Shown: in pieces, positions 1-64,000 of the stretch | Layout of the letters: the number at the start of each line of letters is the position of its first letter | How positions within the stretch are numbered: position 1 is the stretch's first letter | NCBI GenBank assembly: GCA_946495655.1 | Contig: CAMMDS010000002.1 | Span: 28,984 to 92,983 of the forward strand | DNA length: 64,000 bases | Direction: 5' to 3' | From: an uncultured Clostridium sp. | Lineage (GTDB): Bacteria; Bacillota; Clostridia; TANB77; CAG-508 | Made by a program: the position numbers and the translations under genes | The notes under the pieces: generated by a model | The model's database searches: none | Seen by the model: the letters and a program-made list of their open reading frames with translations, nothing else | What the model was told of the DNA's origin: nothing

Positions 1-5
1 ACTAT

Positions 6-779
6 ATGCATGATAAATATTCATATGAAGCATTAGAAATGGCTTTACATGATAGAGATGAAGATATTTTAAGAACTATGGCATGCGGTATAGCAGGTTT
101 ATCAGTAGCTGCAGATTCATTATCTGCAATAAAATATGCTAAGGTAAAAGTTATAAGAGATGAAACAGGTCTTGCTGTTGATTACAAAGTTGAAGGAGAT
201 TTCCCAAAATACGGAAATGATGATGATAGAGTTGACCAAATAGCTGTTGACATTGTAAAATCTTTCTTAAGAAAATTACAAAAACATCACACATATAGAG
301 GTTCAAAACATACACTATCTATTTTAACAATTACTTCAAATGTTGTTTATGGTAAAAATACTGGTAACACACCTGATGGACGTCGTAGTGGAGAACCTTT
401 TGGACCTGGTGCAAATCCACTTCATGGAAGAGATTCAAACGGAGCATTAGCTGTAATGAATACAATATCAAAACTTCCATATGAATATTCTGAAGACGGT
501 ATTTCATTTACATTCTCAATCACACCTGCTGCTCTAGGAAAAGATGAAGAAACAAAAATTAATAACTTAGTAAGTATGCTTGATGGATACTTCAAACAAA
601 CTGGCCATCATATAAATGTAAATGTATTTAATAGAGAATTATTAGAAGATGCTATGGAGCATCCTGAAAATTATCCACAACTTACAATTCGTGTATCTGG
701 ATATGCAGTTAACTTTATTAAATTAACTAGAGAGCAACAATTAGATGTAATTAATAGAACTATACATGAAAGAATATAA
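6..779 (+). CDS. pflB: Formate C-acetyltransferase (pyruvate formate-lyase), C-terminal part; the gene starts upstream of the window
   Basis: Glycyl-radical motif RVSGYAVNF near the C-terminus, typical PFL C-terminal sequence. The ORF is open at the window start. Confidence 0.9.
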
Positions 780-782
780 GCT

Positions 783-813
783 TTGAACAAAAGGGAGTGT
801 CCCTTTTGTTCAA
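783..813. terminator. Perfect palindrome TTGAACAAAAGGGAGTGTCCCTTTTGTTCAA followed by a T-run. Likely an attenuator between pflB and pflA, and a member of a dispersed hairpin family.
   Basis: Roughly 13-bp stem and T-tract directly after the pflB stop. The same sequence recurs at 13047-13077. Confidence 0.5.
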
Positions 814-828
814 GTTTTTTAATTAATA

Positions 829-1581
829 ATGGAGGGTATAATGACAGAAGAAACAAACAACAATAATAAAATAGTTGGAAGAATTCATTCTTTTGAATCA
901 TTTGGAGCAGTAGATGGACCTGGAATTAGATTTGTAGTTTTTTTTCAAGGCTGTGGCTTAAGATGCAAATACTGCCATAATCGAGACACTTGGGCAATAA
1001 ATTCAGGAATGGAATATACATCTGATGAGCTAATTGCAAAAATTTCGAGATATAAAAATTACTTTACTGTATCTGGTGGAGGAGTTACTCTTTCTGGTGG
1101 AGAACCTTTATTACAACAAGATTTTTTACTTGAACTATTGCCTAAATTAAAAAAGTCAGGTATTCATATAGCTATTGATACATCTGGAAATTTTCCTCTC
1201 ACAGACAAAATGCAAAAAATTATTGATTTAGCTGATTTATTTTTATTAGATATAAAATGTATTAATGATGACATTTGTAAAGAATTAGTAGGAGTATCTA
1301 ATAAATTAGAATTGGAATTTGCGAAGTATTTAAGTGATATCAAAAAAGATGTATGGATTAGACAAGTATTAGTACCAGGTATTACAGATCATGAAGATGA
1401 TTTATTAAAATTAAAAGATTTTCTTTCTACATTAACGAATATAAAAAAAGTAGAAATACTTGCTTATCATGATTTAGGTAGATTTAAATGGGAGAATCTA
1501 GGATGCAACTATGAACTAGAGGACGTTCCTAATGCAACTACTGAGGATGTTGCAAGAGCAAAAAAAATTTTGGGTATATAA
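829..1581 (+). CDS. pflA: Pyruvate formate-lyase activating enzyme (radical SAM)
   Basis: CxxxCxxC-type radical SAM cluster motif (GCGLRCKYCHN). Lies immediately downstream of pflB. Confidence 0.9.
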   Translation: MEGIMTEETNNNNKIVGRIHSFESFGAVDGPGIRFVVFFQGCGLRCKYCHNRDTWAINSGMEYTSDELIAKISRYKNYFTVSGGGVTLSGGEPLLQQDFLLELLPKLKKSGIHIAIDTSGNFPLTDKMQKIIDLADLFLLDIKCINDDICKELVGVSNKLELEFAKYLSDIKKDVWIRQVLVPGITDHEDDLLKLKDFLSTLTNIKKVEILAYHDLGRFKWENLGCNYELEDVPNATTEDVARAKKILGI

Positions 1582-1598
1582 TTTTAATATAAAAAAAA

Positions 1599-1642
1599 AG
1601 CATATCATTCACTTTAAATAGTAAATGATATGCTTTTTTTAT
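1599..1642. terminator. Bidirectional intrinsic terminator between convergent pflA and dnaJ
   Basis: Hairpin AAGCATATCATT...AATGATATGCTT flanked by A/T runs on both strands. Confidence 0.5.
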
Positions 1643-2808
1643 CCAAATAATCCTCTTTTCTTTACTGGTGGTTGTTCATTCATTGTCTTAGCAAGTTCCA
1701 TCATCAATTCTCTTTGTTCTTTTGTAAGTCTTTTTGGTACTTGAACCAATACTGTAAAGACAAAATTTCCTTGAGAACTATTATTTATATTTTTAAATCC
1801 TTTTCCTCTTATAGTAAACTTAGTTCCAGGTTGTGTTCCATCTGGAATTCTATATGTTTCTTTACTTCCATCAACCATTGGAATTTCTAAGTCTGCTCCA
1901 AGTGTTGCTTGAGTGAAAGTTATAGGTACTTCACAAAGCACATCTTGGCCTTTTCTTGTAAAAATATTGTGTCTTTTTACATGAATTGTTATGTATAAAT
2001 CTCCTTTAGCTCCGCCTTTTTCACCTGGTTCTCCTTCTCCGCGAAGTACTATCGTTTGATTTTCATCTATGCCAGCAGGTATTTTAACCGTTACTTTTAC
2101 TTGTTTTCTAACAGTACCCTTTCCTCTACATTCTGGACAAGGCTCTGGAATAATTTCACCAGTTCCATTACAATTTGTACATGGTCTTACTGTTTGCATT
2201 TGTCCAAATATAGTTGTTTGAGTTTGTTTAATCTGGCCTGTTCCATGACACATACTACATGTTTGTTTTTTAGTACCAGGCTTAGCGCCTTCTCCGTGGC
2301 ACATACCACATGTTTCATTTCTAGTTAAATTAATTTCTTTTTGTGTTCCTGAAAATGACTCTTCAAAGGTTATATCTAAATTGTATCTTAAATCAGCTCC
2401 TTGTTTTGGTCCATTATTAGTTCTAGACGAACTTCTTCCTCCAAATCCTCCACCAAAGAAAGATGAGAATATATCTCCTAAATCTCCAAAATCTCCAAAG
2501 CCATCAAATCCCCCTGAAGTTGAATATGAATAATATCCATTTCTACCACCAAAAGGTCCTCCTGCTCCCCCAAATCCTTGGCTTGGATCTGCAGTTCCAA
2601 ACTGATCATACATTTTTCTTTTTTCTGGGTTTGACAAAACTTCATATGCTTCATTTACTTCTTTAAATTTAGCTTCTGCTTCTTTTTTATTATCAGGATT
2701 AGCATCTGGATGATATTTTTTAGCAAGCTTTCTATATGCTTTTTTTAATTCATCATCACTTGCATTTTTGTCTACTCCTAACACTTCATAATAATCCTTA
2801 TTTGCCAT
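1639..2808 (-). CDS. dnaJ: Chaperone DnaJ
   Basis: J-domain with HPD, Gly/Phe-rich linker, four CxxCxGxG zinc-finger repeats. Confidence 0.95.
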
Positions 2809-2875
2809 TTACTTCTCTCCTTAAAAAGTCTTTCTTAAATCATAATGTTTGAGGTTGGAGTTTTCCAACCTCTTT

Positions 2876-3058
2876 TGTTGTACGTTGATTAAATTTTTAA
2901 TTTACAACATGAAGTCAAAATATACTCTTTCTAGCTAGTTGTGAAAAGAATTGTGTTTTGGCTAGGCGCATGAGTTTTAAATTCATGAGGCGTACTCATT
3001 GTACGTTGATTGGATTTAAAACGAAATGCAACAACGCCAAAGCCAATTATCTTCACAA
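2876..3058. repeat. Intergenic repeat family A (dnaJ-dnaK spacer), about 1.5 copies. Core GTACGTTGATTAAATTTTTAATT ... CAACAACGCCAAA.CAATTATCTTCA
   Basis: Roughly 80% identity over about 118 nt to 5068-5190. The GTACGTTGATT motif is present twice. Confidence 0.5.
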
Positions 3059-4969
<1,911 letters not shown>

Positions 4970-5067
4970 CTATATTTTATATTTAAAATTAAAAATCTAT
5001 ATACATATATAAGCAACATCTCGCCCCATTTTACTTATATAAAATTAATAACAAATTTTTCTTTTCT

Positions 5068-5190
5068 ATAGAATTGAAAAGAATTGTATTTGGGCTAGGA
5101 ACAAGAATTAAAAATTTATGAGACGTACTTTGTGTACGTTGATTAAATTTTTAATTCGCAGTAACAACGCCAAAATCAATTATCTTCAAT
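5068..5190. repeat. Intergenic repeat family A (dnaK-grpE spacer)
   Basis: Aligns with 2941-3058 (GAAAAGAATTGT.TTTGGGCTAGG ... GTACGTTGATT ... CAACAACGCCAAA). Confidence 0.5.
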
Positions 5191-5191
5191 T

Positions 5192-5710
5192 CTAGTTAGC
5201 TACGATAACCATAGAATGACGTATTACCTTATTTCCAATCATGTATCCTTTTCTATATTCTTGTACTATTTCTTTTTCTCCTTTTGTTTCATCTTGTACA
5301 CTACTTACTGCTTCATGAAGTTCTGGATCAAATGTTTTTCCTACTGTTTCTATTTCTGTTACTCCTCTTGCTGCTAGTACATCTTTAAATTGTTTTAGTA
5401 CAAGTTCTATTCCTTTTTTATACTCTTCATCTTTTGTAGTAGCATCTGCTGCTTTTTCTAAATTATCTATTACAGGTAAAAAGTTTGAAACTATATCTGC
5501 TACTAGAGAATTATACATTCCATCTCTTTCTTTTGCACTTCTTTTTTTATAGTTGTCAAATTCTGCAGCAACTCTTTTTAATCTGTCTTCTGTTTCATCT
5601 ATTTGAACTTTTTGCACTTCAATTTGTTTTTTTAATTCAATAATTTCATCTACGTTTTTATTATTATCCTTTTTCTCTGTATCTTGAATCTCATTTTCTT
5701 GTTTATCCAT
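5192..5710 (-). CDS. grpE: Nucleotide exchange factor GrpE
   Basis: GrpE-like coiled-coil plus C-terminal domain. Position in the hrcA-grpE-dnaK-dnaJ operon. Confidence 0.9.
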   Translation of the reverse strand: MDKQENEIQDTEKKDNNKNVDEIIELKKQIEVQKVQIDETEDRLKRVAAEFDNYKKRSAKERDGMYNSLVADIVSNFLPVIDNLEKAADATTKDEEYKKGIELVLKQFKDVLAARGVTEIETVGKTFDPELHEAVSSVQDETKGEKEIVQEYRKGYMIGNKVIRHSMVIVAN

Positions 5711-5738
5711 TACCGATTAAACCTTCCTTTCAGTTTTT

Positions 5739-5769
5739 GATAAATTAGGGACAGACCCCAATTTCTCAT
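5739..5769. repeat. Palindromic repeat family B (GAGAAATTGGGGACAGACCCCAATTTCTC type)
   Basis: 12-bp stem with 5-nt loop. Near-identical copies at 28346-28374 and 57808-57836, and a degenerate copy at 62040-62098. Confidence 0.6.
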
Positions 5770-6788
5770 TCTCCATTTAATTTTTTACTAATATATTTCA
5801 TTACAGAAATAACTTTTGAATAATCCATTCTTGTTGGACCAATAATTCCTATAGTTCCTAAATCTTTATTTTTATATTTATGTTTAAATGTTACTATACT
5901 AAAATCCTTTAGTTTTTCATTTCCATTTTCACTACCTATATAAACATTTATGTCTTTCGCAAAACCTGTATTTAAAAGATCTGCTACAATTTCTTTTTGG
6001 TCTAAAACATTTATAAAATTCTTGGCTACTTCCAAACTCTTAAATTCTGGTAAATCAAACGCTTTATTAGCACCTTCCATATATATTTCTTCTTCTTCGT
6101 TTATTACTTTATTTAACTGTTCCATTATAGGTTTTATTACTTCTAAGCTATAATTCATATGAGAAAAAATATATTCCTCTAAAGGTTTATCTATTGAATC
6201 TAAAGGCTTACCTTTTAATTTATTATTAAATATAAAGTTTAAGGTTTCAACTTGTTCTTCTGTGATATCTTGATTGAATTTTATAATAGTTTCCTTAATA
6301 ATGCCACTATCAGTAAGAATAACGGCCATTAGCATTCTAGTTCCTAAGAGCACAAATTTAATCTCTTGTATGTTTTGTATATGTGTCCTTGGCCCTATTG
6401 CAACAGTAGTATAATGAGTTACCTCTGAAATTGTGCTTGTAGTTATTTTTGTTAAATCTTCTATTTCATTTACTTTTGCATTAAGTTTTGATTGTATATA
6501 CTTAATTTCTGCTAGACTTATGTTTTTATCATTTAATAACTCATCTACATATAATCTATATCCTCTTGCGGATGGAACTCTTCCGCTAGATGTATGTGGT
6601 TTTTCAATATATCCTACTTTTTCTAAATCTGCCATTTCGTTTCTTATAGTTGCACTACTTAAATCCAATCCATATCTATTTACTATACTTCCTGAGCTTA
6701 CTGGCTCTGCTGTGTTTATATATTCTTCAATTATTGCTTGTAATATTCTCTTTTTCCTTTTATCCACTTCTACACCTTCTTTTAGCAA
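5766..6788 (-). CDS. hrcA: Heat-inducible transcription repressor HrcA
   Basis: HrcA family length and sequence. First gene of the class I heat-shock operon. Confidence 0.9.
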   Translation of the reverse strand: MLKEGVEVDKRKKRILQAIIEEYINTAEPVSSGSIVNRYGLDLSSATIRNEMADLEKVGYIEKPHTSSGRVPSARGYRLYVDELLNDKNISLAEIKYIQSKLNAKVNEIEDLTKITTSTISEVTHYTTVAIGPRTHIQNIQEIKFVLLGTRMLMAVILTDSGIIKETIIKFNQDITEEQVETLNFIFNNKLKGKPLDSIDKPLEEYIFSHMNYSLEVIKPIMEQLNKVINEEEEIYMEGANKAFDLPEFKSLEVAKNFINVLDQKEIVADLLNTGFAKDINVYIGSENGNEKLKDFSIVTFKHKYKNKDLGTIGIIGPTRMDYSKVISVMKYISKKLNGE

Positions 6789-6808
6789 TTAATAAAGATG
6801 ACTGCTAA
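6782..6808 (-). promoter_or_regulatory. CIRCE-like operator 2 (TTAGCA-N15-TGCTAA), downstream of the putative hrcA -10
   Basis: Minus strand reads TTAGCAGTC-ATCTTTATT-AATTGCTAA. It matches the outer hexamers of CIRCE TTAGCACTC-N9-GAGTGCTAA, but the inner triplets are degenerate. Confidence 0.5.
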
Positions 6809-6832
6809 ACTTCATATATATTATACCCATTT

Positions 6833-6859
6833 TTAGCAATTGTCAATACTCATTGCTAA
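6833..6859 (-). promoter_or_regulatory. CIRCE-like operator 1 overlapping the putative hrcA -35 (TTGACA)
   Basis: Minus strand reads TTAGCAATG-AGTATTGAC-AATTGCTAA, then 15 nt further the -10 TATAAT. Confidence 0.55.
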
Positions 6860-6922
6860 TTTTAATTGTGAATTTTATGTGAAAAGCTGTAAAACTTTTT
6901 TTACTTTTTTATTAAAAACTAT

Positions 6923-6951
6923 TGACATATTAATCAAAATGATTTATACTT
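6923..6951 (+). promoter_or_regulatory. Sigma-A type promoter for the tRNA genes (TTGACA-17-TATACT)
   Basis: Consensus -35, 17-nt spacer and near-consensus -10, about 15 nt upstream of tRNA-Met. Confidence 0.5.
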
Positions 6952-6968
6952 TAAATTGCGTTTGAGAT

Positions 6969-7045
6969 GCGCCCTTAGCTCAGTTGGTTAGAGCAACCGG
7001 CTCATAACCGGTAGGTCCAAGGTTCGAATCCTTGAGGGCGCACCA
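6969..7045 (+). tRNA. tRNA with CAU anticodon (Met; possibly tRNA-Ile2/lysidine)
   Basis: Cloverleaf GCGCCCT...AGGGCGCA acceptor, GGCTCATAACC anticodon arm, GGTTCGAATCC T-arm, CCA encoded. Confidence 0.9.
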
Positions 7046-7098
7046 TTTTTATTAAAAAGATTAGTATTATGCTATTCTTATTAATAAAATTATATTTT

Positions 7099-7410
7099 GG
7101 GTAGGTGGCCGAGTGGCTAAAGGCGGCAGACTGTGGTCTTTGGTTAATCAAAACCTAAACTTGCAGCTCATATAAGTAATTATATGATGAACACCGGGCT
7201 AATTCGGGGAACTCTTAACAGGTTAAGCTGATGACAATCCCGAGCTAGAAAAGAATTTTTCGAGTGTAGAGACTTTATACCTGGTATCTTTAAAAAGATA
7301 AAGAGAAAGTCCAGACTACAAACATATTATTCATATGGTAGTGAAAACTATAGTAGTAAGAAATCTGTTCTCATTTGAGTACGATGGTTCGAATCCATCC
7401 CTGCCCACCA
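7099..7410 (+). tRNA. tRNA-Tyr (GUA), a type II tRNA interrupted by a group I intron in the anticodon loop. The two exons join into an 86-nt tRNA.
   Basis: 5' exon GGGTAGGTGGCCGAGTGGCTAAAGGCGGCAGACTGT. 3' exon AAATCTGTTCTCATTTGAGTACGATGGTTCGAATCCATCCCTGCCCACCA. Joined anticodon loop CTGTAAA. Strong similarity to bacterial tRNA-Tyr (GCAGACTGTAAATCTGC). Confidence 0.85.
7135..7370 (+). ncRNA. Group I intron (236 nt, no ORF) inserted after U35 of tRNA-Tyr
   Basis: 5' exon ends in U and the intron ends in G. Recognisable P, Q, R and S core elements: AATTCGGGGAA, AATCCCGAGC, GTGTAGAGACT (identical to the Azoarcus tRNA-Ile intron R element) and AAGTCCAGACTA. Confidence 0.8.
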
Positions 7411-7459
7411 ATAAAACAAGTTAAAACTTGTTTTATTTTTAGTATTTCTTTGCAAACAT

Positions 7460-7870
7460 TTGTTTATGGAGGCGTGTCTGTTGAATTTTTTTACTAATAA
7501 AGAAAAAGGTAACACCGGACTAGGTATTGCAATTGCATACTTTTCCTCTCATGGTTATATAGTTTCTATTCCGTTAAACGATACTCAAGATTACGATTTA
7601 GTTATTGATAAAAATCACACAATAAAAAAAGTGCAAGTCAAATCAACATCTTGTAAAACGCAATATGATATATATCAAGTTTCTCTAAAAAGTTGTGGTG
7701 GCACTAAAGGAAAAACATATAAAACATTAATAGATACTAATGTAGACATATTATTTATTGTTACGGATAAGTTGGATACTTATTTAATTCCTATAGAGTT
7801 TATAAAAAATAAATCAAGTTTAAATTTATGCAAAAAATACATTAATTTTAAAGTATCAATAAATGATTAA
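7460..7870 (+). CDS. Hypothetical small protein; possible PD-(D/E)xK / Hjc-like nuclease fold (candidate free-standing homing-endonuclease-like gene next to the intron-containing tRNA)
   Basis: 136-aa ORF 50 nt downstream of tRNA-Tyr. Pattern G..G..IA.A....GY.V..P..D...YDLVID......KVQVKS resembles restriction-endonuclease-like cores. No similarity verified. Confidence 0.45.
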   Translation: MFMEACLLNFFTNKEKGNTGLGIAIAYFSSHGYIVSIPLNDTQDYDLVIDKNHTIKKVQVKSTSCKTQYDIYQVSLKSCGGTKGKTYKTLIDTNVDILFIVTDKLDTYLIPIEFIKNKSSLNLCKKYINFKVSIND

Positions 7871-7966
7871 AAGATTTATTACTGAATAATATTTAAATAA
7901 TATGGCAATTATCTGATTTATGATATAATGAATTTAAACAGTACAAATAAATTCTTAGGAGGTCTT

Positions 7967-8824
7967 ATGGAAGAAATTATAAAAATATTAATTTTATCAC
8001 TGCTTTTTCTTTTAATTGTGATAATTATATATTTATATTTTGAAAATAACTATATAAAGATTACCAACATAGATATTGTAGATTCAAAAATTCCAAGTGA
8101 ATTTAAAGATTTTACTATTGTACATATTTCAGATTTGCATAATAAACAATTTGGTAAAAATCAAAAAAATATAATAAGCAAAATAAATAAAATTTCACCA
8201 GATATAATCGTAATCACCGGAGATTTAATAAGTTCTTATTCTACCAACCTAGATATAGCAATAGACTTTATAAATAATGCAATTAAAGTTGCTCCTATTT
8301 ATTATGTTAATGGTAATCACGAATCTAGATTACCTGAGGATTACAATTCATTAAAATCTCAAATGAAATCTGCTGGTGTTAATATATTGGAAAATAGCTA
8401 TTCATCAATCTCTAAAGAAAATAGTAAAATCAATATAATAGGAATTAACGATCCTAGTTTTGATGCTTTACAATTATATGGATATACTGACCAACAAATA
8501 ATTTCAAAAGATTTAGAAAAGTTAACTAATAATTCAGATGAATACACAATTCTTCTTTCACATAGACCTGAGCTTTTTGATACTTATTGTTCTTACAATA
8601 TAAATTTAGTATTTGCTGGACATGCTCATGGTGGTCAAATTAGACTACCCTTTATAGGTGGAGTAATTGCTCCAAATCAAGGATTTTTTCCTCAATATAC
8701 TTCAGGATTATATCAAAAAGGAAATACTAATATGATTGTTAGTAGAGGTCTTGGGAATAGTGCATTTCCATTTAGAATCAATAATAGACCTGAAATAGTA
8801 GTTGTAAAACTTTCTAATAATTAA
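7967..8824 (+). CDS. Membrane-anchored metallophosphoesterase (calcineurin-like)
   Basis: Motifs HISDLH, ITGDL, GNHE, GHAHGG. N-terminal TM helix. Start chosen after AGGAGG (longer ORF from 7928). Confidence 0.8.
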   Translation: MEEIIKILILSLLFLLIVIIIYLYFENNYIKITNIDIVDSKIPSEFKDFTIVHISDLHNKQFGKNQKNIISKINKISPDIIVITGDLISSYSTNLDIAIDFINNAIKVAPIYYVNGNHESRLPEDYNSLKSQMKSAGVNILENSYSSISKENSKINIIGINDPSFDALQLYGYTDQQIISKDLEKLTNNSDEYTILLSHRPELFDTYCSYNINLVFAGHAHGGQIRLPFIGGVIAPNQGFFPQYTSGLYQKGNTNMIVSRGLGNSAFPFRINNRPEIVVVKLSNN

Positions 8825-8964
8825 TATAATGTTATTTACAAAAACAATTTTTGAATTGATGTTTTTTCAATTTTTAAATTGTTTTTTATTTTTTTATAAT
8901 TTTGAATATTTTATCTTTTTTCGCTTATACTATTACTAATAGTATAATGAAAGGACTGAATATT

Positions 8965-9159
8965 ATGAAAATTATTGATAAAATAGCTCTTGCTTTAGTA
9001 ATAATTGGTGCAATTAATTGGGGATTAGTAGGAATATTTAATTTCAATTTAGTAGATGCTATATTTGGAGCTATGTCTATTATTAGTAGAATAATATATA
9101 TATTAGTTGGTATTTCAGGTTTATGGTCAATTAGATTACTATTTGTAGATTACGACTAA
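8965..9159 (+). CDS. DUF378-family small membrane protein
   Basis: ALVIIGAINWGLVG...LVGISGL pattern typical of DUF378. Start at MKIIDK with AAGGA RBS (ORF track starts at 8902). Confidence 0.65.
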   Translation: MKIIDKIALALVIIGAINWGLVGIFNFNLVDAIFGAMSIISRIIYILVGISGLWSIRLLFVDYD

Positions 9160-9164
9160 ATTCC

Positions 9165-9207
9165 ACAAAAAAGACAGTTTAGCTTTAAACTGTCTTTACT
9201 TATTTTT
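9165..9207. terminator. Bidirectional terminator hairpin (AAAGACAGTTTAGCTTTAAACTGTCTTT)
   Basis: Perfect inverted repeat with flanking A/T runs between convergent genes. Confidence 0.5.
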
Positions 9208-9212
9208 CTATA

Positions 9213-10085
9213 TTATTCTTCTCCTCTACCTTCTGGTAAAGCATTTGGAACTTCTACAACAACCTTAATTTTCATTATATATGAAATAGCTCTTACAAAT
9301 TTACTATTTTTAATACGTTGCCATAATGATGGTTTTACATCTACTCTTGTCTGCTCCATATACTCTTTATTTTCTGATGTCTCTTCTACTGGCTGTGGTT
9401 GTTCTACTACATTTTCTTCTATAGTAGTTTCCATTGGTTCTTCTGGAGTAGGGATTAATTTTAATGCATCTGCAACTTCAATTCCAATATAGCTTAATGC
9501 TTTTGATCTATCTTCTATTCTTTCCATATCTATCTCGATATGTAAGTTTGTTTCTAAGTTGCCTATTCTTGCATTAATAAGTTTTACTGCATCTTGATAA
9601 TTTTGTGATGTAGTTCCTTTTGATCTTCCTATTACTCCTAAAGTTTCTATTATATCTTCAGAGAAATCATTAGATATTGCTTTAATTGTTTCTTTCCAAT
9701 CTTCTGATTTATTTTCTACTGCATCTAAAGCATCTTTTAAACTAGCTGCTAGTGATATATTTTTTTCTCTTTGTCTTATTAAATCTTCTATTTTCTTTGT
9801 ATTCTCTTCAAATTGATTTGTTGCATATTCAACTAATCCATAAGCTGCTTTATATACACTTATTGGAAAATTCTTTTTCTTAGGATATTCAATTAAATAT
9901 GTTTTAACTGATTCTATTAAATCTTTAAAATATGCATCGTCTTCTAATTGAATTATTTGTTTTTTACTATTTGGATTTATTAATTTTTGTACTTTATCAA
10001 TATTTGATAAAATCTTTTCTTCCGTGATTACCATTCTCACGTTTACTATGCCAGATCTAGACATTGTAAACCTTCCCTCCTTCAT
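9213..10085 (-). CDS. Hypothetical protein (290 aa, acidic, coiled-coil-like)
   Basis: Long ORF with RBS. No recognisable family from the sequence alone. Confidence 0.5.
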   Translation of the reverse strand: MKEGRFTMSRSGIVNVRMVITEEKILSNIDKVQKLINPNSKKQIIQLEDDAYFKDLIESVKTYLIEYPKKKNFPISVYKAAYGLVEYATNQFEENTKKIEDLIRQREKNISLAASLKDALDAVENKSEDWKETIKAISNDFSEDIIETLGVIGRSKGTTSQNYQDAVKLINARIGNLETNLHIEIDMERIEDRSKALSYIGIEVADALKLIPTPEEPMETTIEENVVEQPQPVEETSENKEYMEQTRVDVKPSLWQRIKNSKFVRAISYIMKIKVVVEVPNALPEGRGEE

Positions 10086-10390
10086 CCTATGTAATGCTTA
10101 TTTCCGTAAGTATTTTTCTACTTTATAGGACCATTGTTTTCTAAATTTCATTATAATTTTATTACAAGTTTTCTATTAAGTCAAGAGTTTTTTTGTAATT
10201 ATTTGTCTTTTTTTCTTACGGAAATATACAACTCAAGAAAAACATTTTTTATTTATTCTTGAGTCGCAATTTCACTTTTATATAAAACATATTATATAAT
10301 TTTTAACTTAAATGAACACTCACCTTCAAAAGCTACTGAAGAAATATATAACATATATTATACAATTTTTAACTAACGCTTATATAACTT

Positions 10391-12253
10391 TTATTTTTTC
10401 TTAACCTCTTCAAATCTTTTAATCTTCATTGTAGTTGTTTTAGCAAATTCATCATGCTTTATTTCTAACTTTTTAATAGCTTTATATGAAGTTAAGCTTT
10501 TATTTACTTCTTTTATTTTTTCCCAAATAATTTTGTAGACAGCATCTTCATCTAAATCTTTTCCATATTTTTCTTCTATTTCTTCATAATTTGGAATTAC
10601 TCTAGCTGTAATAATTAATTCTTTCTCACCTTCAACTTCTTTTCCATATACCATACATTCTTTAATTTCCGTATGTTTTGAAAGTAATAATTCTATTTCT
10701 TCTGGATATATATTTTTTCCGTTTTGCGTTACTATTACATTTTTACTTCTTCCAGTAATATATAGGAATCCTTCTTTATCTAAGTAACCAACATCTCCTG
10801 AATGGAACCATCTTTCTCCATTTTCTTCAAATATTGCTTCTTTTGTAGCTTCTTCATCTTCATAATATCCAATCATCAAAGTTTTACTACTGATTAATAC
10901 TTCTCCTTCACCATTTTCATTTGGATTATCTATTTTTAATTTTGCTCCAACAACAGCCTTTCCAGCTGAGCCTACTCTTGGCTCAAAATCAGGTGTTAAA
11001 GCTGCAATAGGTGCTGTTTCCGTAAGTCCATATCCTTGTAAGAAAAGAATTCCTATATCCTCTACCCATTTACCTATTTTAGCATCGATTGGTGCAGCAG
11101 CAGAAACTATAATTCTTATTCTTCCACCAAGATTTTCATATATTTCATTAAATACTTTTCTTTTTATATCTATACCAACTGCTTTTAAAGCATTTGTAAC
11201 ATGTATCATTGAATTTACTAAACCATCTTTTTTACTTTTCTTTATATTAGCATTAATCTTTCTATATAGACTCTCAACTAATAATGGAACTGTTAAAAGT
11301 GCTGTTGGTTTTGTTTCTTGTAAATCTGATACAATGTGCTTTAATCCCTGACAAACACTAATAGACGCTCCAACACCAAAAGGTAGTAAAAATCCTATAG
11401 ATGATTCATAAGTATGATGTAATGGTAAAATTGACATTAATCTATCATCTGGTGTTAAATTTACATATGCTGTAGCTGCATTAACATTTTCAGCTAAATT
11501 TCTATAACTTAGCATAACCCCTTTAGCGTTTGATGTAGTTCCTGATGTAAATATTAATACTCTAAAAGTATCAGGCTCTACTTCTATACTCATAAAGCTA
11601 TTATCTCCACCATTTACTAAAGCTTTACCTTCTTCTATTAAATAATTTAATCCTACAAATCTTCCTTCTATTTCTTGATCTGAATTCATTTGTATAAAGT
11701 ACTTTACCTCTGGTAAATTATCAGATATTTTCTTTATTACATCTGCTTTTTTAGTAGAAAATATTACAGCAGATGCTTTTGCTCTTTTTATTACATTTTC
11801 TATTTCATTTTCTGGAAGTTCTTTATCAACTGGTACTGCAATAGCTGCGCCACAAAGCATAGTCATATATGATAAATACCAATGATGTGTATTTTCTCCT
11901 ATTATAACTATTCTTGTATCTTTAAGGTCTAGTTTTCTAGTTAATGCTGTACCAAATCCTATTACTTCATTTTTAAATTGGTTATATGTAATTTCTGTCC
12001 AATCCCCTTTTGGATTAAATTTTTCAAGTAGTAATGTTCTATCTGCATATTCTTTAGATGAATTTATAAATATCTCTTTAATTGTTGTAAAATGTGTACC
12101 TTCATAATTCTTTTTTTCTTTCTTTTTTTGATTTTCTTCTACTTTTTTAATTTTGTCATAGTCTACTTTTACTTCATCAATCTCAGATAAACCTTTCATA
12201 TTAAATTTTGGAAACTTGAAATCTGGTATTTTAAAATCTTTTAATATTCTCAT
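10391..12253 (-). CDS. Long-chain fatty acid--CoA ligase / AMP-dependent synthetase
   Basis: AMP-binding motif TSGTTSNAKGVMLS, YGLTE, C-terminal ligase domain. Adjacent TetR regulator. Confidence 0.85.
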   Translation of the reverse strand: MRILKDFKIPDFKFPKFNMKGLSEIDEVKVDYDKIKKVEENQKKKEKKNYEGTHFTTIKEIFINSSKEYADRTLLLEKFNPKGDWTEITYNQFKNEVIGFGTALTRKLDLKDTRIVIIGENTHHWYLSYMTMLCGAAIAVPVDKELPENEIENVIKRAKASAVIFSTKKADVIKKISDNLPEVKYFIQMNSDQEIEGRFVGLNYLIEEGKALVNGGDNSFMSIEVEPDTFRVLIFTSGTTSNAKGVMLSYRNLAENVNAATAYVNLTPDDRLMSILPLHHTYESSIGFLLPFGVGASISVCQGLKHIVSDLQETKPTALLTVPLLVESLYRKINANIKKSKKDGLVNSMIHVTNALKAVGIDIKRKVFNEIYENLGGRIRIIVSAAAPIDAKIGKWVEDIGILFLQGYGLTETAPIAALTPDFEPRVGSAGKAVVGAKLKIDNPNENGEGEVLISSKTLMIGYYEDEEATKEAIFEENGERWFHSGDVGYLDKEGFLYITGRSKNVIVTQNGKNIYPEEIELLLSKHTEIKECMVYGKEVEGEKELIITARVIPNYEEIEEKYGKDLDEDAVYKIIWEKIKEVNKSLTSYKAIKKLEIKHDEFAKTTTMKIKRFEEVKKK

Positions 12254-12285
12254 TAATATTCACTCCTATTTTTTCCTTTTATTTT

Positions 12286-12870
12286 CTATGCACGTAGCTT
12301 TTTTAAAAATAAATTATCAATTTCTTCAAATAATTTTTGTACATCTACTTCTTCATGTTTCATTTTATATATAAAGCTAGAACAAGTAAATCCAAAAATT
12401 CCAGATGCTATTATATCTGCATCTTTATTTACTATTTCTTTTTTCTTTATTCCTTCTTTCACTATTTCTTCTATCATTTGTATATATTCAAATACATATT
12501 TTTTACACATTTTACTTCTTTCATCATTTCCCCAAATTTGGCTTAAGATGATTGTCATAAAATTTTCATATTTAAATAGTATTTTTATTTGTATTAATAC
12601 AATAGCTCTTATCTTGTCTAATGAATTATTCATTTTTGCAGTTTTTATACTTATACTGTTTTTTAGAAGTTTTACACCTTCATCAACTAAAAAATTAAAA
12701 ATTTCTTCTTTACTAGAAAAATGATAATATAATGTTCCTTTTGCCACACCAACTGTAGCAGTTATTTCTTCTATACTAGTTGCATCATAACCTTTGTCTG
12801 CAAATAATTTCATAGAAGTTTCAAATATCTTTCTTTTAGTTTTATTCATATAATTCACCTTTAAATACAA
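12286..12870 (-). CDS. TetR/AcrR family transcriptional regulator
   Basis: N-terminal HTH TSIEEITATVGVAKGTLYYHFSSKEEIF. Confidence 0.85.
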   Translation of the reverse strand: MYLKVNYMNKTKRKIFETSMKLFADKGYDATSIEEITATVGVAKGTLYYHFSSKEEIFNFLVDEGVKLLKNSISIKTAKMNNSLDKIRAIVLIQIKILFKYENFMTIILSQIWGNDERSKMCKKYVFEYIQMIEEIVKEGIKKKEIVNKDADIIASGIFGFTCSSFIYKMKHEEVDVQKLFEEIDNLFLKKLRA

Positions 12871-12932
12871 ACTATATTAATTATATAATTTATTAAGAAA
12901 ATATGCAAGTATTTGTTCTGTTTTTGACCAAC

Positions 12933-13077
12933 TTGAACAAAAGGGACTACTGCCTTTTGTTCAAAAAGTTGAAAATCTGGGACACTCCTCTAGTTTCTGT
13001 TTTTATAATAAACTTTTCGTAAGGAGTGTCCCAGAAGTTTAAAAACTTGAACAAAAAGGAGTGTCCCTTTTGTTCAA
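12933..13077. repeat. Composite palindromic element family C: hairpin TTGAACAAAAGGGACTACTGCCTTTTGTTCAA, inner inverted repeat TGGGACACTCC...GGAGTGTCCCA, then hairpin TTGAACAAAAAGGAGTGTCCCTTTTGTTCAA
   Basis: The second hairpin is essentially identical to 783-813. Same architecture as the element in the serS leader (26910-27039). Confidence 0.55.
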
Positions 13078-13090
13078 GTCCAATTAATTT

Positions 13091-14095
13091 CTATTTTCTT
13101 CTATCTAATGTATCTAAATTATCTAATGCTTTACCTGTTCCTAAAGCAACACATGAAATAGCTTCTTGAGCAATCATAACATTTATTCCAGTTTTGGTTT
13201 GTAATAATTTATCTAGTCCATCTATTAAACATCCTCCACCAGTCATATATATTCCTCTATCGCTAATATCTGCTGCAAGTTCTGGTGGTGTTTTTTCTAA
13301 TACAGAGTGTACGCTATCAACAATAAGCATTGCTGGCTCTATAAGGGCTTCTAACATTTCACTAGAGTGAATAGTAACATTTTTTGGTAGTCCTGTTACT
13401 AAATCTCTTCCCCTTATTTCCATTTCTGTATCTTGTATTTTTGGGTATACACAACCAATATTTATTTTTAAATCTTCTGCTGTTCTTTCACCAATCATTA
13501 TATTATGCTTTTTCTTTATATATTTTACTATTGCTTCATCAAATTTATCTCCTGCAACTTTTAATGATTCACTTACAACAGAACCCCCAAGTGATATTAC
13601 AGCTATATCAGTAGTTCCTCCACCAATATCAACTACCATATTACCACATGGTTTAGAAATATCAATTCCTGCACCAATCGCAGCAGCTATTGGTTCTTCT
13701 ATTAAAAATACTTTTCTTGCTCCAGCTTGTGATGCAGCATCTATAACTGCCTTTTTTTCTACTTCAGTAACTTGTGAAGGTATACAAATCATTATACGTG
13801 GAGAGAAAACGAATTTACCACATATTTTATTTATGAAATATTTAAGCATTTTTTCTGTTACTGTATAATTTGAAATTACTCCATCTCTTAATGGTCTTGT
13901 AGCAATAATATTTCCTGGAGTTCTTCCAAGCATTCTCCTAGCTTCTTTTCCTACTGCCAACACTTCTCCTGTGTTATTATCTACCGCCACAACAGATGGT
14001 TCTCTTAGTACAATCCCTTTACCCTTTACATATGCAATAACTGTTGCTGTTCCAAGATCTATTCCTATGTCTTGTCCCCACTTAAACATTTCCAT
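13091..14095 (-). CDS. mreB: Rod-shape determining actin homolog, MreB/Mbl family
   Basis: IGIDLGTATV, DIGGGTTD motifs; 334 aa. Confidence 0.85.
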   Translation of the reverse strand: MEMFKWGQDIGIDLGTATVIAYVKGKGIVLREPSVVAVDNNTGEVLAVGKEARRMLGRTPGNIIATRPLRDGVISNYTVTEKMLKYFINKICGKFVFSPRIMICIPSQVTEVEKKAVIDAASQAGARKVFLIEEPIAAAIGAGIDISKPCGNMVVDIGGGTTDIAVISLGGSVVSESLKVAGDKFDEAIVKYIKKKHNIMIGERTAEDLKINIGCVYPKIQDTEMEIRGRDLVTGLPKNVTIHSSEMLEALIEPAMLIVDSVHSVLEKTPPELAADISDRGIYMTGGGCLIDGLDKLLQTKTGINVMIAQEAISCVALGTGKALDNLDTLDRRK

Positions 14096-14281
14096 CTTTC
14101 CTTTCCAATATTTCAGTTATATTTCATTTTTGTTACATTTTCGTTACAATTATATTACATTTATTACAAAATAGCAAATACTTTTTAATAAAATTGCAAG
14201 AAAAAATTACCTTTTAATATTTATATTATATTAAAAGGTAATTAAATTATACATTTTTAGTTAAATTAATTTGTTTCTATT

Positions 14282-14707
14282 TTATTTATTTTCATCTGTT
14301 ACAGTTATATAGAATCTATCTATATCATCTTTTTTAAATTGTAATTCATATGTTTTTGTTTGCCCTAAAGTTAGATTTCCAATTTCAATATACTCTGTTC
14401 CAATTACATCATTATTTTCATTGCAGAGCATAAAACATAAATATTTGTTACTAACGTCTTCTTCGCTTTCGTTTCTAATTTCCCCTTTTATATAACCATT
14501 TACATTAGTAGCTTTAGCTTCACTAACTGTAACTATCGGATTTTCTGAAAGTATTTCATATGATGTAATATCATGATACATACTTTTTACAGCCAAAATA
14601 CTTCCAATTGTTACAAATGCAAATAATAATATAAACCAAATGAGCCATCTTCTTAAGTTTCTTGTTTGAATCCTTTGATCAATAAACCAAAAATCATCAT
14701 AACTCAT
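14282..14707 (-). CDS. Hypothetical membrane-anchored protein downstream of lexA
   Basis: Single N-terminal TM helix. No family recognised. Confidence 0.45.
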   Translation of the reverse strand: MSYDDFWFIDQRIQTRNLRRWLIWFILLFAFVTIGSILAVKSMYHDITSYEILSENPIVTVSEAKATNVNGYIKGEIRNESEEDVSNKYLCFMLCNENNDVIGTEYIEIGNLTLGQTKTYELQFKKDDIDRFYITVTDENK

Positions 14708-14731
14708 TTTATTTCATTCCTTTCATATTAT

Positions 14732-15409
14732 TTACATTTTTCTAAATACACCTATAACTTTTCCAAGAATTTTACAATCTGGAACTATAATTGGATCCAT
14801 TGTGCTATTTTCTGGTTGTAACCTTATATGGTCTTTTTCTTTATAAAATGTTTTTACAGTTGCTTCATCATCTATTAATGCAACTATAATTTCACCATTT
14901 TCAGCTACGTTTTGTCTTCTTACTAATATAAGGTCTCCATCTAAGATTCCTGCTTCTATCATACTTTCTCCGCTTACAACAAGCATAAAGCTTTGACTAT
15001 TTCCTACAAAATCTATTGGTATAGGTAATGTATCTGTAATATTTTCAACTGCTAATATTGGAGAACCTGCAGTAATTTTTCCAACTACTGGTACATCAAC
15101 CATTTCTTTTTTATTATAAAAAGCTTTTGGTGGTTCTTTACCAACTCTTTTAGGATTGTATAAGTCATCTTCTTTCTTTAGAACTCTTAAAGTTCTTCCT
15201 TTTTGATTTTCTTTTCTAATATAACCTAATTCTTCTAATTTTTTTAAGTAACAGTGAACTGTAGCTGTTGAACTTAATCCAACTGCTCTTCCTATTTCTC
15301 TAACTGATGGTGCATAACCATTACTTTGTATTTGCTTTGTTATATATCTAAGTATTTGTTTCTGTCTAGTTGTCAATTCTTTTGTATTTCTTTTTTCTCC
15401 TCTAGGCAT
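14732..15409 (-). CDS. lexA: SOS repressor LexA
   Basis: N-terminal wHTH, Ala-Gly cleavage region, S24 peptidase Ser/Lys (GESM...K). Confidence 0.9.
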
Positions 15410-15460
15410 CTAAATCCCCCCACATTTAAATTTTATACTATATTATCATACAAACAAAAA

Positions 15461-15500
15461 AATGTCAAACAAATTTTTGGATTTTGTTTGACATTTTTTA
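15461..15500. terminator. Bidirectional terminator after obg (TGTCAAACAAA...TTTGTTTGACA plus T-runs)
   Basis: 11-bp inverted repeat with U-tracts on both strands. Confidence 0.55.
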
Positions 15501-15503
15501 ATT

Positions 15504-17096
<1,593 letters not shown>

Positions 17097-17142
17097 GAAA
17101 TAGAAAATCTACACTGAACTGTAACTAAATCTTTTCAAAATT

Positions 17143-18153
17143 CTATTCAAAATAATCCAATCTCATTGCTTTCTTAACCTTTTTCATCGTTTCTTTTGCA
17201 GTTTTCCTTGCTTTTTCAGTACCTTCTATCAACAATTTGTCAACTAGTTCTGGTCTTTCCTCATAATATTTTCTCTTTTCTCTCATTGGACCTAAGAAAT
17301 CTATTATATTTTTAGCAAGTTCTTTTTTACAAGCTACACATCCTCTTGCTCCTGCTCTGCATTCTTCACATACTCTTTTATAATCATCTTTATTTGTAAA
17401 TAAATCATGGTAATATGCAACCATACAAATATCTGGATTCCCTTTATCATCTTTTCTAATTCTATTTGGATCTGTTACAGCACTCATAACCTTTTTAGTT
17501 ATTTCTTCAGGAGTATCAGAAAGATAAATAGCATTTCCTAAAGATTTACCCATCTTTTCATTTCCATCTAGTCCTTTAATTCTTTTTGCTGATGATAATA
17601 CCGCTTCTGGTTCAGTCAAAACTTCTCCATATATACTATTAAATTTTCTTACAATTTCTCTACATTGTTCAATTAATGGAAGTTGGTCTTCTCCAACTGG
17701 TACAAGTTCTCCTTCAAATGCAGTAATATCTGCTGCTTGACTTACTGGATATCCTAAAAATCCATATGTAACACTTTCCCCAAAAATTTCTCTTTTCTGA
17801 GCTATCTCTGTTTTTACAGTTGGGTTTCTTTCTAATCTTGCTATAGTAACAAGATTAGAATAAAATACTGTAAGTTCAGCAACTTCTGGTATCATTGATT
17901 GAATATATATTGTTGTTTTTTCTGGGTCTATTCCAACTGATAAATAATCAAGCATAACTTCTCTAACATTCTTCCTTACTTTCTCTGGATTATTAAAATT
18001 ATCTGTTAATGCTTGAACATCTGCAATTAAAATATATGGGTCATATTTACCAGAGTTTTGCATTTCTACTCTAGTCTTTAGTGAACCAAAATAATGACCT
18101 ATATGTAATCTTCCAGTTGGTCTATCACCTGTTAAAATTCTTTTTTTATCCAT
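17143..18153 (-). CDS. trpS: Tryptophan--tRNA ligase
   Basis: HIGHY and KMGKS class I motifs. C-terminal CxxC-x6-CxxC cluster. No leader region: the gene starts 14 nt after the upstream gene. Confidence 0.95.
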   Translation of the reverse strand: MDKKRILTGDRPTGRLHIGHYFGSLKTRVEMQNSGKYDPYILIADVQALTDNFNNPEKVRKNVREVMLDYLSVGIDPEKTTIYIQSMIPEVAELTVFYSNLVTIARLERNPTVKTEIAQKREIFGESVTYGFLGYPVSQAADITAFEGELVPVGEDQLPLIEQCREIVRKFNSIYGEVLTEPEAVLSSAKRIKGLDGNEKMGKSLGNAIYLSDTPEEITKKVMSAVTDPNRIRKDDKGNPDICMVAYYHDLFTNKDDYKRVCEECRAGARGCVACKKELAKNIIDFLGPMREKRKYYEERPELVDKLLIEGTEKARKTAKETMKKVKKAMRLDYFE

Positions 18154-18167
18154 GATTTTCCTCCTTA

Positions 18168-18458
18168 TTATTCAAATTTAATCCCATCTCTTTTTATCGA
18201 TTCTATAAGTCCTTCTTTTTCTAATTTACACATAAATACTATATCAATCATATATGGTATATCTAATAAGTCAAATGAATTAAGTATTTCAAATTGCTCT
18301 TTTTCACTAATATTTCCCTGTACTGCAAGGTCTAAATCAGAACCATTCTTGTAATCTCCTCTCGCTCTTGAGCCAAATACTATGAATTCATAATCCGAAT
18401 ACTTATCTATCACTTCTTTTATTTTTTTATATGATATTTCAGATAAACCGTATTTCAT
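18168..18458 (-). CDS. Minimal nucleotidyltransferase (MNT, Pol beta superfamily) domain protein
   Basis: GSRARGD...DLDL motif. 96 aa. No adjacent HEPN partner. Confidence 0.7.
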   Translation of the reverse strand: MKYGLSEISYKKIKEVIDKYSDYEFIVFGSRARGDYKNGSDLDLAVQGNISEKEQFEILNSFDLLDIPYMIDIVFMCKLEKEGLIESIKRDGIKFE

Positions 18459-18477
18459 AAACCCCCCTATATTATAT

Positions 18478-19324
18478 CTATTTTCCTTTTATTCTTCCTT
18501 TTAAACATAATGTTATAAAATATATAGCTCCTGAAATAATAACTATCATTGGTCCTGTAGGTATATTAAAGTAATATGATGCAATTAATCCTGCTATTCC
18601 TGAGAACAATGAAAATAGTACTGCACATAAATGATAGTTTCTCATATTTTTTGCAATATTTCTACTTGAAGCTGCTGGTAAAATTAATAATGAATTTATT
18701 AAAAGTATTCCAATCCATCTGATTGAAATCATTACAACTATTGCAATTAATATTGCAAATATGTTATCTATTTTCTTTGTTTTTATTCCTTTACTTTTCG
18801 CCAAAGTACTATTTATACTAATTAAATGTAATTTATTAAATGTAAAATACCAAAATACTAGTACTACAATTGCAATTAAAAATACATATAAAATTTCTTG
18901 ATCAGTAATACTTAAAATATCTCCTACCAAATAACTAGAATATTGGTTAAAGCTTCCTGTTTGAGCTAGAATTGCTAAACCTAATGCTATTGCTATTGAT
19001 GAAAACACACTTATAATTGTATCTGCTCCATATGTAGTTTTGTTTTTTACGTAATTTAAAAGTAGAGCAAATGCAATTGCAAATATTATCATACCTATAT
19101 TTAAATTACTTATTCCTAATAAACTTCCGTATTGCTATTCCAGTTAAAGCTGAATGACCTAATGCATCTGAGAAAAATGCCATTTTATTATTTACTATCA
19201 TTGTTCCTAATATTGCAAATATTGGTGATATTAAAATAATAGCAATCAAAGCATTTTTCATAAATTGATAATCTATAAATTCAAAAGGTAATATTGTTTC
19301 TAAAATAATATTTATTACTTCCAT
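18478..19324 (-). pseudogene. znuB: ABC-3 (ZnuB-type) metal transporter permease, disrupted by a frameshift (split into 72-aa and 204-aa ORFs)
   Basis: Reading ...ALTGIAI in one frame continues as GSLLGISNLNIGMIIF in the +1 frame around 19105-19125. A 1-nt indel near GCAATACGGAAG. Confidence 0.7.
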
Positions 19325-19340
19325 TTTTCCCCCATTTGTT

Positions 19341-20069
19341 TTAAGCTAATTCTCCAAATCTGTTCCTAAATTCTAAGCTATTAAACACTTCATCAGGTGT
19401 TCCTTCTTTAATTACTTCTTTGTCTAGTAGAATAACTTTGTCTGCATATTTTTTTGCTAAATCTAAATCATGAGATACAAGTATTATTGACATATCATAC
19501 TCTGATTTTAATTTACTAATGATATTATAGAATTCTTTTATTCCATTTCTGTCTATTCCAGAGACAGGCTCATCTAGTATAAGTAAATTTGGTGTTGGTT
19601 TTGTTGCAATAGCTATAAGTACACGCTGAAGCTCCCCTCCAGATAAATCTCCAATACTTTTATCAATTAATTCATCTGCTCCAAATATTTTTAAGTGTTC
19701 TTTTATTTCATTATATATTTTTTTATCTTTTCTTAAAAACACTGGTATGTGTGTAATACATGATGCAAATAAATCATATACAGTTGTTGGCATATGTTTT
19801 TCTACATTAATACTTTGTGGAACATAACCAATTTTTATCTTTTTAGTTATATTATCTTTTTGATCAACAAAAGAAATATTGCCAGTATGTGAAACCTCTC
19901 CTAAAATTGCTTTTAGAAGAGTACTTTTGCCTGCTCCATTACGACCAATAATAACTGTTAATTCTCCACAATGAATATGTATATTAACATCTTTTAAAAT
20001 TACATCGTTTCCTATTTTAACACTTATATTATTAATTTTAGTACAATGTAATCCACATGCTTTTTCCAT
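19341..20069 (-). CDS. znuC: Metal (zinc/manganese) ABC transporter ATP-binding protein
   Basis: Walker A GRNGAGKST, signature LSGGE, Walker B ILDEP. Confidence 0.85.
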   Translation of the reverse strand: MEKACGLHCTKINNISVKIGNDVILKDVNIHIHCGELTVIIGRNGAGKSTLLKAILGEVSHTGNISFVDQKDNITKKIKIGYVPQSINVEKHMPTTVYDLFASCITHIPVFLRKDKKIYNEIKEHLKIFGADELIDKSIGDLSGGELQRVLIAIATKPTPNLLILDEPVSGIDRNGIKEFYNIISKLKSEYDMSIILVSHDLDLAKKYADKVILLDKEVIKEGTPDEVFNSLEFRNRFGELA

Positions 20070-20086
20070 TCTTCCTCCCTTTAGTC

Positions 20087-20992
20087 TTAACTAAGTTCAT
20101 TTTCAATAATTTCAAGATTTTCTCTAACTCCGTCTATATACGCATTTTTATCTAAAGAACCTGTTAATCCTGAATTTAGCTCATATATTTTAGCCCCTGT
20201 TTCATTTGAAATTGTTTCTGCATTTGATTTATTATCGTTCTTATCAATAATAATCATATCTATTTGTTCTTCTTTCATTGTATCAATTGTAGTTTTTAGC
20301 ATCTCTGCAGAAATTGTACTTTCTTCATGATCTGTTTTAATAATTATCATATCTAACCCAAGTTCTTGTCCCATATATTCAAAAGCTTCATTTAAAACTA
20401 CTGCTTTTTTTCCTTTTAATTCTTGTAATTTTTCTAGATATTCGTTTTTTAAATCATTTAATTTATTTATATATTCATTAGCATTTTTTTCATATATATC
20501 GGCATTTTCTGGATTGCTCGCTTTTAATCCTTCAGTAATATTTTCAACCTGTATAATATAGTTTTCAATGCTTGTCCATACATGAGCATTTGTTTCATTT
20601 TCATCTGAAATTATATTTGTAATATTAGTACTTGAATCAACAACTGTCATATCATTATTTGATTCTATTACTTTATCTATGAAATTTTCCATTCCTAATC
20701 CATTTGAAATAAAGATATCTGCATTTTCTACATTTTTCATATCTTCAGTAGTAAGTGTATAATCATGTAAACATCCAACGTTTACATCTGCCATATTTAC
20801 AAGCTCTATATTAGATGCTCCTTCTGTTATGTTTTCTGCAATTATATACATTGGATAAAATGATGTAACTATTTTAACTTTCCCATCATTTATTTCTTTA
20901 TTTTTATTTCTATTTATATTTAAAACTACAATTACTGCTATAACTGCTACTATAGCTATTCCAATTAAAATATATTTTAAATATTTATTCAT
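20087..20992 (-). CDS. znuA: Metal ABC transporter substrate-binding protein (TroA/ZnuA cluster 9)
   Basis: N-terminal TM anchor. Conserved His/Asp/Glu metal ligands, e.g. HDYTLT and HVW. Confidence 0.8.
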   Translation of the reverse strand: MNKYLKYILIGIAIVAVIAVIVVLNINRNKNKEINDGKVKIVTSFYPMYIIAENITEGASNIELVNMADVNVGCLHDYTLTTEDMKNVENADIFISNGLGMENFIDKVIESNNDMTVVDSSTNITNIISDENETNAHVWTSIENYIIQVENITEGLKASNPENADIYEKNANEYINKLNDLKNEYLEKLQELKGKKAVVLNEAFEYMGQELGLDMIIIKTDHEESTISAEMLKTTIDTMKEEQIDMIIIDKNDNKSNAETISNETGAKIYELNSGLTGSLDKNAYIDGVRENLEIIENELS

Positions 20993-21152
20993 AATTTTAT
21001 CTTCTCTTTCAATTCATTTTATGTTTATATTTTTACTTAAATAAGTCTAATACAACTTATACAATGATACCATTTTTTAGAAGTTTTTTCAATATATTTA
21101 TGTAAATTAATCTCTGTAAAAAATTTAAAGGACTATCATTGAATGATAATCC

Positions 21153-22007
21153 TTATTTCATAATTTTTTTAATCTCATCCATATTTTCTTGGACTGCTCT
21201 ATACCCACACTCAAAACATTTTTCTATATTTTCTGTATCTAGCAATCCCATTTTTCCAGTATTTATATTTAATACAATATCACTTTTCTCTAAATTTTGT
21301 TCTGCAATCTTGCTTCCCATAATATCTATAGTTTTCATTACTATATCCATTAAATTACTTTCTTCATTTATTTCATCTCCATCAAATTTTACAGCTATTA
21401 CAATGTCTGCACCTTGTTTTCTAACTTCTTCAACAGGTACATTATCCAATGCTCCTCCATCTATAAATGCATGTTTTTCTATTGTACATGGATTAAACAC
21501 TGCTGGAAAACTGCTACTTGCTCTTACAGCTTCTCCTATTCCTATTTCACTTATATATTCTTTATCATTATTTAAACCCATTTGTGGAATGTAATTGGTA
21601 AAAATATATTCCTTGGAATCTTTTATATCAACGGTAGGAATTACTATTGGCATTTTTATATTACTAATTTTATCTATATTTTTCTTCATCGATAATTCAT
21701 TAAATACTTTTTCTATATTTTCACCATTTTTAAATCCCATTCCTTGCATTTTTTTACTTACTAAATTTCTTATTCCTTTAATTAATTTAAATCTTTCCTT
21801 TCCTAAAATTCTAGTAGAATTTTCTTTAAAACATTTACATATTTCTTCAGGTTTATACCCAACTGCATATAGACTTGCTACCATGCTACCTGCACTAGTT
21901 CCTCCTATTATATCTATTTTTATTCCATTATCTTCTAATGCTTTTAATACTCCTGCATGTGCAATTCCTCTCATTCCACCACCAGATAATGCTACTCCAA
22001 TTCTCAT
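21153..22007 (-). CDS. Patatin-like phospholipase
   Basis: GGGMRG oxyanion motif and GTSAGS nucleophile elbow. Confidence 0.85.
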   Translation of the reverse strand: MRIGVALSGGGMRGIAHAGVLKALEDNGIKIDIIGGTSAGSMVASLYAVGYKPEEICKCFKENSTRILGKERFKLIKGIRNLVSKKMQGMGFKNGENIEKVFNELSMKKNIDKISNIKMPIVIPTVDIKDSKEYIFTNYIPQMGLNNDKEYISEIGIGEAVRASSSFPAVFNPCTIEKHAFIDGGALDNVPVEEVRKQGADIVIAVKFDGDEINEESNLMDIVMKTIDIMGSKIAEQNLEKSDIVLNINTGKMGLLDTENIEKCFECGYRAVQENMDEIKKIMK

Positions 22008-22204
22008 ATGTATCTCTCCTAAAATATATTATGTATAGTATTGCCTGGTTTGTGAATTTTAAACAATCACTCCATAATTAATGTGATAATAAATGTTGCG
22101 ATTCACAACTTATTTAAAATATCTTGCGCTTTTTTATTATATTTTTACCAACTATGAATTGTATAATAACAAATATATTAATAGTTTGAGATACAACAAA
22201 AAAC

Positions 22205-22242
22205 CGCTATAGATTATTTCTATAACGGCTTATGTATAATTT
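22205..22242. terminator. Terminator downstream of rpsR (CCGCTATAGATTATTTCTATAACGG)
   Basis: Stem-loop followed by a T-run on the minus strand. Confidence 0.5.
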
Positions 22243-22257
22243 AATTTTTTATATTAA

Positions 22258-22542
22258 TTATTCAGCTGTATATGGTAATACTGCTATTTGTCTTGCTCTT
22301 TTTACTGCTAATGTTATATCTCTTTGATGTTTTGCACAAGCACCTGTTGCTCTTCTTGGAAGTATTTTTCCTTTATCATTAACAAATTTTCTTATTTGAT
22401 CAGCATTTTTATAATCTAATACTAAATCTTTATCTGCACATAAAGGACATACTTTCTTTCTCATTTTTCTAAATTTTGGATTATAATCATTATCAGAATT
22501 GTTGTTTCTATTATTTCTTTTATTCTTTTTATTATCTGCCAT
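22258..22542 (-). CDS. rpsR: 30S ribosomal protein S18
   Basis: Conserved S18 core CPLC...DYKN...[13 protein letters not shown]; N-terminal basic extension. Confidence 0.9.
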
Positions 22543-22592
22543 TGAACTTACCCCCTTTGCTATATTTTTTTATTTAATCACATTATCTTTAA

Positions 22593-23021
22593 CTAGAATG
22601 GTAAATCATCACCAGAAGATATTTCAAAATCTGAACCTGATCCACTACTTGGCATTGCTCCAAATGTCGCATCAAAGTTTGATGAACTAGCTTCTCCGTC
22701 TCTTTTGCTATCAGCAAAATATGCTTCTTCTGCTACAACTTCTGTAACATAATGTTTTTGTCCTTGTTCATCATCCCAAGTTCTAGTCTGAATTCTTCCT
22801 ATTATTCCAACTTGTTGTCCCTTCTTAAAGTATTTACTACAGAATTCTCCTAATTTTCCCCAAGCAACTATATTTATGAAATCAGCTTGTCTTTCTTCTC
22901 CTTGTCTTACAAATCTTCTATTAACTGCTAAGCTAAAAGAAGCAACAAGTGTATTACTTGTTTGAGTATATCTTACTTCTGGATCTCTTGTTAATCTTCC
23001 CATTAAAATTACTTTGTTCAT
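22593..23021 (-). CDS. ssb: Single-stranded DNA-binding protein
   Basis: OB fold, Gly-rich linker, acidic C-terminal DDLPF tail. Confidence 0.9.
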   Translation of the reverse strand: MNKVILMGRLTRDPEVRYTQTSNTLVASFSLAVNRRFVRQGEERQADFINIVAWGKLGEFCSKYFKKGQQVGIIGRIQTRTWDDEQGQKHYVTEVVAEEAYFADSKRDGEASSSNFDATFGAMPSSGSGSDFEISSGDDLPF

Positions 23022-23080
23022 ATTTTACACCTTTTACCTTTCATATTTTAAAGGCCCCCGATTGGGTACAGTAATTATTA

Positions 23081-23359
23081 CTATTTTTTAACTACTATAA
23101 ATTTCATTACTTCATCAGTAATTCTATAGTTTCTTTCAAGTTCTGCAATTAAGCTTGGTTTAGCTTCAAAATCATATACTACATAGTAACCTTCTTTGTT
23201 TTTCTTGATTTCATAAGCTAATTTCTTTTTACCTAATTCATTAACTTGTTCAACTTTTCCGTCAGTATTAATTAATGTTTGAAATCTTTCAATTAATTCT
23301 TTTAATTTAGTTTCTTCAACATTAGGATTAATAATGACAACACTTTCGTATTTGTTCAT
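23081..23359 (-). CDS. rpsF: 30S ribosomal protein S6
   Basis: S6 family sequence. Operon rpsF-ssb-rpsR. Confidence 0.9.
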   Translation of the reverse strand: MNKYESVVIINPNVEETKLKELIERFQTLINTDGKVEQVNELGKKKLAYEIKKNKEGYYVVYDFEAKPSLIAELERNYRITDEVMKFIVVKK

Positions 23360-23492
23360 TACCTTTCACCTCCTCTTGGATATATAACCTATGAACTCGT
23401 CATAAGTAAGGAAAAATAGCTATTTGCTATTTTTTAACATTAACTATTTTAACACGTTTTTCAATATTTTACAAGTGCTTTTAGAAATTATT

Positions 23493-23521
23493 TGACACAT
23501 TTTAGATTTTATAGTAATATA
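23493..23521 (+). promoter_or_regulatory. Putative promoter for glmS (TTGACA-17-TAATAT)
   Basis: About 70 nt upstream of the ribozyme 5' end. Confidence 0.4.
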
Positions 23522-23591
23522 CTACCATAGCTTAAGAATGCTTTACAAATATATATAATTTAAAAGAAAGGAGTTATTGTAGTTTTATTTT

Positions 23592-23775
23592 AAGCGCCTG
23601 GACGTATATATTCTAATACGTTGACGAGGAAGAAACCTATCGAAAGATTCGGCGGGTGGTTTCTTGGCAATGGTTACTGCCATAAATATTAGCAAAACCT
23701 GATAGTAATATCAGAATACAAATCTAATAGGGTAACCTTTATTTGTATTGCTTTCTTAAAATTCAGAACTAATTT
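23592..23775 (+). ncRNA. glmS ribozyme (GlcN6P-dependent self-cleaving riboswitch)
   Basis: AGCGCC cleavage-site start, conserved core GTTGACGAGG...TATCGAAAGATTCGGCGG matching the Bacillus glmS ribozyme. Located in the glmS 5' UTR. Confidence 0.85.
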
Positions 23776-23856
23776 TTTATCAAACATATATATAATATTT
23801 ACGTATGTTTTTGTAGCAAATATTTTTATTTGTAAATTTTAAGGAGGTATTTTTTT

Positions 23857-25710
23857 ATGTGTGGTATTGTAGGATACATTGGTAGCAAAAAAGCTACACC
23901 TATTTTAATAGATGGACTTTTAAGTCTTGAATATAGAGGTTATGACTCAGCAGGAATTGCTACTATTGAAAAAGATGGTATTTCTGTTATGAAAGATAAA
24001 GGAAGAGTAAATAACTTAAATAATTTAGATGGTATAAATAATTTAGATGGTACAGTTGGTATAGCTCATACTAGATGGGCAACACATGGTAAGCCATCAA
24101 AAGAAAATTCTCATCCTCATAAAGATAATAGTGGAATGTTTGCAGTTGTTCATAATGGTATTATTGAGAATTATTCTGAACTTAGAGAATTTTTAACTTC
24201 AAAAGGTTATAGATTTTTATCTCAAACTGATACAGAAGTTATTCCAAATTTAATTCATTATTATTATACAAATGGACCAGTATCTATTTTAGAAAATGAA
24301 AGTGAAAAATTTTTAGGTGCTGTAAAATCAGCTATATATGATTTAAAAGGAAGTTATGCTATAGAAGCTATATCTCCAATATGTCCTGATAAAATTATTG
24401 TAGTAAGAAAAGATAGTCCATTAGTTATTGGAACAGGAAAAGAAGAAAATTACATTGCTTCTGATATTCCAGCTATATTAAAATATACAAAAGATTTCTA
24501 TTTATTAGATGATAATGAATTTGCAGTAGTAGAAAAAGATTGTGTTAGATTTTTTGATAATAGTTTAACAGAACATAATAAAGCTATAAAAAATATTGAA
24601 TGGGATGCAAATGCAGCAGGAAAAGACGGTTTTGAAGATTATATGCTTAAAGAAATCTTTGAGCAGCCAACAGCAATTAGAGAAACAATAGGTTCAAGAT
24701 TCCGTCTAGGCGAAAAATGTTCATTTGATGATATTGAATTATCTAAAGAATATTTAGAAAAAATCAACAAAATTTTTATCGTTGCCTGTGGAACAGCTAT
24801 GCATGCAGGTTTGGTTGGAAAAACAATTATAGAGAACTTATGTCAAATTCCTACAGAAGTAGATATAGCATCTGAATTTAGATATAGAAATCCAATAATA
24901 GATGAACATACTTTATGTATATATATAAGTCAATCTGGAGAAACAGCTGATACTATAGCTGCATTAAAACTTGCCAAATCAAAAGGAGCAAAAACACTTG
25001 CTATTTCAAATGTAATAGGAAGTTCAATAACAAGGGAAGCAGATTATTCTATATATACTCATGCAGGTCCAGAAATTGCAGTTGCATCAACTAAAGCTTA
25101 TACTTCTCAAGTAATGCTTATAGCAATTTTAGCAATGCATTTCGCAGAAATATTAGGAAGATCTTCTGAATCAGATATTGAATCATTAAAATCTGATATG
25201 ATTGATTTACCTTCTAAAATAGAAAAGATATTAGATGATAGTGAAATAATTAAAGAATTTGCAAAAAAAGTTTATACAGAAAAAGATATGTTTTTCTTAG
25301 GAAGAGGTACTGATTATAATGTTGCATTAGAAGGATCATTAAAATTGAAAGAAATTTCATATATTCATTCAGAAGCATATGCAGCTGGTGAATTAAAACA
25401 TGGTCCAATTGCACTTATAGAGAATGGTGTTACAGTTATAGGTATTATCACTAATCCAAATTTAGTTGAAAAATCTATTAGTAATATTCAAGAGGTAATA
25501 ACAAGAGGTGCTAAAACATTAATTATCACAAATCAAATACTTCCAAATAGTCATTTTGATTATGTAATTAATATTCCAGAAACAAATCCTCTTATCTCTC
25601 CTATTTTATCGGTAGTACCAATGCAACTCCTTGCATATTATATATCTAAATTCAAAGGTTTAGATGTTGACAAACCTAGAAACCTTGCAAAATCAGTAAC
25701 TGTTGAATAA
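23857..25710 (+). CDS. glmS: Glutamine--fructose-6-phosphate aminotransferase
   Basis: N-terminal MCGIVGY nucleophile, two SIS domains, C-terminal KSVTVE. Confidence 0.95.
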   Translation: MCGIVGYIGSKKATPILIDGLLSLEYRGYDSAGIATIEKDGISVMKDKGRVNNLNNLDGINNLDGTVGIAHTRWATHGKPSKENSHPHKDNSGMFAVVHNGIIENYSELREFLTSKGYRFLSQTDTEVIPNLIHYYYTNGPVSILENESEKFLGAVKSAIYDLKGSYAIEAISPICPDKIIVVRKDSPLVIGTGKEENYIASDIPAILKYTKDFYLLDDNEFAVVEKDCVRFFDNSLTEHNKAIKNIEWDANAAGKDGFEDYMLKEIFEQPTAIRETIGSRFRLGEKCSFDDIELSKEYLEKINKIFIVACGTAMHAGLVGKTIIENLCQIPTEVDIASEFRYRNPIIDEHTLCIYISQSGETADTIAALKLAKSKGAKTLAISNVIGSSITREADYSIYTHAGPEIAVASTKAYTSQVMLIAILAMHFAEILGRSSESDIESLKSDMIDLPSKIEKILDDSEIIKEFAKKVYTEKDMFFLGRGTDYNVALEGSLKLKEISYIHSEAYAAGELKHGPIALIENGVTVIGIITNPNLVEKSISNIQEVITRGAKTLIITNQILPNSHFDYVINIPETNPLISPILSVVPMQLLAYYISKFKGLDVDKPRNLAKSVTVE

Positions 25711-25719
25711 TTTTTGTAA

Positions 25720-26058
25720 TTATATTAATTTCATAAATTTAAACATAAAGTCCTCTCTTTTTGATAGAGAGGATTTTATCCGTAATATGATTTTCAACCG
25801 CAGAATAATTTTTAATGTTATTAATAACAAAGCACCCGGTAATCCTAATAATCCAATAATTATGGAAGTAATTAGATTTAAACCTATATGAAAACCAAAA
25901 TTCATTCCTATTATATTAATAACATATATAAATAATCCGCCAAGAATAGAATTAATAATTAATTTTAATATATTTTTTAGTGGCCAAATAAATAATTTTC
26001 CAAATATAAATATAAAAATTATACACGCTAAAAAAGTTATCATATTATTGAAGTCCAT
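25720..26058 (-). CDS. bofA: Sigma-K processing regulator BofA (sporulation)
   Basis: H.G.NL.T...G.LGLPG..LL...K pattern as in B. subtilis BofA. Adjacent yaaL-like gene as in Bacillus. Confidence 0.7.
   Translation of the reverse strand: MDFNNMITFLACIIFIFIFGKLFIWPLKNILKLIINSILGGLFIYVINIIGMNFGFHIGLNLITSIIIGLLGLPGALLLITLKIILRLKIILRIKSSLSKREDFMFKFMKLI
25745..25780 (+). terminator. glmS intrinsic terminator (CCTCTCTTTTTGATAGAGAGG)
   Basis: Stem-loop plus U-tract; overlaps the 3' end of the bofA ORF. Confidence 0.5.
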
Positions 26059-26132
26059 ATTTAAACACCTCTTAATAATTACTATGTTTAAATTAGGACA
26101 AATATGCTTTTTCCTATTCTTTTTCTTTTATT

Positions 26133-26405
26133 TTATGCTTTATTTTTCCTTATATATATCTCATTTATCATGTCAAGTACGATTCCCTTTTTTTGTGCTT
26201 TTTTCATAAGATAATCTAGCTTTGTTTGATTTGCTTTAATTTGATATGAATAATAATCGATAAGACCTTCTTCTGCAAATTCAAAATTTTTACTAGCAGA
26301 GTCTAGTTCATTTTTCGTTTTTATTATACTTACAATTAATTCTAAATTTTTTTCATCCTCCGACTTGTCCTCTATTTTATTTTCTCTTATATACTCTTCA
26401 TACAT
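26133..26405 (-). CDS. YaaL-like protein (DUF2508)
   Basis: 90-aa protein upstream of bofA, conserved yaaL-bofA arrangement. Confidence 0.55.
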   Translation of the reverse strand: MYEEYIRENKIEDKSEDEKNLELIVSIIKTKNELDSASKNFEFAEEGLIDYYSYQIKANQTKLDYLMKKAQKKGIVLDMINEIYIRKNKA

Positions 26406-26689
26406 TATTAACTCAACTCCTTATATATCAAAATACTTATTGTTACTATTATATTCAAATAACTGTAAGATTATTCATTATTAGGTAAAAAGTAGTATTT
26501 TAAGTTATAAAAAAAAGAATTGATCCAATCTATCAATCAGGAATTGCAATCATGTGCCCTAGAATATTGTTGTATAGGACAATAAAAATTTCTCAATTTC
26601 TCAATTTTTTTATAAATTTATTGATATTTTATACATTTAGTGGTAAAATATTATTGTTATTATATTAAAGTGATTGATAAAAGATTAGT

Positions 26690-26905
26690 AATAAGATTAA
26701 TTTTATATAGAGAGACTATGGTTGGTGTAAATAGTTTAAAATATCTTATGAATCTACTTTTAGAGCTTTTTATGAAAATAAAACCGAGTTATGCTAGGTT
26801 ATAAGCATTTTAGAGTTGTCAAATTAATTTTGAATAATTAAGGTGGTACCGCGTATATAATTCGCCCTTATGTGTTTTCACATAAGGGATTTTTGTTAAT
26901 TCCTG
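26690..26905 (+). promoter_or_regulatory. T-box riboswitch leader of serS with terminator
   Basis: Conserved T-box sequence AATTAAGGTGGTACCGCG at about 26836-26853, followed by terminator CGCCCTTATGTGTTTTCACATAAGGG plus U-tract. AGAGA-containing stem I region upstream. Confidence 0.75.
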
Positions 26906-26909
26906 TTTT

Positions 26910-27039
26910 TGGAACAAGGGGACGCACAATTTGTTCCAAAAATGAAACAAGGGGACAGACATTAAATTACTTTATAATATATATGTGTCCCACTAGTTAT
27001 TTATTGAAAATGGAACAAATTGTGCGTTCCCTTGTTCCA
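26910..27039. mobile_element. MITE-like palindromic element (family C relative) inserted between the T-box terminator and the serS RBS: 29-bp inverted arms TGGAACAAGGGGACGCACAATTTGTTCCA
   Basis: The arms are reverse complements with one mismatch, and each is also an internal hairpin. The roughly 72-nt interior carries GGGGACAGAC / GTGTCCCAC motifs. Confidence 0.5.
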
Positions 27040-27054
27040 GATTAGGAGGTATTT

Positions 27055-28341
27055 ATGATAGATATTAAATTTTTAAGGGAAAATCCTGAAATTGTAAAGG
27101 AAAACATTAAGAAAAAATTTCAAAATCACAAATTAATTCTTGTAGATGAAGTTTTAGAACTTGATAAAAAGAATAGAGATGCTAAATTAAAAGGTGATGA
27201 ATTGCGTGCAAATAGAAATTCTTTAAGTTCTGAAATCGGCAATCTTATGAGAAATGGCAAAAAGGATGAAGCTGAATCAATTAAAATTCAAGTTCAAGAA
27301 ATAAATAAACAGCTTGAAGAAAATGAAAAATTAGAGACTGAATATTCTGAAGCAATTACTGAAAGAATGATGAAAATACCAAATATAATTCATGAATCTG
27401 TTCCAATAGGAGAAGATGATAGTAAAAATGTTGAAATAGAAAAATTTGGTGAGCCAATCGTTCCTGATTATGAAATACCATATCATGCAGATATAATGGA
27501 AAGTTTAAATGGATTAGATTTGGATTCTGCACGTAGAGTTGCAGGAAATGGTTTCTATTATTTAATGGGTGATGTTGCAAGACTTCATTCAGCTATTCTT
27601 TCTTATGCTAGAGATTTTATGATTAATAAAGGTTTTACTTATTGCATTCCACCTTTTATGATACGTAGTGATGTTGTTTCTGGTGTTATGAGCTTTGAAG
27701 AAATGGATGCAATGATGTATAAAATAGAGGGAGAAGATTTATATTTAATTGGAACTAGCGAACATTCAATGATAGGAAAATTTAAAGGTCAAATTCTTAA
27801 AGAATCTGATATGCCATATACTATGACATCTTATTCTCCTTGTTTTAGAAAAGAAAAAGGTGCACATGGAATAGAAGAACGTGGTGTTTATCGTATACAT
27901 CAATTTGAAAAGCAGGAAATGATTGTTGTATGTAAACCTGAAGATAGTTGGAAATGGTATGATAAATTATGGTCATATACAGTTGAATTATTTAGAAGTA
28001 TGGACATACCCGTTAGAACACTTGAATGTTGTAGTGGAGATTTAGCAGATTTAAAAGCAAAAAGTTGTGATGTTGAAGCTTGGAGTCCAAGGCAACAAAA
28101 ATATTTCGAAGTAGGAAGTTGTTCTAATTTAACAGATGCTCAAGCAAGACGTTTAGGAATTAGAATTAAAGGTGAAAAAGGAAACTATTATGCACATACT
28201 TTAAACAATACTGTAGTTGCACCACCTCGTATGTTAATTGCTTTCCTAGAAAACAATTATAATGAAGATGGAAGTATTAATATCCCTGAAGTAATTCGTC
28301 CATATATGGGTGGAATTGAAAAATTAGAGCCTAAAAAATAA
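27055..28341 (+). CDS. serS: Serine--tRNA ligase
   Basis: N-terminal coiled coil, class II motifs, 428 aa. Confidence 0.95.
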   Translation: MIDIKFLRENPEIVKENIKKKFQNHKLILVDEVLELDKKNRDAKLKGDELRANRNSLSSEIGNLMRNGKKDEAESIKIQVQEINKQLEENEKLETEYSEAITERMMKIPNIIHESVPIGEDDSKNVEIEKFGEPIVPDYEIPYHADIMESLNGLDLDSARRVAGNGFYYLMGDVARLHSAILSYARDFMINKGFTYCIPPFMIRSDVVSGVMSFEEMDAMMYKIEGEDLYLIGTSEHSMIGKFKGQILKESDMPYTMTSYSPCFRKEKGAHGIEERGVYRIHQFEKQEMIVVCKPEDSWKWYDKLWSYTVELFRSMDIPVRTLECCSGDLADLKAKSCDVEAWSPRQQKYFEVGSCSNLTDAQARRLGIRIKGEKGNYYAHTLNNTVVAPPRMLIAFLENNYNEDGSINIPEVIRPYMGGIEKLEPKK

Positions 28342-28345
28342 TTAT

Positions 28346-28374
28346 GAGAAATTGGGGACAGACCCCAATTTCTC
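28346..28374. repeat. Palindromic repeat family B (perfect copy GAGAAATTGGGGACAGACCCCAATTTCTC)
   Basis: 12-bp stem with ACAGA loop, between serS and engB. Confidence 0.6.
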
Positions 28375-28389
28375 AGATTGGAGTAAAAT

Positions 28390-28983
28390 ATGATTATCAA
28401 AAATCCAGAATTTAAGATATCTGCAGTAAATCCAAAGCAATATCCAGATGACGAACTACCTCAAATTGTATTAGTTGGAAAATCCAATGTAGGAAAATCA
28501 TCTTTTATTAATACAATGGTAAATAGAAAAAAATTAGCTAGAACAAGTAGTGAACCTGGTAAAACTAGACAAATTAATTTTTACAATATGGATAATAAAT
28601 TTTATTTCGTGGATTTGCCTGGATATGGCTATAGTAAAATGTCTAAAAAAGAGCAAATTGTAGTTGGAAGATTTATAGAAGAATATTTAACAAAAAGCAA
28701 TAATATATCTTTAATAATTTTTTTACTAGATATTAGACATTCACCTACAGAAAATGATAAACTAATGTATCGTTATGTTATTGATTCAGAAAAGCCTTGT
28801 TTAATAATTGCTAATAAAGCAGATAAAATTGCTATTACTAAAGTGGACGATTATGTTCGAGAATTACAGAATAAATTGAATCCTTTGCATGATTTGGTTT
28901 TTATGCCATTTTCTTCAGAAAGGAAAATATATTCTGATAATGTATGGAATGAAATTGAAAAACATTTATATTTAAATCCATGA
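28390..28983 (+). CDS. engB: Ribosome biogenesis GTP-binding protein EngB/YsxC
   Basis: GKSNVGKSS G1 motif, about 195 aa. Confidence 0.9.
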   Translation: MIIKNPEFKISAVNPKQYPDDELPQIVLVGKSNVGKSSFINTMVNRKKLARTSSEPGKTRQINFYNMDNKFYFVDLPGYGYSKMSKKEQIVVGRFIEEYLTKSNNISLIIFLLDIRHSPTENDKLMYRYVIDSEKPCLIIANKADKIAITKVDDYVRELQNKLNPLHDLVFMPFSSERKIYSDNVWNEIEKHLYLNP

Positions 28984-29019
28984 TTCTATTTATGAATTAC
29001 ATAATATTTTTATATTAAT

Positions 29020-29048
29020 TTGACTTTATTAGATAAAAGTATTATAAT
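29020..29048 (+). promoter_or_regulatory. Consensus sigma-A promoter TTGACT-17-TATAAT driving the GC-rich mini-gene
   Basis: Perfect -10, near-perfect -35, 17-nt spacer. Confidence 0.55.
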
Positions 29049-29123
29049 AGAAACATGTTCAATAGAACTACGCAAATATACCCATTTGTTCAATTGGACA
29101 AATAATTTAAGGGAGGCCATTAT

Positions 29124-29336
29124 ATGGCAACATCAGTATCGCAAGAGAAGTATCGGTTCGAAACATTGGAGCAGTTGGACAGAGCAACTGTAAGAGCTTT
29201 CGGAACTCACGAAAACTCATCTTGCTCCTTCGAAAAGGGGTTGATACTGGTTTTTCAACCAGTAGGATCGCTTATTCATGATTCTCAAGTAAGGGAGATT
29301 ATCTCCCAATATGGAGGTAAACTGATCGAAGATTGA
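29124..29336 (+). CDS. Small ORF (70 aa) in a GC-rich island of about 45% GC, with atypical codon usage; alternatively a structured small RNA
   Basis: Strong RBS AGGGAGG. Codons CGG/CTG/GAG/CAG/TCG are unusual for this genome. Several nested hairpins (GGAGCA...TGCTCC, GGGAGATTATCTCCC, CTGGTTTTTCAACCAG). Terminator at 29358-29396. Confidence 0.4.
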   Translation: MATSVSQEKYRFETLEQLDRATVRAFGTHENSSCSFEKGLILVFQPVGSLIHDSQVREIISQYGGKLIED

Positions 29337-29357
29337 TGTGTTCCCGCAACTACAAAG

Positions 29358-29396
29358 TGAGGCTAACCTTTATTGGTTAGCCTCTTCTTTTTCTAT
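29358..29396 (+). terminator. Intrinsic terminator GAGGCTAACC...GGTTAGCCTC plus T-run
   Basis: 10-bp GC-rich stem followed by TTCTTTTTC. Confidence 0.6.
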
Positions 29397-29564
29397 TTTC
29401 TTTACTATCATTTTTAGTGCTTTTGGTCTTTCAATCATTATAGTATGACCACAACCTAGGCATTTTAACTTAAAGTCTACTCCTACTCTTGTTATTTCCC
29501 ATAGTTTACTACCACATGGATGTTGTTTTTTAGTTTTTACTATATCCCCTATACTATATTCCAC
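29370..29564 (-). CDS. DUF951-family small protein
   Basis: Conserved Firmicutes 64-aa protein with HPCG...CLGCGH pattern. Confidence 0.65.
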   Translation of the reverse strand: MEYSIGDIVKTKKQHPCGSKLWEITRVGVDFKLKCLGCGHTIMIERPKALKMIVKKIEKEEANQ

Positions 29565-29676
29565 TTATTTTATTCTCCTTCATTTTAATATTAGAATTTA
29601 TATAAATGCTTAATCTAACAAAGAAAACTTAAGGAATCTTTGTGTTTATAATAACGAACATATAATTAAATTATAA

Positions 29677-31326
29677 TTATTTAATTGCTTTCTCTATTCT
29701 TTTAATTACACTATCTTTTCCTAATACTTTAATAATTTCATACATATCTGGAGTATTTTGTCTTCCTGTTAAAGCAACTCTTAAAACAGTACTTACATCT
29801 CCAACATGTCCAGGAAAATTTTCAGGATTTGCTTTATACTCTTTAACTTCTCTTGCATATCCGTTCTTTTCTGCTAAGTCCTTTATTTTATTAAACCAAA
29901 TTTCTTTATCATCATTAATATCAAAATAATCATCTATATATGATTTTAATAATTTGTTAATTTCCTCTTTATCTGAAATTTTAGCATAATCATAAGAAAC
30001 TTCATTATCTAAGAATTTATTATCATACATATAGATTATAGAATTTTTAACGTCTGACCATTTTGCGATGTCTTTTCTTGGTTTTTTATTACCTCTTTCT
30101 ATTCCAAATACTTTTAAAGAATAATCTCTATCTTGTAGCATTGTTTCTAATTCTTTATCAAATTCTTTTGACCATATTAAAGAATTCTCAAAAACTTCTT
30201 CAGCAGTCATTTTTGATATAACAGTTTTACCTATATCTAATAACTTAATCATATCAAATAATGCACCACTTACACTCATTTTATTTAATTGGAAATCAAA
30301 TTCATCCATATCTTTATCAGGATTAGCTCTTCTCCAATTTTCAAATGTTGAATTAGCAATGTTTAAAAGGTATTCTTTTACAGCATTTACAGGTATTCCT
30401 TCTTCTTTGTAATATGATACTGCTGCTTCTGGATCTTTTCTTTTACTTAATTTACGTTTATTTCCATTATCGTTTTTCATTATTGGTGAAATATGAGCAT
30501 ATTTCGGTGCTCTAAATCCTAATTCATGAAATAATTGTAAATGTAGTGGTACTGATGATAACCATTCATCACTACGTATTACATGTGTAGTTCTCATTAA
30601 GTGATCATCTACTGCATGTGCAAAATGATATGTTGGAAGGCCATCAGCTTTTATTATTACGATATCTTGATCATTTTCTGGAAAATCCACATTTCCTTTT
30701 ATCAAATCATGATGTTTTATTTTCCTATCTTCTCTCCCAGGAGATTTAAAACGAATAATATATTTTTCTCCATTTTTTATTTTTTCTGCCGCTTCTTCTA
30801 CAGTTAAATTTCTACATTTTGCCCAAACTCCATAATAGCCAGGTCTTATTTTAGCTGCTTCTTGCTTTTTTCTTATTTCTTCTCCTTCTTCTGAAGAACA
30901 AAAACATGGATATGCTTTTCCTTGTTCTAATAAATATTTAGCATAAGCCTCATATATATCTTTTCTTAATGATTGCTTATATGGTCCATAATTTCCTTTT
31001 TCTACAGTCTCTGTTACCATACCTTCATCTGGTAATATATCAAAATCCTTTAATGAATTTACTATTCCAGTAACTCCATTCTCAACTTCTCTTTTTTGAT
31101 CTGTATCTTCAACTCTTAAGAAAAATACTCCTTCTGTTTTTTTAGTCATTTCTTTTGCAACTAAAGCTTGATATAGCCCGCCTATATGCACAAATCCTGT
31201 AGGGCTTGGTGCAAATCTTGAAACAACCGCACCTTCTTTCAAGTTTCTATCTGGATATTTTTCTTCATAATATGAAATTTCCTTTGCATTTGGAAATATT
31301 AAATCTGCTAAATCTTTATAGTTCAT
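29677..31326 (-). CDS. gltX: Glutamate--tRNA ligase
   Basis: HIGG and KLSKR class I motifs. Long C-terminal anticodon-binding region. Confidence 0.9.
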   Translation of the reverse strand: MNYKDLADLIFPNAKEISYYEEKYPDRNLKEGAVVSRFAPSPTGFVHIGGLYQALVAKEMTKKTEGVFFLRVEDTDQKREVENGVTGIVNSLKDFDILPDEGMVTETVEKGNYGPYKQSLRKDIYEAYAKYLLEQGKAYPCFCSSEEGEEIRKKQEAAKIRPGYYGVWAKCRNLTVEEAAEKIKNGEKYIIRFKSPGREDRKIKHHDLIKGNVDFPENDQDIVIIKADGLPTYHFAHAVDDHLMRTTHVIRSDEWLSSVPLHLQLFHELGFRAPKYAHISPIMKNDNGNKRKLSKRKDPEAAVSYYKEEGIPVNAVKEYLLNIANSTFENWRRANPDKDMDEFDFQLNKMSVSGALFDMIKLLDIGKTVISKMTAEEVFENSLIWSKEFDKELETMLQDRDYSLKVFGIERGNKKPRKDIAKWSDVKNSIIYMYDNKFLDNEVSYDYAKISDKEEINKLLKSYIDDYFDINDDKEIWFNKIKDLAEKNGYAREVKEYKANPENFPGHVGDVSTVLRVALTGRQNTPDMYEIIKVLGKDSVIKRIEKAIK

Positions 31327-31609
31327 AAATCTCCCTCTCTTTTACATAGAATACATATTAGTATTATACATTATTTTAATGTCTTTTACAATAATTCTTG
31401 GTAACAAATACAATATTCTGGTTAATTGTTATAGATTGTTATTAACTTTTACCTTTTTTATATTATTTACGAGATATTTTTTAATACTAAATAATATTAA
31501 ACAGAAAATATTTTTAATAAAATATATCTGCATCGACAGATTTCGACTTACTTTTTATTTTTTAACTTTTATAATATTTTTATTGCACAAAAGAAGGGGG
31601 AATTAGAAC

Positions 31610-31762
31610 ATGAACAACGAAGTGGTCTTTAATGAAGTCGAAACAATTAAGGTTACAGTTTATGAAGCTTCTAATTGTAGTTGTCCAATTTTTAAAATTG
31701 AATCAGATAATAAATATTCAAATGTATCTGAAATAATTAGTGATACATTACAAATGTATTAA
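31610..31762 (+). CDS. Candidate small ORF (50 aa, MNNEVVFNEVETIKVTVYEASNCSCPIFKI...)
   Basis: RBS GGGGG 8 nt upstream, terminator hairpin AATACCAAGGAGAAATTCCTTGGTATT directly after. Not in the supplied ORF track. Confidence 0.3.
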   Translation: MNNEVVFNEVETIKVTVYEASNCSCPIFKIESDNKYSNVSEIISDTLQMY

Positions 31763-31802
31763 ATAATACCAAGGAGAAATTCCTTGGTATTATTGCATTT
31801 TC

Positions 31803-33725
31803 CTATATTTCCATTATTATTGGTAGAATCATAGGATTACGCTTTGTTCTCTGGAATATATAGTCTCTTAAATCATCTTTTAATGTTGATTTAATTGTTG
31901 CCCAGTCTCTAACTCCTTCTTCTTCAAATGTTTGTACTTCTTGCTTAATAACTCTTTTTACATCATCCATTAATGTTTCAGATTCTCTTACATATACGAA
32001 TCCTCTAGATACTACATCTGGTCCTGATACTATTTCTCCAGTACTTCCATTCATTGTCATAACAATTACTATTAATCCATCTTGTGATAAATGTTGTCTA
32101 TCTCTTAAAACAATATTTCCAACATCTCCAACACCTAATCCATCTACTAATATTTTTCCTGATGGAACTGATGCTGTTATTTTAGCTTCTTTTCTGTTTA
32201 ATTCTAGAGTTTTACCATTTTCCAATATAAATATATTCTCTGTTGGTATTCCCATTTCCTTTGCAGTTTCTGCATGAGCTCTTAACTGTCTATACTCACC
32301 ATGTACTGGTATAAAGTATTTTGGTTTTGCTAAAGATATAATTAATTTTTGCTCTTCCTGGCAAGCATGCCCAGAAACGTGTACATTTTCTAATGCACTA
32401 TAAATAACTTCTGCACCTATTTGCATTAAATCATTTATTACATTTGAAACTAATTTCTCATTTCCTGGAATTGGAGTTGCAGAAATTATTACCATATCAT
32501 TTGGTGTAATAACTACTTTTTTATGTTCTCCTGCTGCCATTCTAGTTAATGCAGACATAGTTTCTCCTTGGCTTCCTGTAGTTATTATTACTAATTGGTC
32601 ATCAGTATAATTTTTAATCATATCTATATCAATAAACATGTTTTCTGGTGCATCGATATAACCTATTTCTCTTGCTGTCTCAATCATATTTATCATACTT
32701 CTACCACAAACTGCAATTTTTCTGCCGTATTCTTTAGCAGAATTCACAATTTGTTGTACTCTGTGAACATTTGAAGCAAAAGTTGCAACTACTATTCTTT
32801 TTTTGTTATTTTGAAATAACCTATCGAACACATCTCCTATAGTTTTTTCAGACATTGTATAGCCTTTTCTTTCTGAGTTAGTACTATCAGACATTAAAGC
32901 TAAGACTCCTCTATTTCCAAGTTCAGCAATTCTTCCCAAATCCATTATTTGATCATCTATTGGTGTAAAATCTACTTTGAAGTCTCCTGTATGAAGTATA
33001 GTTCCTACAGGTGTGTGTATAGCAAGCATTACAGAATCTGGTATACTATGGCTACTTCTAATAAATTCCACTCTGATATTTCCAAAATTAACTGTTTGTC
33101 CTTGTTCTACAGTATTTAATTTAGTAGATGAAAGTAATTTATGTTCTTCCAATTTATTTTTTATTAATCCCATTGTTAATTTTGTAGCATAAATTGGCAT
33201 ATTTATTTGTTTTAAAATATATGGTATTGCTCCTATATGATCTTCATGTCCATGTGTAATCACTAATCCTTTTATTTTTTCTTTATTCTTTTCTAGATAT
33301 GTTACATCTGGTATTACTAAATCTACACCTAGCATATCATCTTCTGGGAACTCTAGACCACAATCAACTAATACTATTTCATTTCCGTATTCAAATACTG
33401 TAATATTTTTACCTATTTCATCTAATCCCCCAAGTGGTATTATTTTTAAATTATCTTTTTTAAATTCAAATTTTGGTAAATTTTCTCTTTTATTATTTTC
33501 TACAATCTTTTGCCCTACATTCTCTTTAGCTTCTTTAAAATTTGTATTATTTACTTTTCTCTCTTTCTTTACTTCTGTTTGAGTTGTTTGTCCTTCATCT
33601 AATTTATTCTTTTTTCTTGGCATTCTTTTTCTTTTTATTTCTGTTTTTTCAAAAACTCCTTTTTCCATAGTTTCTTTTTTTTCCATTAATTTAAATCTCT
33701 CCTTTTCTTTATTTATTATATCCAT
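31803..33725 (-). CDS. rnj: Ribonuclease J (metallo-beta-lactamase / beta-CASP) with Lys-rich N-terminal extension
   Basis: HGHEDH motif, beta-CASP and C-terminal domain. About 85 extra N-terminal residues rich in K/E; the true start may be internal. Confidence 0.9.
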   Translation of the reverse strand: MDIINKEKERFKLMEKKETMEKGVFEKTEIKRKRMPRKKNKLDEGQTTQTEVKKERKVNNTNFKEAKENVGQKIVENNKRENLPKFEFKKDNLKIIPLGGLDEIGKNITVFEYGNEIVLVDCGLEFPEDDMLGVDLVIPDVTYLEKNKEKIKGLVITHGHEDHIGAIPYILKQINMPIYATKLTMGLIKNKLEEHKLLSSTKLNTVEQGQTVNFGNIRVEFIRSSHSIPDSVMLAIHTPVGTILHTGDFKVDFTPIDDQIMDLGRIAELGNRGVLALMSDSTNSERKGYTMSEKTIGDVFDRLFQNNKKRIVVATFASNVHRVQQIVNSAKEYGRKIAVCGRSMINMIETAREIGYIDAPENMFIDIDMIKNYTDDQLVIITTGSQGETMSALTRMAAGEHKKVVITPNDMVIISATPIPGNEKLVSNVINDLMQIGAEVIYSALENVHVSGHACQEEQKLIISLAKPKYFIPVHGEYRQLRAHAETAKEMGIPTENIFILENGKTLELNRKEAKITASVPSGKILVDGLGVGDVGNIVLRDRQHLSQDGLIVIVMTMNGSTGEIVSGPDVVSRGFVYVRESETLMDDVKRVIKQEVQTFEEEGVRDWATIKSTLKDDLRDYIFQRTKRNPMILPIIMEI

Positions 33726-34074
33726 TTTAATTTATATACAAACAAAAAAGTAGTTTATAATATTATAAACTACTCTTGAACATAAAATTTTTATCACTAC
33801 TACTATTATTTTAGCACAAACTATATATAACATGCTTAACATATTTTCCGCACCATAAGCATATTTTAATATTACTATTTTTTATTTTATAATCCGATTC
33901 AATAATTTACAATATTATAATATATCTCTCTTTAATTAAAACTATATATAAATCTCTTCTTTACCTATTTTGGTAACAACTGTAAATTATTATACTATTT
34001 TTTATAAAATTTGTCAAATATAACCTAATTTTTAATTTATACGCTGATTGCATAATAGTTGTTAAACCCTAAAT

Positions 34075-34250
34075 TCAGATAATACATATATTTAGAAAAT
34101 TTTTGTAGGAGTCGCGTAGCGACCAAACGAGCTTTGAAAAAAGCGAGTGCGATTGGAGAAACCTAGCACATAAAAATTTACTTTTTATGTGCTTATATGG
34201 TTTCGACAACAAGACTCAAAAAAATTTGAAAAATATATGTATTATCTGAA
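34075..34250. mobile_element. MITE-like element family D, copy 2 (176 bp, perfect 20-bp terminal inverted repeats)
   Basis: Terminal inverted repeats TTCAGATAATACATATATTT / AAATATATGTATTATCTGAA. Core GCGACCAAACGAGCTTTGAAAAAAGCGAGTGCGATTGGAGAAACCTAGCACA matches 16985-17060 in opposite orientation. Confidence 0.55.
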
Positions 34251-34263
34251 TTTAAATAGTTTT

Positions 34264-35154
34264 TCAATCTATTACTGCTCCTATTATTCCTGCATCATTT
34301 TTTAAATCTGCGAGTACTATATGAGGTAAATTTTCTTTATTGAAAACATATTTTCTTTTATTCATTTCATCAACAAGTTTTTTATAAAATATATCTTTAA
34401 AAAACACAAAACTTCCACCAATGGCTATAGCCTCTGGCTCGAATATATCTATAATATTAGATAATCCAATTATTAAATTATTTATATATTCATCTATTAA
34501 TTTTATTATATCGGAATTGTTAAGATTTTCTTTAACTTTTTCTAATAATTCTTTTGCTGAAATCTCATTGATATTTAATATTTTATTTACATTATCTTTA
34601 AATCTTTTCATTGAGCAATATGTTTCAAAGCATCCTTTTTTACCACAATTACATTCTAATCCATTTCTATCAATTATCATATGTCCAATCTCAAAACCAA
34701 TATGTCTATTTGATTGCATTAGTTTTTCATTTAAGAATACTGCAGATCCAATACCTGTTCCTAAACATAAAAACACAGCATCATTATATTGTTTTAGTGA
34801 ACCATATTTAAACTCTGCAAGGCCTGCAGCTTTTCCATCATTCCTTATTTGCATACGTATATTATATTTTTTTGAAATTTCTTTTAAATTTAATTTTTCT
34901 ATACCCAAATTAACCAAATTATATATTGTTAATTCTTCTTGATTTGGATTTCCAGGACTTGCTATTCCTATCAAATCAATATTATAGTTTTGTGTAAAAT
35001 GGTATATGTTTGAATTTATATATTCTAAAATATATGAATTCATATCTTTATTTGCTTGAATGTCTTGTTCTACCTTCTTTATTATTTTTCCATCACGCGG
35101 ATCTACTAATCCTATTCCAATATGACTCCCACCTAAATCTATACCTAATCTCAT
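34264..35154 (-). CDS. glk: ROK-family glucokinase
   Basis: MRLGIDLGGSH N-terminal ATPase motif, Cys-rich Zn motif C.C..GC.E. Start at 35154 with GGAGG RBS (longer ORF to 35271 unlikely). Confidence 0.85.
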   Translation of the reverse strand: MRLGIDLGGSHIGIGLVDPRDGKIIKKVEQDIQANKDMNSYILEYINSNIYHFTQNYNIDLIGIASPGNPNQEELTIYNLVNLGIEKLNLKEISKKYNIRMQIRNDGKAAGLAEFKYGSLKQYNDAVFLCLGTGIGSAVFLNEKLMQSNRHIGFEIGHMIIDRNGLECNCGKKGCFETYCSMKRFKDNVNKILNINEISAKELLEKVKENLNNSDIIKLIDEYINNLIIGLSNIIDIFEPEAIAIGGSFVFFKDIFYKKLVDEMNKRKYVFNKENLPHIVLADLKNDAGIIGAVID

Positions 35155-35185
35155 TTTTCTTATTCCTCCATATATAATAGAAAAA

Positions 35186-35227
35186 CTATTCAAACAGATT
35201 ATATCACAATATATTCTGTTTGAATAG
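35186..35227 (-). terminator. Terminator at the end of the pilus operon (CTATTCAAACAG...CTGTTTGAATAG)
   Basis: 12-bp stem, T-run on the minus strand after pilC. Confidence 0.5.
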
Positions 35228-35245
35228 TTAAAGTATTTTCTTTCT

Positions 35246-36604
35246 TTAGAAATTTGGTAAATCCACTGCATCGAATAACCAAGTACCCATATAAAGTTGT
35301 ATACATGGTACTATAATTACAATTACTAAGAATATTAAGAACACTCCAACAATTGAATATATAACTTGTGGTAAAACGCTCATTATTCTTTGCATTTCAT
35401 TATTTATATCCATATCCATGTATTCAACAAGTTTACTTATCATTTCAGATAAATCAGTTTGCATACCGATTTTTAACATTTCTGTTTCCATTGATGATGA
35501 TAAACCTGAATTTTCAAATGGCTCTATCCACGATGCACCTATTAATATATTATTAATAGCTGTTTCTATTATAGATAATAGTACATAATTTTTAACTACT
35601 GATTTACTTACTTCTAGCGAATCTTGAATTCTCATTCCATTTTCAAGGTTTAATAACATGGCTCTCATAAATCTTGAAAAATCCATCGCATATATTAATC
35701 TTCCAAAAATAGGCATTTTATATTTAAAATAATGGAAGTTATATTTTCCTTTTGGTGTATTTACATATGCAAAAATTATTCCAACAATTGCAGCAATCAT
35801 TCCAACTGGTATATACCAAACACTCATCAGATTATTACAGAAATTTACAAACCATACTGTAATTTCAGGAAGTTGCTGAGTTGTTCCTGAAGCCTCGAAA
35901 GCTTCTTCTATTAATGGAATAATGTATGCAACACCAAAAATCAATATTCCTAAAATAGCTACTAATTGTAAAACGTTTGGTATTATGATTTTTCTTAGTC
36001 TTGATCCTGTAGTGTCCACATCTTCAAGATATTTTACCGCTTGTTCTAGTGATTTTGTAAGTGATCCAGACATTTCTCCTACTCTTATCATGTTGATATA
36101 TATATATGGGAAAATGTTAGAATAATATTCCATTGTAGTATACATATATTCTCCAGATTCAACACCTGCTAATATATCTTGAAGTATTCCTCTTAGTGAT
36201 AAATTATCTGTACTATCTATTATAGTACTTAAAGCATGTATATTATTAAAGTTTGCTTTTTTCAACAAGTAAAAATTCTGTGTAAAAATTATAATGTCTC
36301 TCGTAGTTATTTTTTCTTCTCTTGCTAATGCTATATTTACTCTTTCCTTTAATGAAGGTTTTGCAGAAATCCTTCCTCGCATAATATTAGCAGAATCAGC
36401 TTGTTTCATTATGTCGTCTATATCCATCATATTTCTTCTATTAACTTTAGTTTTCTTGCTTCTGTATCCAACTTGTACAATACTTATTGGTACTAAGCCA
36501 CTACTCTTCAATTTTTTTATGAGAGTATGTTTATTGGAATCTTCAACTCTATTTCTTACAATTTGTCCCTTTGAAGTAACCGCTCTATAAATATATTCTG
36601 GCAT
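35246..36604 (-). CDS. pilC: Type IV pilus inner-membrane platform protein PilC (GspF family)
   Basis: Two T2SS-F domains and three TM segments. Confidence 0.85.
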   Translation of the reverse strand: MPEYIYRAVTSKGQIVRNRVEDSNKHTLIKKLKSSGLVPISIVQVGYRSKKTKVNRRNMMDIDDIMKQADSANIMRGRISAKPSLKERVNIALAREEKITTRDIIIFTQNFYLLKKANFNNIHALSTIIDSTDNLSLRGILQDILAGVESGEYMYTTMEYYSNIFPYIYINMIRVGEMSGSLTKSLEQAVKYLEDVDTTGSRLRKIIIPNVLQLVAILGILIFGVAYIIPLIEEAFEASGTTQQLPEITVWFVNFCNNLMSVWYIPVGMIAAIVGIIFAYVNTPKGKYNFHYFKYKMPIFGRLIYAMDFSRFMRAMLLNLENGMRIQDSLEVSKSVVKNYVLLSIIETAINNILIGASWIEPFENSGLSSSMETEMLKIGMQTDLSEMISKLVEYMDMDINNEMQRIMSVLPQVIYSIVGVFLIFLVIVIIVPCIQLYMGTWLFDAVDLPNF

Positions 36605-36630
36605 TTTTTCTCCTTTCTAATAAATATACT

Positions 36631-37749
36631 TTATTGATTTATTCTATTGTCCTTTTCTTTTTTTATTTTTAATTGCATTATAGTTCTATTTAAAGTCTCA
36701 ATATTCTTTTCCTCTATTTGTGCTTTTGCTTGTTCTAATGTGATTACATCATTTACAAATAATTCTGCTATAGAATTTATTAATCCTATACTTCCCTTTT
36801 CTAAGTTACTTTGTATTGCATCTTCTATTTCAGATACACTTATTTTTTCTTTTCTAATTATACCAGATACAATATTGTCTACTACCATTACCTCAGGTAC
36901 TAATACTAATTCTCCTGTTTTAGATGGTAATAATCTTTGAGATATAACTAATTTCAATAATGATGAAATTAAGTACTTAACTGTTTGTTGATCTCTTATT
37001 TCATAAAAGTTTACCATTCTATCTATTGTTTCTGCACATGACTTTGTATGAAGAGTTCCTATAACTAAATGTCCTGACTCTGCTGTCTCTATTGCTGCTT
37101 CCATAGTTTCTCTGTCTCTAATCTCTCCTATTACTAATATATCACAGTCTTCTCTTAATGAGTTTTTAACACCATCACTAAAGCTTAAACAATCTCTTCC
37201 AGCCCCAACTTCTTTCTGAATTATAACAGATTTTTTACTTGTATGCTTATATTCAACTGGATTTTCTAGTGTAAGTATTTTTTTGTTTTGATTTTCATTT
37301 ATTTCATTAATTAATGCATTTAATGTTGTTGTTTTTCCAGAATTAGTTTTACCAGTAACAAGCATTAATCCTTGTGGCTGATATGTCATTCTTCTTACTA
37401 TATCAGGAACACCTAAATCTTCATATTTTGGTAATTCATTTTTTATAAGTCTCATTGTAAATACTGGTATTTCATTAGCCAAAGAGATATTAACCCTTAA
37501 ACGTATGTCTTCAAATTCAAACGAAGTATCTAGTTTCTTTGTTTCTTTAAAAACTCTATCTTTATCTACATTTCCACGTACAAAATAATCATATACTTCA
37601 TACATATCATCTTCTACTAGAGGTGAAGGACATTCATATTCTATTAATTCTCTTCTAATTCTTAACATTGGCTTTAATCCGCAGATTAAATGTACATCAG
37701 AAGCATCCTTTTTACGTGCAGTATCCAAAATTTTATCAATATCTATCAT
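36631..37749 (-). CDS. pilT: Type IV pilus retraction ATPase PilT
   Basis: Walker A GKTNSGKTTT, Asp box, His box. 372 aa and no N-terminal GSPII-N domain. Confidence 0.85.
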   Translation of the reverse strand: MIDIDKILDTARKKDASDVHLICGLKPMLRIRRELIEYECPSPLVEDDMYEVYDYFVRGNVDKDRVFKETKKLDTSFEFEDIRLRVNISLANEIPVFTMRLIKNELPKYEDLGVPDIVRRMTYQPQGLMLVTGKTNSGKTTTLNALINEINENQNKKILTLENPVEYKHTSKKSVIIQKEVGAGRDCLSFSDGVKNSLREDCDILVIGEIRDRETMEAAIETAESGHLVIGTLHTKSCAETIDRMVNFYEIRDQQTVKYLISSLLKLVISQRLLPSKTGELVLVPEVMVVDNIVSGIIRKEKISVSEIEDAIQSNLEKGSIGLINSIAELFVNDVITLEQAKAQIEEKNIETLNRTIMQLKIKKEKDNRINQ

Positions 37750-37766
37750 TTGTTACCTCCATATTT

Positions 37767-39392
37767 TTAATATAATGCTAATTTATTATTTAGCTCATCC
37801 AAATTTGTAATACCATCTATTATCTTGTTTATACCATCTACAATTAATGGTACATATCCGTTTTGCAATGCTACATCCCTAATTTCCATCGCTGGCTTAT
37901 TTTCTACAATTAAAGATCTTATTGTATCATTTAACATTAATACTTCAAATATTCCAATTCTTCCAAGATATCCTGTATTATGACATTTTTTACATCCTAC
38001 TGCATCAAATGTTTTCTTTCCTTCTATATCGAATTTGATATTATATTTTTCTCCTATTTTTCCTATTATTTCTTTCTCTTTTTCTGTATAATCTCTTTCT
38101 CTAGCACAATGAGGACACAATCTTCTTACCAATCTCTCTGAAACTGATGTAGCCAAAGTACTTGATATATCATAGTTCGATATTCCCATTTTTCTCAATC
38201 TTGTTATAACTTCCACAGCATCAATTGTATGAATTGTTGATAATACGTAATGACCAGTTTGTCCAGCTTGCATTGCTATTTCTGCAGTTTCTGTATCTCT
38301 TATTTCTCCAACTAGTATAATATCTGGATCTTGTCTCAATACTGTTCTTAATGAATCTACAAAAGTTATTTTTTGATCAACTTCTATTTGATTTAATCCG
38401 TTTATTCTAATTTCTACTGGATCTTCAATAGTAGTAATATTTATTTGCGGTTTATTTAAATAATCTATAATACTGTATAATGTAGTAGTTTTACCCTCTC
38501 CTGTTGGAGCCGCTATAACAGTGATACTATTCTTTTTGTTAAATGCATTTTTTACTAGATTTTGGTCATTTGGGAATCCTAAATCAAATAATGATCTTAC
38601 ATCTTCGTTTTTCTTTAATAATCTTAGAACGAATTTTTCTCCATATATATTCTTTTGTGAAGAAACACGAATATTATATTCTGGATACATTATAATTCTA
38701 CCATCTTGTGATTCTTGTTTTTCTTGATGCATATTAGATATTGCTTTTAATCTTCCTACAATTTGTGATTGTTTTTCTTTTCCTATATCTGCTGCATTAA
38801 CTAATACACCATCAATTCTATATCTAATTCTCATTCCCTCTTGCATCGGTTCTATATGGATATCACTCGCCCTTTTATCCATTGCTGTTTTTATTACACT
38901 ATCTATAAATCCAGAAACATCTGCATTTACATCTATAGTCTCCGAACTACCGCCAAAAGAATTCAAAATCAAATCAATATTTGTTTCAAATGTTATATAT
39001 TTTTCCATTATAAGGCCTTTATTTAAAAGTAAAAGCCTTACAGTTTCAACAGCTCTTTTATTTGAAGTATCTGCAAAGCATACTTTTATTCTTCCACTTA
39101 CTTCTTCAAATGGTATAGCTTTATATTGTTTTGCAGTATCAATTGAAATATAATCAAGAATATTAAGTTTAATATCTGCTTCTCTTAAATATATTGCTTT
39201 TTCTTCTAGAATCTCTCCCATTGCATTTATTAATACATATGGATCACATACTCTTAAAATATTTAATATATCTCCGATTTTCTTTTTGGGTTCAGCTTTT
39301 TGATAATCTAATGCTCTTTCAATATCTTCTTCAGTAACAATTCCTCTTTTTACTAATTCTATTCCTAAAGGTTGTCTTTTTTTTGACTCCAT
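37767..39392 (-). CDS. pilB: Type IV pilus assembly ATPase PilB (GspE family)
   Basis: N-terminal GSPII_E_N domain, Walker A APTGEGKTTT, tetracysteine CPHC...CKKC zinc motif. Confidence 0.9.
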   Translation of the reverse strand: MESKKRQPLGIELVKRGIVTEEDIERALDYQKAEPKKKIGDILNILRVCDPYVLINAMGEILEEKAIYLREADIKLNILDYISIDTAKQYKAIPFEEVSGRIKVCFADTSNKRAVETVRLLLLNKGLIMEKYITFETNIDLILNSFGGSSETIDVNADVSGFIDSVIKTAMDKRASDIHIEPMQEGMRIRYRIDGVLVNAADIGKEKQSQIVGRLKAISNMHQEKQESQDGRIIMYPEYNIRVSSQKNIYGEKFVLRLLKKNEDVRSLFDLGFPNDQNLVKNAFNKKNSITVIAAPTGEGKTTTLYSIIDYLNKPQINITTIEDPVEIRINGLNQIEVDQKITFVDSLRTVLRQDPDIILVGEIRDTETAEIAMQAGQTGHYVLSTIHTIDAVEVITRLRKMGISNYDISSTLATSVSERLVRRLCPHCARERDYTEKEKEIIGKIGEKYNIKFDIEGKKTFDAVGCKKCHNTGYLGRIGIFEVLMLNDTIRSLIVENKPAMEIRDVALQNGYVPLIVDGINKIIDGITNLDELNNKLALY

Positions 39393-39459
39393 AGAATTTC
39401 TCCTTTCATTAGTTATATATTATATATTATTAACTTTTTTTATAATAATATTATTAATT

Positions 39460-39912
39460 TCACCAATATCTCAAAGTAAAACTAATATTTTGAGTTATTG
39501 AATCTTCGGCATTTCTTCCAATTTGTAAATCTACATTAATAATATTTTTACTAACTGTATTTACAGTATAAGGTGATAATGTAAAATTACATCCTAATAT
39601 ATTTTGTGCTATACGTACATCATTCCTATAGATAAAATTGTTTTGATACGTATATACTGGCCCATCTTCGAATTCTATAGTGTTATTTGTTACTGTAGCA
39701 TTATCATAGTTTTTTACATCAGTAGCAAAAAACATGGCAAATTTATTGAATTCATTAATGTATTTGGGTGAATTAACTGCTTCCCCAATGTTAGCATAAA
39801 AAAATGTACTTATTGTAGTTAAAACACCTATAACCAAAGTTAGTATGAACATATATGCAACTAAAGCCGCTAACGTAATACCTTTTTCACTTTTAACTTT
39901 ATTTTTCCACAT
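39460..39912 (-). CDS. Minor pilin-like protein (prepilin-type N-terminus KG|ITLAALV, no Glu5)
   Basis: Class III signal-like N-terminus followed by a hydrophobic helix. Confidence 0.6.
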   Translation of the reverse strand: MWKNKVKSEKGITLAALVAYMFILTLVIGVLTTISTFFYANIGEAVNSPKYINEFNKFAMFFATDVKNYDNATVTNNTIEFEDGPVYTYQNNFIYRNDVRIAQNILGCNFTLSPYTVNTVSKNIINVDLQIGRNAEDSITQNISFTLRYW

Positions 39913-39942
39913 TTGTTACACGAAAAGCCCCTTTCACAATAG

Positions 39943-40368
39943 TTATATTTCCTTAATTTTTAATCTTTTGACTGTAAATTCTTCTGTTTCTCCTGCTACT
40001 GTATATGAGATTTTTAAATTTACAATTTTTATTACATCTTTTATATAAGGTTTTCCTTCTCCATAGTCTGTTAATTGTAAATCCACATTAAATCCATTTG
40101 GTATAGAAAATTGTTCTTTATATTCAGCCCCCGTCATATTTTGAGCATCTTCATACGATAATTTATCAATATCTTCTAATATTTGTACTGCATAGAATGT
40201 CATTTGCGATGTTAAATTTGCTCTAATGTTAATATGATAAACCGAATACATTAATGTTCCAATAATTCCTACAAATGCAACAAATATAAAGCATGCAATA
40301 AGTAAATCTTGCATTGTAAATCCATTTTCTGATTTTAAATTAATTTTTAATTTACTTTTATTGTTCAT
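39943..40368 (-). CDS. Minor pilin-like protein (NG|FTMQDLL, Asp at +5)
   Basis: Prepilin cleavage motif G-F-T-M and hydrophobic helix. Confidence 0.65.
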   Translation of the reverse strand: MNNKSKLKINLKSENGFTMQDLLIACFIFVAFVGIIGTLMYSVYHINIRANLTSQMTFYAVQILEDIDKLSYEDAQNMTGAEYKEQFSIPNGFNVDLQLTDYGEGKPYIKDVIKIVNLKISYTVAGETEEFTVKRLKIKEI

Positions 40369-40372
40369 TTAA

Positions 40373-41188
40373 TCACCTATAAAAAATCACATAATTAGTT
40401 ATTAGTAACATTATTATATTTGAAACACACATGTAAAATCCTATTGGAATTTTAGTATTTTCAATTTTAACTCTTTTTACAATCTTACTCTTTTTTTCAC
40501 TTAGTTTTTGAATCAATAATTGAATTGAAATAGCAAGTAATGTAATAATTACTGTATATATATATACAGTTTCATATGTAAATAAAATCATTAACATTGA
40601 TAATAATAAAACATCAATAGTATAACTGTCTTGACCTTTTTTTCTTAAATACACAATGCTAAATAGCAATAATATGCATGATAACATTAAATAAATAACA
40701 TATCTATAGATACTAGCATCATTTTCTACTATATATAGATATATCATATATAATGTAACACAAATAAAGCCAAATAATAATACTGGCTTTTCTATTCTAA
40801 TTCTTTCTTTATCGATTCCAGCAATAATAAACAGTGTTGCTAAATATAACAATCCCACAACAAAATATACTAATATTTGATTGTTTAAATTAAAAATACT
40901 AATTTTAATTGAAGCTGCAAATAATACAAATACAACACCTGATAATATTTCAAGTAAAATATATCTAACTCTAATTTTTTCTTTGCAATATCTACATCTT
41001 CCACCTAAAAAGGTATAACTTAATATTGGTATCATGTCTAAAAAAGTTAATTTATGATTGCAATTAGGGCAATATGAACGTGTATGAGTTATATCTTGTC
41101 CTAATGGAATCCTATATACTGCTAAAGTAAAAAAGCTACCAAATAAAGTGCCTATGCAAAATATTAAAATATATAATATATAGTCCAT
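40373..41188 (-). CDS. pilD: Prepilin peptidase (A24 family)
   Basis: N-terminal CxxC...CxxC zinc motif, polytopic membrane protein. Confidence 0.85.
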   Translation of the reverse strand: MDYILYILIFCIGTLFGSFFTLAVYRIPLGQDITHTRSYCPNCNHKLTFLDMIPILSYTFLGGRCRYCKEKIRVRYILLEILSGVVFVLFAASIKISIFNLNNQILVYFVVGLLYLATLFIIAGIDKERIRIEKPVLLFGFICVTLYMIYLYIVENDASIYRYVIYLMLSCILLLFSIVYLRKKGQDSYTIDVLLLSMLMILFTYETVYIYTVIITLLAISIQLLIQKLSEKKSKIVKRVKIENTKIPIGFYMCVSNIIMLLITNYVIFYR

Positions 41189-41317
41189 ATGTTCTCCTTA
41201 TTTTGAAATAGAGGTTATACTTAAAATATAATTACATATTTTAAATTATATTTGAATAGTATAACCTCTTCTATTTTAGTTTAAAGAAATCTTAAACCGT
41301 TTAAAACTTTTTTACTA

Positions 41318-41554
41318 CTAATTTGTAGCTATGCCTTTTTCTGTTAGTATTCCATCAATGTAATGCTCTACGTTTGTAATAGACTGTTCTGTGTACTTTG
41401 TATCATTTGCATAGAACTCTTCAGCTTGCTCAGCACGTCCTATAAGTCCATCACTTCCAAAAGCAAATGTAATTGCTACTGTTGCTAAAATTATTAATAT
41501 AATTATTGTTATAACTAAAGCAACTAATGTGATACCCCTTTGATTCTTTAACAT
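41318..41554 (-). CDS. Short type IV pilin-like protein (78 aa), candidate major pilin. N-terminus QRG|ITLVALVITIIILIILATV lacks Glu5.
   Basis: Prepilin-like N-terminus. Followed by a long imperfect hairpin (41205-41285) before pilD. N-terminal 50 aa are homologous to the RCC1-fusion protein at 57845-59131. Confidence 0.65.
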   Translation of the reverse strand: MLKNQRGITLVALVITIIILIILATVAITFAFGSDGLIGRAEQAEEFYANDTKYTEQSITNVEHYIDGILTEKGIATN

Positions 41555-41630
41555 AAAAAATTCCTCCTTATAAAAATTTTTTTGTATATATTTAATTTAA
41601 TAAATATAACCTAGTTCATTAAGAATTAAA

Positions 41631-42059
41631 TTACTTAATTCCTTCTTCATTAAAAAATGTTCCTGTTGAATTTTCATCTATATTGCTTGGTTCATTGTTT
41701 TCATTTGTATCTTGATTATTACTGCCATTACCCTCTCCAGATGTTCCTGTATTTGTTGTTTCACTTTCTAGTGAAAATGGGTTAGCTTTTCCTTCTGTAT
41801 AACTTCCACTTTGTTTATAAATATTTAAATCTGAATCTGTAACTTCATAAGTTACTTCAATTTTTTCAGTTTCTGATATTGTTTCATCAATTTCATTTCT
41901 TACATTTTCTGGTGTTACATATGCTTCTTTCTCTGGCACAACTTTATTTATAGGAATATAATCATAAAATAGTATTCCTAAAATTAATAATATAGCTATA
42001 CTCAAGAGTAATATTATAAAAATTTCTTTAATTACCGATTTTAGCATACTTGCCTCCAT
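41631..42059 (-). CDS. Membrane-anchored hypothetical protein with acidic Thr/Asn-rich tail (pilus operon)
   Basis: N-terminal TM helix. Position inside the pilus operon. Confidence 0.5.
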   Translation of the reverse strand: MEASMLKSVIKEIFIILLLSIAILLILGILFYDYIPINKVVPEKEAYVTPENVRNEIDETISETEKIEVTYEVTDSDLNIYKQSGSYTEGKANPFSLESETTNTGTSGEGNGSNNQDTNENNEPSNIDENSTGTFFNEEGIK

Positions 42060-42068
42060 TTATCATCA

Positions 42069-42752
42069 TTATTGTGTAATTTCATTTGATGTATCTGTAT
42101 TAGTTGTATCTGTTTCTGTATTAGTTGTTGTAGTACCATCTGATGTAGTAGACTCTACTGTAGTTGTTGTATTTTCTAAATCTATTCTAATACCAGTTAC
42201 ATTAAATGTTGCTTGTAGATTTTCTCCATCTGGAAGTAGATGAAAATTCTCTATTCTAAATTCTAGCTCGCTATCATTTTCAAGTGCTGATATAAATTCT
42301 ATTATTCCTGCATATTGTCCTGTTACTGTAAAATTTATATTCTTAACAGTAGAATCACCTGCGTCTCCAGATAACACATCCATTCTAAAATTTACACCCT
42401 CTGTTCTTGCATGTCTTCCTATTCTTAGCCATAGGTATTCAATTTTATAAACTTCTTGTGTATTAGCTTCATTTATTTCGCTTTCTGTACTAACATTAGC
42501 CAAATTATAATAGCTTTCTTTGTTTTCTAATAATACACTAACATTATCAGATAATTCTGTTTTTTTGTTTTGTAAATCGCTTTTTATTTTTATATTAGCT
42601 TCATTTATTTCTGTTGTTAAATTGTCATTAAGTTCTATTATACCTTGTGTACTCAAAATTTGAAATGAGCCTATAGAAATTCCTTGAAATATAGTGAAAT
42701 ATGCCAGAACAATTAATAATACGAGTAATACTGCTATTAAAATTTTTCTCAT
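42069..42752 (-). CDS. pilO: PilO-like pilus assembly protein
   Basis: Single N-terminal TM, coiled coil, periplasmic-type domain. Overlaps the pilMN stop by 4 nt. Confidence 0.55.
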   Translation of the reverse strand: MRKILIAVLLVLLIVLAYFTIFQGISIGSFQILSTQGIIELNDNLTTEINEANIKIKSDLQNKKTELSDNVSVLLENKESYYNLANVSTESEINEANTQEVYKIEYLWLRIGRHARTEGVNFRMDVLSGDAGDSTVKNINFTVTGQYAGIIEFISALENDSELEFRIENFHLLPDGENLQATFNVTGIRIDLENTTTTVESTTSDGTTTTNTETDTTNTDTSNEITQ

Positions 42753-44368
42753 GGCAAATCCCCCTCTATAACAATCTTGACAAAATCGCCTTGTTTTTCT
42801 CCTTGTGTAGAAACTACATTTGTTAATATTCTATCTTCTTTAAGTTTTGCTTTAAAATATCCTAATTCATCGTAATATCTAGATTGTGCATTAATTACTA
42901 TATGTCTTCCTTCTGAACCTGCAGTATTTTCAATTTCAGTTATTTGTACTTGTCTAGGTATAGCAGACATTATTTCTACTAATAGATTTGGAATTGAGTT
43001 TTTTAAGCTCAAATCATTTTCTATTTTGTCATTTATATTTCTAAGGTTGTCTTCCATTTCTTTATATCTATTAGCTTTTTGTTTTACTTCATTTATATCA
43101 CTATCTGCTAAAGCTATCTGAGCATCTGTATAATCGCTTACTTCTTGTGCTTCAACTATTTTATCATTTATTCTATTATTTAAATAAATAGAAAAACCTG
43201 AAAATAATATTGTAAGCATTAATACTCCAGCAGCACTTCTTAATAACCACTTTTCTGTAAGATCAAATTTTCCTTTCAAGCTAAAGTTAAGTTTTTTTCC
43301 ACTTTTCTTTTCTTTTTTTCCTAAACTTACATCTATCTTTAGCCAATCTGGTAATTGGTCTATAAGGCTTGGTTTTTTGAAATTCATGTTCTTGATACCA
43401 TAGCCTAATCCTTGCATTGCTATAGCAATTGCTGAATTCACTTCTATATAGTCTTTTATGTTTATTTTTACGCTTTCTGTGATGAAATAAGGTTTTAGTA
43501 CTTCGCATTTTTCTGTTTGGAAAAACTCTTGAAAATATAAATCTATATTATTTACAACTGACATTGTACCAGTCAAATAAATCTTTTCAAACTTCACAGT
43601 TGTACTAGCTACATATTCTTGTACTTTTGTTACTATTTTGTATAATGTAGGCATTATATAATCTAGATATTCATTTTCTTCGTCCTGTAATTCTTTTCCT
43701 TCCATTGTGTATATTGTAGAATTTTTACAAATCTCATACGCTTTAGAATATGAATTTTCTTTACTAGCAATTTTTCCTAATATATCTCCAGAACCTTCTT
43801 CTAGTTTTTCTACATTATATATTTTTTGATTTATTATACTAGTTATACTAGTATTTTCTTCTATATTTACAATTATTATGTTTTCCTTAGGTTTAATAGA
43901 TGCAATATTGGCAATACTAGTTCCTATTGGAGTTATTGTAGATACCTTGTAATCATTGAATGTTTGTAAAGTTTTTGAAATTGACGATTTGTTTGAAGAA
44001 ACATGTATTACTTTTACTTTATCTTTATCATCAATTTCATTCGATAACGCATATCTTGCTTCAAATGCATTTTTATTTAACTTTTTGTCATAACAATATG
44101 AATCAAATTCAGTATCTATAGCTTGTTTTAGATCATTCTTGTTAAGAAGGCTAAACATATAGAAATAGTTGTATATTTCTTCAGATAGATTTATACTTAT
44201 TGGTATATTATAGCTATAAGTTTCTGAAACAATTTGTTCTATTGCTTCACCAATTTTTTCATAAAACTTTACTCCAAAAGATTCTATCTTTAAAAGTTCA
44301 CGATCTTTGGTTACTTTTGCATATTTAATTACATTGTTTTCTATATATAATCCTAAACAGCTAGACAT
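42749..44368 (-). CDS. pilMN: PilM-PilN fusion protein
   Basis: Actin-like PilM domain of about 330 aa, TM segment LLRSAAGVLMLTILFSGFSIYL, then PilN-like coiled-coil domain. Confidence 0.8.
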   Translation of the reverse strand: MSSCLGLYIENNVIKYAKVTKDRELLKIESFGVKFYEKIGEAIEQIVSETYSYNIPISINLSEEIYNYFYMFSLLNKNDLKQAIDTEFDSYCYDKKLNKNAFEARYALSNEIDDKDKVKVIHVSSNKSSISKTLQTFNDYKVSTITPIGTSIANIASIKPKENIIIVNIEENTSITSIINQKIYNVEKLEEGSGDILGKIASKENSYSKAYEICKNSTIYTMEGKELQDEENEYLDYIMPTLYKIVTKVQEYVASTTVKFEKIYLTGTMSVVNNIDLYFQEFFQTEKCEVLKPYFITESVKINIKDYIEVNSAIAIAMQGLGYGIKNMNFKKPSLIDQLPDWLKIDVSLGKKEKKSGKKLNFSLKGKFDLTEKWLLRSAAGVLMLTILFSGFSIYLNNRINDKIVEAQEVSDYTDAQIALADSDINEVKQKANRYKEMEDNLRNINDKIENDLSLKNSIPNLLVEIMSAIPRQVQITEIENTAGSEGRHIVINAQSRYYDELGYFKAKLKEDRILTNVVSTQGEKQGDFVKIVIEGDLP

Positions 44369-44535
44369 TTTATTCTCCTTCGTTTAAATTTGCACCATTA
44401 TTATATTTTGCAAAATGCAACAAATAATACTTGTATTTTTTTCCTTTTATTTTTCAACAATATAATTACAGTTCTTTTAATATTTTATCTTTTTTTATAA
44501 AAAAGTCAATATAAATTAAAAGATTTAATATAAAT

Positions 44536-44566
44536 GTAATATTTTTGTAATATTTTTGTAATATTT
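44536..44566 (-). promoter_or_regulatory. Three tandem GTAATATTTTT (11-bp) repeats upstream of the pilus operon
   Basis: TGTAATATTTTTGTAATATTTTTGTAATATTT about 170 nt upstream of the pilMN start. The same array occurs at 59249-59276 upstream of the pilin-RCC1 gene. Confidence 0.5.
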
Positions 44567-44671
44567 CCAATTTTTGTTTTTATTAAATCGAATTTAAACA
44601 GAATAATAGAACAAGTAAAAAAATAATTTCGAATATGTCGGTCAAGCTAATTTTCGCAGGTATTCTAAAAA

Positions 44672-44722
44672 AATTTTGGCAGCGCCCTCACGAAAGCGTG
44701 AGATTCCCTACCAAAATTTTTA
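44672..44722 (-). terminator. uppP terminator (CTCACGAAAGCGTGAG hairpin within a larger stem, T-run on the minus strand)
   Basis: GC-rich stem with GAAA tetraloop. Minus-strand T7 tract follows. Confidence 0.5.
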
Positions 44723-44844
44723 AAGATTACCTATGCTCAAATTACATTCCATTCCATATTCTCATTATTTTTTTACTTGTTCTATTATTCTATATATTAT
44801 TCTATATAATATTTTTTTATTAAATACTTTCAAATAAATACACT

Positions 44845-45651
44845 TTACATTCTTACAATTGCAAATATTAAAATTATAATACCAAATATAACTCTATATA
44901 TTGCAAAACCTTTAAAACTTCCCTTTTGCAAATAATGTAGTAACCACTTTATTACAATTATACCTACAATAAAACTTGCTAATATTCCGACAAAAAATGA
45001 AACACTAAATACAAAATCTTTTATTTTAAATATTGTTGCTGCAAATACAATAGGTGCAGAAAGCATGAAAGAATATCTCGCAGCAGAAGTTCTATCTACT
45101 CCCATTGCTCTTCCTGTTGTCATTGTAATTCCTGATCTAGAAACTCCAGGAATAAAAGCTAAACATTGTGAAAGTCCAATTAAAAAAGTTTGTTTAAATG
45201 TCATGTGCTCATAATCTGTTGTTGATTTCGATTTTTTATCAACGAAATATAAAATTATACCCATTATAATTAATGCAATCGCAATTATAACTGGTTTTTT
45301 TAGAATGTCTCCAGCAAATGTATCTAATAATAATCCTATTATACCACCAGGTATTGTAGCAATAACTAAATACCAAAACATTCTTCCTTCAGTTGTTTTT
45401 TTCTTTTTTACTACTTGATTAAATCCACCAACAATCAATCTAATCCAATCTTTGAAGAAAAATAGAGCAATTGCCAAAAATGTTCCAAAATGTAAAGCTA
45501 CATCAAAACCTTCAAACGCTATATTAAATTCTGGATTAGCAGTCCAATTTAAAAGCCATGGTATAATGTCTAAATGTCCTGAACTAGATATTGGTAATAG
45601 TTCTGTCAATCCCTGTATAATTCCTAATATTAATGCTTGTAAAACTGTCAT
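44845..45651 (-). CDS. uppP: Undecaprenyl-diphosphatase
   Basis: ELLPISSSGHL motif, 8-TM BacA family. Confidence 0.9.
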   Translation of the reverse strand: MTVLQALILGIIQGLTELLPISSSGHLDIIPWLLNWTANPEFNIAFEGFDVALHFGTFLAIALFFFKDWIRLIVGGFNQVVKKKKTTEGRMFWYLVIATIPGGIIGLLLDTFAGDILKKPVIIAIALIIMGIILYFVDKKSKSTTDYEHMTFKQTFLIGLSQCLAFIPGVSRSGITMTTGRAMGVDRTSAARYSFMLSAPIVFAATIFKIKDFVFSVSFFVGILASFIVGIIVIKWLLHYLQKGSFKGFAIYRVIFGIIILIFAIVRM

Positions 45652-45759
45652 TTGTTTTCTTCCTTTCTAATAAAATATTTTTAAATCTTAATAAACCATA
45701 TCATTTGATGCTCTATATGATATATTTATTGCGAATTTAATTATATACCTTAAATAATA

Positions 45760-46680
45760 TTAATGCAACATTAAGATTTTATTTATAATATCTTTTATAT
45801 ATTTTCCAGCTGTTCTAGGCATTTCTTTTCCAGGAATCCCTAGTGCAGTTATTACTTTAATTCCTAATCCTTTCGCATATTCTTTATTTATTCCTCCTGG
45901 TGATGATGCTAGGTCTATTATAAGCACATCTTTTCTAAAATGTTCTAATTCCTTTTTATCTATAACAATTGTCGGAACAGTATTTATAACTATGTCAAAT
46001 TCTGATGAATATTTATTCAGTTCATCATATTTAAGAGGAATATATCTCTTTTCTCTAATCCATGCCAAATCAGTTTCTTTTCTTGCTGAACAATAAATAT
46101 TGGCTCCAAGATTACTAAATCTATCACATAAAATTTTTCCTATTCTTCCAAATCCACAAATTAGTACATTACTTTCATGAATTGTTTCTTCTCTTTCTTC
46201 TATAGCTATTTTTATTGTTCCCTCAACCGTAGGAATTGCATTTAATATTGTAAGTTCCTCATTTTTCAATAAATCTATTGTATTTATTTTTTCATCATCA
46301 CATAAATCTTTTGGAATCCCTCCAGCAACAAATGTTTTACCTGATAATAATTTAGATATCTCATTTATTGTGATTTTTTGTTTAGAAAAAGGAGAATTTA
46401 TATTAATGTTATCTTTCGTAAATGGCATTCCACTTATTATCACATCAGAACTTTCTATTGTTTCTTCTAATGTATTGCATATTTTAATATTTTCATCAAT
46501 AACTTCATATTTTTTTCTAGTACAATTATCTTCATTACTATTTTTATTAATCTCAATTAAGTTCTTTTCAAAATATTTTTCTAATCCATATGTATAAATG
46601 TTGTTTATTTCTTTTTCTTTTGCATACATTTCTGCTAATCTAACTATACGCAAATCTCCCCCTACAATGGAAATATTCAT
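45760..46680 (-). CDS. dpaA: Dipicolinate synthase subunit A homolog (SpoVFA/DpaA family)
   Basis: NAIPTVEGTI, IDLASSPGG, GIKVITALGIPG align closely with B. subtilis SpoVFA. No dpaB follows it. Confidence 0.75.
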   Translation of the reverse strand: MNISIVGGDLRIVRLAEMYAKEKEINNIYTYGLEKYFEKNLIEINKNSNEDNCTRKKYEVIDENIKICNTLEETIESSDVIISGMPFTKDNININSPFSKQKITINEISKLLSGKTFVAGGIPKDLCDDEKINTIDLLKNEELTILNAIPTVEGTIKIAIEEREETIHESNVLICGFGRIGKILCDRFSNLGANIYCSARKETDLAWIREKRYIPLKYDELNKYSSEFDIVINTVPTIVIDKKELEHFRKDVLIIDLASSPGGINKEYAKGLGIKVITALGIPGKEMPRTAGKYIKDIINKILMLH

Positions 46681-46749
46681 AAAAAATCACATCCTCATAC
46701 ATTATTTATATTAATTATATGAGGATGCTTTGTATTTTATTTTAATTAA

Positions 46750-47961
46750 TTAGTTTTCTCGTTGTTTTTCTTCTTTTTCTATTTCTTTTTCTTTTAGGTT
46801 CTTCATCATTGTTAAATCATCATTATTAAGGTTGCTAATTAGAGAACATGTTTTGGATAAATGGTTCAACGCTTTTCTTTCTTTTAAAAGTAATTTTGTT
46901 CTTTTCTTTTCCTCTTTTTGCTTATTTTCTGGTTTCCTTATTTCATTTTTTATTGGCATAAATACAGTTTCTCTTTGAGCTTTGTCATATATTTTAGGAT
47001 CTAATTCTACTGCTATATTCATATAATTTGTTGCTTTTTCTTTTTCGCCTCTTAATATTGCAACTTGTGATAAATAATAATATGAGCCAGCTTCTACGTC
47101 CTCTCCTTTAATACTTTCTTTAAAATATTTTTCTGCTTCATCCAAATCCCCAGCAATTAGCGCTATCTGTCCTATACTAAGTTTTGCATTATATAAAAGT
47201 GAATTGATTTCTGCCGCTTTTTGATAGAACTCCTTTGCTCTTTGAAAATCATTGACCATTGTATATACCATTCCTAAGTTATAGTATAAATCATAATTTC
47301 CTGGATTATATCTTAATGCATTCATATAAACATTTATTGCTTCTTTATATCTTTCATTAGTATATAATATTTCTCCTAACAAATTAGTTGCTTCATAATA
47401 TTCTGGTTTCTTTTTTAATATATCTTGAAGAACTGTAATTGCTTCTTCTGGCCTTTCATCTTTATTAAGCAATCTTGCCATATTATAATTCAACTTAATA
47501 TCTTTATTATTTATCTCAGATGCACGTATATATTCATCTACTGCAATAGAATATTTTTCTTCTTTTTCATATACCTCAGCCAATGTTTTATGCCCAATAT
47601 AACTATTAGGATATTTATTAATTAGTTTAAACAAATAATCTTTTGCTTGCTCTGTATTTCCAGAACTTAATGCTATTTTTGCCAGCAATAAATTTAAGAT
47701 TTCCGGAAAATCAATTTTTTTCTTATATTCAATTAACAGTATAATACCTGGAATTATTATTGATAATATGTATATTATAATTCTAAAAAATAAATTTAAA
47801 TGTATATTAAAAAATAGCTCTATAAAATTTATTACAATACCTATAAATTCTAATCCCAATACATACACATAACTTGTATCATTTTTCTTTATGAATTTAC
47901 CAAATACAATTATAAATATTGCAAAAGCTAGAATATTAAAAATTATTTTTTCTATCAACAT
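46750..47961 (-). CDS. TPR-repeat protein with N-terminal membrane segments
   Basis: Multiple TPR units (YYNLG.VY, A...Y.KA.E.N). Three N-terminal TM helices. Confidence 0.7.
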   Translation of the reverse strand: MLIEKIIFNILAFAIFIIVFGKFIKKNDTSYVYVLGLEFIGIVINFIELFFNIHLNLFFRIIIYILSIIIPGIILLIEYKKKIDFPEILNLLLAKIALSSGNTEQAKDYLFKLINKYPNSYIGHKTLAEVYEKEEKYSIAVDEYIRASEINNKDIKLNYNMARLLNKDERPEEAITVLQDILKKKPEYYEATNLLGEILYTNERYKEAINVYMNALRYNPGNYDLYYNLGMVYTMVNDFQRAKEFYQKAAEINSLLYNAKLSIGQIALIAGDLDEAEKYFKESIKGEDVEAGSYYYLSQVAILRGEKEKATNYMNIAVELDPKIYDKAQRETVFMPIKNEIRKPENKQKEEKKRTKLLLKERKALNHLSKTCSLISNLNNDDLTMMKNLKEKEIEKEEKQREN

Positions 47962-48110
47962 TTATCACCTCTCTTCAACTCTGACAAAAGTGATTTTTTG
48001 TCCCACTCTTTGATTTTTAAATTTTAGAAAACTACTCTTCGCTAAAGTTATTTAGCAAATTAGATATTCCATAACTTTTAATTAGCTTTAAAATATTTCC
48101 TATAACCATA

Positions 48111-48656
48111 TTATATTCTGTTACCAAATTTTTCTTCATATGATTTCATGCATTTTTCTATTATTGCTTCTGCGTCTTCTCTTCCAAGCATTCTATCTAC
48201 AGTAGTAGTTTTTCCTTCTAATTGTTTATATACTTCAAAGAAATGTTTTATTTCATCAGAAACATGATTAGGAAGTGCAGATATGTCATTATATACATTT
48301 AGGTATGGGTCTTTTTTAGATATTGCAATTATTTTTTCATCTTCCTCACCATTATCATTCATAATAAGAACTCCTATTGGATAACATTCTACAAGTGTTA
48401 ATGGCACAATTTCTTCGTTACATAAAATTAGTACATCTAATGGATCTTTATCTTCTGCATATGTACGAGGAATGAAGCCATAATTTGTTGGATAATGAGT
48501 AGCTGTATATAGAACTCTATCTAGTTTTAGCATTCCTGTTTCTTTATCCATTTCATATTTTACATCTCCACCTTTTGAGATTTCTACTACTCCTACAAAA
48601 TCATTTTTATTTATTCTTTCTTTGCTTATATCATGCCAAATATTCATATTCATCAT
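48111..48656 (-). CDS. ppa: Inorganic pyrophosphatase (family I)
   Basis: DPLDVLIL signature and E..D acid cluster. Confidence 0.9.
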   Translation of the reverse strand: MMNMNIWHDISKERINKNDFVGVVEISKGGDVKYEMDKETGMLKLDRVLYTATHYPTNYGFIPRTYAEDKDPLDVLILCNEEIVPLTLVECYPIGVLIMNDNGEEDEKIIAISKKDPYLNVYNDISALPNHVSDEIKHFFEVYKQLEGKTTTVDRMLGREDAEAIIEKCMKSYEEKFGNRI

Positions 48657-48809
48657 TCCTTTTTATTATATTTATTTTTGTATTTATTACTATGCATAAT
48701 TTTACTTTTACTATTTTAATTTAATTTAAATGTTTTGTCCAGTATTTCATTTAAATTGTAACAAAAAAGTAAAGATTCATTTAATCCTTACTTTTTTGTT
48801 AATTTATTT

Positions 48810-51143
48810 TTATTTATATAATTTTTCTATTGCCCTTTCAACCGCTTCTCTTTCATCCCAGTAATATTGTACTCCTTTAATTTCTTGATATTGTTCATGT
48901 CCTTTTCCGATTAAAAGAATAATATCTCCATTTTCTGCATTCTTCATTGCGTACTCTATTGCTTCTTGTCTATCTTCTATAATAATGTATTTGCCATTAC
49001 TTCTATTTAATCCTGTGATTATATCATTATTAATAGATTCAATTTCTTCAAATCTAGGATTGTCCTCTGTAAGAATTGTAAGCCCTGCATATTTTCCTGA
49101 TATTTCTCCCATATCATATCTTCTATCTCTTGCTCTGTTTCCGCCACCACCGAAGATGCAAACTATTCTTTTTGGTTTATACTCCATTATTGTTTCCATT
49201 AAATTAGTCATTTCATCTTCATTATGAGCATAATCTATAATTAATTTGTATTTATCATTTGAAACAGCAAGTTCCATTCTTCCTTTAACAGAAACTGTTG
49301 TTAACACTTTCTTCATTGCATCTTTACTTATTCCTATTTCATTTGCAATTGTGATTGCACACAATGAATTATATACGGAAAATCTTCCTGGAATTGATAC
49401 CTCAAACTTATCATTTATTTTTCCTGCTACATCAAATCCCATTCCTAAGAATTTATCATTCATAATAAATTTTATATTTGAAGCTCTCATATCTAAATCT
49501 TCTTCGTTCATTCCAAATCTAATAACTTTACAAGTGTGATTTTTCAATATATTTTCATAATTTTTATCATCGGCATTTATAATCCCTGTATTACATTTTT
49601 GGAATAATAAACTTTTACAGAACATATATTCTTCAAAACTTTCATGTTCATTTGGTCCAATATGTTCTTTTGATATATTTGTAAAAACACCATAATCAAA
49701 TGTAAATCCATCTACTCTGTGCATTTTTAATCCTTGTGATGATACTTCCATTATTGCATATTTACAACCTTCGTCGCACATCTCTCTGAATAGTTTTTGT
49801 ATTTCATAATTTTCTGGCGTTGTATTATGAAGAGGAATTTTTCTCTTTCCAATAAAAGCTCCTATTGTGCCAATCAAACCTGCTTTTTTTCCATCAGCTT
49901 CTATCATTCTTTTTAATATTGTTGATGTTGATGTTTTTCCTGCAGTTCCTGTTATTCCTATAACAGTCAATTCTTTTGCTGGATAATTAAAATACGCAGC
50001 AGATATTTCTGCCATTGCTTCTCTTGATGATTTAACCCTTATTACTGTTATATCTTCTTTTGGCATATCTATTTCTTTTTCTATTACTATTACTTTTGCA
50101 CCTTTTTTTATAACATCTGGAATATATTTATGTCCATCTGACGTAGCTCCCACCTTTGCTACATACATATCATCTTTTTCTACTTTTCTAGAATCATCTT
50201 TCACATCAGATATTTCTACATTTAAACTACCTTTTACTAACTCATAATCCACATTTCTTAATAATTGTGTTAATTCTGTAGTTCTGTTCTTTTTTATAAT
50301 GTTATCAACATCTATTTCTGATTCAAATACTGTATGAGATGGGCCTTTCATAAACATTTTTCCGCTTTTTTCATCCCAATTTGTTTCAAGTATTCCTCCT
50401 ATTTGATGAACATTAACTTTTCTATCACATCGTCCTGTTAAAACTGCTGCTACTGTTGCTGTACAACATCCAGTTCCACAACCTATTGTTTCTCCAGTTC
50501 CTCTTTCCCATTCTCTTATTTTTATATTATTTCTATCTATTACTTGTGCAAACGTTACATTAGTTTTATTTGGGAATAACTCTGTTTTATATTCAATTGC
50601 CTTTCCATATTTTTCTACATCAAAATTATCTACATCATCTATAAACATTACACAATGAGGATTTCCCCATGAAATTGCAGTTATTTTTAATGTTTTATCT
50701 AATACTTTTACTTCTTGCTCTACAAATTCTGTTAAATCTGTATTTACTGGAATAACACTAGTATCTAATACTGGTTTTCCAATATTAGCTTCTATGTTTA
50801 TCGCTTTTCCATTTTCTACTGTTAATTTTACATGTTGAATTCCACCTAATGTTTCTATTTCTAATTCTGTTTTGTCTGTTAAATTATGATCATATACATA
50901 TTTGCTTAAACTTCTTAATGCATTACCACACATTTCTCCTTCTGTACCATCTGGATTAAACATTCTCATTTTAAAATCTGCAACATCAGAACTACATATT
51001 AGAACTAAGCCATCAGAACCAACCCCAAAATGTCTATTACTTAGATATTTAGCAAGTTCATGCACATTATTAATTTTTTGATTAATTGCATCTATATATA
51101 CATAGTCATTACCATATGCTTGCATTTTTGTAAATTTTGTCAT
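48810..51143 (-). CDS. Bifunctional fusion: diaminopimelate epimerase (DapF) N-terminal domain plus UDP-N-acetylmuramoyl-tripeptide (meso-DAP-adding) ligase MurE-like C-terminal domain
   Basis: N-terminus MTKFTKMQAYGNDYVYID, catalytic Cys motifs GEMCGNA and GCGTGCCT (DapF). C-terminus GITGTAGKTSTS P-loop and DNPR motif (MurE). Start at 51143 after GGGAGG. Confidence 0.8.
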   Translation of the reverse strand: MTKFTKMQAYGNDYVYIDAINQKINNVHELAKYLSNRHFGVGSDGLVLICSSDVADFKMRMFNPDGTEGEMCGNALRSLSKYVYDHNLTDKTELEIETLGGIQHVKLTVENGKAINIEANIGKPVLDTSVIPVNTDLTEFVEQEVKVLDKTLKITAISWGNPHCVMFIDDVDNFDVEKYGKAIEYKTELFPNKTNVTFAQVIDRNNIKIREWERGTGETIGCGTGCCTATVAAVLTGRCDRKVNVHQIGGILETNWDEKSGKMFMKGPSHTVFESEIDVDNIIKKNRTTELTQLLRNVDYELVKGSLNVEISDVKDDSRKVEKDDMYVAKVGATSDGHKYIPDVIKKGAKVIVIEKEIDMPKEDITVIRVKSSREAMAEISAAYFNYPAKELTVIGITGTAGKTSTSTILKRMIEADGKKAGLIGTIGAFIGKRKIPLHNTTPENYEIQKLFREMCDEGCKYAIMEVSSQGLKMHRVDGFTFDYGVFTNISKEHIGPNEHESFEEYMFCKSLLFQKCNTGIINADDKNYENILKNHTCKVIRFGMNEEDLDMRASNIKFIMNDKFLGMGFDVAGKINDKFEVSIPGRFSVYNSLCAITIANEIGISKDAMKKVLTTVSVKGRMELAVSNDKYKLIIDYAHNEDEMTNLMETIMEYKPKRIVCIFGGGGNRARDRRYDMGEISGKYAGLTILTEDNPRFEEIESINNDIITGLNRSNGKYIIIEDRQEAIEYAMKNAENGDIILLIGKGHEQYQEIKGVQYYWDEREAVERAIEKLYK

Positions 51144-51235
51144 TTTTATTCCTCCCATATTTTGGATAATTTAAACAGACTTATTTAATCAAAATTAATA
51201 GTTTAACCTTGATTAAATATGCCTGCTCTACTTTT

Positions 51236-52414
51236 CTATTTCATTGCTTGTTCTAGATCCGCAATAATATCATCCACATCTTCAATTCCTACAGATAGTC
51301 TTAGTAATGTATCTGTTATTCCCAAAGCATTTCTCTTTTCTTCAGATATTTCAGTATGTGTTCTACTTACAGGATGAGTAATTAGACTTTCTACTCCGCC
51401 TAAGCTTTCTGCAAATATAACTAGTTTTAGACTTGTTAGAATTTTATTTACAGTTTCAATATTATTTACCCTGAAAGAAATCATTCCTCCAAATCCTGTA
51501 GTTTGCTTCTTAGTAACTGCATAATCTTTATGATCTTCAAAACCTACATAATATACTTTTTCAACTTTTGGTTGATTGCGAAGCCAATTTGCGACTTTCA
51601 TTGCATTTTGTGCATGTTTGTCCATTCTTAATGCCAATGTTTTTAATCCTCTTAACATTATCCATGAATCCATTGGTCCAAGTCCTGCTCCATAGATATA
51701 CATTTGTATTTCCAATCTTTCACCAATTTTAGAATCTTTTACTACAACAACTCCAGCAAGAACATCATTATGTCCTGCTAAATATTTTGTACCACTGTGA
51801 ACTACAATATCTGCTCCTAGTGTAAGTGGTTTTTGGAAATATGGTGTCAAAAATGTATTATCTACAACTACTAATGCACCTATATCATGTCCAATTTTTG
51901 AAATTTCATTAATATCTGCAACTTTCATCATAGGGTTTGTAGGTGTCTCTATAAATATCATTTTTGTATTTTTCTTTATAGTTCTTTTTAATAAATCTAT
52001 ATCAGATAAATCAATGCTATCATATTCTACACCATTTACAGTTAATACTTCATTAACTTCTCTGAATGTGCCTCCATAAATATCATCAGACATTATCACA
52101 TGGTCTCCTGGTTTCAGTAATGAGAATACAAGTGTTATAGCTGCCATTCCTGAATTTACAGCAAATGCTCTTGTTCCTTCTTCAAGTATTGCCATTGTTT
52201 TTTCCAACTCTTCCCTTGTTGGATTAATACATCTTGAATAATTGTATGGATCTCTTATTTCAATTGAACTGTGTTTAAAAGTAGCTGTTTGATAAATTGG
52301 GAAGCTTAATGAACCAGTTGCCGGATCTACTCCCTCTGCACCATGCACAACTTTTGATGCAAATTTTAAATTTTCCTTTCTGTTAAAATTTTGATAATCT
52401 TTTGAATCTTTCAT
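51236..52414 (-). CDS. Cys/Met-metabolism PLP-dependent enzyme (cystathionine gamma-synthase / beta-lyase / methionine gamma-lyase family)
   Basis: PLP lysine in SGTKYLAGH. Family-typical length. Start at MKDSKDY with GAGGT RBS. Confidence 0.85.
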   Translation of the reverse strand: MKDSKDYQNFNRKENLKFASKVVHGAEGVDPATGSLSFPIYQTATFKHSSIEIRDPYNYSRCINPTREELEKTMAILEEGTRAFAVNSGMAAITLVFSLLKPGDHVIMSDDIYGGTFREVNEVLTVNGVEYDSIDLSDIDLLKRTIKKNTKMIFIETPTNPMMKVADINEISKIGHDIGALVVVDNTFLTPYFQKPLTLGADIVVHSGTKYLAGHNDVLAGVVVVKDSKIGERLEIQMYIYGAGLGPMDSWIMLRGLKTLALRMDKHAQNAMKVANWLRNQPKVEKVYYVGFEDHKDYAVTKKQTTGFGGMISFRVNNIETVNKILTSLKLVIFAESLGGVESLITHPVSRTHTEISEEKRNALGITDTLLRLSVGIEDVDDIIADLEQAMK

Positions 52415-52616
52415 GTTTATTACCTCAGTTTCTAATATTATCACAGTATATTCTTAATTAAGAATATAAGCCTGTCGGTTTAAACATGTTAATATTATAT
52501 ACTATTTTTTCTAATTAGTATAGAGTTTTTTTATTTTTTCGGCATTTTTTTAAGTTATAGTTTCAAATATCAACACATATAGAAAAAGAAGAACGTAACC
52601 GTTCTTCTCTAAAGTA

Positions 52617-64000: not shown

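Follow-up and report, generated by a model that had tools for sequence, protein, structure and literature searches.

The classical IC3 group I introns of tRNA genes, namely those of tRNA-Leu(UAA), Azoarcus-type tRNA-Ile2(CAU), tRNA-Arg(CCU) and tRNA-fMet, are about 200-250 nt long and interrupt the anticodon loop. A Tyr.4Ug class of tRNA group I introns was catalogued with Mba143.Tyr.4Ug as seed (seed alignment of Williams 2020, bioRxiv 10.1101/2020.01.27.920355). In Patescibacteria (GCA_016699995.1), a group I intron was reported between positions 35 and 36 of tRNA-Tyr(GUA), while 35/36 insertions were rare outside this phylum (mSystems 2026, PMC13011429). The same survey was confined to complete genomes and sought endonuclease genes only inside introns of more than 500 bp; PF11645 genes are known from within the introns of tRNA-fMet and tRNA-Arg(UCU) (PMC13011429). 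The class of intron analyzed here is thus not new, being preceded by Tyr.4Ug and the Patescibacteria 35/36 intron. No published description of a tRNA-Tyr intron family from Clostridia, or of an endonuclease adjacent to it, was found in the literature. The novelty proposed in the first-pass annotation therefore applies to the Clostridia family, undescribed as far as we found, and not to introns of tRNA-Tyr in general.

The window (the whole 64-kb stretch of DNA analyzed) carries at positions 7099-7410 a gene for tRNA-Tyr(GUA) that we consider, with a probability of roughly 0.85, to be functional and to be interrupted by an IC3-like group I intron of 226 nt, inserted between U35 and A36. All features described below lie on the plus strand. 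The 36-nt 5' exon (7099-7134) comprises the 5' strand of the acceptor, the D arm, the 5' strand of the anticodon stem and C32 U33 G34 U35. The 50-nt 3' exon (7361-7410) comprises A36, the 3' strand of the anticodon stem, the long variable arm, the T arm, the 3' strand of the acceptor and an encoded CCA. When joined, they were recognized by ARAGORN as a canonical 86-nt class II tRNA-Tyr(gta) with encoded CCA and loop CUGUAAA, folding into a cloverleaf with a long variable arm, a 3-bp D stem and anticodon GUA; in intron mode the program returned tRNA-Tyr i(37,226). The first-pass annotation had already proposed a tRNA-Tyr(GUA) split by a group I intron, with insertion after U35 in the anticodon loop and a terminal G, and both ARAGORN and the intronless alleles agree with this. 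Its 3' junction, however, was misplaced by 10 nt (7371 instead of 7361), and the intron measures 226 nt (7135-7360) instead of 236 nt. Joining 7099-7134 with 7371-7410 yields only 76 nt, which ARAGORN calls a spurious tRNA-Asn, while the 86-nt type II tRNA-Tyr with loop CUGUAAA that it described is obtained with the corrected 3' exon. The expected ligated exon junction is GGCAGACUGU/AAAUCUGUU. In intronless relatives the junction reads exactly GACTGT/AAATCTG, and the alignment of a syntenic relative to the window ends at 7134; the exon/intron junction is therefore fixed empirically.

The intron (7135-7360) begins with GGUC, ends with UAAG, has no internal ORF and is A/U-rich (34.5% G+C). In P1 (7131-7166), exon CUGU (7131-7134) is matched by GCAG (7163-7166) as internal guide, and the splice-site pair is U35·G; all four pairs, including U35·G, are invariant among 110 distinct sequences. 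An extension of P1 by 2 bp, pairing G7135/G7136 with U7162/U7161, is possible. The P1 loop holds a hairpin (7135-7155, GGUcUUUG-guuaau-CAAAACC) with a conserved CUUUG; its stem sequence varies by lineage and a stem can always form, with weaker pairing (73-92%). P2 (7168-7187) has 8 bp closed by a GUAA tetraloop and is 100% paired, with compensatory double changes in seven of its eight pairs. The 5' strand of P3 (7193-7198) pairs with 7280-7285 as a pseudoknot with P7, and double changes were found in 4/6 pairs. The classical 'P' and 'Q' elements lie within 7203-7244, where P4 (7203-7209 with 7238-7244) hardly varies (98.9% paired) and encloses both P5 (7213-7214 with 7233-7234; U-A/C-G alternation in 11/40 sequences) and the covarying P5a (7219-7221 with 7228-7230). 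The P6/P6a region spans 7245-7264, with P6 formed by 7245-7246 and 7263-7264 and P6a by 7248-7252 and 7257-7261.

The guanosine-binding helix P7 is formed by G(A)GACU (7269-7274, the 'R' element, within GUGUAGAGACU) and AGUCC (7308-7312, the 'S' element). It is invariant and 100% paired, and at the sequence level G(A)GACU/AGUCC within GUGUAGAGACU...AAAGUCC matches the seeds of Williams; the invariance of the 3' strand derives in part from locus selection, since AGUCC belonged to the search pattern. The P8 hairpin (7286-7299) is 97.9% paired, with two doubly changed pairs. P9 is a three-way junction (7315-7357) with a closing helix (7315-7319 with 7353-7357; 100% paired) and two inner hairpins, 7324-7336 and 7338-7351, the latter with a GAAA tetraloop, showing double changes in 4/4 and 2/5 pairs, respectively. 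The terminal guanosine (omega-G, 7360) precedes the 3' splice site and is present in all homologs, although it lay within the search pattern, by which the P7 3' strand and P9 were also partly fixed.

The structure model was derived by hand and projected onto MAFFT alignments that had not been fitted to it. In 40 sequences, 98.4% of the cells were paired versus 36-45% when the partners were slid, 42 of the 85 intron and tRNA pairs showed double changes, and none of 500 shuffles reached any of these measures. The result was repeated with the 110 distinct sequences (P2 7/8, P3 4/6, P6a 5/5 pairs). P1, P4, P6, P7 and the closing helix of P9 yield no covariation evidence because they never vary. 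The five tRNA helices (acceptor, D, anticodon, variable arm and T arm) were 89-100% paired with compensatory changes in the 40 sequences, and all covaried among the 110 as well, which means that selection acts on it as a tRNA gene. All core helices, the GUAA and GAAA tetraloops and a receptor-like internal loop in P5 are conserved. Its recurrence in no fewer than 119 genomes, accompanied by compensatory substitutions, puts the structure far beyond chance. The group I core elements reported earlier can thus be drawn as a complete P1-P9 fold.

These data bear directly on the alternative that this tRNA-Tyr is a pseudogene in decay and its insertion dead, translation being served by an intact copy elsewhere, which the first-pass annotation had named as its own counter-case. 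The Rfam score of the intron below the gathering threshold would fit decay, and the tRNA-Tyr census covers the window and the homologous loci. However, the 110 distinct sequences preserve the intron and each exon half through compensatory changes, the spliced product equals the intronless tRNA-Tyr genes of relatives, and no second tRNA-Tyr was detected in the 64-kb window or in the 119 homologous 8-kb loci. We regard the pseudogene as effectively excluded. If there is no second copy, every tyrosine codon in the carriers depends on RNA self-splicing.

From structure and conservation we infer that the intron would splice itself from the precursor. tRNA-Met and tRNA-Tyr would probably be co-transcribed from a promoter-like site at 6922-6950. 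Covariation shows that the RNA adopts the P1-P9 core, and in the sequence guide GCAG pairs with exon CUGU, so that the 5' splice site is marked by an invariant U·G wobble. If the reaction follows the usual group I pathway, an exogenous guanosine docked in P7 would attack after U35, G7360 would then replace it in P7, and the freed 3'-OH of U35 would attack the 3' splice site, so that the ligated exons would give the 86-nt tRNA-Tyr with encoded CCA. Alternatively, the RNA, although it has a group I fold, may self-splice inefficiently and depend in vivo on a chaperone or other protein cofactor for its removal. Small tRNA introns of the IC3 type generally splice themselves, and the conservation of the core helices, both tetraloops and the receptor-like P5 internal loop likewise speaks against such dependence, which we judge improbable. 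Arguments in its favor are a G+C content that may weaken folding and a short P1 of four invariant pairs, similar to that of the Anabaena pre-tRNA-Leu intron, which requires the exon anticodon stem according to the title of Zaug et al. (1993; listed in PMC3984707).

Standard annotation did not reveal this gene. With Rfam at the gathering threshold, neither the intron nor tRNA-Tyr was matched anywhere in the window. Checked as the first-pass annotation had suggested, a sensitive RF00028 scan of the 411-nt region gave a local match of 43.4 bits (E = 6.2e-10), which supports the intron but remains under the gathering score of 50; none of 18 homologous loci passed this threshold either. Rfam at gathering together with ARAGORN without the intron option missed both the intron and tRNA-Tyr in the window and in 18/18 relatives. 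Bacterial sequences are absent from the Rfam group I seed, at least by the statement in Williams (2020, bioRxiv 10.1101/2020.01.27.920355), and tRNAscan-SE was not designed for detecting such introns according to published surveys. Since standard tools miss the split gene, at least 119 species of gut Clostridia/Bacillota would seem to be without tRNA-Tyr, an apparent absence that distorts measures of tRNA complement and MAG quality. The tRNA-Tyr locus also seems to be a place where metagenome assemblies break, owing to the conserved element.

Compared with the Tyr.4Ug seed, the window intron shares the host tRNA, the insertion point (CUGU/...AAA), U at -1, the terminal G, the guide UUGCAG, the P2 hairpin and the overall P3-P9 layout. 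However, the core of that seed reads AUAACGGUG...AUACCGUGG with the end ...guuuaug, while that of the window intron reads AAUUCGGGG...AAUCCCGAG with the end ...GUAGUAAG. About 60% of positions are identical, which is no more than with the Met, Arg and Ser introns of the seed alignment, and the Tyr.4Ug seed has no P1-loop hairpin where the window intron has one. Judged from these sequences, the window intron is a different lineage from the Tyr.4Ug representative of Williams. The Patescibacteria intron agrees with it in isotype, in the 35/36 position and in being missed by standard tRNA finders, but comes from another phylum in which nearly all tRNA introns were classed as subgroup IA (PMC13011429), whereas the window intron resembles the classical IC3 seeds.

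The assignment as IC3-like is suggested by the resemblance to classical IC3 seeds in motifs and layout. The core motifs AAUUCGGGGAA, AAUCCCGAGC, GUGUAGAGACU and AGUCCAGAC, GNRA loops on P2 and P9 and the U·G splice site are held in common, while the classical introns occupy other host tRNAs and loop positions (34/35 in Leu; elsewhere in Ile, Arg and fMet), and identity to their seeds is 46-62%. The match of GUGUAGAGACU to the Azoarcus tRNA-Ile intron, pointed out in the first-pass annotation, does exist in the Azoarcus-type Ile2 entry of the Williams seed alignment, but the motif is also found in 9/15 other tRNA-intron types; being present in 10 of 16, it is a generic core motif. A literature text search for GUGUAGAGACU gave no match. 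Descent from the tRNA-Leu(UAA) intron by way of its near-identical anticodon arm was considered and was not specifically supported, as bacterial Leu seeds were 56-60% identical, no higher than the Met, Arg, Ser and Tyr seeds. Among the matches listed, those closest in sequence (74-78% identity) came from viral contigs, where they are unannotated introns in several different tRNAs.

At least 119 genomes at species level carry an intron of this family at the same site, nearly all of them uncultured gut Clostridia/Bacillota MAGs. All 119 loci share the gene structure, with introns of 214-250 nt in addition to two that bear ORFs, and the closest relative of the window among them (L196) shows 82-84% nucleotide identity. 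Intronless alleles, which the first-pass annotation had recommended looking for among relatives, do exist and have the sequence of the spliced product: of 30 exact matches, eight equal the tRNA of the window, and L304, L315 and L326 lack precisely the intron. On a host-marker tree of 30 loci the intron state changed six times (shuffled mean 8.5), and pairs that are 93.5% identical differ in intron state; neither observation separates gain from loss.

Distances of the intron correlated with those of the host marker (Mantel r = 0.59, p = 5e-4), as did distances of the ORF found downstream of the tRNA (r = 0.83), while ORF and intron distances correlated only weakly with each other (r = 0.34). 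Rampant horizontal transfer was thus rejected, and the intron family appears to be mostly vertical with repeated loss, which would account for intronless alleles in close relatives. The junction pattern gave no match in viral contigs and no vector was evident; the general IC3 core pattern was too unspecific for use on these contigs.

Vertical descent might mean that the intron is an old, essentially immobile passenger that no longer homes and whose patchiness stems solely from precise losses, many times over. Such an immobile, vertically inherited passenger would resemble the tRNA-Leu intron of plastids and cyanobacteria. The correlation with the host marker, the tRNA-Met/tRNA-Tyr synteny kept in 85 loci, the lack of copies in viral contigs and the fact that half of the introns have no nearby ORF are all compatible with it. 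Against it, the downstream nuclease gene has a median dN/dS of 0.22 at dS of about 1, which indicates purifying selection and is hard to explain for a gene without current activity; the six state changes and the differing pairs of 93.5% identity also run counter to it, with the limit that they may be gains or losses. Full immobility therefore seems to us a possible but rather unlikely account.

A tRNA-Met(CAT) gene (6969-7045; ARAGORN, Rfam tRNA 75.8 bits) is located upstream of tRNA-Tyr in the same orientation; at 85 homologous loci, too, tRNA-Met is the direct 5' neighbor of the interrupted gene. It is preceded by a sigma-70-type promoter-like site, TTGACA-17-TATACT (6922-6950), which matches the consensus at 11/12 positions and is a putative promoter. 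Downstream of tRNA-Tyr, an 11-bp A/U-rich hairpin followed by a T tract (7411-7440; RNAfold dG = -8.8 kcal/mol) probably acts as a weak terminator ahead of the following ORF. An equivalent 3' hairpin is conserved in ORF-bearing loci. A terminator scan by the tool's G+C criterion returned none, the hairpin falling outside this criterion, and no promoter-like site was found between tRNA-Tyr and the ORF.

This ORF (7481-7870) starts 70 nt downstream of tRNA-Tyr with a TTG codon preceded by GGAGG (7468-7472), and encodes a free-standing PD-(D/E)XK endonuclease of 129 aa. With 62.2 bits (E = 6.9e-17; cut-off 26.1) the protein belongs to Pfam PF11645, as do all homologs listed, and a protein of the same 129-aa sequence has been recorded before. 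When the family profile was compared with PDB, the sole match was 2OST (I-Ssp6803I; E = 4.8e-13, residues 3-119), while the single-sequence comparison with I-Ssp6803I gave E = 0.012, reflecting low pairwise similarity. D39...Q52-x-K54 aligns with YDL...VQVK of 2OST; D39 never varies, and conservation of Q52 and K54 is either complete or at least 90%. The residues of the D...(Q/E)xK motif reportedly have a catalytic role, said to have been described by Zhao et al. in 2007. The AlphaFold model of the nuclease (pLDDT 53, shallow alignment) was too poor for use.

An intact ORF was present at 53 of 103 intron-bearing loci versus 1 of about 60 clade-like intronless loci, the samples being phylogenetically non-independent. 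The intron occurred without the ORF at 45 loci, while the ORF occurred without the intron as one intact copy and three remnants. In the window and 49 loci the ORF is situated 57-110 nt past the 3' end of the tRNA, and in three more it is 0.5-2 kb downstream. Remnants and a 306-nt internal deletion indicate that the ORF decays. The nuclease is intron-internal in two loci only: in L235 a homolog of 57% identity is encoded in the P1 loop of the tRNA-Tyr intron, and in L167 another PF11645 ORF is encoded in the P6 loop.

We lean slightly towards the gene at 7481-7870 being a free-standing homing endonuclease that would cut the anticodon region of uninterrupted tRNA-Tyr. Cleavage at the intron insertion site, blocked by the intron, is predicted from a single precedent, I-Ssp6803I. 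The intron would disrupt the target site and so protect the allele that carries it, and when a cut allele is repaired, both the intron and the adjacent nuclease gene would be co-converted into it ('collaborative homing'). Whether the nuclease in fact drives collaborative homing of an ORF-less chromosomal intron, with the P1-loop, P6-loop and downstream sites as a living series of association and separation, we consider evenly balanced.

Alternatively, the nuclease may not be a homing partner but an independent selfish or host gene that inserts at the 3' flank of tRNA-Tyr, or may serve another function. Tight linkage (120 nt) and shared descent could produce its association with the intron, and because the divergences of both track the host marker, the association may in part reflect such descent, with a Fisher p-value that overstates the independence of the loci; the weak ORF-versus-intron correlation points the same way. 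The expectation that the nuclease gene never lies beside an uninterrupted tRNA-Tyr failed once, in L326, where an apparently intact ORF with all family-invariant residues is located directly 3' of the uninterrupted gene; this locus is colinear with a relative on both sides and is not obviously an assembly chimera. The L334 copy adjoins the remains of a tRNA 3' end, which looks like joint movement of the ORF with the tRNA flank. With 1290 clusters at 50% identity the ORF family is also large, and many of its members probably have no link to an intron. The failure to find the junction pattern in viral contigs, and any promoter-like site between tRNA-Tyr and the ORF, likewise weighs against a homing partner. 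However, homologs reside inside the tRNA-Tyr introns of L235 and L167, and the 45 intron-only loci versus one intact and three remnant ORF-only loci form a strong asymmetry. PF11645 moreover recurs in tRNA introns (PMC13011429), and the sole characterized relative cuts a tRNA anticodon region (PMC3384342; reference list of PMC3984707). An independent nuclease thus appears less likely than a homing endonuclease acting on tRNA-Tyr.

If the carriers have no second tRNA-Tyr, their dependence on splicing would be a widespread case from the human and animal gut beyond the well-known cyanobacterial, plastid and Patescibacteria examples. The nuclease inside the intron or just outside the gene, and its intact, deleted and remnant states, offer a natural system in which to study how introns become associated with genes for homing endonucleases. 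Published figures for the mobility of tRNA introns are perhaps too low since they are based on intron-internal ORFs only, and if collaborative homing is true, surveys that looked inside introns only and concluded that most are immobile would have missed such partners.

Among known systems, the nuclease most resembles I-Ssp6803I, with which it has in common PF11645, the near-full-length profile match (E = 4.8e-13), the D...QxK motif and a group I intron in a tRNA anticodon loop. However, I-Ssp6803I is encoded inside the tRNA-fMet intron of Synechocystis, a cyanobacterial host, while the window nuclease is free-standing 70 nt past the tRNA in Bacillota and is a candidate identified from its sequence. 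Collaborative homing has reportedly been described for the psbA intron of cyanophage S-PM2 with F-CphI and for T4 mobE with I-TevIII. As in these two cases, an ORF-less intron adjoins a free-standing nuclease gene whose target it is proposed to interrupt. Those cases concern protein-coding genes of phages and other nuclease families, whereas the present one concerns a chromosomal tRNA gene and a PD-(D/E)XK enzyme and, unlike them, involves a nuclease lineage that is also intron-internal in other hosts.

The tRNA-Tyr(GUA) gene at 7099-7410 is split by a group I intron, a reading of the intron and the tRNA to which we give a probability of about 85%. The split was confirmed by ARAGORN with introns allowed, which called tRNA-Tyr i(37,226). 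The intron (7135-7360, 226 nt) lies between U35 and A36, with GGUC at its 5' end and UAAG at its 3' end. The joined exons (7099-7134 and 7361-7410) yield an 86-nt tRNA-Tyr(GTA) with a long variable arm and an encoded CCA, the same class II tRNA with anticodon loop CUGUAAA that the first-pass annotation had described. However, its 3' exon start at 7371 was ten bases off and its intron length of 236 nt was wrong, as 7099-7134 plus 7371-7410 gives 76 nt and a spurious tRNA-Asn in ARAGORN. Once this 10-nt shift is corrected, the finding is real and its interpretation correct. Without the intron option, ARAGORN missed the tRNA-Tyr and reported tRNA-Met (6969-7045) as the sole tRNA in the 64-kb window; Rfam at gathering thresholds reported neither the intron nor the tRNA-Tyr. 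The comparison with RF00028 (Intron_gpI) that had been proposed gave a match in a sensitive scan of 7050-7460 (span 7131-7333, E = 6.2e-10), although its 43.4 bits fall under the gathering threshold of 50.

An IC3-type model was drawn on the window sequence and then projected onto MAFFT alignments not fitted to it. The model consists of P1 (CUGU/GCAG, with U35·G), P2 with a GUAA loop, P3 in a pseudoknot with P7, then P4, P5/P5a and P6/P6a, P7 (G(A)GACU/AGUCC), a P8 hairpin, P9 as a three-way junction with a GAAA loop, and the terminal G at 7360. Among 110 distinct sequences, compensatory double changes were detected in P2 (7 of 8 pairs), P3 (4/6), P5a (3/3) and P6a (5/5), in P5, P8 and both inner P9 hairpins, and in all five of the tRNA helices. 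In a formal pair count based on 40 diverse sequences, 98.4% of cells were paired, compared with 36-45% when partners were slid; 42 of 85 pairs had changes on both sides, and none of 500 shuffles reached any of the five measures. P1, P4, P6, P7 and the P9 closing helix are invariant and hence consistent with the model yet uninformative, P7' and P9 being partly fixed by the search pattern used to collect the loci. The covariation of the helices thus shows that the insert has a genuine group I ribozyme fold and, judged from sequence, that the exons are kept as a functioning tRNA. The reading of the locus as a decayed pseudogene is effectively excluded by the covarying intron and tRNA helices. Within the P1 loop, a hairpin (7135-7155) keeps its stem while its sequence differs between lineages, with CUUUG almost invariant. 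It is missing from the homologous intron-bearing locus L167 and from the Tyr.4Ug seed of Williams, and another such locus, L235, has an endonuclease ORF at exactly this position. The hairpin may be the trace of a lost ORF or a P1 extension that has a function.

The 3' portion of the intron joined to the tRNA-Tyr-specific 3' exon start (...TAAG|AAATCT) was used as a search pattern, and at least 119 intron-bearing tRNA-Tyr loci were detected among species-representative genomes. Among the matches listed, nearly all hosts were uncultured gut or rumen MAGs named 'Clostridia', 'Clostridium sp. CAG:...' or 'Bacillota'. ARAGORN called tRNA-Tyr(GTA) with the intron at the identical position in 115 of the 119 listed loci, and the remaining four are the same gene truncated by a contig or locus edge. 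Their introns measured 214-250 nt, except in L235 (586 nt) and L167 (621 nt). A tRNA-Met was directly upstream in 85 of the 119, and a second, intronless tRNA-Tyr was found in none of them. The closest match listed, L196, has flanking genes 82-84% identical to those of the window and an intron about 96% identical. One homologous locus, L213, also carries a THF riboswitch and a SAM riboswitch (3394-3490, minus strand, and 6591-6674, plus strand), unrelated to the intron.

Intronless alleles in relatives, whose existence the first-pass annotation had left to be checked, were found when metagenomes were searched for the uninterrupted junction with exon sequence of the clade on either side. At least 120 such loci were detected. 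Among the 120 listed, 71 had a tRNA-Tyr with no more than three mismatches to the spliced tRNAs of intron-bearing genes, 30 matched such tRNAs exactly (eight being identical to the spliced tRNA of the window), and 58 had tRNA-Met directly upstream. The alignment of a syntenic intronless locus (L304) to the window ends exactly at 7134, and an intronless and an intron-bearing locus (L315 and L122) are 93.5% identical across 7.1 kb, differing by the intron. Loci with and without the intron were interleaved in a tree built from the neighbouring AMP-binding gene, with six changes of intron state among 30 loci (shuffled mean 8.5). Intron and host-marker distances were correlated (Mantel r = 0.59, p = 5e-4). 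The junction pattern had no match in viral contigs. The best reading is that the intron is old, mostly inherited vertically and repeatedly lost, with local re-gain alongside loss being possible.

In the window, dnaK, grpE and hrcA lie upstream of the tRNA pair on the minus strand. A near-consensus promoter-like site (TTGACA-17-TATACT, 6922-6950) precedes tRNA-Met and the split tRNA-Tyr, which are followed by an A/U-rich hairpin of 11 bp with a T tract (7411-7440, dG -8.8 kcal/mol) and by a nuclease ORF of 129 aa (7481-7870; TTG start after GGAGG; PF11645 at 62.2 bits, cut-off 26.1). No promoter-like site was found ahead of this ORF, so transcription through the weak hairpin may be needed to express it. 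Between the hairpin and the ribosome-binding site, at 7449-7465, an inverted repeat of the form CAAACA-nn-TGTTTG is conserved (the spacers of ORF-bearing loci have the consensus ACnAACAAAnGTTT); it may be an operator or regulatory site of the nuclease gene. When L196 (1290-4900) was compared with window positions 6790-9200, the tRNA-Met/tRNA-Tyr block was inverted relative to hrcA, and other genes stood in place of the nuclease, metallophosphoesterase and DUF378 genes. The first replacing ORF is one that we take to resemble a Phd/YefM-type antitoxin. The sequence 3' of the tRNA is variable. The G+C content of the window (28.1%) and a glmS ribozyme/riboswitch (23582-23739, plus strand; RF00234, 89.2 bits, gathering 37) fit a low-G+C genome of the Bacillota.

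A 129-aa protein identical to the ORF product is on record, hence gene callers agree on the ORF start. In five of six metagenome contigs encoding it (L240-L245), one contig end falls within the tRNA or intron, 70-210 nt ahead of the ORF. Assemblies seem to break at this conserved element, and such breaks may contribute to its under-reporting. The protein had 1814 homologs, every one with PF11645, and 1290 related clusters in a 50%-identity library. A profile of 46 diverse members had a single match in the PDB, 2OST (E = 4.8e-13, residues 3-119), which is the homing endonuclease I-Ssp6803I, a tetrameric PD-(D/E)xK enzyme with a 23-bp pseudo-palindromic target (PMC3384342). The YDL...VQVK motif of 2OST aligns with the ORF family, in which D39, Q52 and K54 are conserved. 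Across 46 loci with an intact ORF, the median dN/dS was 0.22 at dS of about 1.

The ORF lies on the same strand 57-110 nt beyond the tRNA in 49 loci and farther downstream in three; five loci retain only an N-terminal remnant, and 45, including L196, lack it. A clean internal deletion of about 306 nt marks the ORF of L130 relative to L150 (94.4% identical). The ORF of L235 (57% identical) lies inside the intron, in the P1 loop. L167 (224-928, minus strand; a 'Bacilli bacterium' MAG) has a more distant PF11645 ORF of 143 aa in the P6 loop and a tRNA-Tyr of another exon lineage (acceptor GGAGGGG), and is a second, independent inside-the-intron arrangement. The ORF was present in 53 of 103 intron-bearing loci versus one of about 60 clade-like intronless loci (Fisher p about 1e-12), samples that are not phylogenetically independent because ORF divergence also follows the host marker (r = 0.83, n = 8). 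Among the clade-like intronless loci listed, an intact ORF adjoins the tRNA in L326 alone, and L301, L348 and L364 have remnants. L326 (100-1100, minus strand), a metagenome contig, encodes tRNA-Met, an uninterrupted tRNA-Tyr (588-673) and, after the usual hairpin, an ORF (514-146) that looks intact and retains all family-invariant residues; it is colinear with L150 on either side of exactly the 222-nt intron that it lacks. In another intronless locus, L334, a nuclease pseudogene with an in-frame stop (11300-11800) lies 10 kb from the tRNA-Tyr; ahead of the pseudogene come the usual hairpin and an apparent decayed tRNA 3' end (...TTCGAAT...ACGCACCA), as if ORF and tRNA flank had moved together.

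The analysis showed the fold, the splice-site geometry, the intact tRNA and the family-wide conservation, as well as the homology and linkage of the nuclease. Splicing would be expected to follow the established group I pathway: guanosine would attack after U35, the terminal G would replace it in the binding site and the exons would be ligated. From the homology and linkage of the nuclease, we consider with slightly better than even confidence that the adjacent I-Ssp6803I-family gene is an external homing partner of the intron. On the precedent of I-Ssp6803I and the allele statistics, the nuclease would cut uninterrupted tRNA-Tyr genes in their anticodon region, a pseudo-palindrome (CAGA-CTGTAAA-TCTG), carriers would be protected by the intron splitting the target, and repair from an intron-plus donor would co-convert intron and nuclease gene, about 120 bp apart. 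This model predicts the observed asymmetry, in which the intron without the ORF is common and the ORF without the intron rare. L326 is the one counter-example to carrier protection.

The nearest sequences to the window intron found, among the matches listed, were tRNA introns on viral contigs (74-78% identity). More than 120 IMG/VR contigs (L001-L120) matched an IC3 core pattern, and several of them carry these nearest introns. In ARAGORN intron mode, phage-borne tRNAs had anticodon-loop introns of about 200 nt, sometimes several per contig, in Arg, Asn, Thr, Leu, Lys, Phe, Met, Ala, Gln, Gly and suppressor-like isotypes (e.g., L012 1251-1562, L014 6267-6542, L041 14212-14526, L042 6005-6287, L073 10994-11276, L090 2557-2852 and L116 776-4068). 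Free-standing endonucleases serving ORF-less introns are known in phages. Our literature search found no description of a PF11645 gene that stands free next to a tRNA with an intron. According to a 2014 review (PMC3984707), the phage introns known by then were all in protein-coding genes, and bacterial group I introns reside mainly in tRNA and rRNA genes. PF11645 genes sit inside tRNA-fMet and tRNA-Arg(UCU) introns, and most tRNA introns are without endonuclease genes in a study that examined only ORFs inside introns of >500 bp (mSystems, 2026; PMC13011429). That study also reported one Patescibacteria tRNA-Tyr(GUA) 35/36 intron and called 35/36 insertions rare outside that phylum. The tRNA intron types have been raised from four classical ones to 21 (Williams, 2020; bioRxiv 10.1101/2020.01.27.920355).

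Identity of the window intron to the bacterial seeds was flat (46-62%). The motif GUGUAGAGACU, taken earlier as a likeness to the Azoarcus tRNA-Ile intron, does occur in the Azoarcus-type seed, and nine of the 15 other seeds compared share it (10 of 16 in all). The seed Mba143.Tyr.4Ug has the same exact insertion site and the same UUGCAG guide as the window intron, whereas its core sequence differs, with about 60% of window positions shared. The suggestion that a tRNA-Tyr intron in Clostridia was new is weakened: the class is already catalogued as Tyr.4Ug, but a Clostridia-wide family was not found described in the literature searched. The window intron belongs to a new, very widespread lineage of this class in gut Bacillota, and the nuclease gene as its likely external homing partner is the more interesting and less certain part.

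Follow-up and report, generated by a model that had tools for sequence, protein, structure and literature searches.

The segment at positions 29020-29396 of the window (the whole 64,000-nt stretch of DNA from an uncultured Clostridium sp. that was analysed in this work) probably holds a single-gene transcription unit of ~340 nt, which encodes an acidic ferredoxin-like protein of 70 amino acids (aa) and whose mRNA is built for long life and post-transcriptional control. A preliminary description of the same DNA had offered two readings: a small protein, either laterally acquired or highly conserved, or an abundant structured sRNA, possibly a 6S-like one. We found that the ORF at 29124-29336 codes for a protein, evolves under purifying selection and is not an sRNA.

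All elements of the unit lie on the + strand. The sigma-A type promoter consists of TTGACT (29020-29025), a 17-nt spacer and TATAAT (29043-29048), just as the preliminary description had it, and agrees with the consensus at 11 of 12 positions. It was the top one of 19 promoter-like sites within 2.5 kb; the scan as a whole showed no excess of such sites over shuffled sequence (19 vs 16.1 +/- 4.6). By-eye reading of the homologous loci found TTGACT-N17-TATAAT at equal distance from the leader in most of them, the promoter being weaker or displaced in L013/L054 and L052. Hexamers, spacing and conservation are those of a sigma-70/sigma-A promoter, with a predicted start site ~7 nt past the -10 box. 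Counted from there to the ATG, the mRNA 5' leader (29055-29123) is ~69 nt long; the leader described earlier is present, although its length had been put at 75 nt. The Shine-Dalgarno sequence GGGAGG (29111-29116) ends 7 nt 5' of the ATG, which is preceded by AAGGGAGG. GGAGG or GGGAGG was found 6-10 nt ahead of the start codon in 14 of 14 loci, and the start codon is ATG (GTG in L055). The coding sequence (29124-29336) specifies the 70-aa protein MATSVSQEKYRFETLEQLDRATVRAFGTHENSSCSFEKGLILVFQPVGSLIHDSQVREIISQYGGKLIED, so that the claimed 70-codon ORF with a strong ribosome-binding site held up.

A short 3' untranslated region (29337-29358) is followed by an intrinsic (Rho-independent) terminator at 29359-29394, with the arms GAGGCUAACC and GGUUAGCCUC, the loop UUUAUU and a U run. 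Its stem (29359-29384) has 10 bp, six of them G-C pairs, and is followed by TTCTTTTTCT; the strong terminator of the preliminary description was thereby recovered. In L001 one G-C pair of the stem has become A-U by a compensatory change, and a hairpin with a T run is visible past the stop codon in most other homologous loci. The hairpin shares its sequence with the final EANQ and stop codons of a convergent DUF951 gene (29370-29564, - strand; Pfam PF06107, E = 5.8e-26), a neighbour outside the unit whose 3' end lies inside the hairpin; on the - strand no T run comes after it. Calculated per 200 nt, the GC content was 0.40-0.415 over 29100-29399 vs 0.22-0.33 nearby, and the ORF reached 0.423 vs 0.281 for the 64-kb window, in agreement with the GC-rich island reported before. 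The promoter and leader have a host-like AT content (GC 0.29-0.36). No second copy of the leader or the gene was found in the 64-kb window.

Comparison of the ORF with that of the nearest diverged relative, L001, gave a dN/dS of 0.066 (0.055-0.082 for neighbouring genes); the two differ at 13 first, 2 second, and 29 third codon positions (29 of 44 at position 3). The proteins of the family align at 24-81% identity. All full-length family ORFs are intact and differ in length by whole codons; the L031 copy of the gene is broken by a stop codon. The bias towards synonymous change, the preserved frame and the conserved Shine-Dalgarno spacing point to a coding sequence, in line with the conserved small protein that the earlier description had considered.

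Altogether ~20 homologues of 68-134 aa were found, only in metagenomes and metagenome-assembled genomes (MAGs) of low-GC Clostridia. HMMER, run in full against 1.84 billion representatives, yielded 13 true relatives (68-134 aa), which include two tandem fusions and the representative of the cluster to which the query itself belongs; P0013 and P0014, giant proteins in the same list, were dismissed as spurious repeat matches. A profile search returned 16 clusters, all of them unnamed and free of Pfam domains. Pfam, NCBIfam, PHROGs, PADLOC, and PDB (sequence profile) gave no protein-family match. A scan of JGI metagenomes with a DNA pattern derived from the protein picked up 60 loci, none from the family, and tblastn had no match in phage and plasmid collections. 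The searches made returned no homologue from outside the low-GC Clostridia clade.

The gene sits between engB and the convergent DUF951 gene in L001, L007, L016, L019, L022, L052, and L057, and gltX and rnj come next on contigs long enough to reach them. Paralogues were found elsewhere: after an NFACT gene (L013/L054), beside uvrB (L055) and in tandem (L019p). All paralogues at other loci have the same leader and most have the same promoter. We concluded that promoter, leader, ORF, and terminator are co-inherited as a single unit. Among the carrier MAGs, L034 lies on a contig of 297 kb, L036 on one of 45 kb and L044 on one of 29 kb.

Two AlphaFold2 runs, with 3 and 17 sequences, predicted the identical topology beta-alpha-beta-beta-alpha-beta (pLDDT 76-78), i.e., a ferredoxin-like fold for the 70-aa protein. 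The best Foldseek matches were designed ferredoxin folds, UreE, and HMA domains, none of them significant (E at least 0.03, TM 0.45-0.63). The C-terminal domain of AhrC gave a weak co-linear sequence match that is not significant (E = 1.1). Most family members are acidic or neutral (pI 4.7-6.7), and the protein of the window has a charge of -3.3. Many members carry a C-terminal S-x-R tail. None of 12 members had a Pfam match at E <= 1, be it to RRM_1 or to another RNA-binding family. RRM domains carry RNP1 and RNP2 motifs with aromatic residues on beta-3 and beta-1; here the beta-3 strand reads KGLILVF, with Leu where aromatics are expected. The protein therefore does not qualify as an RNA-binding domain of the RRM/RNP type.

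The sRNA reading, including the 6S-like candidate, was not borne out. None of 4,227 models of Rfam 15 matched at the gathering threshold across the 64-kb window, and the sole match in the region, to sR48, is on the wrong strand (20 bits, E = 0.44). For 6S RNA, no match was found over 28900-29500 at E <= 10, nor in any of five homologous loci. 6S RNA is rod-like, about 180-200 nt long, with a central bubble. The island resembles 6S and other GC-island RNAs in being GC-rich within a 28% GC genome, in having its own promoter and terminator and in its negative folding z-score; it differs from 6S RNA in that it consists of an ORF under purifying selection, with neither an Rfam match nor a conserved structure. 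We concluded that the segment is not a structured non-coding RNA of the 6S type or of another described family.

Next to its coding evidence, the ORF stands out by its codon use. Its GC3 of 0.394 is the maximum among the window's 63 ORFs and lies ~5 sd above their mean (0.145, sd 0.050). Outside this ORF, the window's ORFs total 18,278 codons, of which four are CGG and about one per 1,000 each are CTG, TCC, and TCG; the genome-usage index of the ORF (0.365) is the lowest in the window, the others having 0.706 +/- 0.070. The codons that the preliminary description had singled out as avoided elsewhere are indeed so. Rare codons (CGG, CTG, TCC, ACC, and CCC) are used throughout the family. CGG makes up 29% of the family's Arg codons; it encodes Arg11 in the window and L001 and the conserved Arg of the ERY motif in L016, L022, L034, L052, and, by direct reading, L019, and CTC, CTG, CCC, ACC, and TCC show the same contrast between family and host. 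GC3 was 0.33-0.47 in 11 of 13 full-length homologues, and their host loci have 0.24-0.32 GC overall. In L001 and L044, GC3 has fallen to 0.20 and 0.24, with little of the excess left, and the gene is still there. Ordinary codon bias of highly expressed genes was rejected as the cause, as the GC3 of dnaK, rpsF, ssb, and rpsR in the window is only 0.06-0.15.

The nested hairpins noticed earlier are reflected in the folding energy of the 342-nt transcript (-107.9 kcal/mol, z = -5.45 vs dinucleotide shuffles; z = -5.1 in L001). Since the opposite strand scores nearly as well (z = -5.0), the z-score alone cannot identify an RNA gene. Compared with synonymous-codon shuffles, the ORF of the window had z = -3.31; all 13 family ORFs folded better than their synonymous shuffles, with a mean z of -2.07 vs -0.36 in 18 control segments (Mann-Whitney p 1e-4). 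Conserved structure was not found in the coding region: RNAalifold gave -0.64 kcal/mol (z = -1.8) for 10 codon-aligned sequences and -3.8 (z = -0.6) for the six closest coding sequences. The excess of GC3 and of folding is thus a family-wide trait. High GC3, rare codons, and excess folding being shared across the family, they argue for selection and not recent transfer, and the G/C-ending codons may reflect selection for a compact, nuclease-resistant mRNA. Because no conserved base pairs underlie the folding excess, the GC3 excess could also serve a non-structural role such as rare-codon gating. The 3' untranslated region of the window and L001 (UUGAUGU...UUYCC) is complementary to the Shine-Dalgarno sequence and codons 3-5, and in the minimum-energy folds of both, GGGAG and codons 3-5 pair with UUGAUGU...UUCCC past the stop codon. 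Closure of the mRNA by such a 3' anti-Shine-Dalgarno segment appears in many minimum-energy folds; it was rejected as a family trait, being no better than with shuffled 3' segments (duplex test: borderline at this locus, p = 0.05-0.08; over the family, z averaged -0.6 and single p values were 0.05-0.43).

No part of the unit is conserved as well as the leader, with 67-88% nucleotide identity to the window where the proteins have 24-49%; the exceptions are L001, at 81%, and the paralogue L019p (51% in the leader, 29% in the protein). Its position relative to the gene is fixed in 15 of 15 leaders. The covariance model R1 scored 47-91 bits for these 15 training leaders and at most 30 bits elsewhere in ~208 kb. 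Hairpin P1 (29057-29068; GUUC / AAUA / GAAC) begins ~2 nt from the predicted 5' end. Its 4-bp core can pair in 13 of 13 leaders around a loop of 4-5 nt; GCUU/GAGC in L022 combines a compensatory pair with a wobble, and L055 and L019p have a G-U pair. The pairing of P1 and P2 in 13 of 13 leaders was counted in a register set by hand. Hairpin P2 (29084-29103; AUUUGUUC / AAUU / GGACAAAU) ends 7 nt 5' of the Shine-Dalgarno sequence and has 6 to 8 bp and a loop of 4-8 nt in 13 of 13 leaders. Its 3' arm reads GGAC, GAAC, GGGC, or GAGC facing a constant GUUC, and this alternation of U-A and U-G makes sense on the + strand only; compensatory changes occur in L022 (GCUC/GGGC) and L019p (GUGC/GCAC). All four arms of P1 and P2 have changed in concert in L022. 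Hairpin P3 (29116-29128; GCCAU / UAU / AUGGC), with the start codon within its 3' arm, is predicted at minimum energy for about 9 of 14 leaders, and 72% of its cells are paired in the model alignment. L044 has GGUCAU/AUGACC, with a compensatory C-G to U-A change and an altered codon 2, and L013 a G-U pair; 4-5 leaders lack P3 or have another form of it, among them L052, L055, L034, and L019p.

Over the whole model alignment 87% of cells pair, vs 32-46% with partners slid, and four pairs show a compensatory change. G-U wobbles, which pair on the + strand only, account for 32 of 253 cells (hand tally of the per-pair table). In the covariation control, 25-46 of 500 shuffles equalled the observed measures, the sample being 15 related leaders from few independent lineages. 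We concluded that the leader hairpins are, to judge from the alignment, conserved as RNA on the + strand, with modest covariation support, and that the leader is a candidate cis-regulatory RNA motif absent from Rfam. The look-alike in L048 has P2 and the Shine-Dalgarno sequence only and precedes an unrelated ORF; the resemblance is likely due to chance or a distant relation. An upstream ORF or leader peptide was also considered and rejected: by hand translation the first AUG of the window's leader reads MFNRTTQIYPFVQLDK-stop, and the frame is not conserved. A leader AUG opens other frames or lengths in the relatives (three codons in L022), and L052, L055, and L019p lack an ATG. The preliminary description had missed that the leader is a conserved RNA element and that rare codons and strong folding of the coding region are selected for across the family.

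The arms of P1 are repeated in P2, so that cross-pairing is possible between P1-5' and P2-3' and between P1-3' and P2-5'. As the two hairpins share stem sequences, the leader can fold as one long helix of near-equal energy: in 12 of 13 leaders the energy difference between the local and the long-range fold lies within -3.1 to +0.6 kcal/mol. The paralogue L019p retains the local hairpins only. Near-equal energies follow automatically from identical stems and are therefore no independent evidence for a switch.

Taken together, these features most likely describe an mRNA that is stable, strongly transcribed and controlled post-transcriptionally in cis. A near-consensus sigma-A promoter would drive the mRNA; P1 would stand ~2 nt from the 5' end and its look-alike P2 just ahead of a very strong Shine-Dalgarno sequence; P3 would hold the AUG, and a strong terminator hairpin would close the unit. 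The coding region would consist of host-rare, G/C-ending codons arranged to fold above their synonymous alternatives. The twin hairpins may refold as the long helix, and each stem base would then serve two pairings, which could account for a leader sequence that is near-frozen while the protein diverges. The start site, the abundance, and the half-life of the mRNA are presumed from the sequence; the leader may act as a stabiliser and in translation control and may switch between its two folds. A more elaborate version, which we consider rather doubtful, is that a bistable leader (P1 and P2 kinetically, the long helix thermodynamically) and host-rare codons, including the conserved CGG, together gate state-specific synthesis. 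Temperature shift, germination, and changed tRNA supply are candidate states for such gated synthesis. If this reading is true, the unit would found a new class of cis-regulatory RNA and be the first case of "GC-codon gating" in an AT-rich Firmicute.

The leader may also be explained by autoregulation, in which the small protein as a dimer binds the twin hairpins of its own leader and represses translation or alters mRNA stability. This would account both for the constant co-inheritance of leader and ORF and for the conserved stem sequences. Two similar sites suit a dimeric binder, the leader occurs only before family members in the ~208 kb searched and with every paralogue, L022 altered all four stem arms together, and the predicted fold is similar to that of known RNA binders, among them RRM and ribosomal protein S6. 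However, acidic or neutral proteins such as most members of this family are unusual as RNA binders, no Pfam RNA-binding family was matched at E <= 1, the fold matches are generic ferredoxin-like ones, and the look-alike leader of L048 stands before an unrelated gene. We regard autoregulation as unlikely. Less probable still is that the two palindromes past the promoter are DNA operators, i.e., roadblock sites for a dimeric repressor and not RNA hairpins. A near-consensus promoter might need a repressor, and the window has the similar repeats TGTTC-N4-GAAC and TGTTC-N4-GGACA from the presumed start, with centres ~31 bp apart. Yet the half-site spacing ranges from 4 to 8 nt and the centre distance from 28.5 to 32 bp (our own count), and the 3' arms carry A or G facing an invariant U, by which pairing in the + strand RNA is kept and DNA symmetry is broken. 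The Gram-positive LexA (Cheo) box is GAAC-N4-GTTC; a LexA site was rejected, as the half-sites of the leader stand the other way round (GTTC-N4-6-GAAC) and their spacing varies.

Three further explanations were considered. Rare-codon gating, by which G/C-ending codons would tie synthesis to scarce or regulated tRNAs such as tRNA-Arg(CCG) and thereby to a physiological state, draws on the contrast between CGG and its companions in the family and in the rest of the window, on CGG at the conserved ERY Arg and on the lowest genome-usage index in the window; the rare codons are scattered over the ORF, however, and not clustered, the gene persists in L001 and L044 with many of them exchanged, and selection for structure accounts for the same data, so that we judge gating unlikely. 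The window's only tRNA gene is one for tRNA-Met. Dual-function RNAs, which are both translated and regulatory, are exemplified by SR1/SR1P in Bacillus subtilis and RNAIII/hld in Staphylococcus aureus. A ~340-nt unit with a strong promoter and terminator, whole-transcript z-scores below -5 in the window and L001 and 13 of 13 coding regions that beat their synonymous shuffles would all be compatible with a folded transcript of that kind, but a coding region with no conserved base pairs, no Rfam match, no known complementarity to a target and purifying selection on the whole protein make it very unlikely here. Recent horizontal acquisition from a higher-GC donor, with incomplete drift to host composition, would fit the atypical codon use and a GC3 5 sd beyond the rest of the window. 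It is contradicted by the identical engB/DUF951/gltX/rnj neighbourhood in several diverged lineages, by the GC3 excess in 11 of 13 full-length homologues, paralogues at other loci included, by the host-like AT content of promoter and leader and by the lack of homologues in the phage, plasmid, and outside-clade searches; the laterally acquired gene of the preliminary description is extremely improbable. A stable, post-transcriptionally controlled mRNA for a conserved small protein remains our preferred explanation.

The unit adds an unannotated small-protein family, with no name from Pfam, NCBIfam, PDB, or UniProt, that is confined to uncultured low-GC Clostridia known from metagenomes and MAGs alone, and a new candidate leader RNA motif outside Rfam that is better conserved than the protein downstream of it. 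It also offers a natural example of selected synonymous sites, with GC3 at 0.33-0.47 where other genes have ~0.15 plus excess mRNA folding, and a test case for the tuning of small-protein expression by mRNA structure or rare codons. For screens that look for ncRNAs as GC islands in AT-rich genomes the unit is a caution, as compositional and folding tests were passed by a protein gene.

Several known systems share some of these features. In E. coli cspA, a 5' UTR of ~160 nt (Rfam RF01766) adopts alternative folds that affect stability and translation. Like CspA-family genes, the present genes encode proteins of ~70 aa, are scattered as single-gene paralogues with their own strong promoters and travel with a conserved 5' UTR, and the leader, like that of cspA, could adopt alternative folds, which are here predicted from sequence. 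In contrast to CspA, the protein is ferredoxin-like, has no OB-fold cold-shock domain and is acidic and not a nucleic-acid binder; the leader has twin hairpins in ~69 nt instead of ~160 nt and no Rfam match even at E <= 10. Gram-positive 5' stabilisers (the aprE leader, the ermC 5' stem-loop, and the cryIIIA STAB-SD) guard mRNAs against 5'-end-dependent decay by RNase J1. The leader resembles them in having a hairpin close to the presumed 5' end and then a very strong Shine-Dalgarno sequence (in AAGGGAGG). To our knowledge, known 5' stabilisers conserve structure or position and not sequence over distant paralogues, whereas the stems here are near-invariant and duplicated, P1 resembling P2. 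In the icaR mRNA of Staphylococcus aureus, an anti-Shine-Dalgarno motif in the 3' UTR pairs with the 5' UTR; a similar 5'-3' pairing is predicted in the window and L001, though not established across the family.

The protein shares its topology and its length of ~70 aa with stand-alone ferredoxin-like domains (ACT, HMA, the C-terminal domain of UreE, and that of ArgR/AhrC); unlike ACT, HMA, and ArgR domains, it has no CxxC metal-binding motif, no Pfam ACT or HMA match and no ArgR GDD motif. Rare-codon control is known from TTA/bldA in GC-rich Streptomyces. Although the compositional direction is the opposite one here and many codons rather than one are involved, this gene family, like the TTA-containing genes, is written in codons that its genome avoids.

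The preliminary description placed a GC-rich small gene between a consensus promoter and a strong terminator, and all of these elements were found on the + strand. TTGACT (29020-29025) is followed after a 17-nt spacer by TATAAT (29043-29048), the sole 11/12 match in 2.5 kb. The strong RBS AAGGGAGG lies upstream of an ATG at 29124, the ORF ends with TGA at 29334-29336 (70 aa), and a 10-bp hairpin with 6 G-C pairs (29359-29384) precedes a T run. GC content in 200-nt windows reaches 0.40-0.415 vs. 0.22-0.33 in the surroundings, and the ORF has 42.3% GC compared to 28.1% for the window. Its codons are indeed shunned elsewhere: CGG occurs 4 times in the other 18,278 codons of the window, and the genome-usage index of the ORF is the lowest (0.365 vs. 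0.706 ± 0.070). The transcript is structured as claimed, with a folding energy of -107.9 kcal/mol (z = -5.45). For the opposite strand of the transcript region z was -5.0, so folding alone does not discriminate between an RNA gene and an mRNA rich in palindromes. The final codons of DUF951, which is convergent with the small gene, lie in the terminator hairpin. No T run follows this hairpin on the - strand, so transcription from the DUF951/gltX side may continue in antisense into the small gene.

The same description offered two readings, a small protein or a structured RNA, possibly 6S-like. A Rfam 15 search over the window returned only the glmS ribozyme and a tRNA-Met, and E-value mode gave nothing meaningful in 28900-29500. 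The small-protein reading was borne out by a coding signature and by a family of unnamed homologues. Alignment of the ORF with L001, the nearest diverged relative, showed 13, 2, and 29 differences at codon positions 1, 2, and 3, respectively, and dN/dS was 0.066, within the 0.055-0.082 obtained for serS, gltX, and DUF951. The 70-aa product has no match in Pfam or NCBIfam. When 5.8 billion proteins were searched by word index, two clusters matched, P0001 (99% identical) and P0002 (81%), both from metagenome assemblies only and in the gene order of the window (glmS, bofA, DUF2508, serS, engB, this ORF and, on the opposite strand, DUF951, gltX, rnj). Filter-free scanning of 1.84 billion representatives with HMMER extended these to a small family (68-134 aa), two members being internally duplicated, and the profile search gave 16 clusters, all without name or Pfam domain. 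Given the coding signature, the low dN/dS and the recovered family, the ORF is a real gene under purifying selection. We concluded that it encodes a protein and is not a structured non-coding RNA, 6S-like or other, and that the unit is real and well localised: a single small-protein gene with a conserved 5' leader that is predicted to be structured.

The conserved core of the family reads ERYxF-SL--MD-A---AFG--E-----EKGL-L-F-P-GS--FD--VR-----YGGK-I, and most members are acidic or neutral (pI 4.7-6.7). Two AlphaFold2 runs (alignments of 3 and 17 sequences) both predicted a beta-alpha-beta-beta-alpha-beta order at pLDDT 76-78. Foldseek comparison of the predicted model to PDB gave only generic ferredoxin-fold matches (designed folds, UreE, HMA domains, ribosomal protein S6), all weak (E ≥ 0.03, TM ∼0.5-0.6). 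Profile searches of PDB sequences found nothing significant; the best lead, and only a lead, was the AhrC/ArgR C-terminal domain (co-linear, E = 1.1). PHROGs, PADLOC, and tblastn against phage and plasmid were all negative for the protein. The family duplicates readily: in L019 a 95-aa paralogue (1183-1470) lies directly upstream of the main copy, has a promoter to itself and is preceded by a diverged leader, and proteins P0004 and P0008 (130-134 aa) are two domains fused head-to-tail. Many homologues (P0009, P0010, P0011, P0015-P0018, P0020, P0021, P0024; e.g., L016 1279-1536) carry a C-terminal tail of 15-20 residues that is lacking in the window protein and is variable except for a terminal S-[S/D/N]-R-stop. 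A leader-pattern scan of the genome collection gave 4 true instances among 27 matches, all in MAGs labelled only uncultured Clostridia, Bacillota or Clostridium sp., each followed by a family ORF (the L031 frame is broken by a stop). A protein-derived pattern found no family instance in the JGI metagenome collection, in agreement with the origin of all protein matches in ENA and Logan assemblies. The hosts carry sporulation genes (BofA and DUF2508 near the window gene, SpoIIP in L013).

The ∼70 nt from the -10 box to the ATG are conserved in every lineage, and this holds for paralogues at unrelated loci too (following an NFACT gene in L013 and L054, next to uvrB in L055, and in tandem in L019). 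TTGACT-N17-TATAAT is also kept at most paralogue or homologue loci. The leaders share 67-88% identity with that of the window, with proteins at 24-49%. A covariance model was built from 14 leaders; the 15 training leaders, which match by construction, scored 47-91 bits, and everything else in ∼208 kb searched, including the whole window with filters off, scored ≤30 bits. Three hairpins are predicted on the + strand. P1 (29057-29068, GUUC/AAUA/GAAC) is separated from the inferred 5' end by ∼2 nt, P2 (29084-29103, AUUUGUUC/AAUU/GGACAAAU) lies 7 nt upstream of the Shine-Dalgarno sequence, and P3 (29116-29128, GCCAU/UAU/AUGGC) includes the AUG within its 3' arm. Across the model alignment, pairing was possible in 87% of cells vs. 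32-46% with partners slid by 1-3 columns, and four leader pairs showed compensatory change; 25-46 of 500 shuffles reached the observed measures and just 15 related sequences are available, so the pairing statistics are only suggestive. With the register set by hand, both P1 and P2 are paired in 13/13 leaders. For P3, compensation is clear in L044 (GGUCAU/AUGACC, with ACC as the altered codon 2); the hairpin is missing or different in L052, L055, L034, and L019p, the tandem paralogue in L019.

We also considered the leader palindromes as a DNA operator. The P2 3' arm (GGAC, GAAC, GGGC or GAGC) varies opposite an invariant GUUC, so that U-A and U-G alternate and pairing is kept only on the + strand. 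Wobble pairs make up 32/253 cells (our tally from the per-pair table of the model alignment), and the loops range from 4 to 8 nt, a variation that, to our knowledge, dimeric operators do not tolerate. All three features count against an operator, and the sequences indicate RNA hairpins instead. An upstream ORF from the leader's AUG (MFNRTTQIYPFVQLDK in the window) was rejected on hand translation of the leaders, neither frame nor length being conserved. In a sheep-colon Clostridia MAG (L048 1916-2009, + strand), a P2 look-alike with a Shine-Dalgarno sequence (30 bits) follows a TTGACT/TATAAT promoter; the ORF behind it (80 aa, hydrophobic N-terminus) is unrelated, and a LexA-box-like GAAC-N4-GTTC lies just upstream.

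P1 and P2 share stem sequence, so each arm of P1 can also pair with the opposite arm of P2 (5' with 3', and 3' with 5'); the predicted product is a single helix of ∼13 bp with the linker as loop. By constrained ensemble energies, this long-range fold differs from the two-hairpin fold by -3.1 to +0.6 kcal/mol in 12/13 leaders, a parity that follows automatically from the duplicated stems; the divergent paralogue L019p is the sole leader unable to form it. In L022 all four arms have changed together, to GCUU/GAGC and GCUC/GGGC. Given this automatic parity, a switch between the two folds is no more than plausible. Use of both folds would constrain every stem base twice over, which would explain the near-frozen leader sequence without a sequence-specific binder.

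Palindromic arms akin to those of the leader hairpins (GGAACAA...TTGTTCC) also form each arm of a ∼130-nt element at 26910-27039, between a T-box terminator and the serS ribosome-binding site. It ends in 29-nt terminal inverted repeats (TGGAACAAGGGGACGCACAATTTGTTCCA, 97% complementary) and is present in the near-identical strain L008 (3668-3795); L007 and L009 have a shorter spacer without it, and it therefore looks like a small mobile palindromic insertion. The T-box leader upstream of serS (26664-26872, + strand; 90.5 bits, E = 2e-20) was missed by the default Rfam scan because its score is just below the gathering score of 93. The glmS ribozyme (23582-23739, + strand, 89 bits), upstream of glmS (23857-25710), is of a known, ordinary kind. 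An ORF of 50 aa (MNNEVVFNEVETIKVTVYEASNCSCPIFKIESDNKYSNVSEIISDTLQMY; 31610-31762, + strand) without a Pfam match lies between gltX and rnj; a gene of this length is likewise called at the equivalent position in L001, L007, L009, and L010, and the ORF may be another conserved small protein. An ORF cluster at 34264-44368 (- strand) has type IV pilus-like features, with short ORFs carrying prepilin-like hydrophobic N-terminal segments; a T2SSF gene occupies the equivalent end of L001.

The GC excess of the ORF lies mostly at third codon positions (GC3 0.394 vs. 0.145 ± 0.050 for 63 window ORFs). GC3 is 0.33-0.47 in 11/13 full-length homologues, at host loci of 0.24-0.32 GC overall; the exceptions are L001 (0.20) and L044 (0.24). 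Decay of GC3 in L001 accounts for a dS of 1.33 between window and L001 for this gene, above the 0.2-0.5 of its neighbours. The GC3 excess is thus a family trait, and expression-linked codon bias of the ordinary kind was excluded by dnaK, rpsF, ssb, and rpsR, whose GC3 is only 0.06-0.15. Family vs. background shares were 0.29 vs. 0.00 for CGG (of Arg), 0.28 vs. 0.01 for ACC (Thr), 0.24 vs. 0.00 for CCC (Pro), 0.18 vs. 0.01 for TCC (Ser), and 0.30 vs. 0.05 for ATC (Ile). The ERY-motif Arg is CGG (GAG CGG UAU CAG) in L016, L022, L034, L052, and, by direct reading, L019; Arg11 is CGG in the window (29151-29153) and L001. No pairing partner was found for the conserved CGG.

When synonymous codons were shuffled within each ORF, leaving protein, codon counts, and GC unchanged, 13/13 homologues folded more stably than expected (mean z -2.07; window -3.31), compared to z -0.36 for 18 control window segments (Mann-Whitney p = 1e-4). 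At -61 kcal/mol, the folding energy of the ORF is also roughly double the ∼-30 kcal/mol of typical gene segments of 213 nt. Codon-aligned RNAalifold found no shared base pairs in the coding region across the family; what is conserved there is being GC3-rich and well folded, not one particular structure. In many minimum-energy folds of full transcripts, a CU-rich stretch located at the stop codon or immediately after it is paired with the Shine-Dalgarno sequence; in both the window and L001, codons 3-5 (ACAUCAGU) form an 8-bp helix with AUUGAUGU at the stop. Against shuffled 3' segments, the 5'-3' duplex energy was not significant for the family (mean z -0.6), with p = 0.05-0.08 for the window and L001. 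The simplest reading of the GC3-rich, over-folded ORF is selection for a compact, long-lived mRNA. Translation gated by the rare codons would be an alternative explanation of the ORF; as a mechanism for the whole unit such gating is less likely, and so are autoregulation by the protein and a dual-function RNA.

We favour cis-acting control, which would set mRNA stability and translation. The unit is unusual in that its leader is better conserved than its protein, with duplicated hairpins able to cross-pair, and in that its coding region combines rare codons with excess folding and is upheld by selection across lineages. In organisation, it comes closest to csp genes and to 5' stabilisers of Gram-positive bacteria.

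Follow-up and report, generated by a model that had tools for sequence, protein, structure and literature searches.

On the minus strand of the window, i.e., the 64-kb stretch of DNA analysed here, ten pilus genes run from position 44368 to 35246 in the order PilMN-like, PilO-like, orf142, 78-aa pilin, PilD, 141-aa pilin, 150-aa pilin, PilB, PilT, and PilC (Table 1). The first-pass annotation had read this order and strand as a complete operon of the PilB/PilT/PilC/PilD/PilM-N-O type, which is borne out by both the ORF layout and the family matches of the machinery. The terminator that it placed ahead of glk is also real as a structure (hairpin plus U5; dG -22.3 kcal/mol, z -5.82), and was overlooked by the consensus terminator scan because its loop is long. 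The glk start given by the ORF caller runs into pilC, and the true start of this ROK kinase gene is probably the ATG at 35154. The hairpins that follow the 78-aa gene (dG -28.5 kcal/mol, z -4.49; 0 of 200 shuffles fold equally well) may function as a partial terminator or attenuator.

Table 1. Features of the pilus locus and of the related gene elsewhere in the window (a slash marks the putative cleavage site).
Feature	Position	Strand	Characteristics
PilM-PilN-like fusion, 539 aa	42749..44368	-	assigned by position and topology (putative)
PilO-like protein, 227 aa	42069..42752	-	assigned by position and topology (putative)
orf142, conserved membrane-anchored protein, not a pilin	41631..42059	-	present in 51 syntenic operons
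78-aa prepilin	41318..41554	-	G/ITLVALV, Ile1, Ala5
Two stable RNA hairpins	41195..41320	-	between the 78-aa pilin gene and pilD
PilD-like prepilin peptidase / N-methylase, 271 aa	40373..41188	-	A24_N_bact 1.5e-29
141-aa minor pilin-like protein	39943..40368	-	leader ends ...SENG/FTMQDL, Asp5
150-aa minor pilin-like protein	39460..39912	-	...SEKG/ITLAALV, Ala5
PilB extension ATPase, 541 aa	37767..39392	-	T2SSE 4.9e-101; N-terminal MshEN-like (c-di-GMP-binding type) region
PilT retraction ATPase, 372 aa	36631..37749	-	TIGR01420 pilT_fam
PilC platform protein, 452 aa	35246..36604	-	two T2SSF domains
Intrinsic-terminator-like hairpin	35181..35227	-	stem-loop 35186-35227 then U5; 3' of pilC, 5' of the ROK kinase gene
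Modular Ala5 pilin-like protein, 428 aa	57845..59131	-	outside the operon, between ldh and clpC

Assembly machinery and prepilin peptidase

The top NCBIfam match of PilB is TIGR02538 (409.7 bits), and its N-terminus scores 22.9 bits against MshEN (cut-off 23.1) and 31.4 against NF053729 (cut-off 38). PilT, which is 63-94% identical among relatives, aligns over its full length with TIGR01420 (2.1e-94; 316.5 bits, cut-off 319.1), while PilC matches GspF/PilC models of NCBIfam at up to 2e-54.

The 539-aa protein, whose gene is the first in 57 syntenic operons (36-84% identity), has an actin-like N-terminal half; after a membrane helix at ~375-397 come a coiled coil and, at the C-terminus, an alpha/beta domain. 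It matches TIGR01175 pilM weakly (E 0.0021, residues 36-296), as it does EutJ, both being actin-fold families; Pfam gave no match and the profile search of PDB sequences was empty. Its topology, gene position, and the TIGR01175 match point, weakly, to the fused PilMN that had been proposed, and such a fusion is not novel, given that it is already known from C. difficile (PMC6916266). In the 227-aa protein, which is kept in the same slot of 57 operons, an N-terminal membrane helix leads into a coiled coil, and a Thr-rich tail comes after a conserved C-terminal domain (F..TG.Y..I..F...E.D..L.F.I.NF). This protein has no match in Pfam, NCBIfam, or PDB sequences and is tentatively termed PilO-like from its position and topology. 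In orf142, a membrane helix is accompanied by an invariant Y..T.SDL..Y....Y..GK.NPF, an Asn-rich linker of low complexity, and the motif NSTGTFF..G.K at the C-terminus; it was rejected as a pilin, since it offers no more than the N-terminal membrane helix and lacks a G/xT motif.

The PilD peptidase has an intact four-Cys A24_N domain, and its full-length alignment to canonical peptidases places Asp126 and Asp192 at the catalytic positions. The glycines of the GxGD motif are lost, the sequence there being SYTID, and Pfam Peptidase_A24 (PF01478) is matched neither by this protein nor by any of its best 120 homologues. The second catalytic position is non-acidic in 16 of 58 related operons (MAFFT alignment), about one quarter, and is Asp in only 27 of 58 when aligned to the canonical profile; cleavage by PilD is therefore not assured across the lineage. 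This atypicality had escaped the first-pass annotation.

Pilin-like proteins and the residue at position 5

Three pilin-like ORFs (78, 141, and 150 aa) are read directly from the sequence of the operon, and the absence of Glu5 from them is confirmed. The earlier count of three Ala5 N-termini among four was correct as to the residue but not as to the number, given that only two of the three ORFs have Ala5, and the third G/ITLVALV N-terminus belongs to the RCC1-repeat protein encoded outside the operon. Glu5 "almost invariably" interrupts the hydrophobic tract of bacterial pilins and is often absent only in archaea, so that its absence here may rightly be called atypical (PMC4471445).

The 78-aa prepilin (MLKNQRG/ITLVALVITIIILIILATV) comprises a leader of 7 aa and a mature part of 71 aa that begins at ITLVALV. 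It scores 20.7 bits against Pfam N_methyl (PF07963; cut-off 21.2), none of the NCBIfam pilin-signal models matched at E<=0.1, and none of the pilin-signal models as a whole was over threshold. AlphaFold2 predicted three helices (2-32, 37-51, and 56-72; pLDDT 81.5), interrupted at FG-x-x-G, with no beta-sheet head, and Foldseek returned no pilin match for this model. Its conserved slot 5' of pilD, the strong ribosome-binding site upstream (AAGGAGG), the stable hairpins after it, and its extreme conservation make it a plausible candidate for the major subunit, as had been suggested.

The 150-aa protein (MWKNKVKSEKG/ITLAALVAYMFIL), whose orthologues have Ser or Ala at +5, was modelled with an N-terminal helix (14-68) that has a kink at 45-47 and leads into a beta region of eight strands (pLDDT 81), i.e., a predicted architecture of long N-terminal helix plus beta sheet that appears pilin-like; Foldseek found no significant PDB match for it. 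The 141-aa protein (MNNKSKLKINLKSENG/FTMQDLLIACF) is the sole operon subunit that is acidic at +5, and among the other ORFs of the window none with a class-III-like signal is acidic at that position. Asp5 is invariant in 19 aligned orthologues, and across 25 orthologues there are 24 Asp and one Glu. The N-terminus of this protein matches Geobacter PilA-N weakly (profile E 0.023; PDB 7tgg and 9egp, E 0.02-0.05), and weak matches to ComGF and GspJ were also obtained.

The missing Glu5 might be an artefact of sequencing, assembly, or reading frame confined to the window, an explanation for which no supporting point was found and which is already refuted, its probability being negligible. The identical 78-aa protein is present on 7 contigs from NCBI and ENA, and Ala5 occurs in all 118 motif-bearing proteins among the best 120 listed of its 307 homologues, as well as in 60 syntenic operons from independent assemblies. 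These relatives keep Ala5, rather than the canonical G/FTLIE that would have betrayed a local error. Of 79 loci in other MAG species of uncultured gut Clostridia, 60 share the gene order, with PilB 57-89% identical, a sign that the whole set has long been under purifying selection. At +5, the pilins of the 60 syntenic operons have 78 Ala, 24 Asp, 17 Ser, and one Glu, and each pilin slot has its own conserved motif. A few split ORFs in the MAGs look like assembly errors; all ten genes are otherwise intact and conserved. In more distant relatives, the major-pilin slot is occupied by full-size Ala5 pilin-like proteins of 130-195 aa, which the first-pass annotation had missed.

The 428-aa protein (MRKTIKREKG/ITLVALV...FAFGDNGLIKRAEDARDYY) is a fusion of a ~70-aa N-terminal module, which matches the 78-aa family profile at 2.2e-28, to a seven-blade RCC1 propeller (RCC1/WD40_RLD 4e-146). 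The profile of the ~75-aa module recovers at least 2,744 protein clusters at E<=1e-10, of 70-700 aa and none of them named, in which the module is followed by LRR, RCC1, DUF285, fn3, GDSL lipase, choloylglycine hydrolase family, FGE-sulfatase, and other domains. Among 100 module-bearing ORFs, Gly-1 is found in 99 (Gly not having been forced in the search), Ile+1 in 97, and Ala+5 in 95. Several such paralogues occur per MAG, with at least five loci each from CAMOBD and CAMMVE. In related gut bacteria, thousands of surface-type proteins that have no annotation begin with this Glu5-less module, and the membership of the short pilin in this huge modular family had not been noticed before.

One alternative takes G/ITLVALV for an ordinary uncleaved signal-anchor and the operon for a degenerating or repurposed pilus remnant with a catalytically weakened PilD, in which the true pilin would be the Asp5 protein only, or none. 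We hold this to be quite improbable. It can draw on the absent Glu5 and the signal models under threshold, on the lost GxGD and a second Asp that is not conserved in distant relatives, on the lack of a Foldseek pilin match for the 78- and 150-aa models, and on the failure of the Glu5 mutants tested to homopolymerise (PMC4471445). However, an uncleaved anchor needs neither the Gly-1 that is so strictly kept nor the invariant Ile-Thr-Leu after it, and it is also at odds with the place that 60 species keep for the 78-aa gene, with the assembly genes on one side and pilD on the other, the integrity of all ten genes, the full-size Ala5 proteins in the same slot of distant relatives, and the helix and sheet modelled for the 150-aa protein.

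The operon may also encode a short pseudopilus, a display or secretion device like the type II secretion system or the Sulfolobus bindosome rather than a long adhesive pilus, which we regard as unlikely. The machine would then chiefly push the many class-III-signal proteins (RCC1, LRR, DUF285, lipase, and hydrolase fusions) through the thick cell wall or release them, with the 71-aa helix-only protein as a piston or scaffold. Consistent with this are the great number and variety of C-terminal domains that the module precedes, enzymes included, the several paralogues per MAG, and a mini-pilin that has no surface-exposed head. Archaea have class III signals on many surface proteins that do not belong to pili; among these are the sugar-binding proteins of the Sulfolobus bindosome, which have a type IV-like assembly system of their own. 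A second type IV pilus gene set of C. perfringens has been linked to the secretion of a matrix protein (bioRxiv 10.1101/2024.11.04.621531). On the other hand, a well-conserved PilT is present, which type II secretion and Com systems lack (PMC10191384), and the gene set matches the minimal type IVa set of single-membrane bacteria, i.e., PilB, PilT, PilC, a methylase-domain PilD, PilM/N/O, and one major plus a few minor pilins (PMC6916266).

A proposed Glu5-independent pilus

The reading that we favour, and consider reasonably probable, is that this single-membrane bacterium has a type IVa-like machine working with a new class of pilins without Glu5, to which both a helix-only mini-pilin and modular pilins belong. 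The system is chromosomal, and its hosts are spore-forming, low-GC, single-membrane gut Clostridia known only from MAGs, in which a lineage-specific pilin class would dispense with the salt bridge from Glu5 to the N-terminal amine. The prepilins would insert into the membrane through their class III signal, in which a leader rich in Lys/Arg is combined with Gly-1, Ile+1, and, after these, a ~25-residue uncharged helix, and PilD would cut after Gly-1 and may N-methylate Ile1. The 71-residue all-helical mini-pilin would be polymerised as the main subunit by PilB, PilC, and PilMN-O, presumably with purely hydrophobic packing of its helices, as in archaeal type IV filaments. The two minor pilins may serve to prime the filament or to end it; of all subunits, only the 141-aa Asp5 protein could make the classical acid-to-amine contact. 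PilT, judging from its gene, would retract the filament. The modular pilins of S. sanguinis suggest, by analogy, that the module paralogues (RCC1, LRR, DUF285, and enzyme fusions) may be processed by the pilus machinery and displayed, on the filament or by it, as adhesins or enzymes.

Major-pilin Glu5 mutants form no homopolymers in every bacterial system tested (PMC4471445), ComGC E5V being one that is cited in PMC8727766. These failures count against the favoured reading, as do the sub-threshold signal models, a PilD without GxGD or a Peptidase_A24 match, the non-acidic second catalytic position in about a quarter of related operons, the headless 78-aa protein, the Foldseek blanks, and the weak PilMN and PilO assignments. 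Glu5 is dispensable for cleavage, and the earlier statement that it is normally needed for N-methylation holds for some systems and not in general (PMC4471445).

Comparison with known systems

The comparison with archaea that had been drawn is fair, given that archaeal pilins are often without Glu5 and yet assemble into filaments (PMC4471445). As here, the archaeal type IV pilins and archaellins, whose class III signals are cut by FlaK, PibD, or EppA, often have no Glu5 and have an uncharged hydrophobic N-terminal helix. By contrast, this operon has a bacterial type IVa machinery, with PilT, with proteins like PilM/N/O, and with a PilB nearest TIGR02538; the peptidase has the bacterial A24_N methylase domain, and Gly-1 is strictly kept, whereas archaea are variable at that position.

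Tad/Flp pili (type IVc) share short (~50-80 aa), mostly helical pilins with the system described here, whereas signal, peptidase, and machinery all differ. Flp pilins have a conserved Glu5-Tyr6. The TadV peptidase is without the methylase domain that PilD has here, and the Tad machinery consists of TadA/B/C without PilT or PilMNO (PMC10191384), so that the term "Tad-like" in the first-pass annotation was wrong.

The type IVa pili of single-membrane Firmicutes (the C. difficile primary cluster, C. perfringens, and Streptococcus sanguinis) are, as here, encoded in one cluster, with no secretin or outer-membrane parts and with an MshEN-like N-terminus of PilB. Their pilins have the canonical G/FTL(I/V)E and a first helix much like that of two-membrane bacteria, whereas here there is no Glu5, Ile is at +1, the pilin in the major slot is a helix-only protein of 71 aa, PilD fails both GxGD and Pfam Peptidase_A24, and PilM, PilN, and PilO are too diverged for recognition by Pfam or NCBIfam. 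Geobacter PilA-N (truncated, 61 aa, "Geopilin domain 1"), the only weak PDB sequence match obtained, for the 141-aa N-terminus, resembles the 78-aa protein in being very short, nearly all helix, and without a beta-sheet head. Both canonical residues, Phe1 and Glu5, are present in PilA-N, whose partner head, PilA-C, is encoded separately. The mini-pilin differs in its three helices, broken at FG-x-x-G, and no PilA-C equivalent was identified here, orf142 being a candidate by adjacency only.

Modular pilins are an established design (PMC8179133), for example in S. sanguinis, where PilB has a vWA module and PilC a lectin module, with more than 1,200 IPR012902 proteins. This design also suits the 428-aa RCC1 protein and the fusions to LRR, DUF285, fn3, and lipase domains, although the carrier here is a helix-only unit of ~75 aa and not a small pilin fold. 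These proteins are probably uncounted in the IPR012902 census, because only one of 66 module-bearing proteins tested reaches even E<=0.001 on PF07963. Finally, the tip minor pilins GspK, PilK/PilX, and ComGG have no Glu5 and are still processed and incorporated (PMC10191384, PMC8727766). In those systems exactly one subunit, the cap, is without Glu5 and all others have it, whereas here the pattern is reversed: one minor pilin is acidic (Asp5), and the others, including the pilin of the major slot, have Ala or Ser.

Pilin-like N-termini in the window and the pilus operon

Of all residues in bacterial type IV pilins, Glu5 is the most strongly conserved, and every assembly model known to us uses the salt bridge that it forms with a neighbouring N-terminus, position 5 being counted on the mature protein after the predicted cleavage (↓ in the motifs). 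In the window, direct reading revealed a hydrophilic leader with Gly as its last residue, and then a stretch of ~21 hydrophobic residues, in four proteins named here by length, i.e., the 78-aa protein (MLKNQRG↓ITLVALVITIIILIILATVAITFAFG), the 150-aa protein (MWKNKVKSEKG↓ITLAALVAYMFILTLVIG), the 141-aa protein (MNNKSKLKINLKSENG↓FTMQDLLIACFIFVAFVG), and a 428-aa protein (MRKTIKREKG↓ITLVALVITIIIIIILATV), which was found in a six-frame scan and continues into a seven-blade RCC1 propeller. Position +5 is Ala in the 78-, 150-, and 428-aa proteins, Asp in the 141-aa protein, and Glu in none, and no window ORF besides the 141-aa protein has an acidic +5 in a class-III-like signal. The first-pass annotation had located three Ala5 N-termini and one Asp5 in the pilus operon; two of the former and the latter are indeed there, whereas the third Ala5 lies outside it, at the head of the 428-aa RCC1 protein.

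The PF07963 model gave 20.7 bits on the 78-aa protein, against a curated value of 21.2, and did not match the 141- and 150-aa proteins, while the NCBIfam pilin-signal models had no match to the operon pilins at E<=0.1, and NCBIfam returned only weak equivalog matches for them (E 0.018-0.066). Given that both Glu5 and the curated signatures fail, these pilins are not filed here as canonical members of IPR012902.

The operon is formed by ten tightly packed genes, which run on the minus strand from 44368 to 35246 (see table). For the ROK-family kinase gene that follows, the ATG at 35154 is the most likely start, and not the overlapping upstream ATG chosen by the ORF caller. The neighbouring genes (BacA/UppP, DpaA, RNase J, ldh, and clpC), taken together with the window GC of ~27%, point to the chromosome of a low-GC, spore-forming member of the Clostridia. 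A 529-kb ENA contig (L084) is syntenic with the window, with a TPR protein, DpaA, BacA, the pil operon, the ROK kinase, RNase J, and Gln-tRNA synthetase, and a PilD homologue on a 1.9-Mb contig hints at a small genome of ~2 Mb in this lineage.

Features of the pilus operon and of other elements, in window coordinates
Feature	Length (aa)	Position	Strand	Remarks
PilM-PilN-like fusion	539		-	operon gene 1
PilO-like protein	227		-	operon gene 2
orf142		41631-42059	-	operon gene 3
78-aa pilin	78	41318-41554	-	operon gene 4
PilD	271		-	operon gene 5
141-aa pilin	141		-	operon gene 6
150-aa pilin	150		-	operon gene 7
PilB	541	37767-39392	-	operon gene 8
PilT	372		-	operon gene 9
PilC	452		-	operon gene 10
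Hairpin with U5		35181-35227		between pilC and ROK-family kinase gene; dG -22.3 kcal/mol, z -5.8
RCC1 protein	428	57845-59131	-	
glmS ribozyme-riboswitch		23582-23739	+	Rfam RF00234, 89.2 bits; upstream of 617-aa ORF
ORF	617	23857-25710		

The family assignments of PilB, PilT, PilC, and PilD are solid. PilB matches T2SSE at 4.9e-101, and its top NCBIfam model is TIGR02538 (type IVa PilB), which outranks GspE, TfpB, and ComGA with 409.7 bits, a score that does not reach the equivalog cut-off of 675. PilT aligns with TIGR01420 from end to end with 316.5 bits, which is 2.6 short of the curated cut-off (319.1), and PilC presents a duplicated T2SSF, in two stretches, together with GspF at 2e-54. 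The labels of PilMN and PilO are less firm, being accepted by topology and conserved gene position: the 539-aa protein matches TIGR01175 weakly (E 0.0021), the 227-aa protein has no Pfam or NCBIfam match, and the profiles of both found nothing among the PDB sequences.

The N-terminal ~60 residues of PilB contain two tandem MshEN-type motifs, PLGIELVKRGIVTEEDIERALDYQ and KIGDILNILRV..., on which the NCBIfam c-di-GMP-binding motif scored 31.4 bits (cut-off 38) and Pfam MshEN 22.9 (cut-off 23.1). It is possible that c-di-GMP controls the extension of the pilus, and the window contains no c-di-GMP riboswitch. As for orf142, it has an N-terminal membrane helix and is ruled out as a pilin by its missing Gly↓x-Thr motif. 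In the window and 51 related loci, this protein has an invariant Y..T.SDL..Y....Y..GK.NPF, an Asn-rich linker, and a C-terminal NSTGTFF..G.K, and its NPF recalls the RDPF motif of PilP.

In the AlphaFold2 models, the 78-aa protein folds into three helices (2-32, 37-51, and 56-72) with no sheet (pLDDT 81.5), and the 150-aa protein forms an N-terminal helix (residues 14-68, with a kink at 45-47) and then a beta region of eight strands (pLDDT 81), which is suggestive of a pilin-like architecture. This fold evidence is no more than suggestive because neither model had a significant Foldseek match in the PDB; among the PDB sequences, the 150-aa profile likewise had no relevant match, and the 141-aa profile matched only Geobacter PilA-N, weakly. 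The candidacy of the 78-aa protein as the major subunit is supported, if not decisively, by its slot, its extreme conservation, and the two stable hairpins between its gene and pilD (dG -28.5 kcal/mol, z -4.5). Its residues 48-55 read Y-A-N-D-T-x-Y-T, which is nearly invariant in the family and includes an N-x-T sequon, and which may be either a site of glycosylation or a motif for packing. A phage origin of this protein is unsupported, given that it has no match in the phage records. For native detection, the predicted tryptic peptides AEQAEEFYANDTK and YTEQSITNVEHYIDGILTEK are named.

The most economical reading would be that a bacterium with one membrane uses a standard set of type IVa motors to assemble pilins that have no Glu5.

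Ala5 in related operons and in a wider protein family

For the 78-aa protein, 307 homologues were found, with lengths of 73-81 aa, and G↓ITLVALV is present in all 118 motif-bearing sequences among the best 120 of these. A locus scan with one genome per species provided 79 related loci, all of which belong to MAGs of uncultured Clostridia from the gut of human, mouse, chicken, rabbit, and deer; in 60 of them the operon has the identical gene order, usually with the ROK gene next to it, and PilB is 57-89% identical. Over the class-III-like N-termini of these 60 operons, +5 is Ala in 78, Asp in 24, Ser in 17, Thr in 2, and Glu in 1, and the motifs are G↓ITLVAL in the slot upstream of pilD, G↓(I/V)TL(T/S/A)(S/A)L in the 150-aa slot, and G↓FTMQD in the 141-aa slot.

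The N-terminal unit of ~75 residues that characterizes the 78-aa family, and which also heads the 428-aa protein, is referred to here as the module. When Gly was not forced, 100 module-bearing ORFs presented Gly-1 in 99, Ile+1 in 97, and Ala+5 in 95. Given these counts and the conserved operon motifs, the canonical G↓FTLIE, whose presence in close relatives the first-pass annotation had taken as the sign of a local annotation or sequence problem, is not what these relatives show, as they keep their own slot motifs and Ala5. An artefact is excluded as the reason for the missing Glu5, which is a trait common to 118 homologues and 60 operons.

In the operons of more distant relatives, pilD is preceded in the corresponding slot by pilins of 130-195 mature residues, often in two tandem copies, which begin KNQKG↓ITLVALVITIIVLLILAGV (L026, L030, L046, L048, L054, L056, L059, L071, L072, L074, L075, and others). 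The existence of these full-size Ala5 pilins in the major-pilin slot indicates that the 71-residue mature form is a truncated one, found in the window's clade only, and that Ala5 is the general rule.

The profile of the 78-aa alignment, when compared with 1.84 billion cluster representatives, gave 25,776 matches at E<=1e-3 and 2,744 at E<=1e-10 (clusters at 50% identity). The best 150 of these matches have 72-706 aa, with the module N-terminal in nearly all; the motif was located in 142 of them, and 140 of these have Ala5. The module consists of a Lys/Arg-rich leader and then G↓ITL(V/I)ALVITI..LIILA.V.I.F.FG.NGL..RAE.A..Y.NDT.YT..S..NV..Y., and Pfam N_methyl recognizes it at E<=0.001 in just one of the 66 longer members. 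The C-terminal parts of these 66 proteins include BspA-type LRR, RCC1, DUF285, fn3, PKD, beta-propellers, GDSL lipase, choloylglycine-hydrolase-family, and FGE-sulfatase domains, the enzyme fusions (GDSL lipase, FGE-sulfatase, and the choloylglycine-hydrolase, i.e., bile-salt-hydrolase, family) being found among the matched proteins P0129-P0277. No source looked up provides a name for any family member; in the collections searched, all proteins seen to carry the module were metagenomic and unnamed, and the genomic loci retrieved for it all belong to uncultured Clostridia MAGs from animal or human guts.

The breadth of the domains fused to the module would also be expected if the operon built a short pseudopilus for display or secretion, a structure with which the highly conserved PilT fits awkwardly and which is considered unlikely here. 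The preferred reading continues to be a retractile filament of Glu5-less pilins.

The PilD peptidase and the proposed assembly of the filament

The N-terminal methylase/zinc-finger domain of PilD matches PF06750 at 1.5e-29, with Cys40, 43, 65, and 68 invariant. PF01478 (Peptidase_A24), by contrast with this, has no match in the window PilD at E<=0.1 and does not occur among the domains precomputed for the 120 best PilD homologues, and the GxGD motif is absent from the window protein, which reads SYTID. Four canonical peptidases, from Acetoanaerobium, E. coli plasmid and PppA proteins, and Pseudomonas, were aligned, and their profile spans the window PilD end to end (E 4e-28). This alignment places Asp126 at the first catalytic Asp, Asp192 at the second (in the SYTID that stands for GxGD), and IPIGFY at the PFGP motif, and given this, the window PilD has probably retained catalysis while losing the hallmark glycines.

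The first Asp is found in 56 of 58 operon PilDs. In the MAFFT alignment, the second position is Asp in 29, Glu in 13, Gln in 8, Gly in 5, and Asn, Leu, and Ser in one each, and it is Asp in 27 of the 58 when the proteins are aligned to the canonical profile. The 16 PilDs with a non-acidic residue at this position (Gln, Gly, Asn, Leu, or Ser) are those of L020, L028, L029, L033, L036, L043, L046, L048, L051, L055, L057, L059, L071, L072, L074, and L075, of which L020 and L028 have, moreover, Ser in place of the first Asp. The pilins of these 16 operons still keep Gly-1 and KNQKG↓ITLVALV, which a second peptidase, a shifted catalytic arrangement, or a non-proteolytic role might explain. No second A24-like ORF was found in the 64-kb window, and the PilD profile had no relevant match in the PDB.

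The odd PilD, together with the failure of the pilin signatures, would be accounted for if the module were an uncleaved signal-anchor. This leaves unexplained why Gly-1 is near-invariant, why the operon slot is fixed in 60 species, and why the distant relatives have full-size Ala5 pilins, and it appears distinctly improbable.

The most far-reaching reading, which is tentative and to which somewhat less than an even chance is given, is that the G↓ITL(V/I)ALV module represents a large unrecognised class of bacterial pilins, which would polymerise without the Glu5 salt bridge on an ordinary PilB/PilT/PilC set, in part of the lineage maybe without a canonical two-Asp peptidase, and whose module would be the universal carrier that brings dozens of domains, of adhesins and enzymes alike (RCC1, BspA-LRR, DUF285, lipase, and the bile-salt-hydrolase family), onto retractile filaments. 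In the more economical reading, which is preferred here, the pilin helices would pack by hydrophobic contacts alone, as in archaeal filaments, with the 71-aa protein as the putative main subunit, the 141- and 150-aa minor pilins starting or finishing the filament, and PilT retracting it. The 428-aa RCC1 protein and its relatives may be modular pilins, in a manner similar to that of S. sanguinis PilB and PilC, as described in PMC8179133.

Significance and comparison with known systems

If the far-reaching reading is true, the module would be a natural experiment, in which Glu5 is no mechanistic requirement for bacterial type IVa assembly. A PilB/PilT/PilC system that is naturally Glu5-less, otherwise standard, and conserved in many species offers a comparative handle on the roles of this residue and of N-methylation. 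Tools for finding pilins, and the census of modular pilins based on IPR012902, depend on the canonical motif and so probably miss the Ala5 family, in which 2,744 or more clusters (50% identity) were counted; none of these has a name, and many have adhesin-like or enzyme domains. Given that the loci retrieved for this family are from widespread uncultured gut bacteria, their surface biology and their interactions with host or diet may be under-annotated. As a reading of sequences, the putative Ala5 class should matter to those who study type IV pili and to gut Clostridia annotation.

According to PMC4471445, the hydrophobic tract is "almost invariably" broken by Glu5 in bacterial pilins, whereas archaeal pilins often do without this residue, cleavage does not need it, and engineered Glu5 mutants of major pilins formed no homopolymers, yet co-assembled with wild-type subunits. 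Within a filament, the partner of Glu5 is the N-terminal amine of the next subunit, and the exact roles of Glu5, and those of N-methylation, are still termed unresolved in PMC4471445 and PMC10191384. In the literature searched, outside which most subscription journals fell, full text returned nothing for the strings ITLVALV, ITLIALV, GITLVAL, and GITLIAL, and keywords found no report of a bacterial major pilin without Glu5.

In the known bacterial systems, as covered by PMC10191384 and PMC8727766, Glu5 is absent only in the tip subunit (GspK, PilK, or ComGG). The pattern here is the reverse, with one acidic minor pilin and Ala or Ser in the rest.

What these proteins share with archaeal pilins is the absent Glu5 only; the peptidase and the ATPases are bacterial. 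The archaeal peptidase FlaK/PibD has no A24_N, whereas the operon PilD contains the bacterial A24_N domain, and the FlaI model gave 71.5 and 59.9 bits on the operon ATPases, far below the bacterial PilB/PilT models. An archaeal transfer of the whole system is rejected because the machinery is bacterial type IVa.

Nor is the resemblance to Tad-like subunits, which the first-pass annotation had suggested, supported. Flp pilins keep Glu5-Tyr6, a pair that does not occur here, and Tad systems have no PilT, PilMNO, or methylase domain, whereas the window operon has PilT, putative PilMN- and PilO-like proteins, and a PilD with the methylase domain; the TadA-family model scored only 41-48 bits. The nearest precedent for a helix-only mini-pilin is Geobacter PilA-N, which is canonical at positions 1 and 5.

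Finally, the machinery is closest to that of the type IVa pili of Clostridia and S. sanguinis, and a PilMN fusion is already known in C. difficile, as stated in PMC6916266.

Follow-up and report, generated by a model that had tools for sequence, protein, structure and literature searches.

The question raised by this locus is what a short tandem repeat is doing in front of two separate sets of pilus genes. The window, by which we mean the whole stretch of 64,000 nucleotides that was analysed, has a base composition of about 27-29% GC and carries the majority of its genes on the minus strand. Two of these minus-strand genes, the first gene of a pilus operon (here called pilMN) and a gene for an RCC1-repeat protein with a pilin-like N-terminus (RCC1-pilin), are each preceded by an array of 11-bp units. 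An earlier note on this DNA took the arrays for the binding site of a shared regulator, and therefore for a sign of co-regulation of the RCC1-pilin with the pilus machinery. Our analysis supports a direct-repeat regulator site, and hence co-regulation of the two genes, as the best reading of the sequence, in view of a footprint kept in 28 species and of the phasing of the repeats. A role specific to pili did not hold up, the element being present also at mreB and other genes. Overall, the array is probably the operator of a broader regulon with a link to envelope and division.

The operon was assigned to pilus assembly because the genes after pilMN include, according to Pfam, an A24 prepilin peptidase, two T2SSE ATPases and a T2SSF platform protein, together with a 78-aa pilin that carries an N-terminal methylation (N_methyl) motif. 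No significant Pfam match was obtained for the PilMN protein itself, nor for the next protein of 227 aa (42069-42752). The RCC1 protein has seven RCC1 repeats, and its N-terminal 64 aa are 58% identical to the 78-aa pilin of the operon. Co-expression would be functionally sensible, since the RCC1-pilin has this N-terminal module in common with the operon pilin. As to the pilin-like N-termini in general (41318-41554, 57845-59131 and 39460-39912), they read ITLVALV or ITLAALV directly after a G, with Ala and not the usual Glu at +5, and their N_methyl Pfam score of 20.7 lies slightly under the cut-off of 21.2 bits.

Table 1. Coordinates of the arrays, genes and predicted promoter elements in the window.
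Feature	Position	Strand	Basis
Array upstream of pilMN, three perfect units, gene sense ATATTACAAAA x3	44535..44566	minus	direct reading; conserved in 28 related loci
Fourth, variant repeat at pilMN, in 11-bp register, gene sense ATTAAA	44529..44524	minus	RTTAAA across 28 species
Predicted sigma-A promoter P1 of the pilus operon	-35 TTGACT 44509..44504; -10 (GA)TAAAAT 44487..44482	minus	promoter scan; 28-species conservation
Conserved pilMN leader block GGAAAAAAATACAAGTATTATTTGTTRCATTTTGYAAAAYATAATA	44395..44444	minus	about 50 nt, nearly invariant in 27 species
pilMN, first pilus-operon gene, 539 aa	42749-44368	minus	without Pfam match
Hairpin followed by T run, likely clpC terminator	59345..59300	minus	read from sequence; terminator scan made no call
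Array upstream of RCC1-pilin gene, three units, gene sense ATTACAagaatATTACAaaaatATTACA	59248..59275	minus	identical in 3 other strains of the same species
Candidate promoters of RCC1-pilin gene	59194..59232	minus	deduced from sequence
RCC1-repeat protein with pilin-like N-terminus	57845-59131	minus	Pfam; alignment to operon pilin
Third array, four TGTAAY and two TGAAAT units in mreB sense	14110..14168	minus	Tandem Repeats Finder; pattern scan
mreB	13091-14095	minus	PF06723, E = 5e-145

Direct reading and Tandem Repeats Finder bear out the three-copy arrays described in the earlier note. Both arrays have a period of 11, with 2.9 copies and 100% match at pilMN and 2.7 copies and 94% match at the RCC1-pilin gene, where the program extends the array to 59246-59275. 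On the plus strand, each consists of three copies of TGTAAT-N5: the units are TGTAATATTTT, TGTAATATTTT and TGTAATATTTCC in the case of pilMN, and (TT)TGTAATATTTT, TGTAATATTCT and TGTAATCAGG in the case of the RCC1-pilin gene. The orientation relative to the minus-strand gene is the same at both sites, and the distances to the start codons (168 nt to pilMN, 118 nt to RCC1-pilin) are as previously claimed.

The arrays clearly exceed what the base composition of the window would provide. The pattern TGTAAY-N5-TGTAAY-N5-TGTAAY, with at most 2 mismatches, gave 7 overlapping matches at 3 loci of the window against 0.12 expected from 100 dinucleotide-preserving shuffles. Similarly, TGTWAH-N5-TGTWAH occurs 8 times in the window (1.42 expected), and six of these eight matches lie inside the three arrays. 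The single 11-mer GTAATATTTTT, allowing 1 mismatch, was found 22 times in the window against an expectation of 13.7, which is no significant enrichment; single units of the GATAATATTTTT type were consequently dropped. Thus, the signal is the phased array and not the lone 11-mer.

We infer the promoters at both sites from their likeness to consensus elements. The predicted promoter P1 of the pilus operon has a spacer of 16-17 nt and a predicted start near 44475, so that the array lies upstream of its -35 and -10 elements; the earlier note had also considered that the repeats might be located downstream of the start of transcription. Further down, the conserved leader block includes AAGTATTA, one RTTACA hexamer and a (T/C)ATAAT element, and could be a second promoter or operator. 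The RCC1-pilin gene probably has its own promoter, because the hairpin and T run in front of it are read as the clpC terminator. Here three candidate elements were identified. Firstly, a -10 element TAAAAT (59219..59214) within GATAAAAT, in which case the array abuts the -35 position and the predicted start is near 59207. Secondly, a promoter found by the scan, TTGATA (59223..59218), N18 and AATAAT (59199..59194), with a predicted start near 59187. Thirdly, TTGAAA at 59232..59227. Apart from the array, the upstream regions of pilMN and RCC1-pilin have nothing in common but the octamer GATAAAAT, the -10 region of pilMN P1, and the geometry between array and promoter differs between the two. A further sequence common to both leaders, AAGTATTAT, was set aside, as its occurrence is at chance level by rough estimate.

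Important insight was gained from related genomes. Scanning species-representative genomes with the PilMN protein yielded 28 loci, in which PilMN and the adjoining 227-aa protein keep 52-84% identity across 28 species despite having no Pfam match. All of these loci belong to metagenome-assembled genomes of uncultured gut Clostridia with low GC and small genomes, one of them a 1.57-Mb circular chromosome. The array is kept, in the same orientation, in every pilMN locus that includes the upstream region (28 species). When the 28 upstream regions were aligned on the last hexamer, the TTACA cores were identical in 27-28 of the 28 sequences, the first base of the RTTACA hexamer was A or G and never T, and the T preceding each hexamer was found in 23-27 species. 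The information content is 0.8-1.4 bits in the spacers and about 0.2-0.9 bits in the flank upstream of the array. Also kept across the 28 species are the fourth, variant repeat (RTTAAA, at +11 to +16 of the alignment and conserved in 24-28 of 28) and the promoter TTGACT-N17-(GA)TAAAAT. In 26 species, 25-26 nt separate the last perfect hexamer from TTGACT; the two species that diverge most have 15 nt there. The two distances are one helical turn apart, which is what one would predict for a bound protein that has to face the polymerase. Altogether, the alignment makes the pilMN array a clear phylogenetic footprint.

In the case of the RCC1-pilin gene, the array does not differ between the window and three further strains of this species. 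As a search for RCC1-pilin homologues was dominated by the RCC1 repeats, the orthologous locus was reached via the clpC neighbours instead. In three sister species (L299, L301 and L303; ClpC 91-94% identical), ldh comes straight after clpC, with neither RCC1 gene nor array, and it is for this reason that the array is seen only in strains of one species. On this comparison, array, promoter and RCC1-pilin gene make up a species-specific cassette, and its absence between clpC and ldh in the three sisters marks it as a recent insertion. More distant genes for pilin-Ig-RCC1 proteins, with L031 and L035-L038 as the nearest full-length relatives, have ordinary promoters and no array; these relatives are not clearly of the same clade. 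The number of RCC1 repeats varies between strains, the proteins having 428 versus 278 aa (compared with L032, 10001-10837). Between the clpC stop codon and its likely terminator there is also a (CT)13 microsatellite at 59404-59429, which is (AG)13 in gene sense; in the same-species strains L032-L034 it has about 6 units and other flanking bases, and the array is unchanged.

According to the earlier note, no such array was to be found elsewhere in the window. This turned out to be wrong, as a related array lies upstream of mreB. It reads, on the minus strand, TGTAAT aaa TGTAAT ataat TGTAAC gaaaa TGTAAC aaaaa TGAAAT ataac TGAAAT, that is, six units in 11-bp phase, and its orientation relative to its gene is opposite to that of the pilus arrays. 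Moreover, it overlies the predicted mreB promoter (-35 TTGCTA 14177..14172, N17, -10 TATAAT 14154..14149) and the leader up to the ribosome-binding site. Through MreB homologues, the core TGTAATATAATTGTAAC with one or two further units was found upstream of mreB in two more species, one of them of the Clostridium sp. CAG:798 type, where the neighbours of mreB differ. The same core precedes mreB in the metagenome contig L218. The mreB and clpC loci of relatives contained no triple array besides the expected site. The motif is also not abundant in unrelated AT-rich intergenic DNA, an objection raised beforehand in the earlier note: in 604 kb (the window and loci L001-L030), three TTAC cores at 11-bp phase were found nowhere beyond the pilMN promoters and the RCC1 and mreB sites.

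To describe the wider distribution of the array, metagenome contigs were scanned with a stricter pattern that excludes arrays with a flank of the pilMN type. This stricter pattern was used because a generic triple-hexamer scan of viral contigs gave at least 120 matches, unrelated ones included; the resulting genes are a sample and not the regulon. The array was found upstream of ftsA in at least 8 low-GC metagenome contigs, ending 7-8 or 18 nt before TTGACW. Among the matches listed from low-GC contigs, arrays also precede sepF, mreB, veg, a gene for a cell-wall hydrolase (Hydrolase_2 and PG_binding_1 domains) and a pilMN homologue. Again among the matches listed, others stand before a PrgI gene, a Crp-like regulator, PPDK and pyrB, and before a thiolase gene or the adjoining divergent lipoprotein gene. 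Division, shape and cell-wall genes thus dominate the recognisable array-linked genes in these matches; non-envelope genes occur too, and phosphate-related genes were absent from those listed. The gaps between array and promoter in the metagenome contigs fall in the series 7-8/18 and 35-36/46. As the element is also present at mreB, ftsA, sepF, veg and the cell-wall hydrolase gene, the regulon would be broader than the pilus machinery. Two further observations came from these scans. In at least 11 metagenome contigs, a triple array stands about 115 nt before homologues of a protein of 290 aa and unknown function (9213-10085); the window copy has, in the region 10086-10260, a single ATTACA 8 nt before TTGACT. 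Secondly, gttctgaaacaattatttcgcatccGTTACATACATATTACAATGATGTTACAacctgcgg is nearly identical in L200, L216, L233, L253, L258, L259, L268, L279, L289, L290 and L294 (44-51% GC) and is an unrelated conserved element.

Which protein could recognise such an array? Head-to-tail hexamers at 11-bp spacing are a hallmark of response regulators of the OmpR/PhoB family (PMC6222199). In this family, the consensus of WalR (YycF/VicR) in B. subtilis and S. aureus is TGTWAH-N5-TGTWAH (PMC9210968; PMC4168254), refined to TGTWAHA-N4-TGTWAHA for VicR of S. mutans, where footprinted high-affinity sites include TGTAAT-N5-CGTAAT and TGTTAT-N5-TGTAAC (PMC4168254). Exact matches to TGTWAH-N5-TGTWAH direct repeats are found at 44535-44562, 59248-59275 and 14132-14159, and every unit of both pilus-related arrays has an A as seventh base (TGTAATA), which fits the S. 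mutans refinement; its counterpart in gene sense is the T before RTTACA that 23-27 of the 28 species have. Among the Firmicutes so far examined, peptidoglycan hydrolases belong to the core set of genes under WalR (PMC9210968), and in B. subtilis YycF/WalR is reported to target ftsAZ (Fukuchi et al. 2000, cited in PMC9210968). The likeness to WalR boxes thus extends from the hexamer sequence, the head-to-tail spacing and the seventh base to the placement of the sites, upstream of the -35 element at genes expected to be activated and over the promoter in the case of expected repression, and to targets that include division, shape and cell-wall genes. Two points are different: known WalR sites usually have two hexamers, whereas the arrays described here have 3-6 in register, and in the literature searched no link of WalR to type IV pili is reported. 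Because of the match to the hexamer consensus and the ftsA and cell-wall type of targets, we favour a regulator of the WalR type, and it is reasonably probable that a winged-helix response regulator of the OmpR/PhoB family with WalR/VicR-type specificity uses the array as its operator.

The alternative that survives best is that the array is bound by some other sequence-specific regulator with its own signal, for example surface contact, nutrient or growth phase. This could be another OmpR/PhoB paralogue, similar to PhoP, SaeR or RR_1586, or an unrelated oligomerising protein. Proteins of the OmpR family generally use head-to-tail repeats of 10-11 bp with closely similar motifs: RR_1586 of C. 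difficile binds 11-bp direct repeats of the type DRTTAAGNWWW (PMC6222199), and the PhoB consensus consists of CTGTCAT repeats (quoted in PMC4168254). The operators of E. coli PhoB, B. subtilis PhoP and C. difficile RR_1586 (DRTTAAGNWWW x2) resemble the arrays in being tandem 11-bp direct repeats that adjoin or replace the -35 element, but their cores are TTHACA-N5 (PhoP) or RTTAAG (RR_1586), in contrast to RTTACA here. Taking the B. subtilis PhoP box to be TTHACA, we judged that a first base which is never T in 28 species fits WalR better than PhoP. Arrays before thiolase, PPDK and pyrB genes, among the matches listed, speak for a different regulator, and so does the fact that walRK genes were not seen in the window or in about 0.9 Mb of clade loci. 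Against this stand the exact match of hexamer and seventh base to the footprinted WalR/VicR consensus and the dominance, again among the matches listed, of division, shape and cell-wall genes among the recognisable targets. We therefore regard a regulator other than WalR as rather unlikely; given the metabolic genes linked to arrays and the mutual similarity of OmpR-family motifs, a paralogue nevertheless stays a serious rival.

Much less plausible is an effect of DNA shape, in which phased A-tracts (AAAAA once per 11 bp) would curve the DNA or offer a UP-like contact to the alpha subunit of RNA polymerase, with no dedicated regulator. The spacers in the window are indeed A5 tracts, in phase with the helix and immediately before a promoter of the sigma-A type, an arrangement that recalls the plc promoter of Clostridium perfringens, another low-GC clostridial promoter with phased A-tracts upstream of its -35 element. 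However, conservation resides in the hexamers here: the invariant positions over 28 species are the TTACA cores, and the spacers vary (AAAAT, GAAAT, TTTAT, ATTAT, ACAAT, AAGAT). The arrays at mreB and in many metagenome contigs, moreover, have no A-tracts, occur in both orientations and in some cases lie over the -10 element. As the hexamers and not the A-tracts are conserved, and mreB-type arrays lack A-tracts, this explanation fails and we hold it to be very improbable.

Neutral tandem repeats would have arisen by minisatellite slippage in AT-rich DNA, and their likeness at the two loci would be due to chance or to a duplicated promoter fragment. In favour of this are the base composition of about 27% GC, the 115 short arrays listed for the window by Tandem Repeats Finder and a slight variation in copy number among species (L014 and L015 have four perfect units). 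This reading can nevertheless be dismissed almost entirely, for the arrays significantly exceed the shuffles, their phasing is fixed in 28 species in which the flanks diverge, the nearby (CT)n tract differs between strains and the array does not, and the two upstream regions share too little (only array and octamer) for a simple duplication.

Other known ways of controlling pili were also compared. In Clostridioides difficile, a c-di-GMP-II riboswitch is located upstream of pilA1. It is likewise a cis-acting element in front of a clostridial type IV pilus operon, but it is an RNA, whereas the array is a DNA element upstream of the predicted promoter. Rfam gave nothing in the pilus upstream region at the gathering threshold, nor at E <= 1 over 44340-44860, and the consensus fold of 27 pilMN leaders by RNAalifold had no base pairs. 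A cis-regulatory RNA was ruled out by the position of the array upstream of the predicted promoter, the lack of an Rfam match and the lack of a consensus structure. In Pseudomonas and Myxococcus, PilR binds tandem sites upstream of pilA; it is an NtrC-type enhancer-binding protein that acts on a sigma-54 promoter. A two-component response regulator on tandem repeats upstream of a pilin promoter is what we propose here too, but the promoter is of the sigma-A type (TTGACT-N17-TAAAAT), and on reading the pilMN leader no -24/-12 element was seen. Judged on the motifs that they recognise, several more candidates were set aside as array binders: Spo0A (0A box TGTCGAA), MraZ (GTGG repeats), LytTR regulators (9-bp repeats about 21 bp apart), TnrA/GlnR (inverted repeats), CtsR and sigma-54.

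The gene for the regulator was searched as well. All ORFs of the 64-kb window were read, and none encodes a response regulator of any kind. A tblastn search with a B. subtilis WalR sequence found none in about 0.9 Mb of clade loci; window and loci cover a small part of a genome of roughly 1.5 Mb. Two matches, in L270 and L194, are on higher-GC contigs and kilobases away from the arrays there. About 4.4 kb past the right end of the window, a protein of 148 aa (L032, 292-738) has only the C-terminal DNA-binding domain of Spo0A (PF08769), with no space for a receiver domain after gatB.

Reading the window also revealed features apart from the arrays. A single ORF of 782 aa (48810-51158) fuses DapF (diaminopimelate epimerase) with a Mur ligase, the Pfam domains being taken from the identical gene in L002. 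At 55957-56632, Hemolysin-III is split in two ORFs of 140 and 82 aa; as the sister species L303 has one Hemolysin-III gene of 224 aa, the split copy is probably a pseudogene. An ordinary glmS ribozyme (23582-23739; Rfam RF00234, 89 bits) precedes glmS (23857-25710).

Returning to an OmpR-family regulator of WalR-type specificity, a mechanism can be outlined in which each plus-strand hexamer TGTAAT(A) would be one half-site, and half-sites 11 bp apart would be bound head-to-tail by dimers. That a protein binds the arrays, which protein this is and the sign of regulation are what we infer from motif and position. At pilMN, three perfect repeats and one variant repeat would accommodate two dimers. 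This array would lie at about -91 to -49 from the predicted start, an activator position. The RCC1-pilin array would lie at about -68 to -41, or at about -88 to -61 with the alternative promoter, and thus in an activator position either way. Since both arrays are in such positions, the phosphorylated regulator would activate both genes: by bringing in RNA polymerase, it would turn on the pilus machinery at the same time as the RCC1-tipped pilin. In the case of mreB, the reversed array across the -10 element and leader would be in a repressor position, and the regulator probably represses this gene.

The mechanism as such, an OmpR-family regulator acting on phased direct repeats, is textbook; the novelty is in the target, type IV pili, and in arrays of multiple units. 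The array is a sharply defined motif which would tie the pilus operon, an RCC1-repeat pilin (likely an adhesin) and genes of cell shape and division to one regulator. The regulon would take in the pilus operon throughout the lineage and, within this one species, also the RCC1-pilin cassette. Going one step further, we tentatively suggest, as a possibility rather than an expectation, that WalRK, the essential two-component system of the cell envelope, or a regulator that has taken over its motif, directly controls type IV pili and accessory pilins alongside ftsA, sepF and mreB across the lineage. If this is true, pilus production would be wired into the programme of cell-wall growth and division and would not be under a dedicated pilus regulator, and new adhesin-pilin cassettes could join the regulon merely by carrying the array. 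The gut Clostridia concerned are uncultured, so that footprints of cis-elements are among the few ways into their regulation. Should the regulator be WalR, type IV pili would form a new class of WalR target, and the motif could be used to read envelope-linked regulons straight from metagenome-assembled genomes.

Follow-up and report, generated by a model that had tools for sequence, protein, structure and literature searches.

A DapF-MurE fusion in uncultured Clostridia: a probable bifunctional cell-wall enzyme derived from adjacent genes

Diaminopimelate epimerase (DapF) and MurE, the Mur ligase that uses meso-diaminopimelate (meso-DAP), are encoded as one uninterrupted 777-residue open reading frame on the minus strand (48810-51143) of the window, i.e. 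the whole 64-kb stretch of Clostridia DNA that was analysed. The product is likely a genuine bifunctional polypeptide that originated from adjacent genes, and whose benefit would lie in stoichiometry and proximity rather than in true substrate channelling. Judged by their conserved residues, both halves are probably active. Compared with cell-wall enzyme fusions already known, the protein is a modest variant. Its gene comprises the following features:

48810..51143, minus strand: complete dapF-murE fusion coding sequence, 777 codons plus a TAA stop (48812-48810)
50307..51143, minus strand: DapF half, residues 1-279, two DAP_epimerase domains
50928..50930, minus strand: codon of Cys72, first catalytic cysteine (EMCGNALRS), equivalent to the CGNGxRC cysteine in five solved DapFs
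50478..50480, minus strand: codon of Cys222, second catalytic cysteine (GETIGCGTGCC), equivalent to the ACGTGAC cysteine in five solved DapFs
50268..50306, minus strand: inter-domain linker DNIIKKNRTTELT, residues ~280-292, ~13 residues, the least conserved segment, carrying indels
48813..50267, minus strand: MurE (UDP-MurNAc-L-Ala-D-Glu:meso-DAP ligase) half, residues 293-777, three Mur ligase domains
49932..49949, minus strand: ATP-binding P-loop G399-T-A-G-K-T404, aligned with GTNGKT of solved MurEs
49614..49616, minus strand: codon of Lys510, which takes the place of the carbamylated lysine in the MurE active site, FCKSLLF being aligned with E. coli AAKWLLY
49053..49064, minus strand: meso-DAP recognition motif D694-N-P-R697, aligned with DNPR of E. 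coli and M. tuberculosis MurE

The N-terminal half matches the NCBIfam DapF model TIGR00652 (residues 8-282, profile positions 2-268 of 270, 263 bits against a cutoff of 114.65) and, in two stretches, the Pfam domain PF01678 DAP_epimerase (174 bits, cutoff 34.7). It aligns over its full length with the solved DapF structures 2otn, 9mro, 5ha4, 8qzy and 3ejx, and the motifs GND, FNPDG, GNPH and ERG line up with solved DapFs as well. Cys72 and Cys222 are invariant in an alignment of 14 fused homologues, and their counterparts are the catalytic pair known as Cys73 and Cys217 in the H. influenzae and E. coli enzymes. Stand-alone DapF enzymes (TIGR00652, PF01678; PDB 2otn, 4ijz, 1gqz) share the same two-domain fold, both catalytic cysteines and the neighbouring motifs. 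They differ from the fusion in being separate proteins, whereas here the epimerase is covalently joined to the MurE behind it, and in the first cysteine motif, CGNGxRC in the former and CGNALRS in the latter.

The C-terminal half is recognized best by the NCBIfam equivalog model of meso-DAP MurE, NF001126 (residues 295-779, 508 bits, cutoff 373), and also by TIGR01085 (MurE; 441 bits, cutoff 257), while the Pfam domains PF01225 (Mur_ligase N), PF08245 (Mur_ligase_M) and PF02875 (Mur_ligase_C) all score above their cutoffs. It aligns full-length with MurE structures from E. coli (7b6o), M. tuberculosis (2wtz) and others. Around the P-loop, all of 65 sequences carry T398, G399, T400, G402 and K403; the same holds for K510, whose E. 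coli match is the carbamylated Lys224, and for the DNPR motif (D694-R697). Stand-alone meso-DAP MurE (NF001126, TIGR01085; 1e8c/7b6o, 2wtz) has the same three domains, the P-loop, the lysine at the carbamylated position, DNPR and GKGHE. In contrast to it, the MurE of the fusion no longer has a start codon or ribosome-binding site to itself, and is made as the C-terminal 485 residues of a longer chain. The initial annotation had read the locus as a single polypeptide with two complete domains, both catalytic cysteines, the P-loop and DNPR, and the profile matches and structural alignments bear it out on each of these points. Within the window, this murE lies outside any dcw cluster. The segment at 31.8-39.9 kb, considered as a possible dcw cluster with a second murE, contains RNase J, a ROK protein and a type IV pilus block according to Pfam, and no second dapF or murE was found elsewhere inside the 64 kb.

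The origin of the fusion can be read from its junction. In its nearest unfused relatives gene order is conserved, dapF directly precedes murE, and the flanking genes are those of the fusion (a Cys/Met PLP enzyme, a pyrophosphatase, a TPR protein, a DpaA-like protein and UppP). In one of them (L084) the junction reads FESEIDVSNVIK*KHEKGETMKNL, i.e. one in-frame TAG, a 21-nt spacer with the Shine-Dalgarno sequence AAGGGGG, and an ATG. Codon-level comparison of the window with L084 and a second unfused relative (L088) reveals that the stop, the Shine-Dalgarno sequence and the ATG are lost, the former ATG now being ACT. Across fused genes, the stretch from stop to start has been removed or altered, and ACT, ATT or ATA stands where the ATG was. 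The window is free of any stop, frameshift, internal Shine-Dalgarno sequence or start codon at the junction (50268-50306), which falls within the interval of about 50250-50350 where the initial annotation had placed it. Judging from these alignments, the linker is the remnant of an ancestral stop codon, 21-nt spacer and murE start. The sequence comparisons thus trace the fusion to adjacent, co-oriented dapF and murE genes, between which the stop codon, the short spacer carrying the ribosome-binding site of murE, and the start codon of murE were lost.

Adjacent dapF and murE genes occur in at least 64 other Clostridia species representatives from several families. These separate pairs (Lachnospiraceae, Oscillospiraceae, Acutalibacteraceae and others; loci L008-L088) have the gene order and orientation of the fusion, but consist of two ORFs with a stop and a spacer of 1-100 nt or a short overlap, murE having its own Shine-Dalgarno sequence and start. 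An apparent presence of the fusion in about 65 species, suggested by tblastn coverage of residues 3-775, was rejected, as the ORFs of each locus show single reading frames only in L004-L007 and adjacent genes in the rest. Among the best 150 matches from 1.84 billion protein clusters, one representative is fused; longer matches among the representatives (~930-997 aa) are double Mur ligases or MurE-FemAB proteins rather than DapF fusions. By these sequence searches, the fusion is restricted to one clade, which spans about 57-98% identity.

Fused and unfused forms interleave in the tree with 97-100% bootstrap, a pattern that indicates an evolutionarily labile fusion with repeated switching between the two states. 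Retention across the clade suggests that the fusion does no harm, at the least, and may be under selection, and a kinetic advantage would be compatible with this; switching among close relatives argues that it is not strongly required. Three cases were set aside in this assessment. A split close relative (P0107) is not counted as a fission, since its long-read contig also fragments Ldh, the pyrophosphatase and other genes, which points to an assembly artefact. A 'fused' sequence in an Oscillospiraceae clade (P0105) equals the +1 frame of the 3′ end of its neighbours' dapF and is probably a 1-nt indel in a singleton. Another singleton (P0104) was likewise left uncounted as an independent fusion.

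If both halves work as their sequences predict, the N-terminal one would be a conventional two-cysteine, PLP-independent epimerase converting LL-DAP into meso-DAP, and the C-terminal one a conventional ATP-dependent Mur ligase adding meso-DAP to UDP-MurNAc-L-Ala-D-Glu. The linker would act as a short, poorly conserved tether, from which 1:1 co-expression and the placement of a meso-DAP source beside its cell-wall consumer would follow. The fusion possibly also stabilizes a contact that the separate proteins make. Its single product would be a chain of ~87 kDa and, since DapF normally forms dimers, is expected to dimerize. The benefit thus probably resides in stoichiometry and proximity, and co-expression with proximity is a safer reading than substrate channelling.

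DapF and MurE catalyze consecutive pathway steps, and the initial annotation had gone further in suggesting channelling. True channelling would demand a fixed DapF-MurE assembly that hands meso-DAP from the epimerase site straight to the ligase site; it would in addition commit DAP to peptidoglycan over lysine and prevent the mis-incorporation of LL-DAP. Besides the succession of the two steps, the maintenance of the fusion across a sizeable clade, the widely conserved adjacency of dapF and murE, and the fair conservation of junction residues R287 (0.89) and L291 (0.98) speak for such an assembly. However, the linker varies in length and sequence among fused homologues, and sister lineages are unfused with frequent changes of state. 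The AF2 model, with a pTM of 0.68, has moderate global confidence only, and its lowest internal pLDDT block (65, residues 271-280) lies just before the junction, residues 281-290 averaging 80.

Published work on related systems bears on both sides. In M. tuberculosis, protein-fragment complementation in vivo revealed a specific interaction of DapF with MurE; any enzyme that supplies a substrate was in contact with the Mur ligase consuming it and with no other (Munshi et al. 2013, PMC3605390). The two enzymes are the same as here, yet separate and in non-covalent contact, while the link in the fusion is covalent and known from sequence. This interaction makes functional coupling in the fusion plausible and counts in favour of channelling. 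On the other hand, the authors of a study on the MurE-MurF chimera themselves considered proximity likely, rather than a closed channel (PMC10214165). On balance, true channelling seems unlikely. It is similarly doubtful that the fusion hard-wires a DapF-MurE metabolon that is transient in other bacteria, as the M. tuberculosis contact hints, with kinetic channelling or stereochemical proofreading of DAP and flux directed away from lysine; if it did, close relatives that have gained and lost the fusion repeatedly would provide a natural experiment on when coupling pays.

Proximity and stoichiometry, the preferred explanation, have been invoked for other natural Mur chimeras, and the arguments apply equally to the DapF-MurE fusion. 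Those catalogued are MurE-MurF (B. pertussis, PDB 8f5d), MurC-Ddl, MurC-MurB, MurG-MurC, MurD-FtsW and MraY-MurG (Shirakawa et al. 2023, PMC10214165). Like them, the fusion combines a Mur ligase with a second peptidoglycan-pathway enzyme in a chain of more than 600 residues (777 here), with an origin from adjacent genes and a linker or none. It belongs to none of the catalogued types: its partner is an epimerase that supplies an amino acid, placed N-terminal to the cognate ligase. In the MurE/MurF model NF008896 (PRK11929), only the MurE part is matched, and the score is below cutoff (407 bits against 1023); 8f5d similarly matches residues 311-768 only. The 2023 survey contains no mention of DapF or 'epimerase' and omits the DapF-MurE type; it left out 'unidentified species', a group into which uncultured Clostridia fall (PMC10214165). 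Literature searches on DapF-MurE, MurE-DapF or fused diaminopimelate epimerase and Mur ligase returned nothing relevant, and no name for any of the fused homologues was found in the sources searched.

Mur-ligase chimeras are used to argue for a cytoplasmic peptidoglycan-synthesis complex. In the types catalogued so far, Mur enzymes are linked with one another, with Ddl or with membrane-step proteins, and a ligase in one chain with its amino-acid supplier extends this picture, as the covalent counterpart of the DapF-MurE interaction of M. tuberculosis. A single chain is also a handy object for determining the structure of the contact and for distinguishing channelling from proximity, and close fused and unfused orthologues in identical synteny provide natural controls that are well matched. 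In practical terms, the impact is modest. The suggestion in the initial annotation of a target for lineage-specific inhibitors is speculation, and a weak idea given two conventional active sites in bacteria that are uncultured gut Clostridia.

The two conventional active sites also bear on whether one half could be a non-catalytic relic or have changed specificity. One conceivable change would make DapF a glutamate racemase like that of Chlamydia; another would have MurE attach LL-DAP, lysine or a different diamino acid. Some Clostridia have LL-DAP-type walls, and the departure of CGNALRS from the usual CGNGxRC could be taken in the same sense. Against this, both cysteines and the GND, FNPDG, GNPH and ERG motifs match solved DapFs, and the model of the bifunctional DapF/glutamate racemase of Chlamydia type (NF038284) scores below its cutoff (101 bits against 350). 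The L-lysine-adding MurE model (NF010628) also remains below cutoff (354 bits against 536), unlike the meso-DAP equivalog. The DNPR motif is invariant; at its position, T. maritima MurE (4bub, an L/D-lysine ligase according to the deposition) reads DDPR. Moreover, joining an epimerase to a ligase is most sensible if the ligase uses the product of the epimerase. A relic or altered half is thus very improbable.

The preferred bifunctional polypeptide presupposes that the gene is real. The exact protein is found on seven contigs from several samples and different assemblers, and four loci compared at the DNA level (L091-L094), which come from four different samples, have identical copies of the gene. 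Over 100 full-length homologue clusters (90% identity), 772-798 aa in length, combine DAP_epimerase with Mur ligase domains M and C, the majority having N as well, and the fused homologue clusters reach down to 52% identity. Fused homologues as distant as 53% identity all retain both cysteines, the P-loop, the lysine at the carbamylated position and DNPR. A sequencing or assembly error merging adjacent dapF and murE, the refutation named in the initial annotation, is effectively refuted by these independent assemblies and divergent homologues, and by a junction devoid of stop, Shine-Dalgarno sequence and ATG that is ~19-27 nt shorter than unfused ones, even if one base error could mimic a fusion where a single in-frame stop separates the genes, as in relatives, and P0105 resembles such a frameshift.

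Three further features concern the start of the gene and its surroundings:

51151..51156, minus strand: Shine-Dalgarno sequence GGGAGG, 7 nt upstream of the ATG at 51143, read from the sequence
51176..51225, minus strand: strong hairpin within the 77 nt that separate the fusion gene from the Cys/Met-PLP gene upstream of it
48759..48801, minus strand: terminator-like hairpin, a 19-bp stem between an A-run and a U-run, 9 nt past the stop

The longest ORF from a first ATG extends from 48810 to 51158 (782 aa). The ATG at 51158 is an unlikely start because GGGAGG overlaps it, and the N-termini of homologues begin with MTKF or MKF, which favours the ATG at 51143; on this sequence evidence, the start used in the initial annotation (777 aa) is the better one. 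The window falls among low-GC (~28%) Clostridia metagenome-assembled genomes. A scan for sigma-70 promoters gave 35 sites against 35.5 expected, AT-rich DNA making it uninformative, and an Rfam search found no riboswitch or T-box upstream of the fusion gene. The upstream hairpin (RNA fold -20.4 kcal/mol, z = -8.35) has no Rfam match and is probably the terminator of the upstream gene or an attenuating structure. The hairpin past the stop folds at -19.6 kcal/mol (z = -8.5 against shuffled sequences), and was missed by a consensus terminator scan because its stem is AT-rich.

A single minus-strand ORF spans positions 48810 to 51158 of the window and encodes 782 aa when counted from the first ATG. 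The start at 51143 (777 aa), proposed in the initial annotation, is the credible one and is preferred to that ATG, because a Shine-Dalgarno sequence lies just upstream and homologues begin with MTKF or MKF. The description of this ORF as a full DapF followed by a full MurE is confirmed by the ORF listing and by two model collections. Matches above Pfam cutoffs are found for DAP_epimerase (two stretches), Mur_ligase N, Mur_ligase_M and Mur_ligase_C, and NCBIfam models cover both enzymes over their full length. Three other models score far under their cutoffs, namely the Lys-adding MurE (354 bits, cutoff 536), the bifunctional MurE/MurF (407 bits, cutoff 1023) and the Chlamydia-type DapF/glutamate racemase (101 bits, cutoff 350).

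Features of the fusion gene and its flanks (window positions) and of its product (residues)
51176-51225, minus strand: AT-rich, very stable hairpin (-20.4 kcal/mol, z = -8.35)
51156-51151, minus strand: Shine-Dalgarno sequence GGGAGG, 7 nt upstream of the 51143 start and overlapping the earlier ATG
Residues 8-282: complete DapF (NCBIfam TIGR00652, 263 bits, cutoff 115)
Residues 295-779: complete meso-DAP-type MurE (NCBIfam equivalog NF001126, 508 bits, cutoff 373)
48759-48801, minus strand: terminator-like hairpin, 9 nt past the stop codon (-19.6 kcal/mol, z = -8.5)

An assembly or sequencing artefact merging two genes is ruled out by the recurrence of the identical gene across samples and by more than 100 fused clusters, so that the fusion itself, as first annotated, is real. 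The exact 777-aa protein is found on seven contigs, and the gene DNA is identical in four different samples with differently named assemblies (loci L091-L094); three loci compared over their full 5.3 kb have 0-1 mismatches to the window. Among 5.8 billion proteins searched, more than 100 clusters formed at 90% identity, with lengths of 772-798 aa, combine DAP_epimerase with the M and C domains of Mur ligases and in most cases with the N domain as well, at identities to the query from 98% down to 52%. Related loci share a gene order comprising a Cys/Met PLP enzyme, the fusion, a pyrophosphatase, a TPR protein, a DpaA-like protein and UppP. A seemingly split relative, P0107, was discarded, as many other genes are fragmented on the same long-read contig. 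Frameshift-rich assemblies can mimic a split form of the fusion, as exemplified by L087 (ena:ERZ21549425 s12878.ctg014659l), a close relative on a long-read metagenome contig where Ldh, the Cys/Met PLP enzyme, DapF and the pyrophosphatase are all in pieces.

The nearest unfused relatives, P0112 (loci L084-L086) and P0111 (L088), are 68% identical in the MurE half and keep the synteny, with a 285-aa dapF immediately 5′ of a 492-aa murE. The L084 junction reads ...FESEIDVSNVIK*KHEKGETMKNLRKILENVEY, that is, one in-frame TAG and a 21-nt spacer with the Shine-Dalgarno sequence AAGGGGG, then ATG; that of the window reads ...FESEIDVDNIIKKNRTTELTQLLRNVDY. In DNA alignments with unfused genes, the fused ones lack the ∼19-27 nt that hold the stop(s) and Shine-Dalgarno sequence, and the former murE ATG is ACT in the window and ATT or ATA elsewhere, so that MurE is no longer separately translatable. 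The fusion thus arose as neighbouring dapF and murE genes lost the stop, spacer and start that had kept them apart.

A scan of GTDB species representatives gave at least 80 listed loci with apparent full-length matches, each checked ORF by ORF. Only four of these (L004-L007, MAGs labelled Clostridia, Clostridium sp. or Oscillospiraceae) hold a single-ORF fusion; dapF and murE are separate in 67, and dapF alone is seen in nine. The separate pairs are directly adjacent in 63 of the 67 cases (overlapping, a few to ∼300 nt apart, or parted by one stop within a shared frame), for example at L008 5980-8376, L013 5914-8367 and L047 5746-8284, while ∼0.9-3 kb intervene in L057, L058, L061 and L071. 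Adjacent pairs often overlap or lie less than 60 nt apart, and in about ten loci a single stop codon separates the two genes in one frame. Including the L084-L086 and L088 lineages, at least 64 species have an adjacent unfused pair, among them Roseburia and other Lachnospiraceae, Diplocloster agilis, D. hominis, Anaerosporobacter faecicola, Oscillospiraceae and Acutalibacteraceae. Adjacency is therefore widespread in Clostridia, whereas fusion is not; this conserved pairing seems to be without discussion in the searchable literature. Three records titled 'Thermoguttaceae bacterium' or 'uncultured Mycoplasma sp.' (L026, L019, L040) carry Clostridia-like pairs, 48-72% identical to the window's halves, and their taxonomic labels look unreliable.

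When 1.84 billion cluster representatives (50% identity) were searched exhaustively with HMMER, P0093 (1240 bits) was the only fused protein among the best 150. The next match is a lone MurE at 654 bits, which any two-domain protein should outrank. The long matches are double Mur ligases or MurE-FemAB rather than DapF fusions. Long MurE-containing proteins in this set (P0172, P0134, P0137, P0202) include a MurE-FemAB of 933 aa, double Mur ligases of 979-997 aa and a 548-aa protein with a DEAD-helicase N-terminus ahead of a Mur ligase, which may be a mis-assembly.

In a neighbour-joining tree of the MurE half (200 bootstraps), the window falls within an all-fused group (200/200), enlarged by P0090 at 193/200, and a second all-fused clade is recovered at 196/200. 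Fused P0087 groups with unfused P0109 and P0111 (199/200), seven unfused sequences join fused P0093 (200/200), and the whole clade holding these changes is found at 194/200. At the DNA level, P0087 is fused in two samples and P0111 is unfused. Such groupings indicate several changes between fused and unfused states within one clade. Distant clades contain two more 'fusions', each a singleton; P0105 corresponds to the end of its neighbours' dapF read with a +1 frameshift and was deemed unreliable.

Both halves look catalytically competent, as judged from aligned and invariant residues. The two catalytic cysteines announced for DapF are matched by C72 (EMCGNALRS) and C222 (GETIGCGTGCC) in alignments to five solved DapF structures. 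The MurE P-loop and DNPR motif, likewise annotated, are found at 399-404 (GTAGKT) and D694-N-P-R697 (the meso-DAP motif) on alignment with the MurE of E. coli (7b6o) and of M. tuberculosis (2wtz); in place of DNPR, the T. maritima enzyme (4bub, a lysine ligase according to its deposited record) has DDPR. K510 (FCKSLLF) lines up with the lysine of AAKWLLY, known as the carbamylated Lys224, and GKGHEQYQ pairs with GKGHEDYQ. None of these residues varies among 14 fused homologues, the most distant of which is 53% identical, and those of MurE are also invariant across a 65-sequence alignment.

The best-supported reading is that of two conventional enzymes, an epimerase and a ligase, tethered to each other, which would ensure equimolar synthesis of DapF and MurE and set meso-DAP production beside its cell-wall consumer. 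The initial annotation went further, to substrate channelling and a lineage-specific drug target, both of which are unproven. A dedicated channel is the less likely reading, though it would fit the widely conserved adjacency, the persistence of the fusion across the clade and the specific interaction of the separate DapF and MurE of M. tuberculosis (PMC3605390), an experimental report with which this clean Rosetta-stone fusion is in accord. Against it stand the readiness of lineages to switch state, the variable linker and a moderate pTM. The AF2 model (65-sequence alignment) has a mean pLDDT of 87.6 and a pTM of 0.68, with the lowest internal pLDDT (65) at residues 271-280, just ahead of the junction. 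Conservation is least at residues ∼280-293, where indels sit, R287 (0.89) and L291 (0.98) being fairly conserved. No PDB chain with both halves was found.

Mur-ligase chimeras as such are an established phenomenon. MurE-MurF, MurC-Ddl, MurC-MurB, MurG-MurC, MurD-FtsW and MraY-MurG were catalogued in a 2023 survey and MurE-MurF structure paper (PMC10214165), which left out unidentified species and never mentions DapF; DapF-MurE is absent from these types. Full-text literature searches gave no description of it, and the proteins stand unnamed in public sequence collections; as far as could be determined, the fusion is thus present in databases yet undescribed. Natural controls exist for it in both states, fused and unfused. 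Joining consecutive enzymes of a pathway is, however, commonplace, and both active sites are ordinary.

Around the gene, the hairpin past the stop looks like a terminator. Between the Cys/Met PLP gene and the fusion gene is a 77-nt spacer with the upstream hairpin, which stops ∼30 nt ahead of the start codon and leaves scant space for a separate promoter. This hairpin could serve as a terminator or an attenuator, or have no role at all. Rfam gave no match to it, nor was any Rfam element found upstream of the gene. A scan for sigma-70 promoters gave no more sites than this AT-rich DNA would yield by chance (35, with 35.5 expected). No second dapF or murE was found within the 64-kb window. A suspected dcw cluster proved to be a type IV pilus locus. 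The type IV pilus/type II secretion-like block (35246-41188, minus strand) encodes a T2SSF platform protein, T2SSE ATPases of 372 and 541 aa, a prepilin peptidase and a 150-aa product lacking a Pfam match.

Dipicolinate branches off the DAP pathway in which DapF acts. A DpaA-like gene (45760-46680, minus strand) combines the dipicolinate synthase subunit A N-terminal domain with an NAD-binding domain, lacks a neighbouring DpaB/flavoprotein gene and is followed by UppP/BacA (44845-45651), an arrangement kept in related loci. Two overlapping minus-strand ORFs (42069-44368; 539 and 227 aa), with no Pfam match at E≤1e-5, have counterparts downstream of UppP in L001 and L084 (547/545 and 221 aa). 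A glmS ribozyme (23582-23739, plus strand; 89 bits, gathering score 37) precedes a 617-aa ORF (23857-25710), presumably glmS, and is an ordinary control element for a cell-wall precursor. Lastly, RCC1 repeats make up nearly the whole of a 428-aa protein (57845-59131, minus strand; RCC1-like propeller, 487 bits), whose gene has those of ClpC (59569-62019) and of lactate dehydrogenase (56753-57709) as neighbours.
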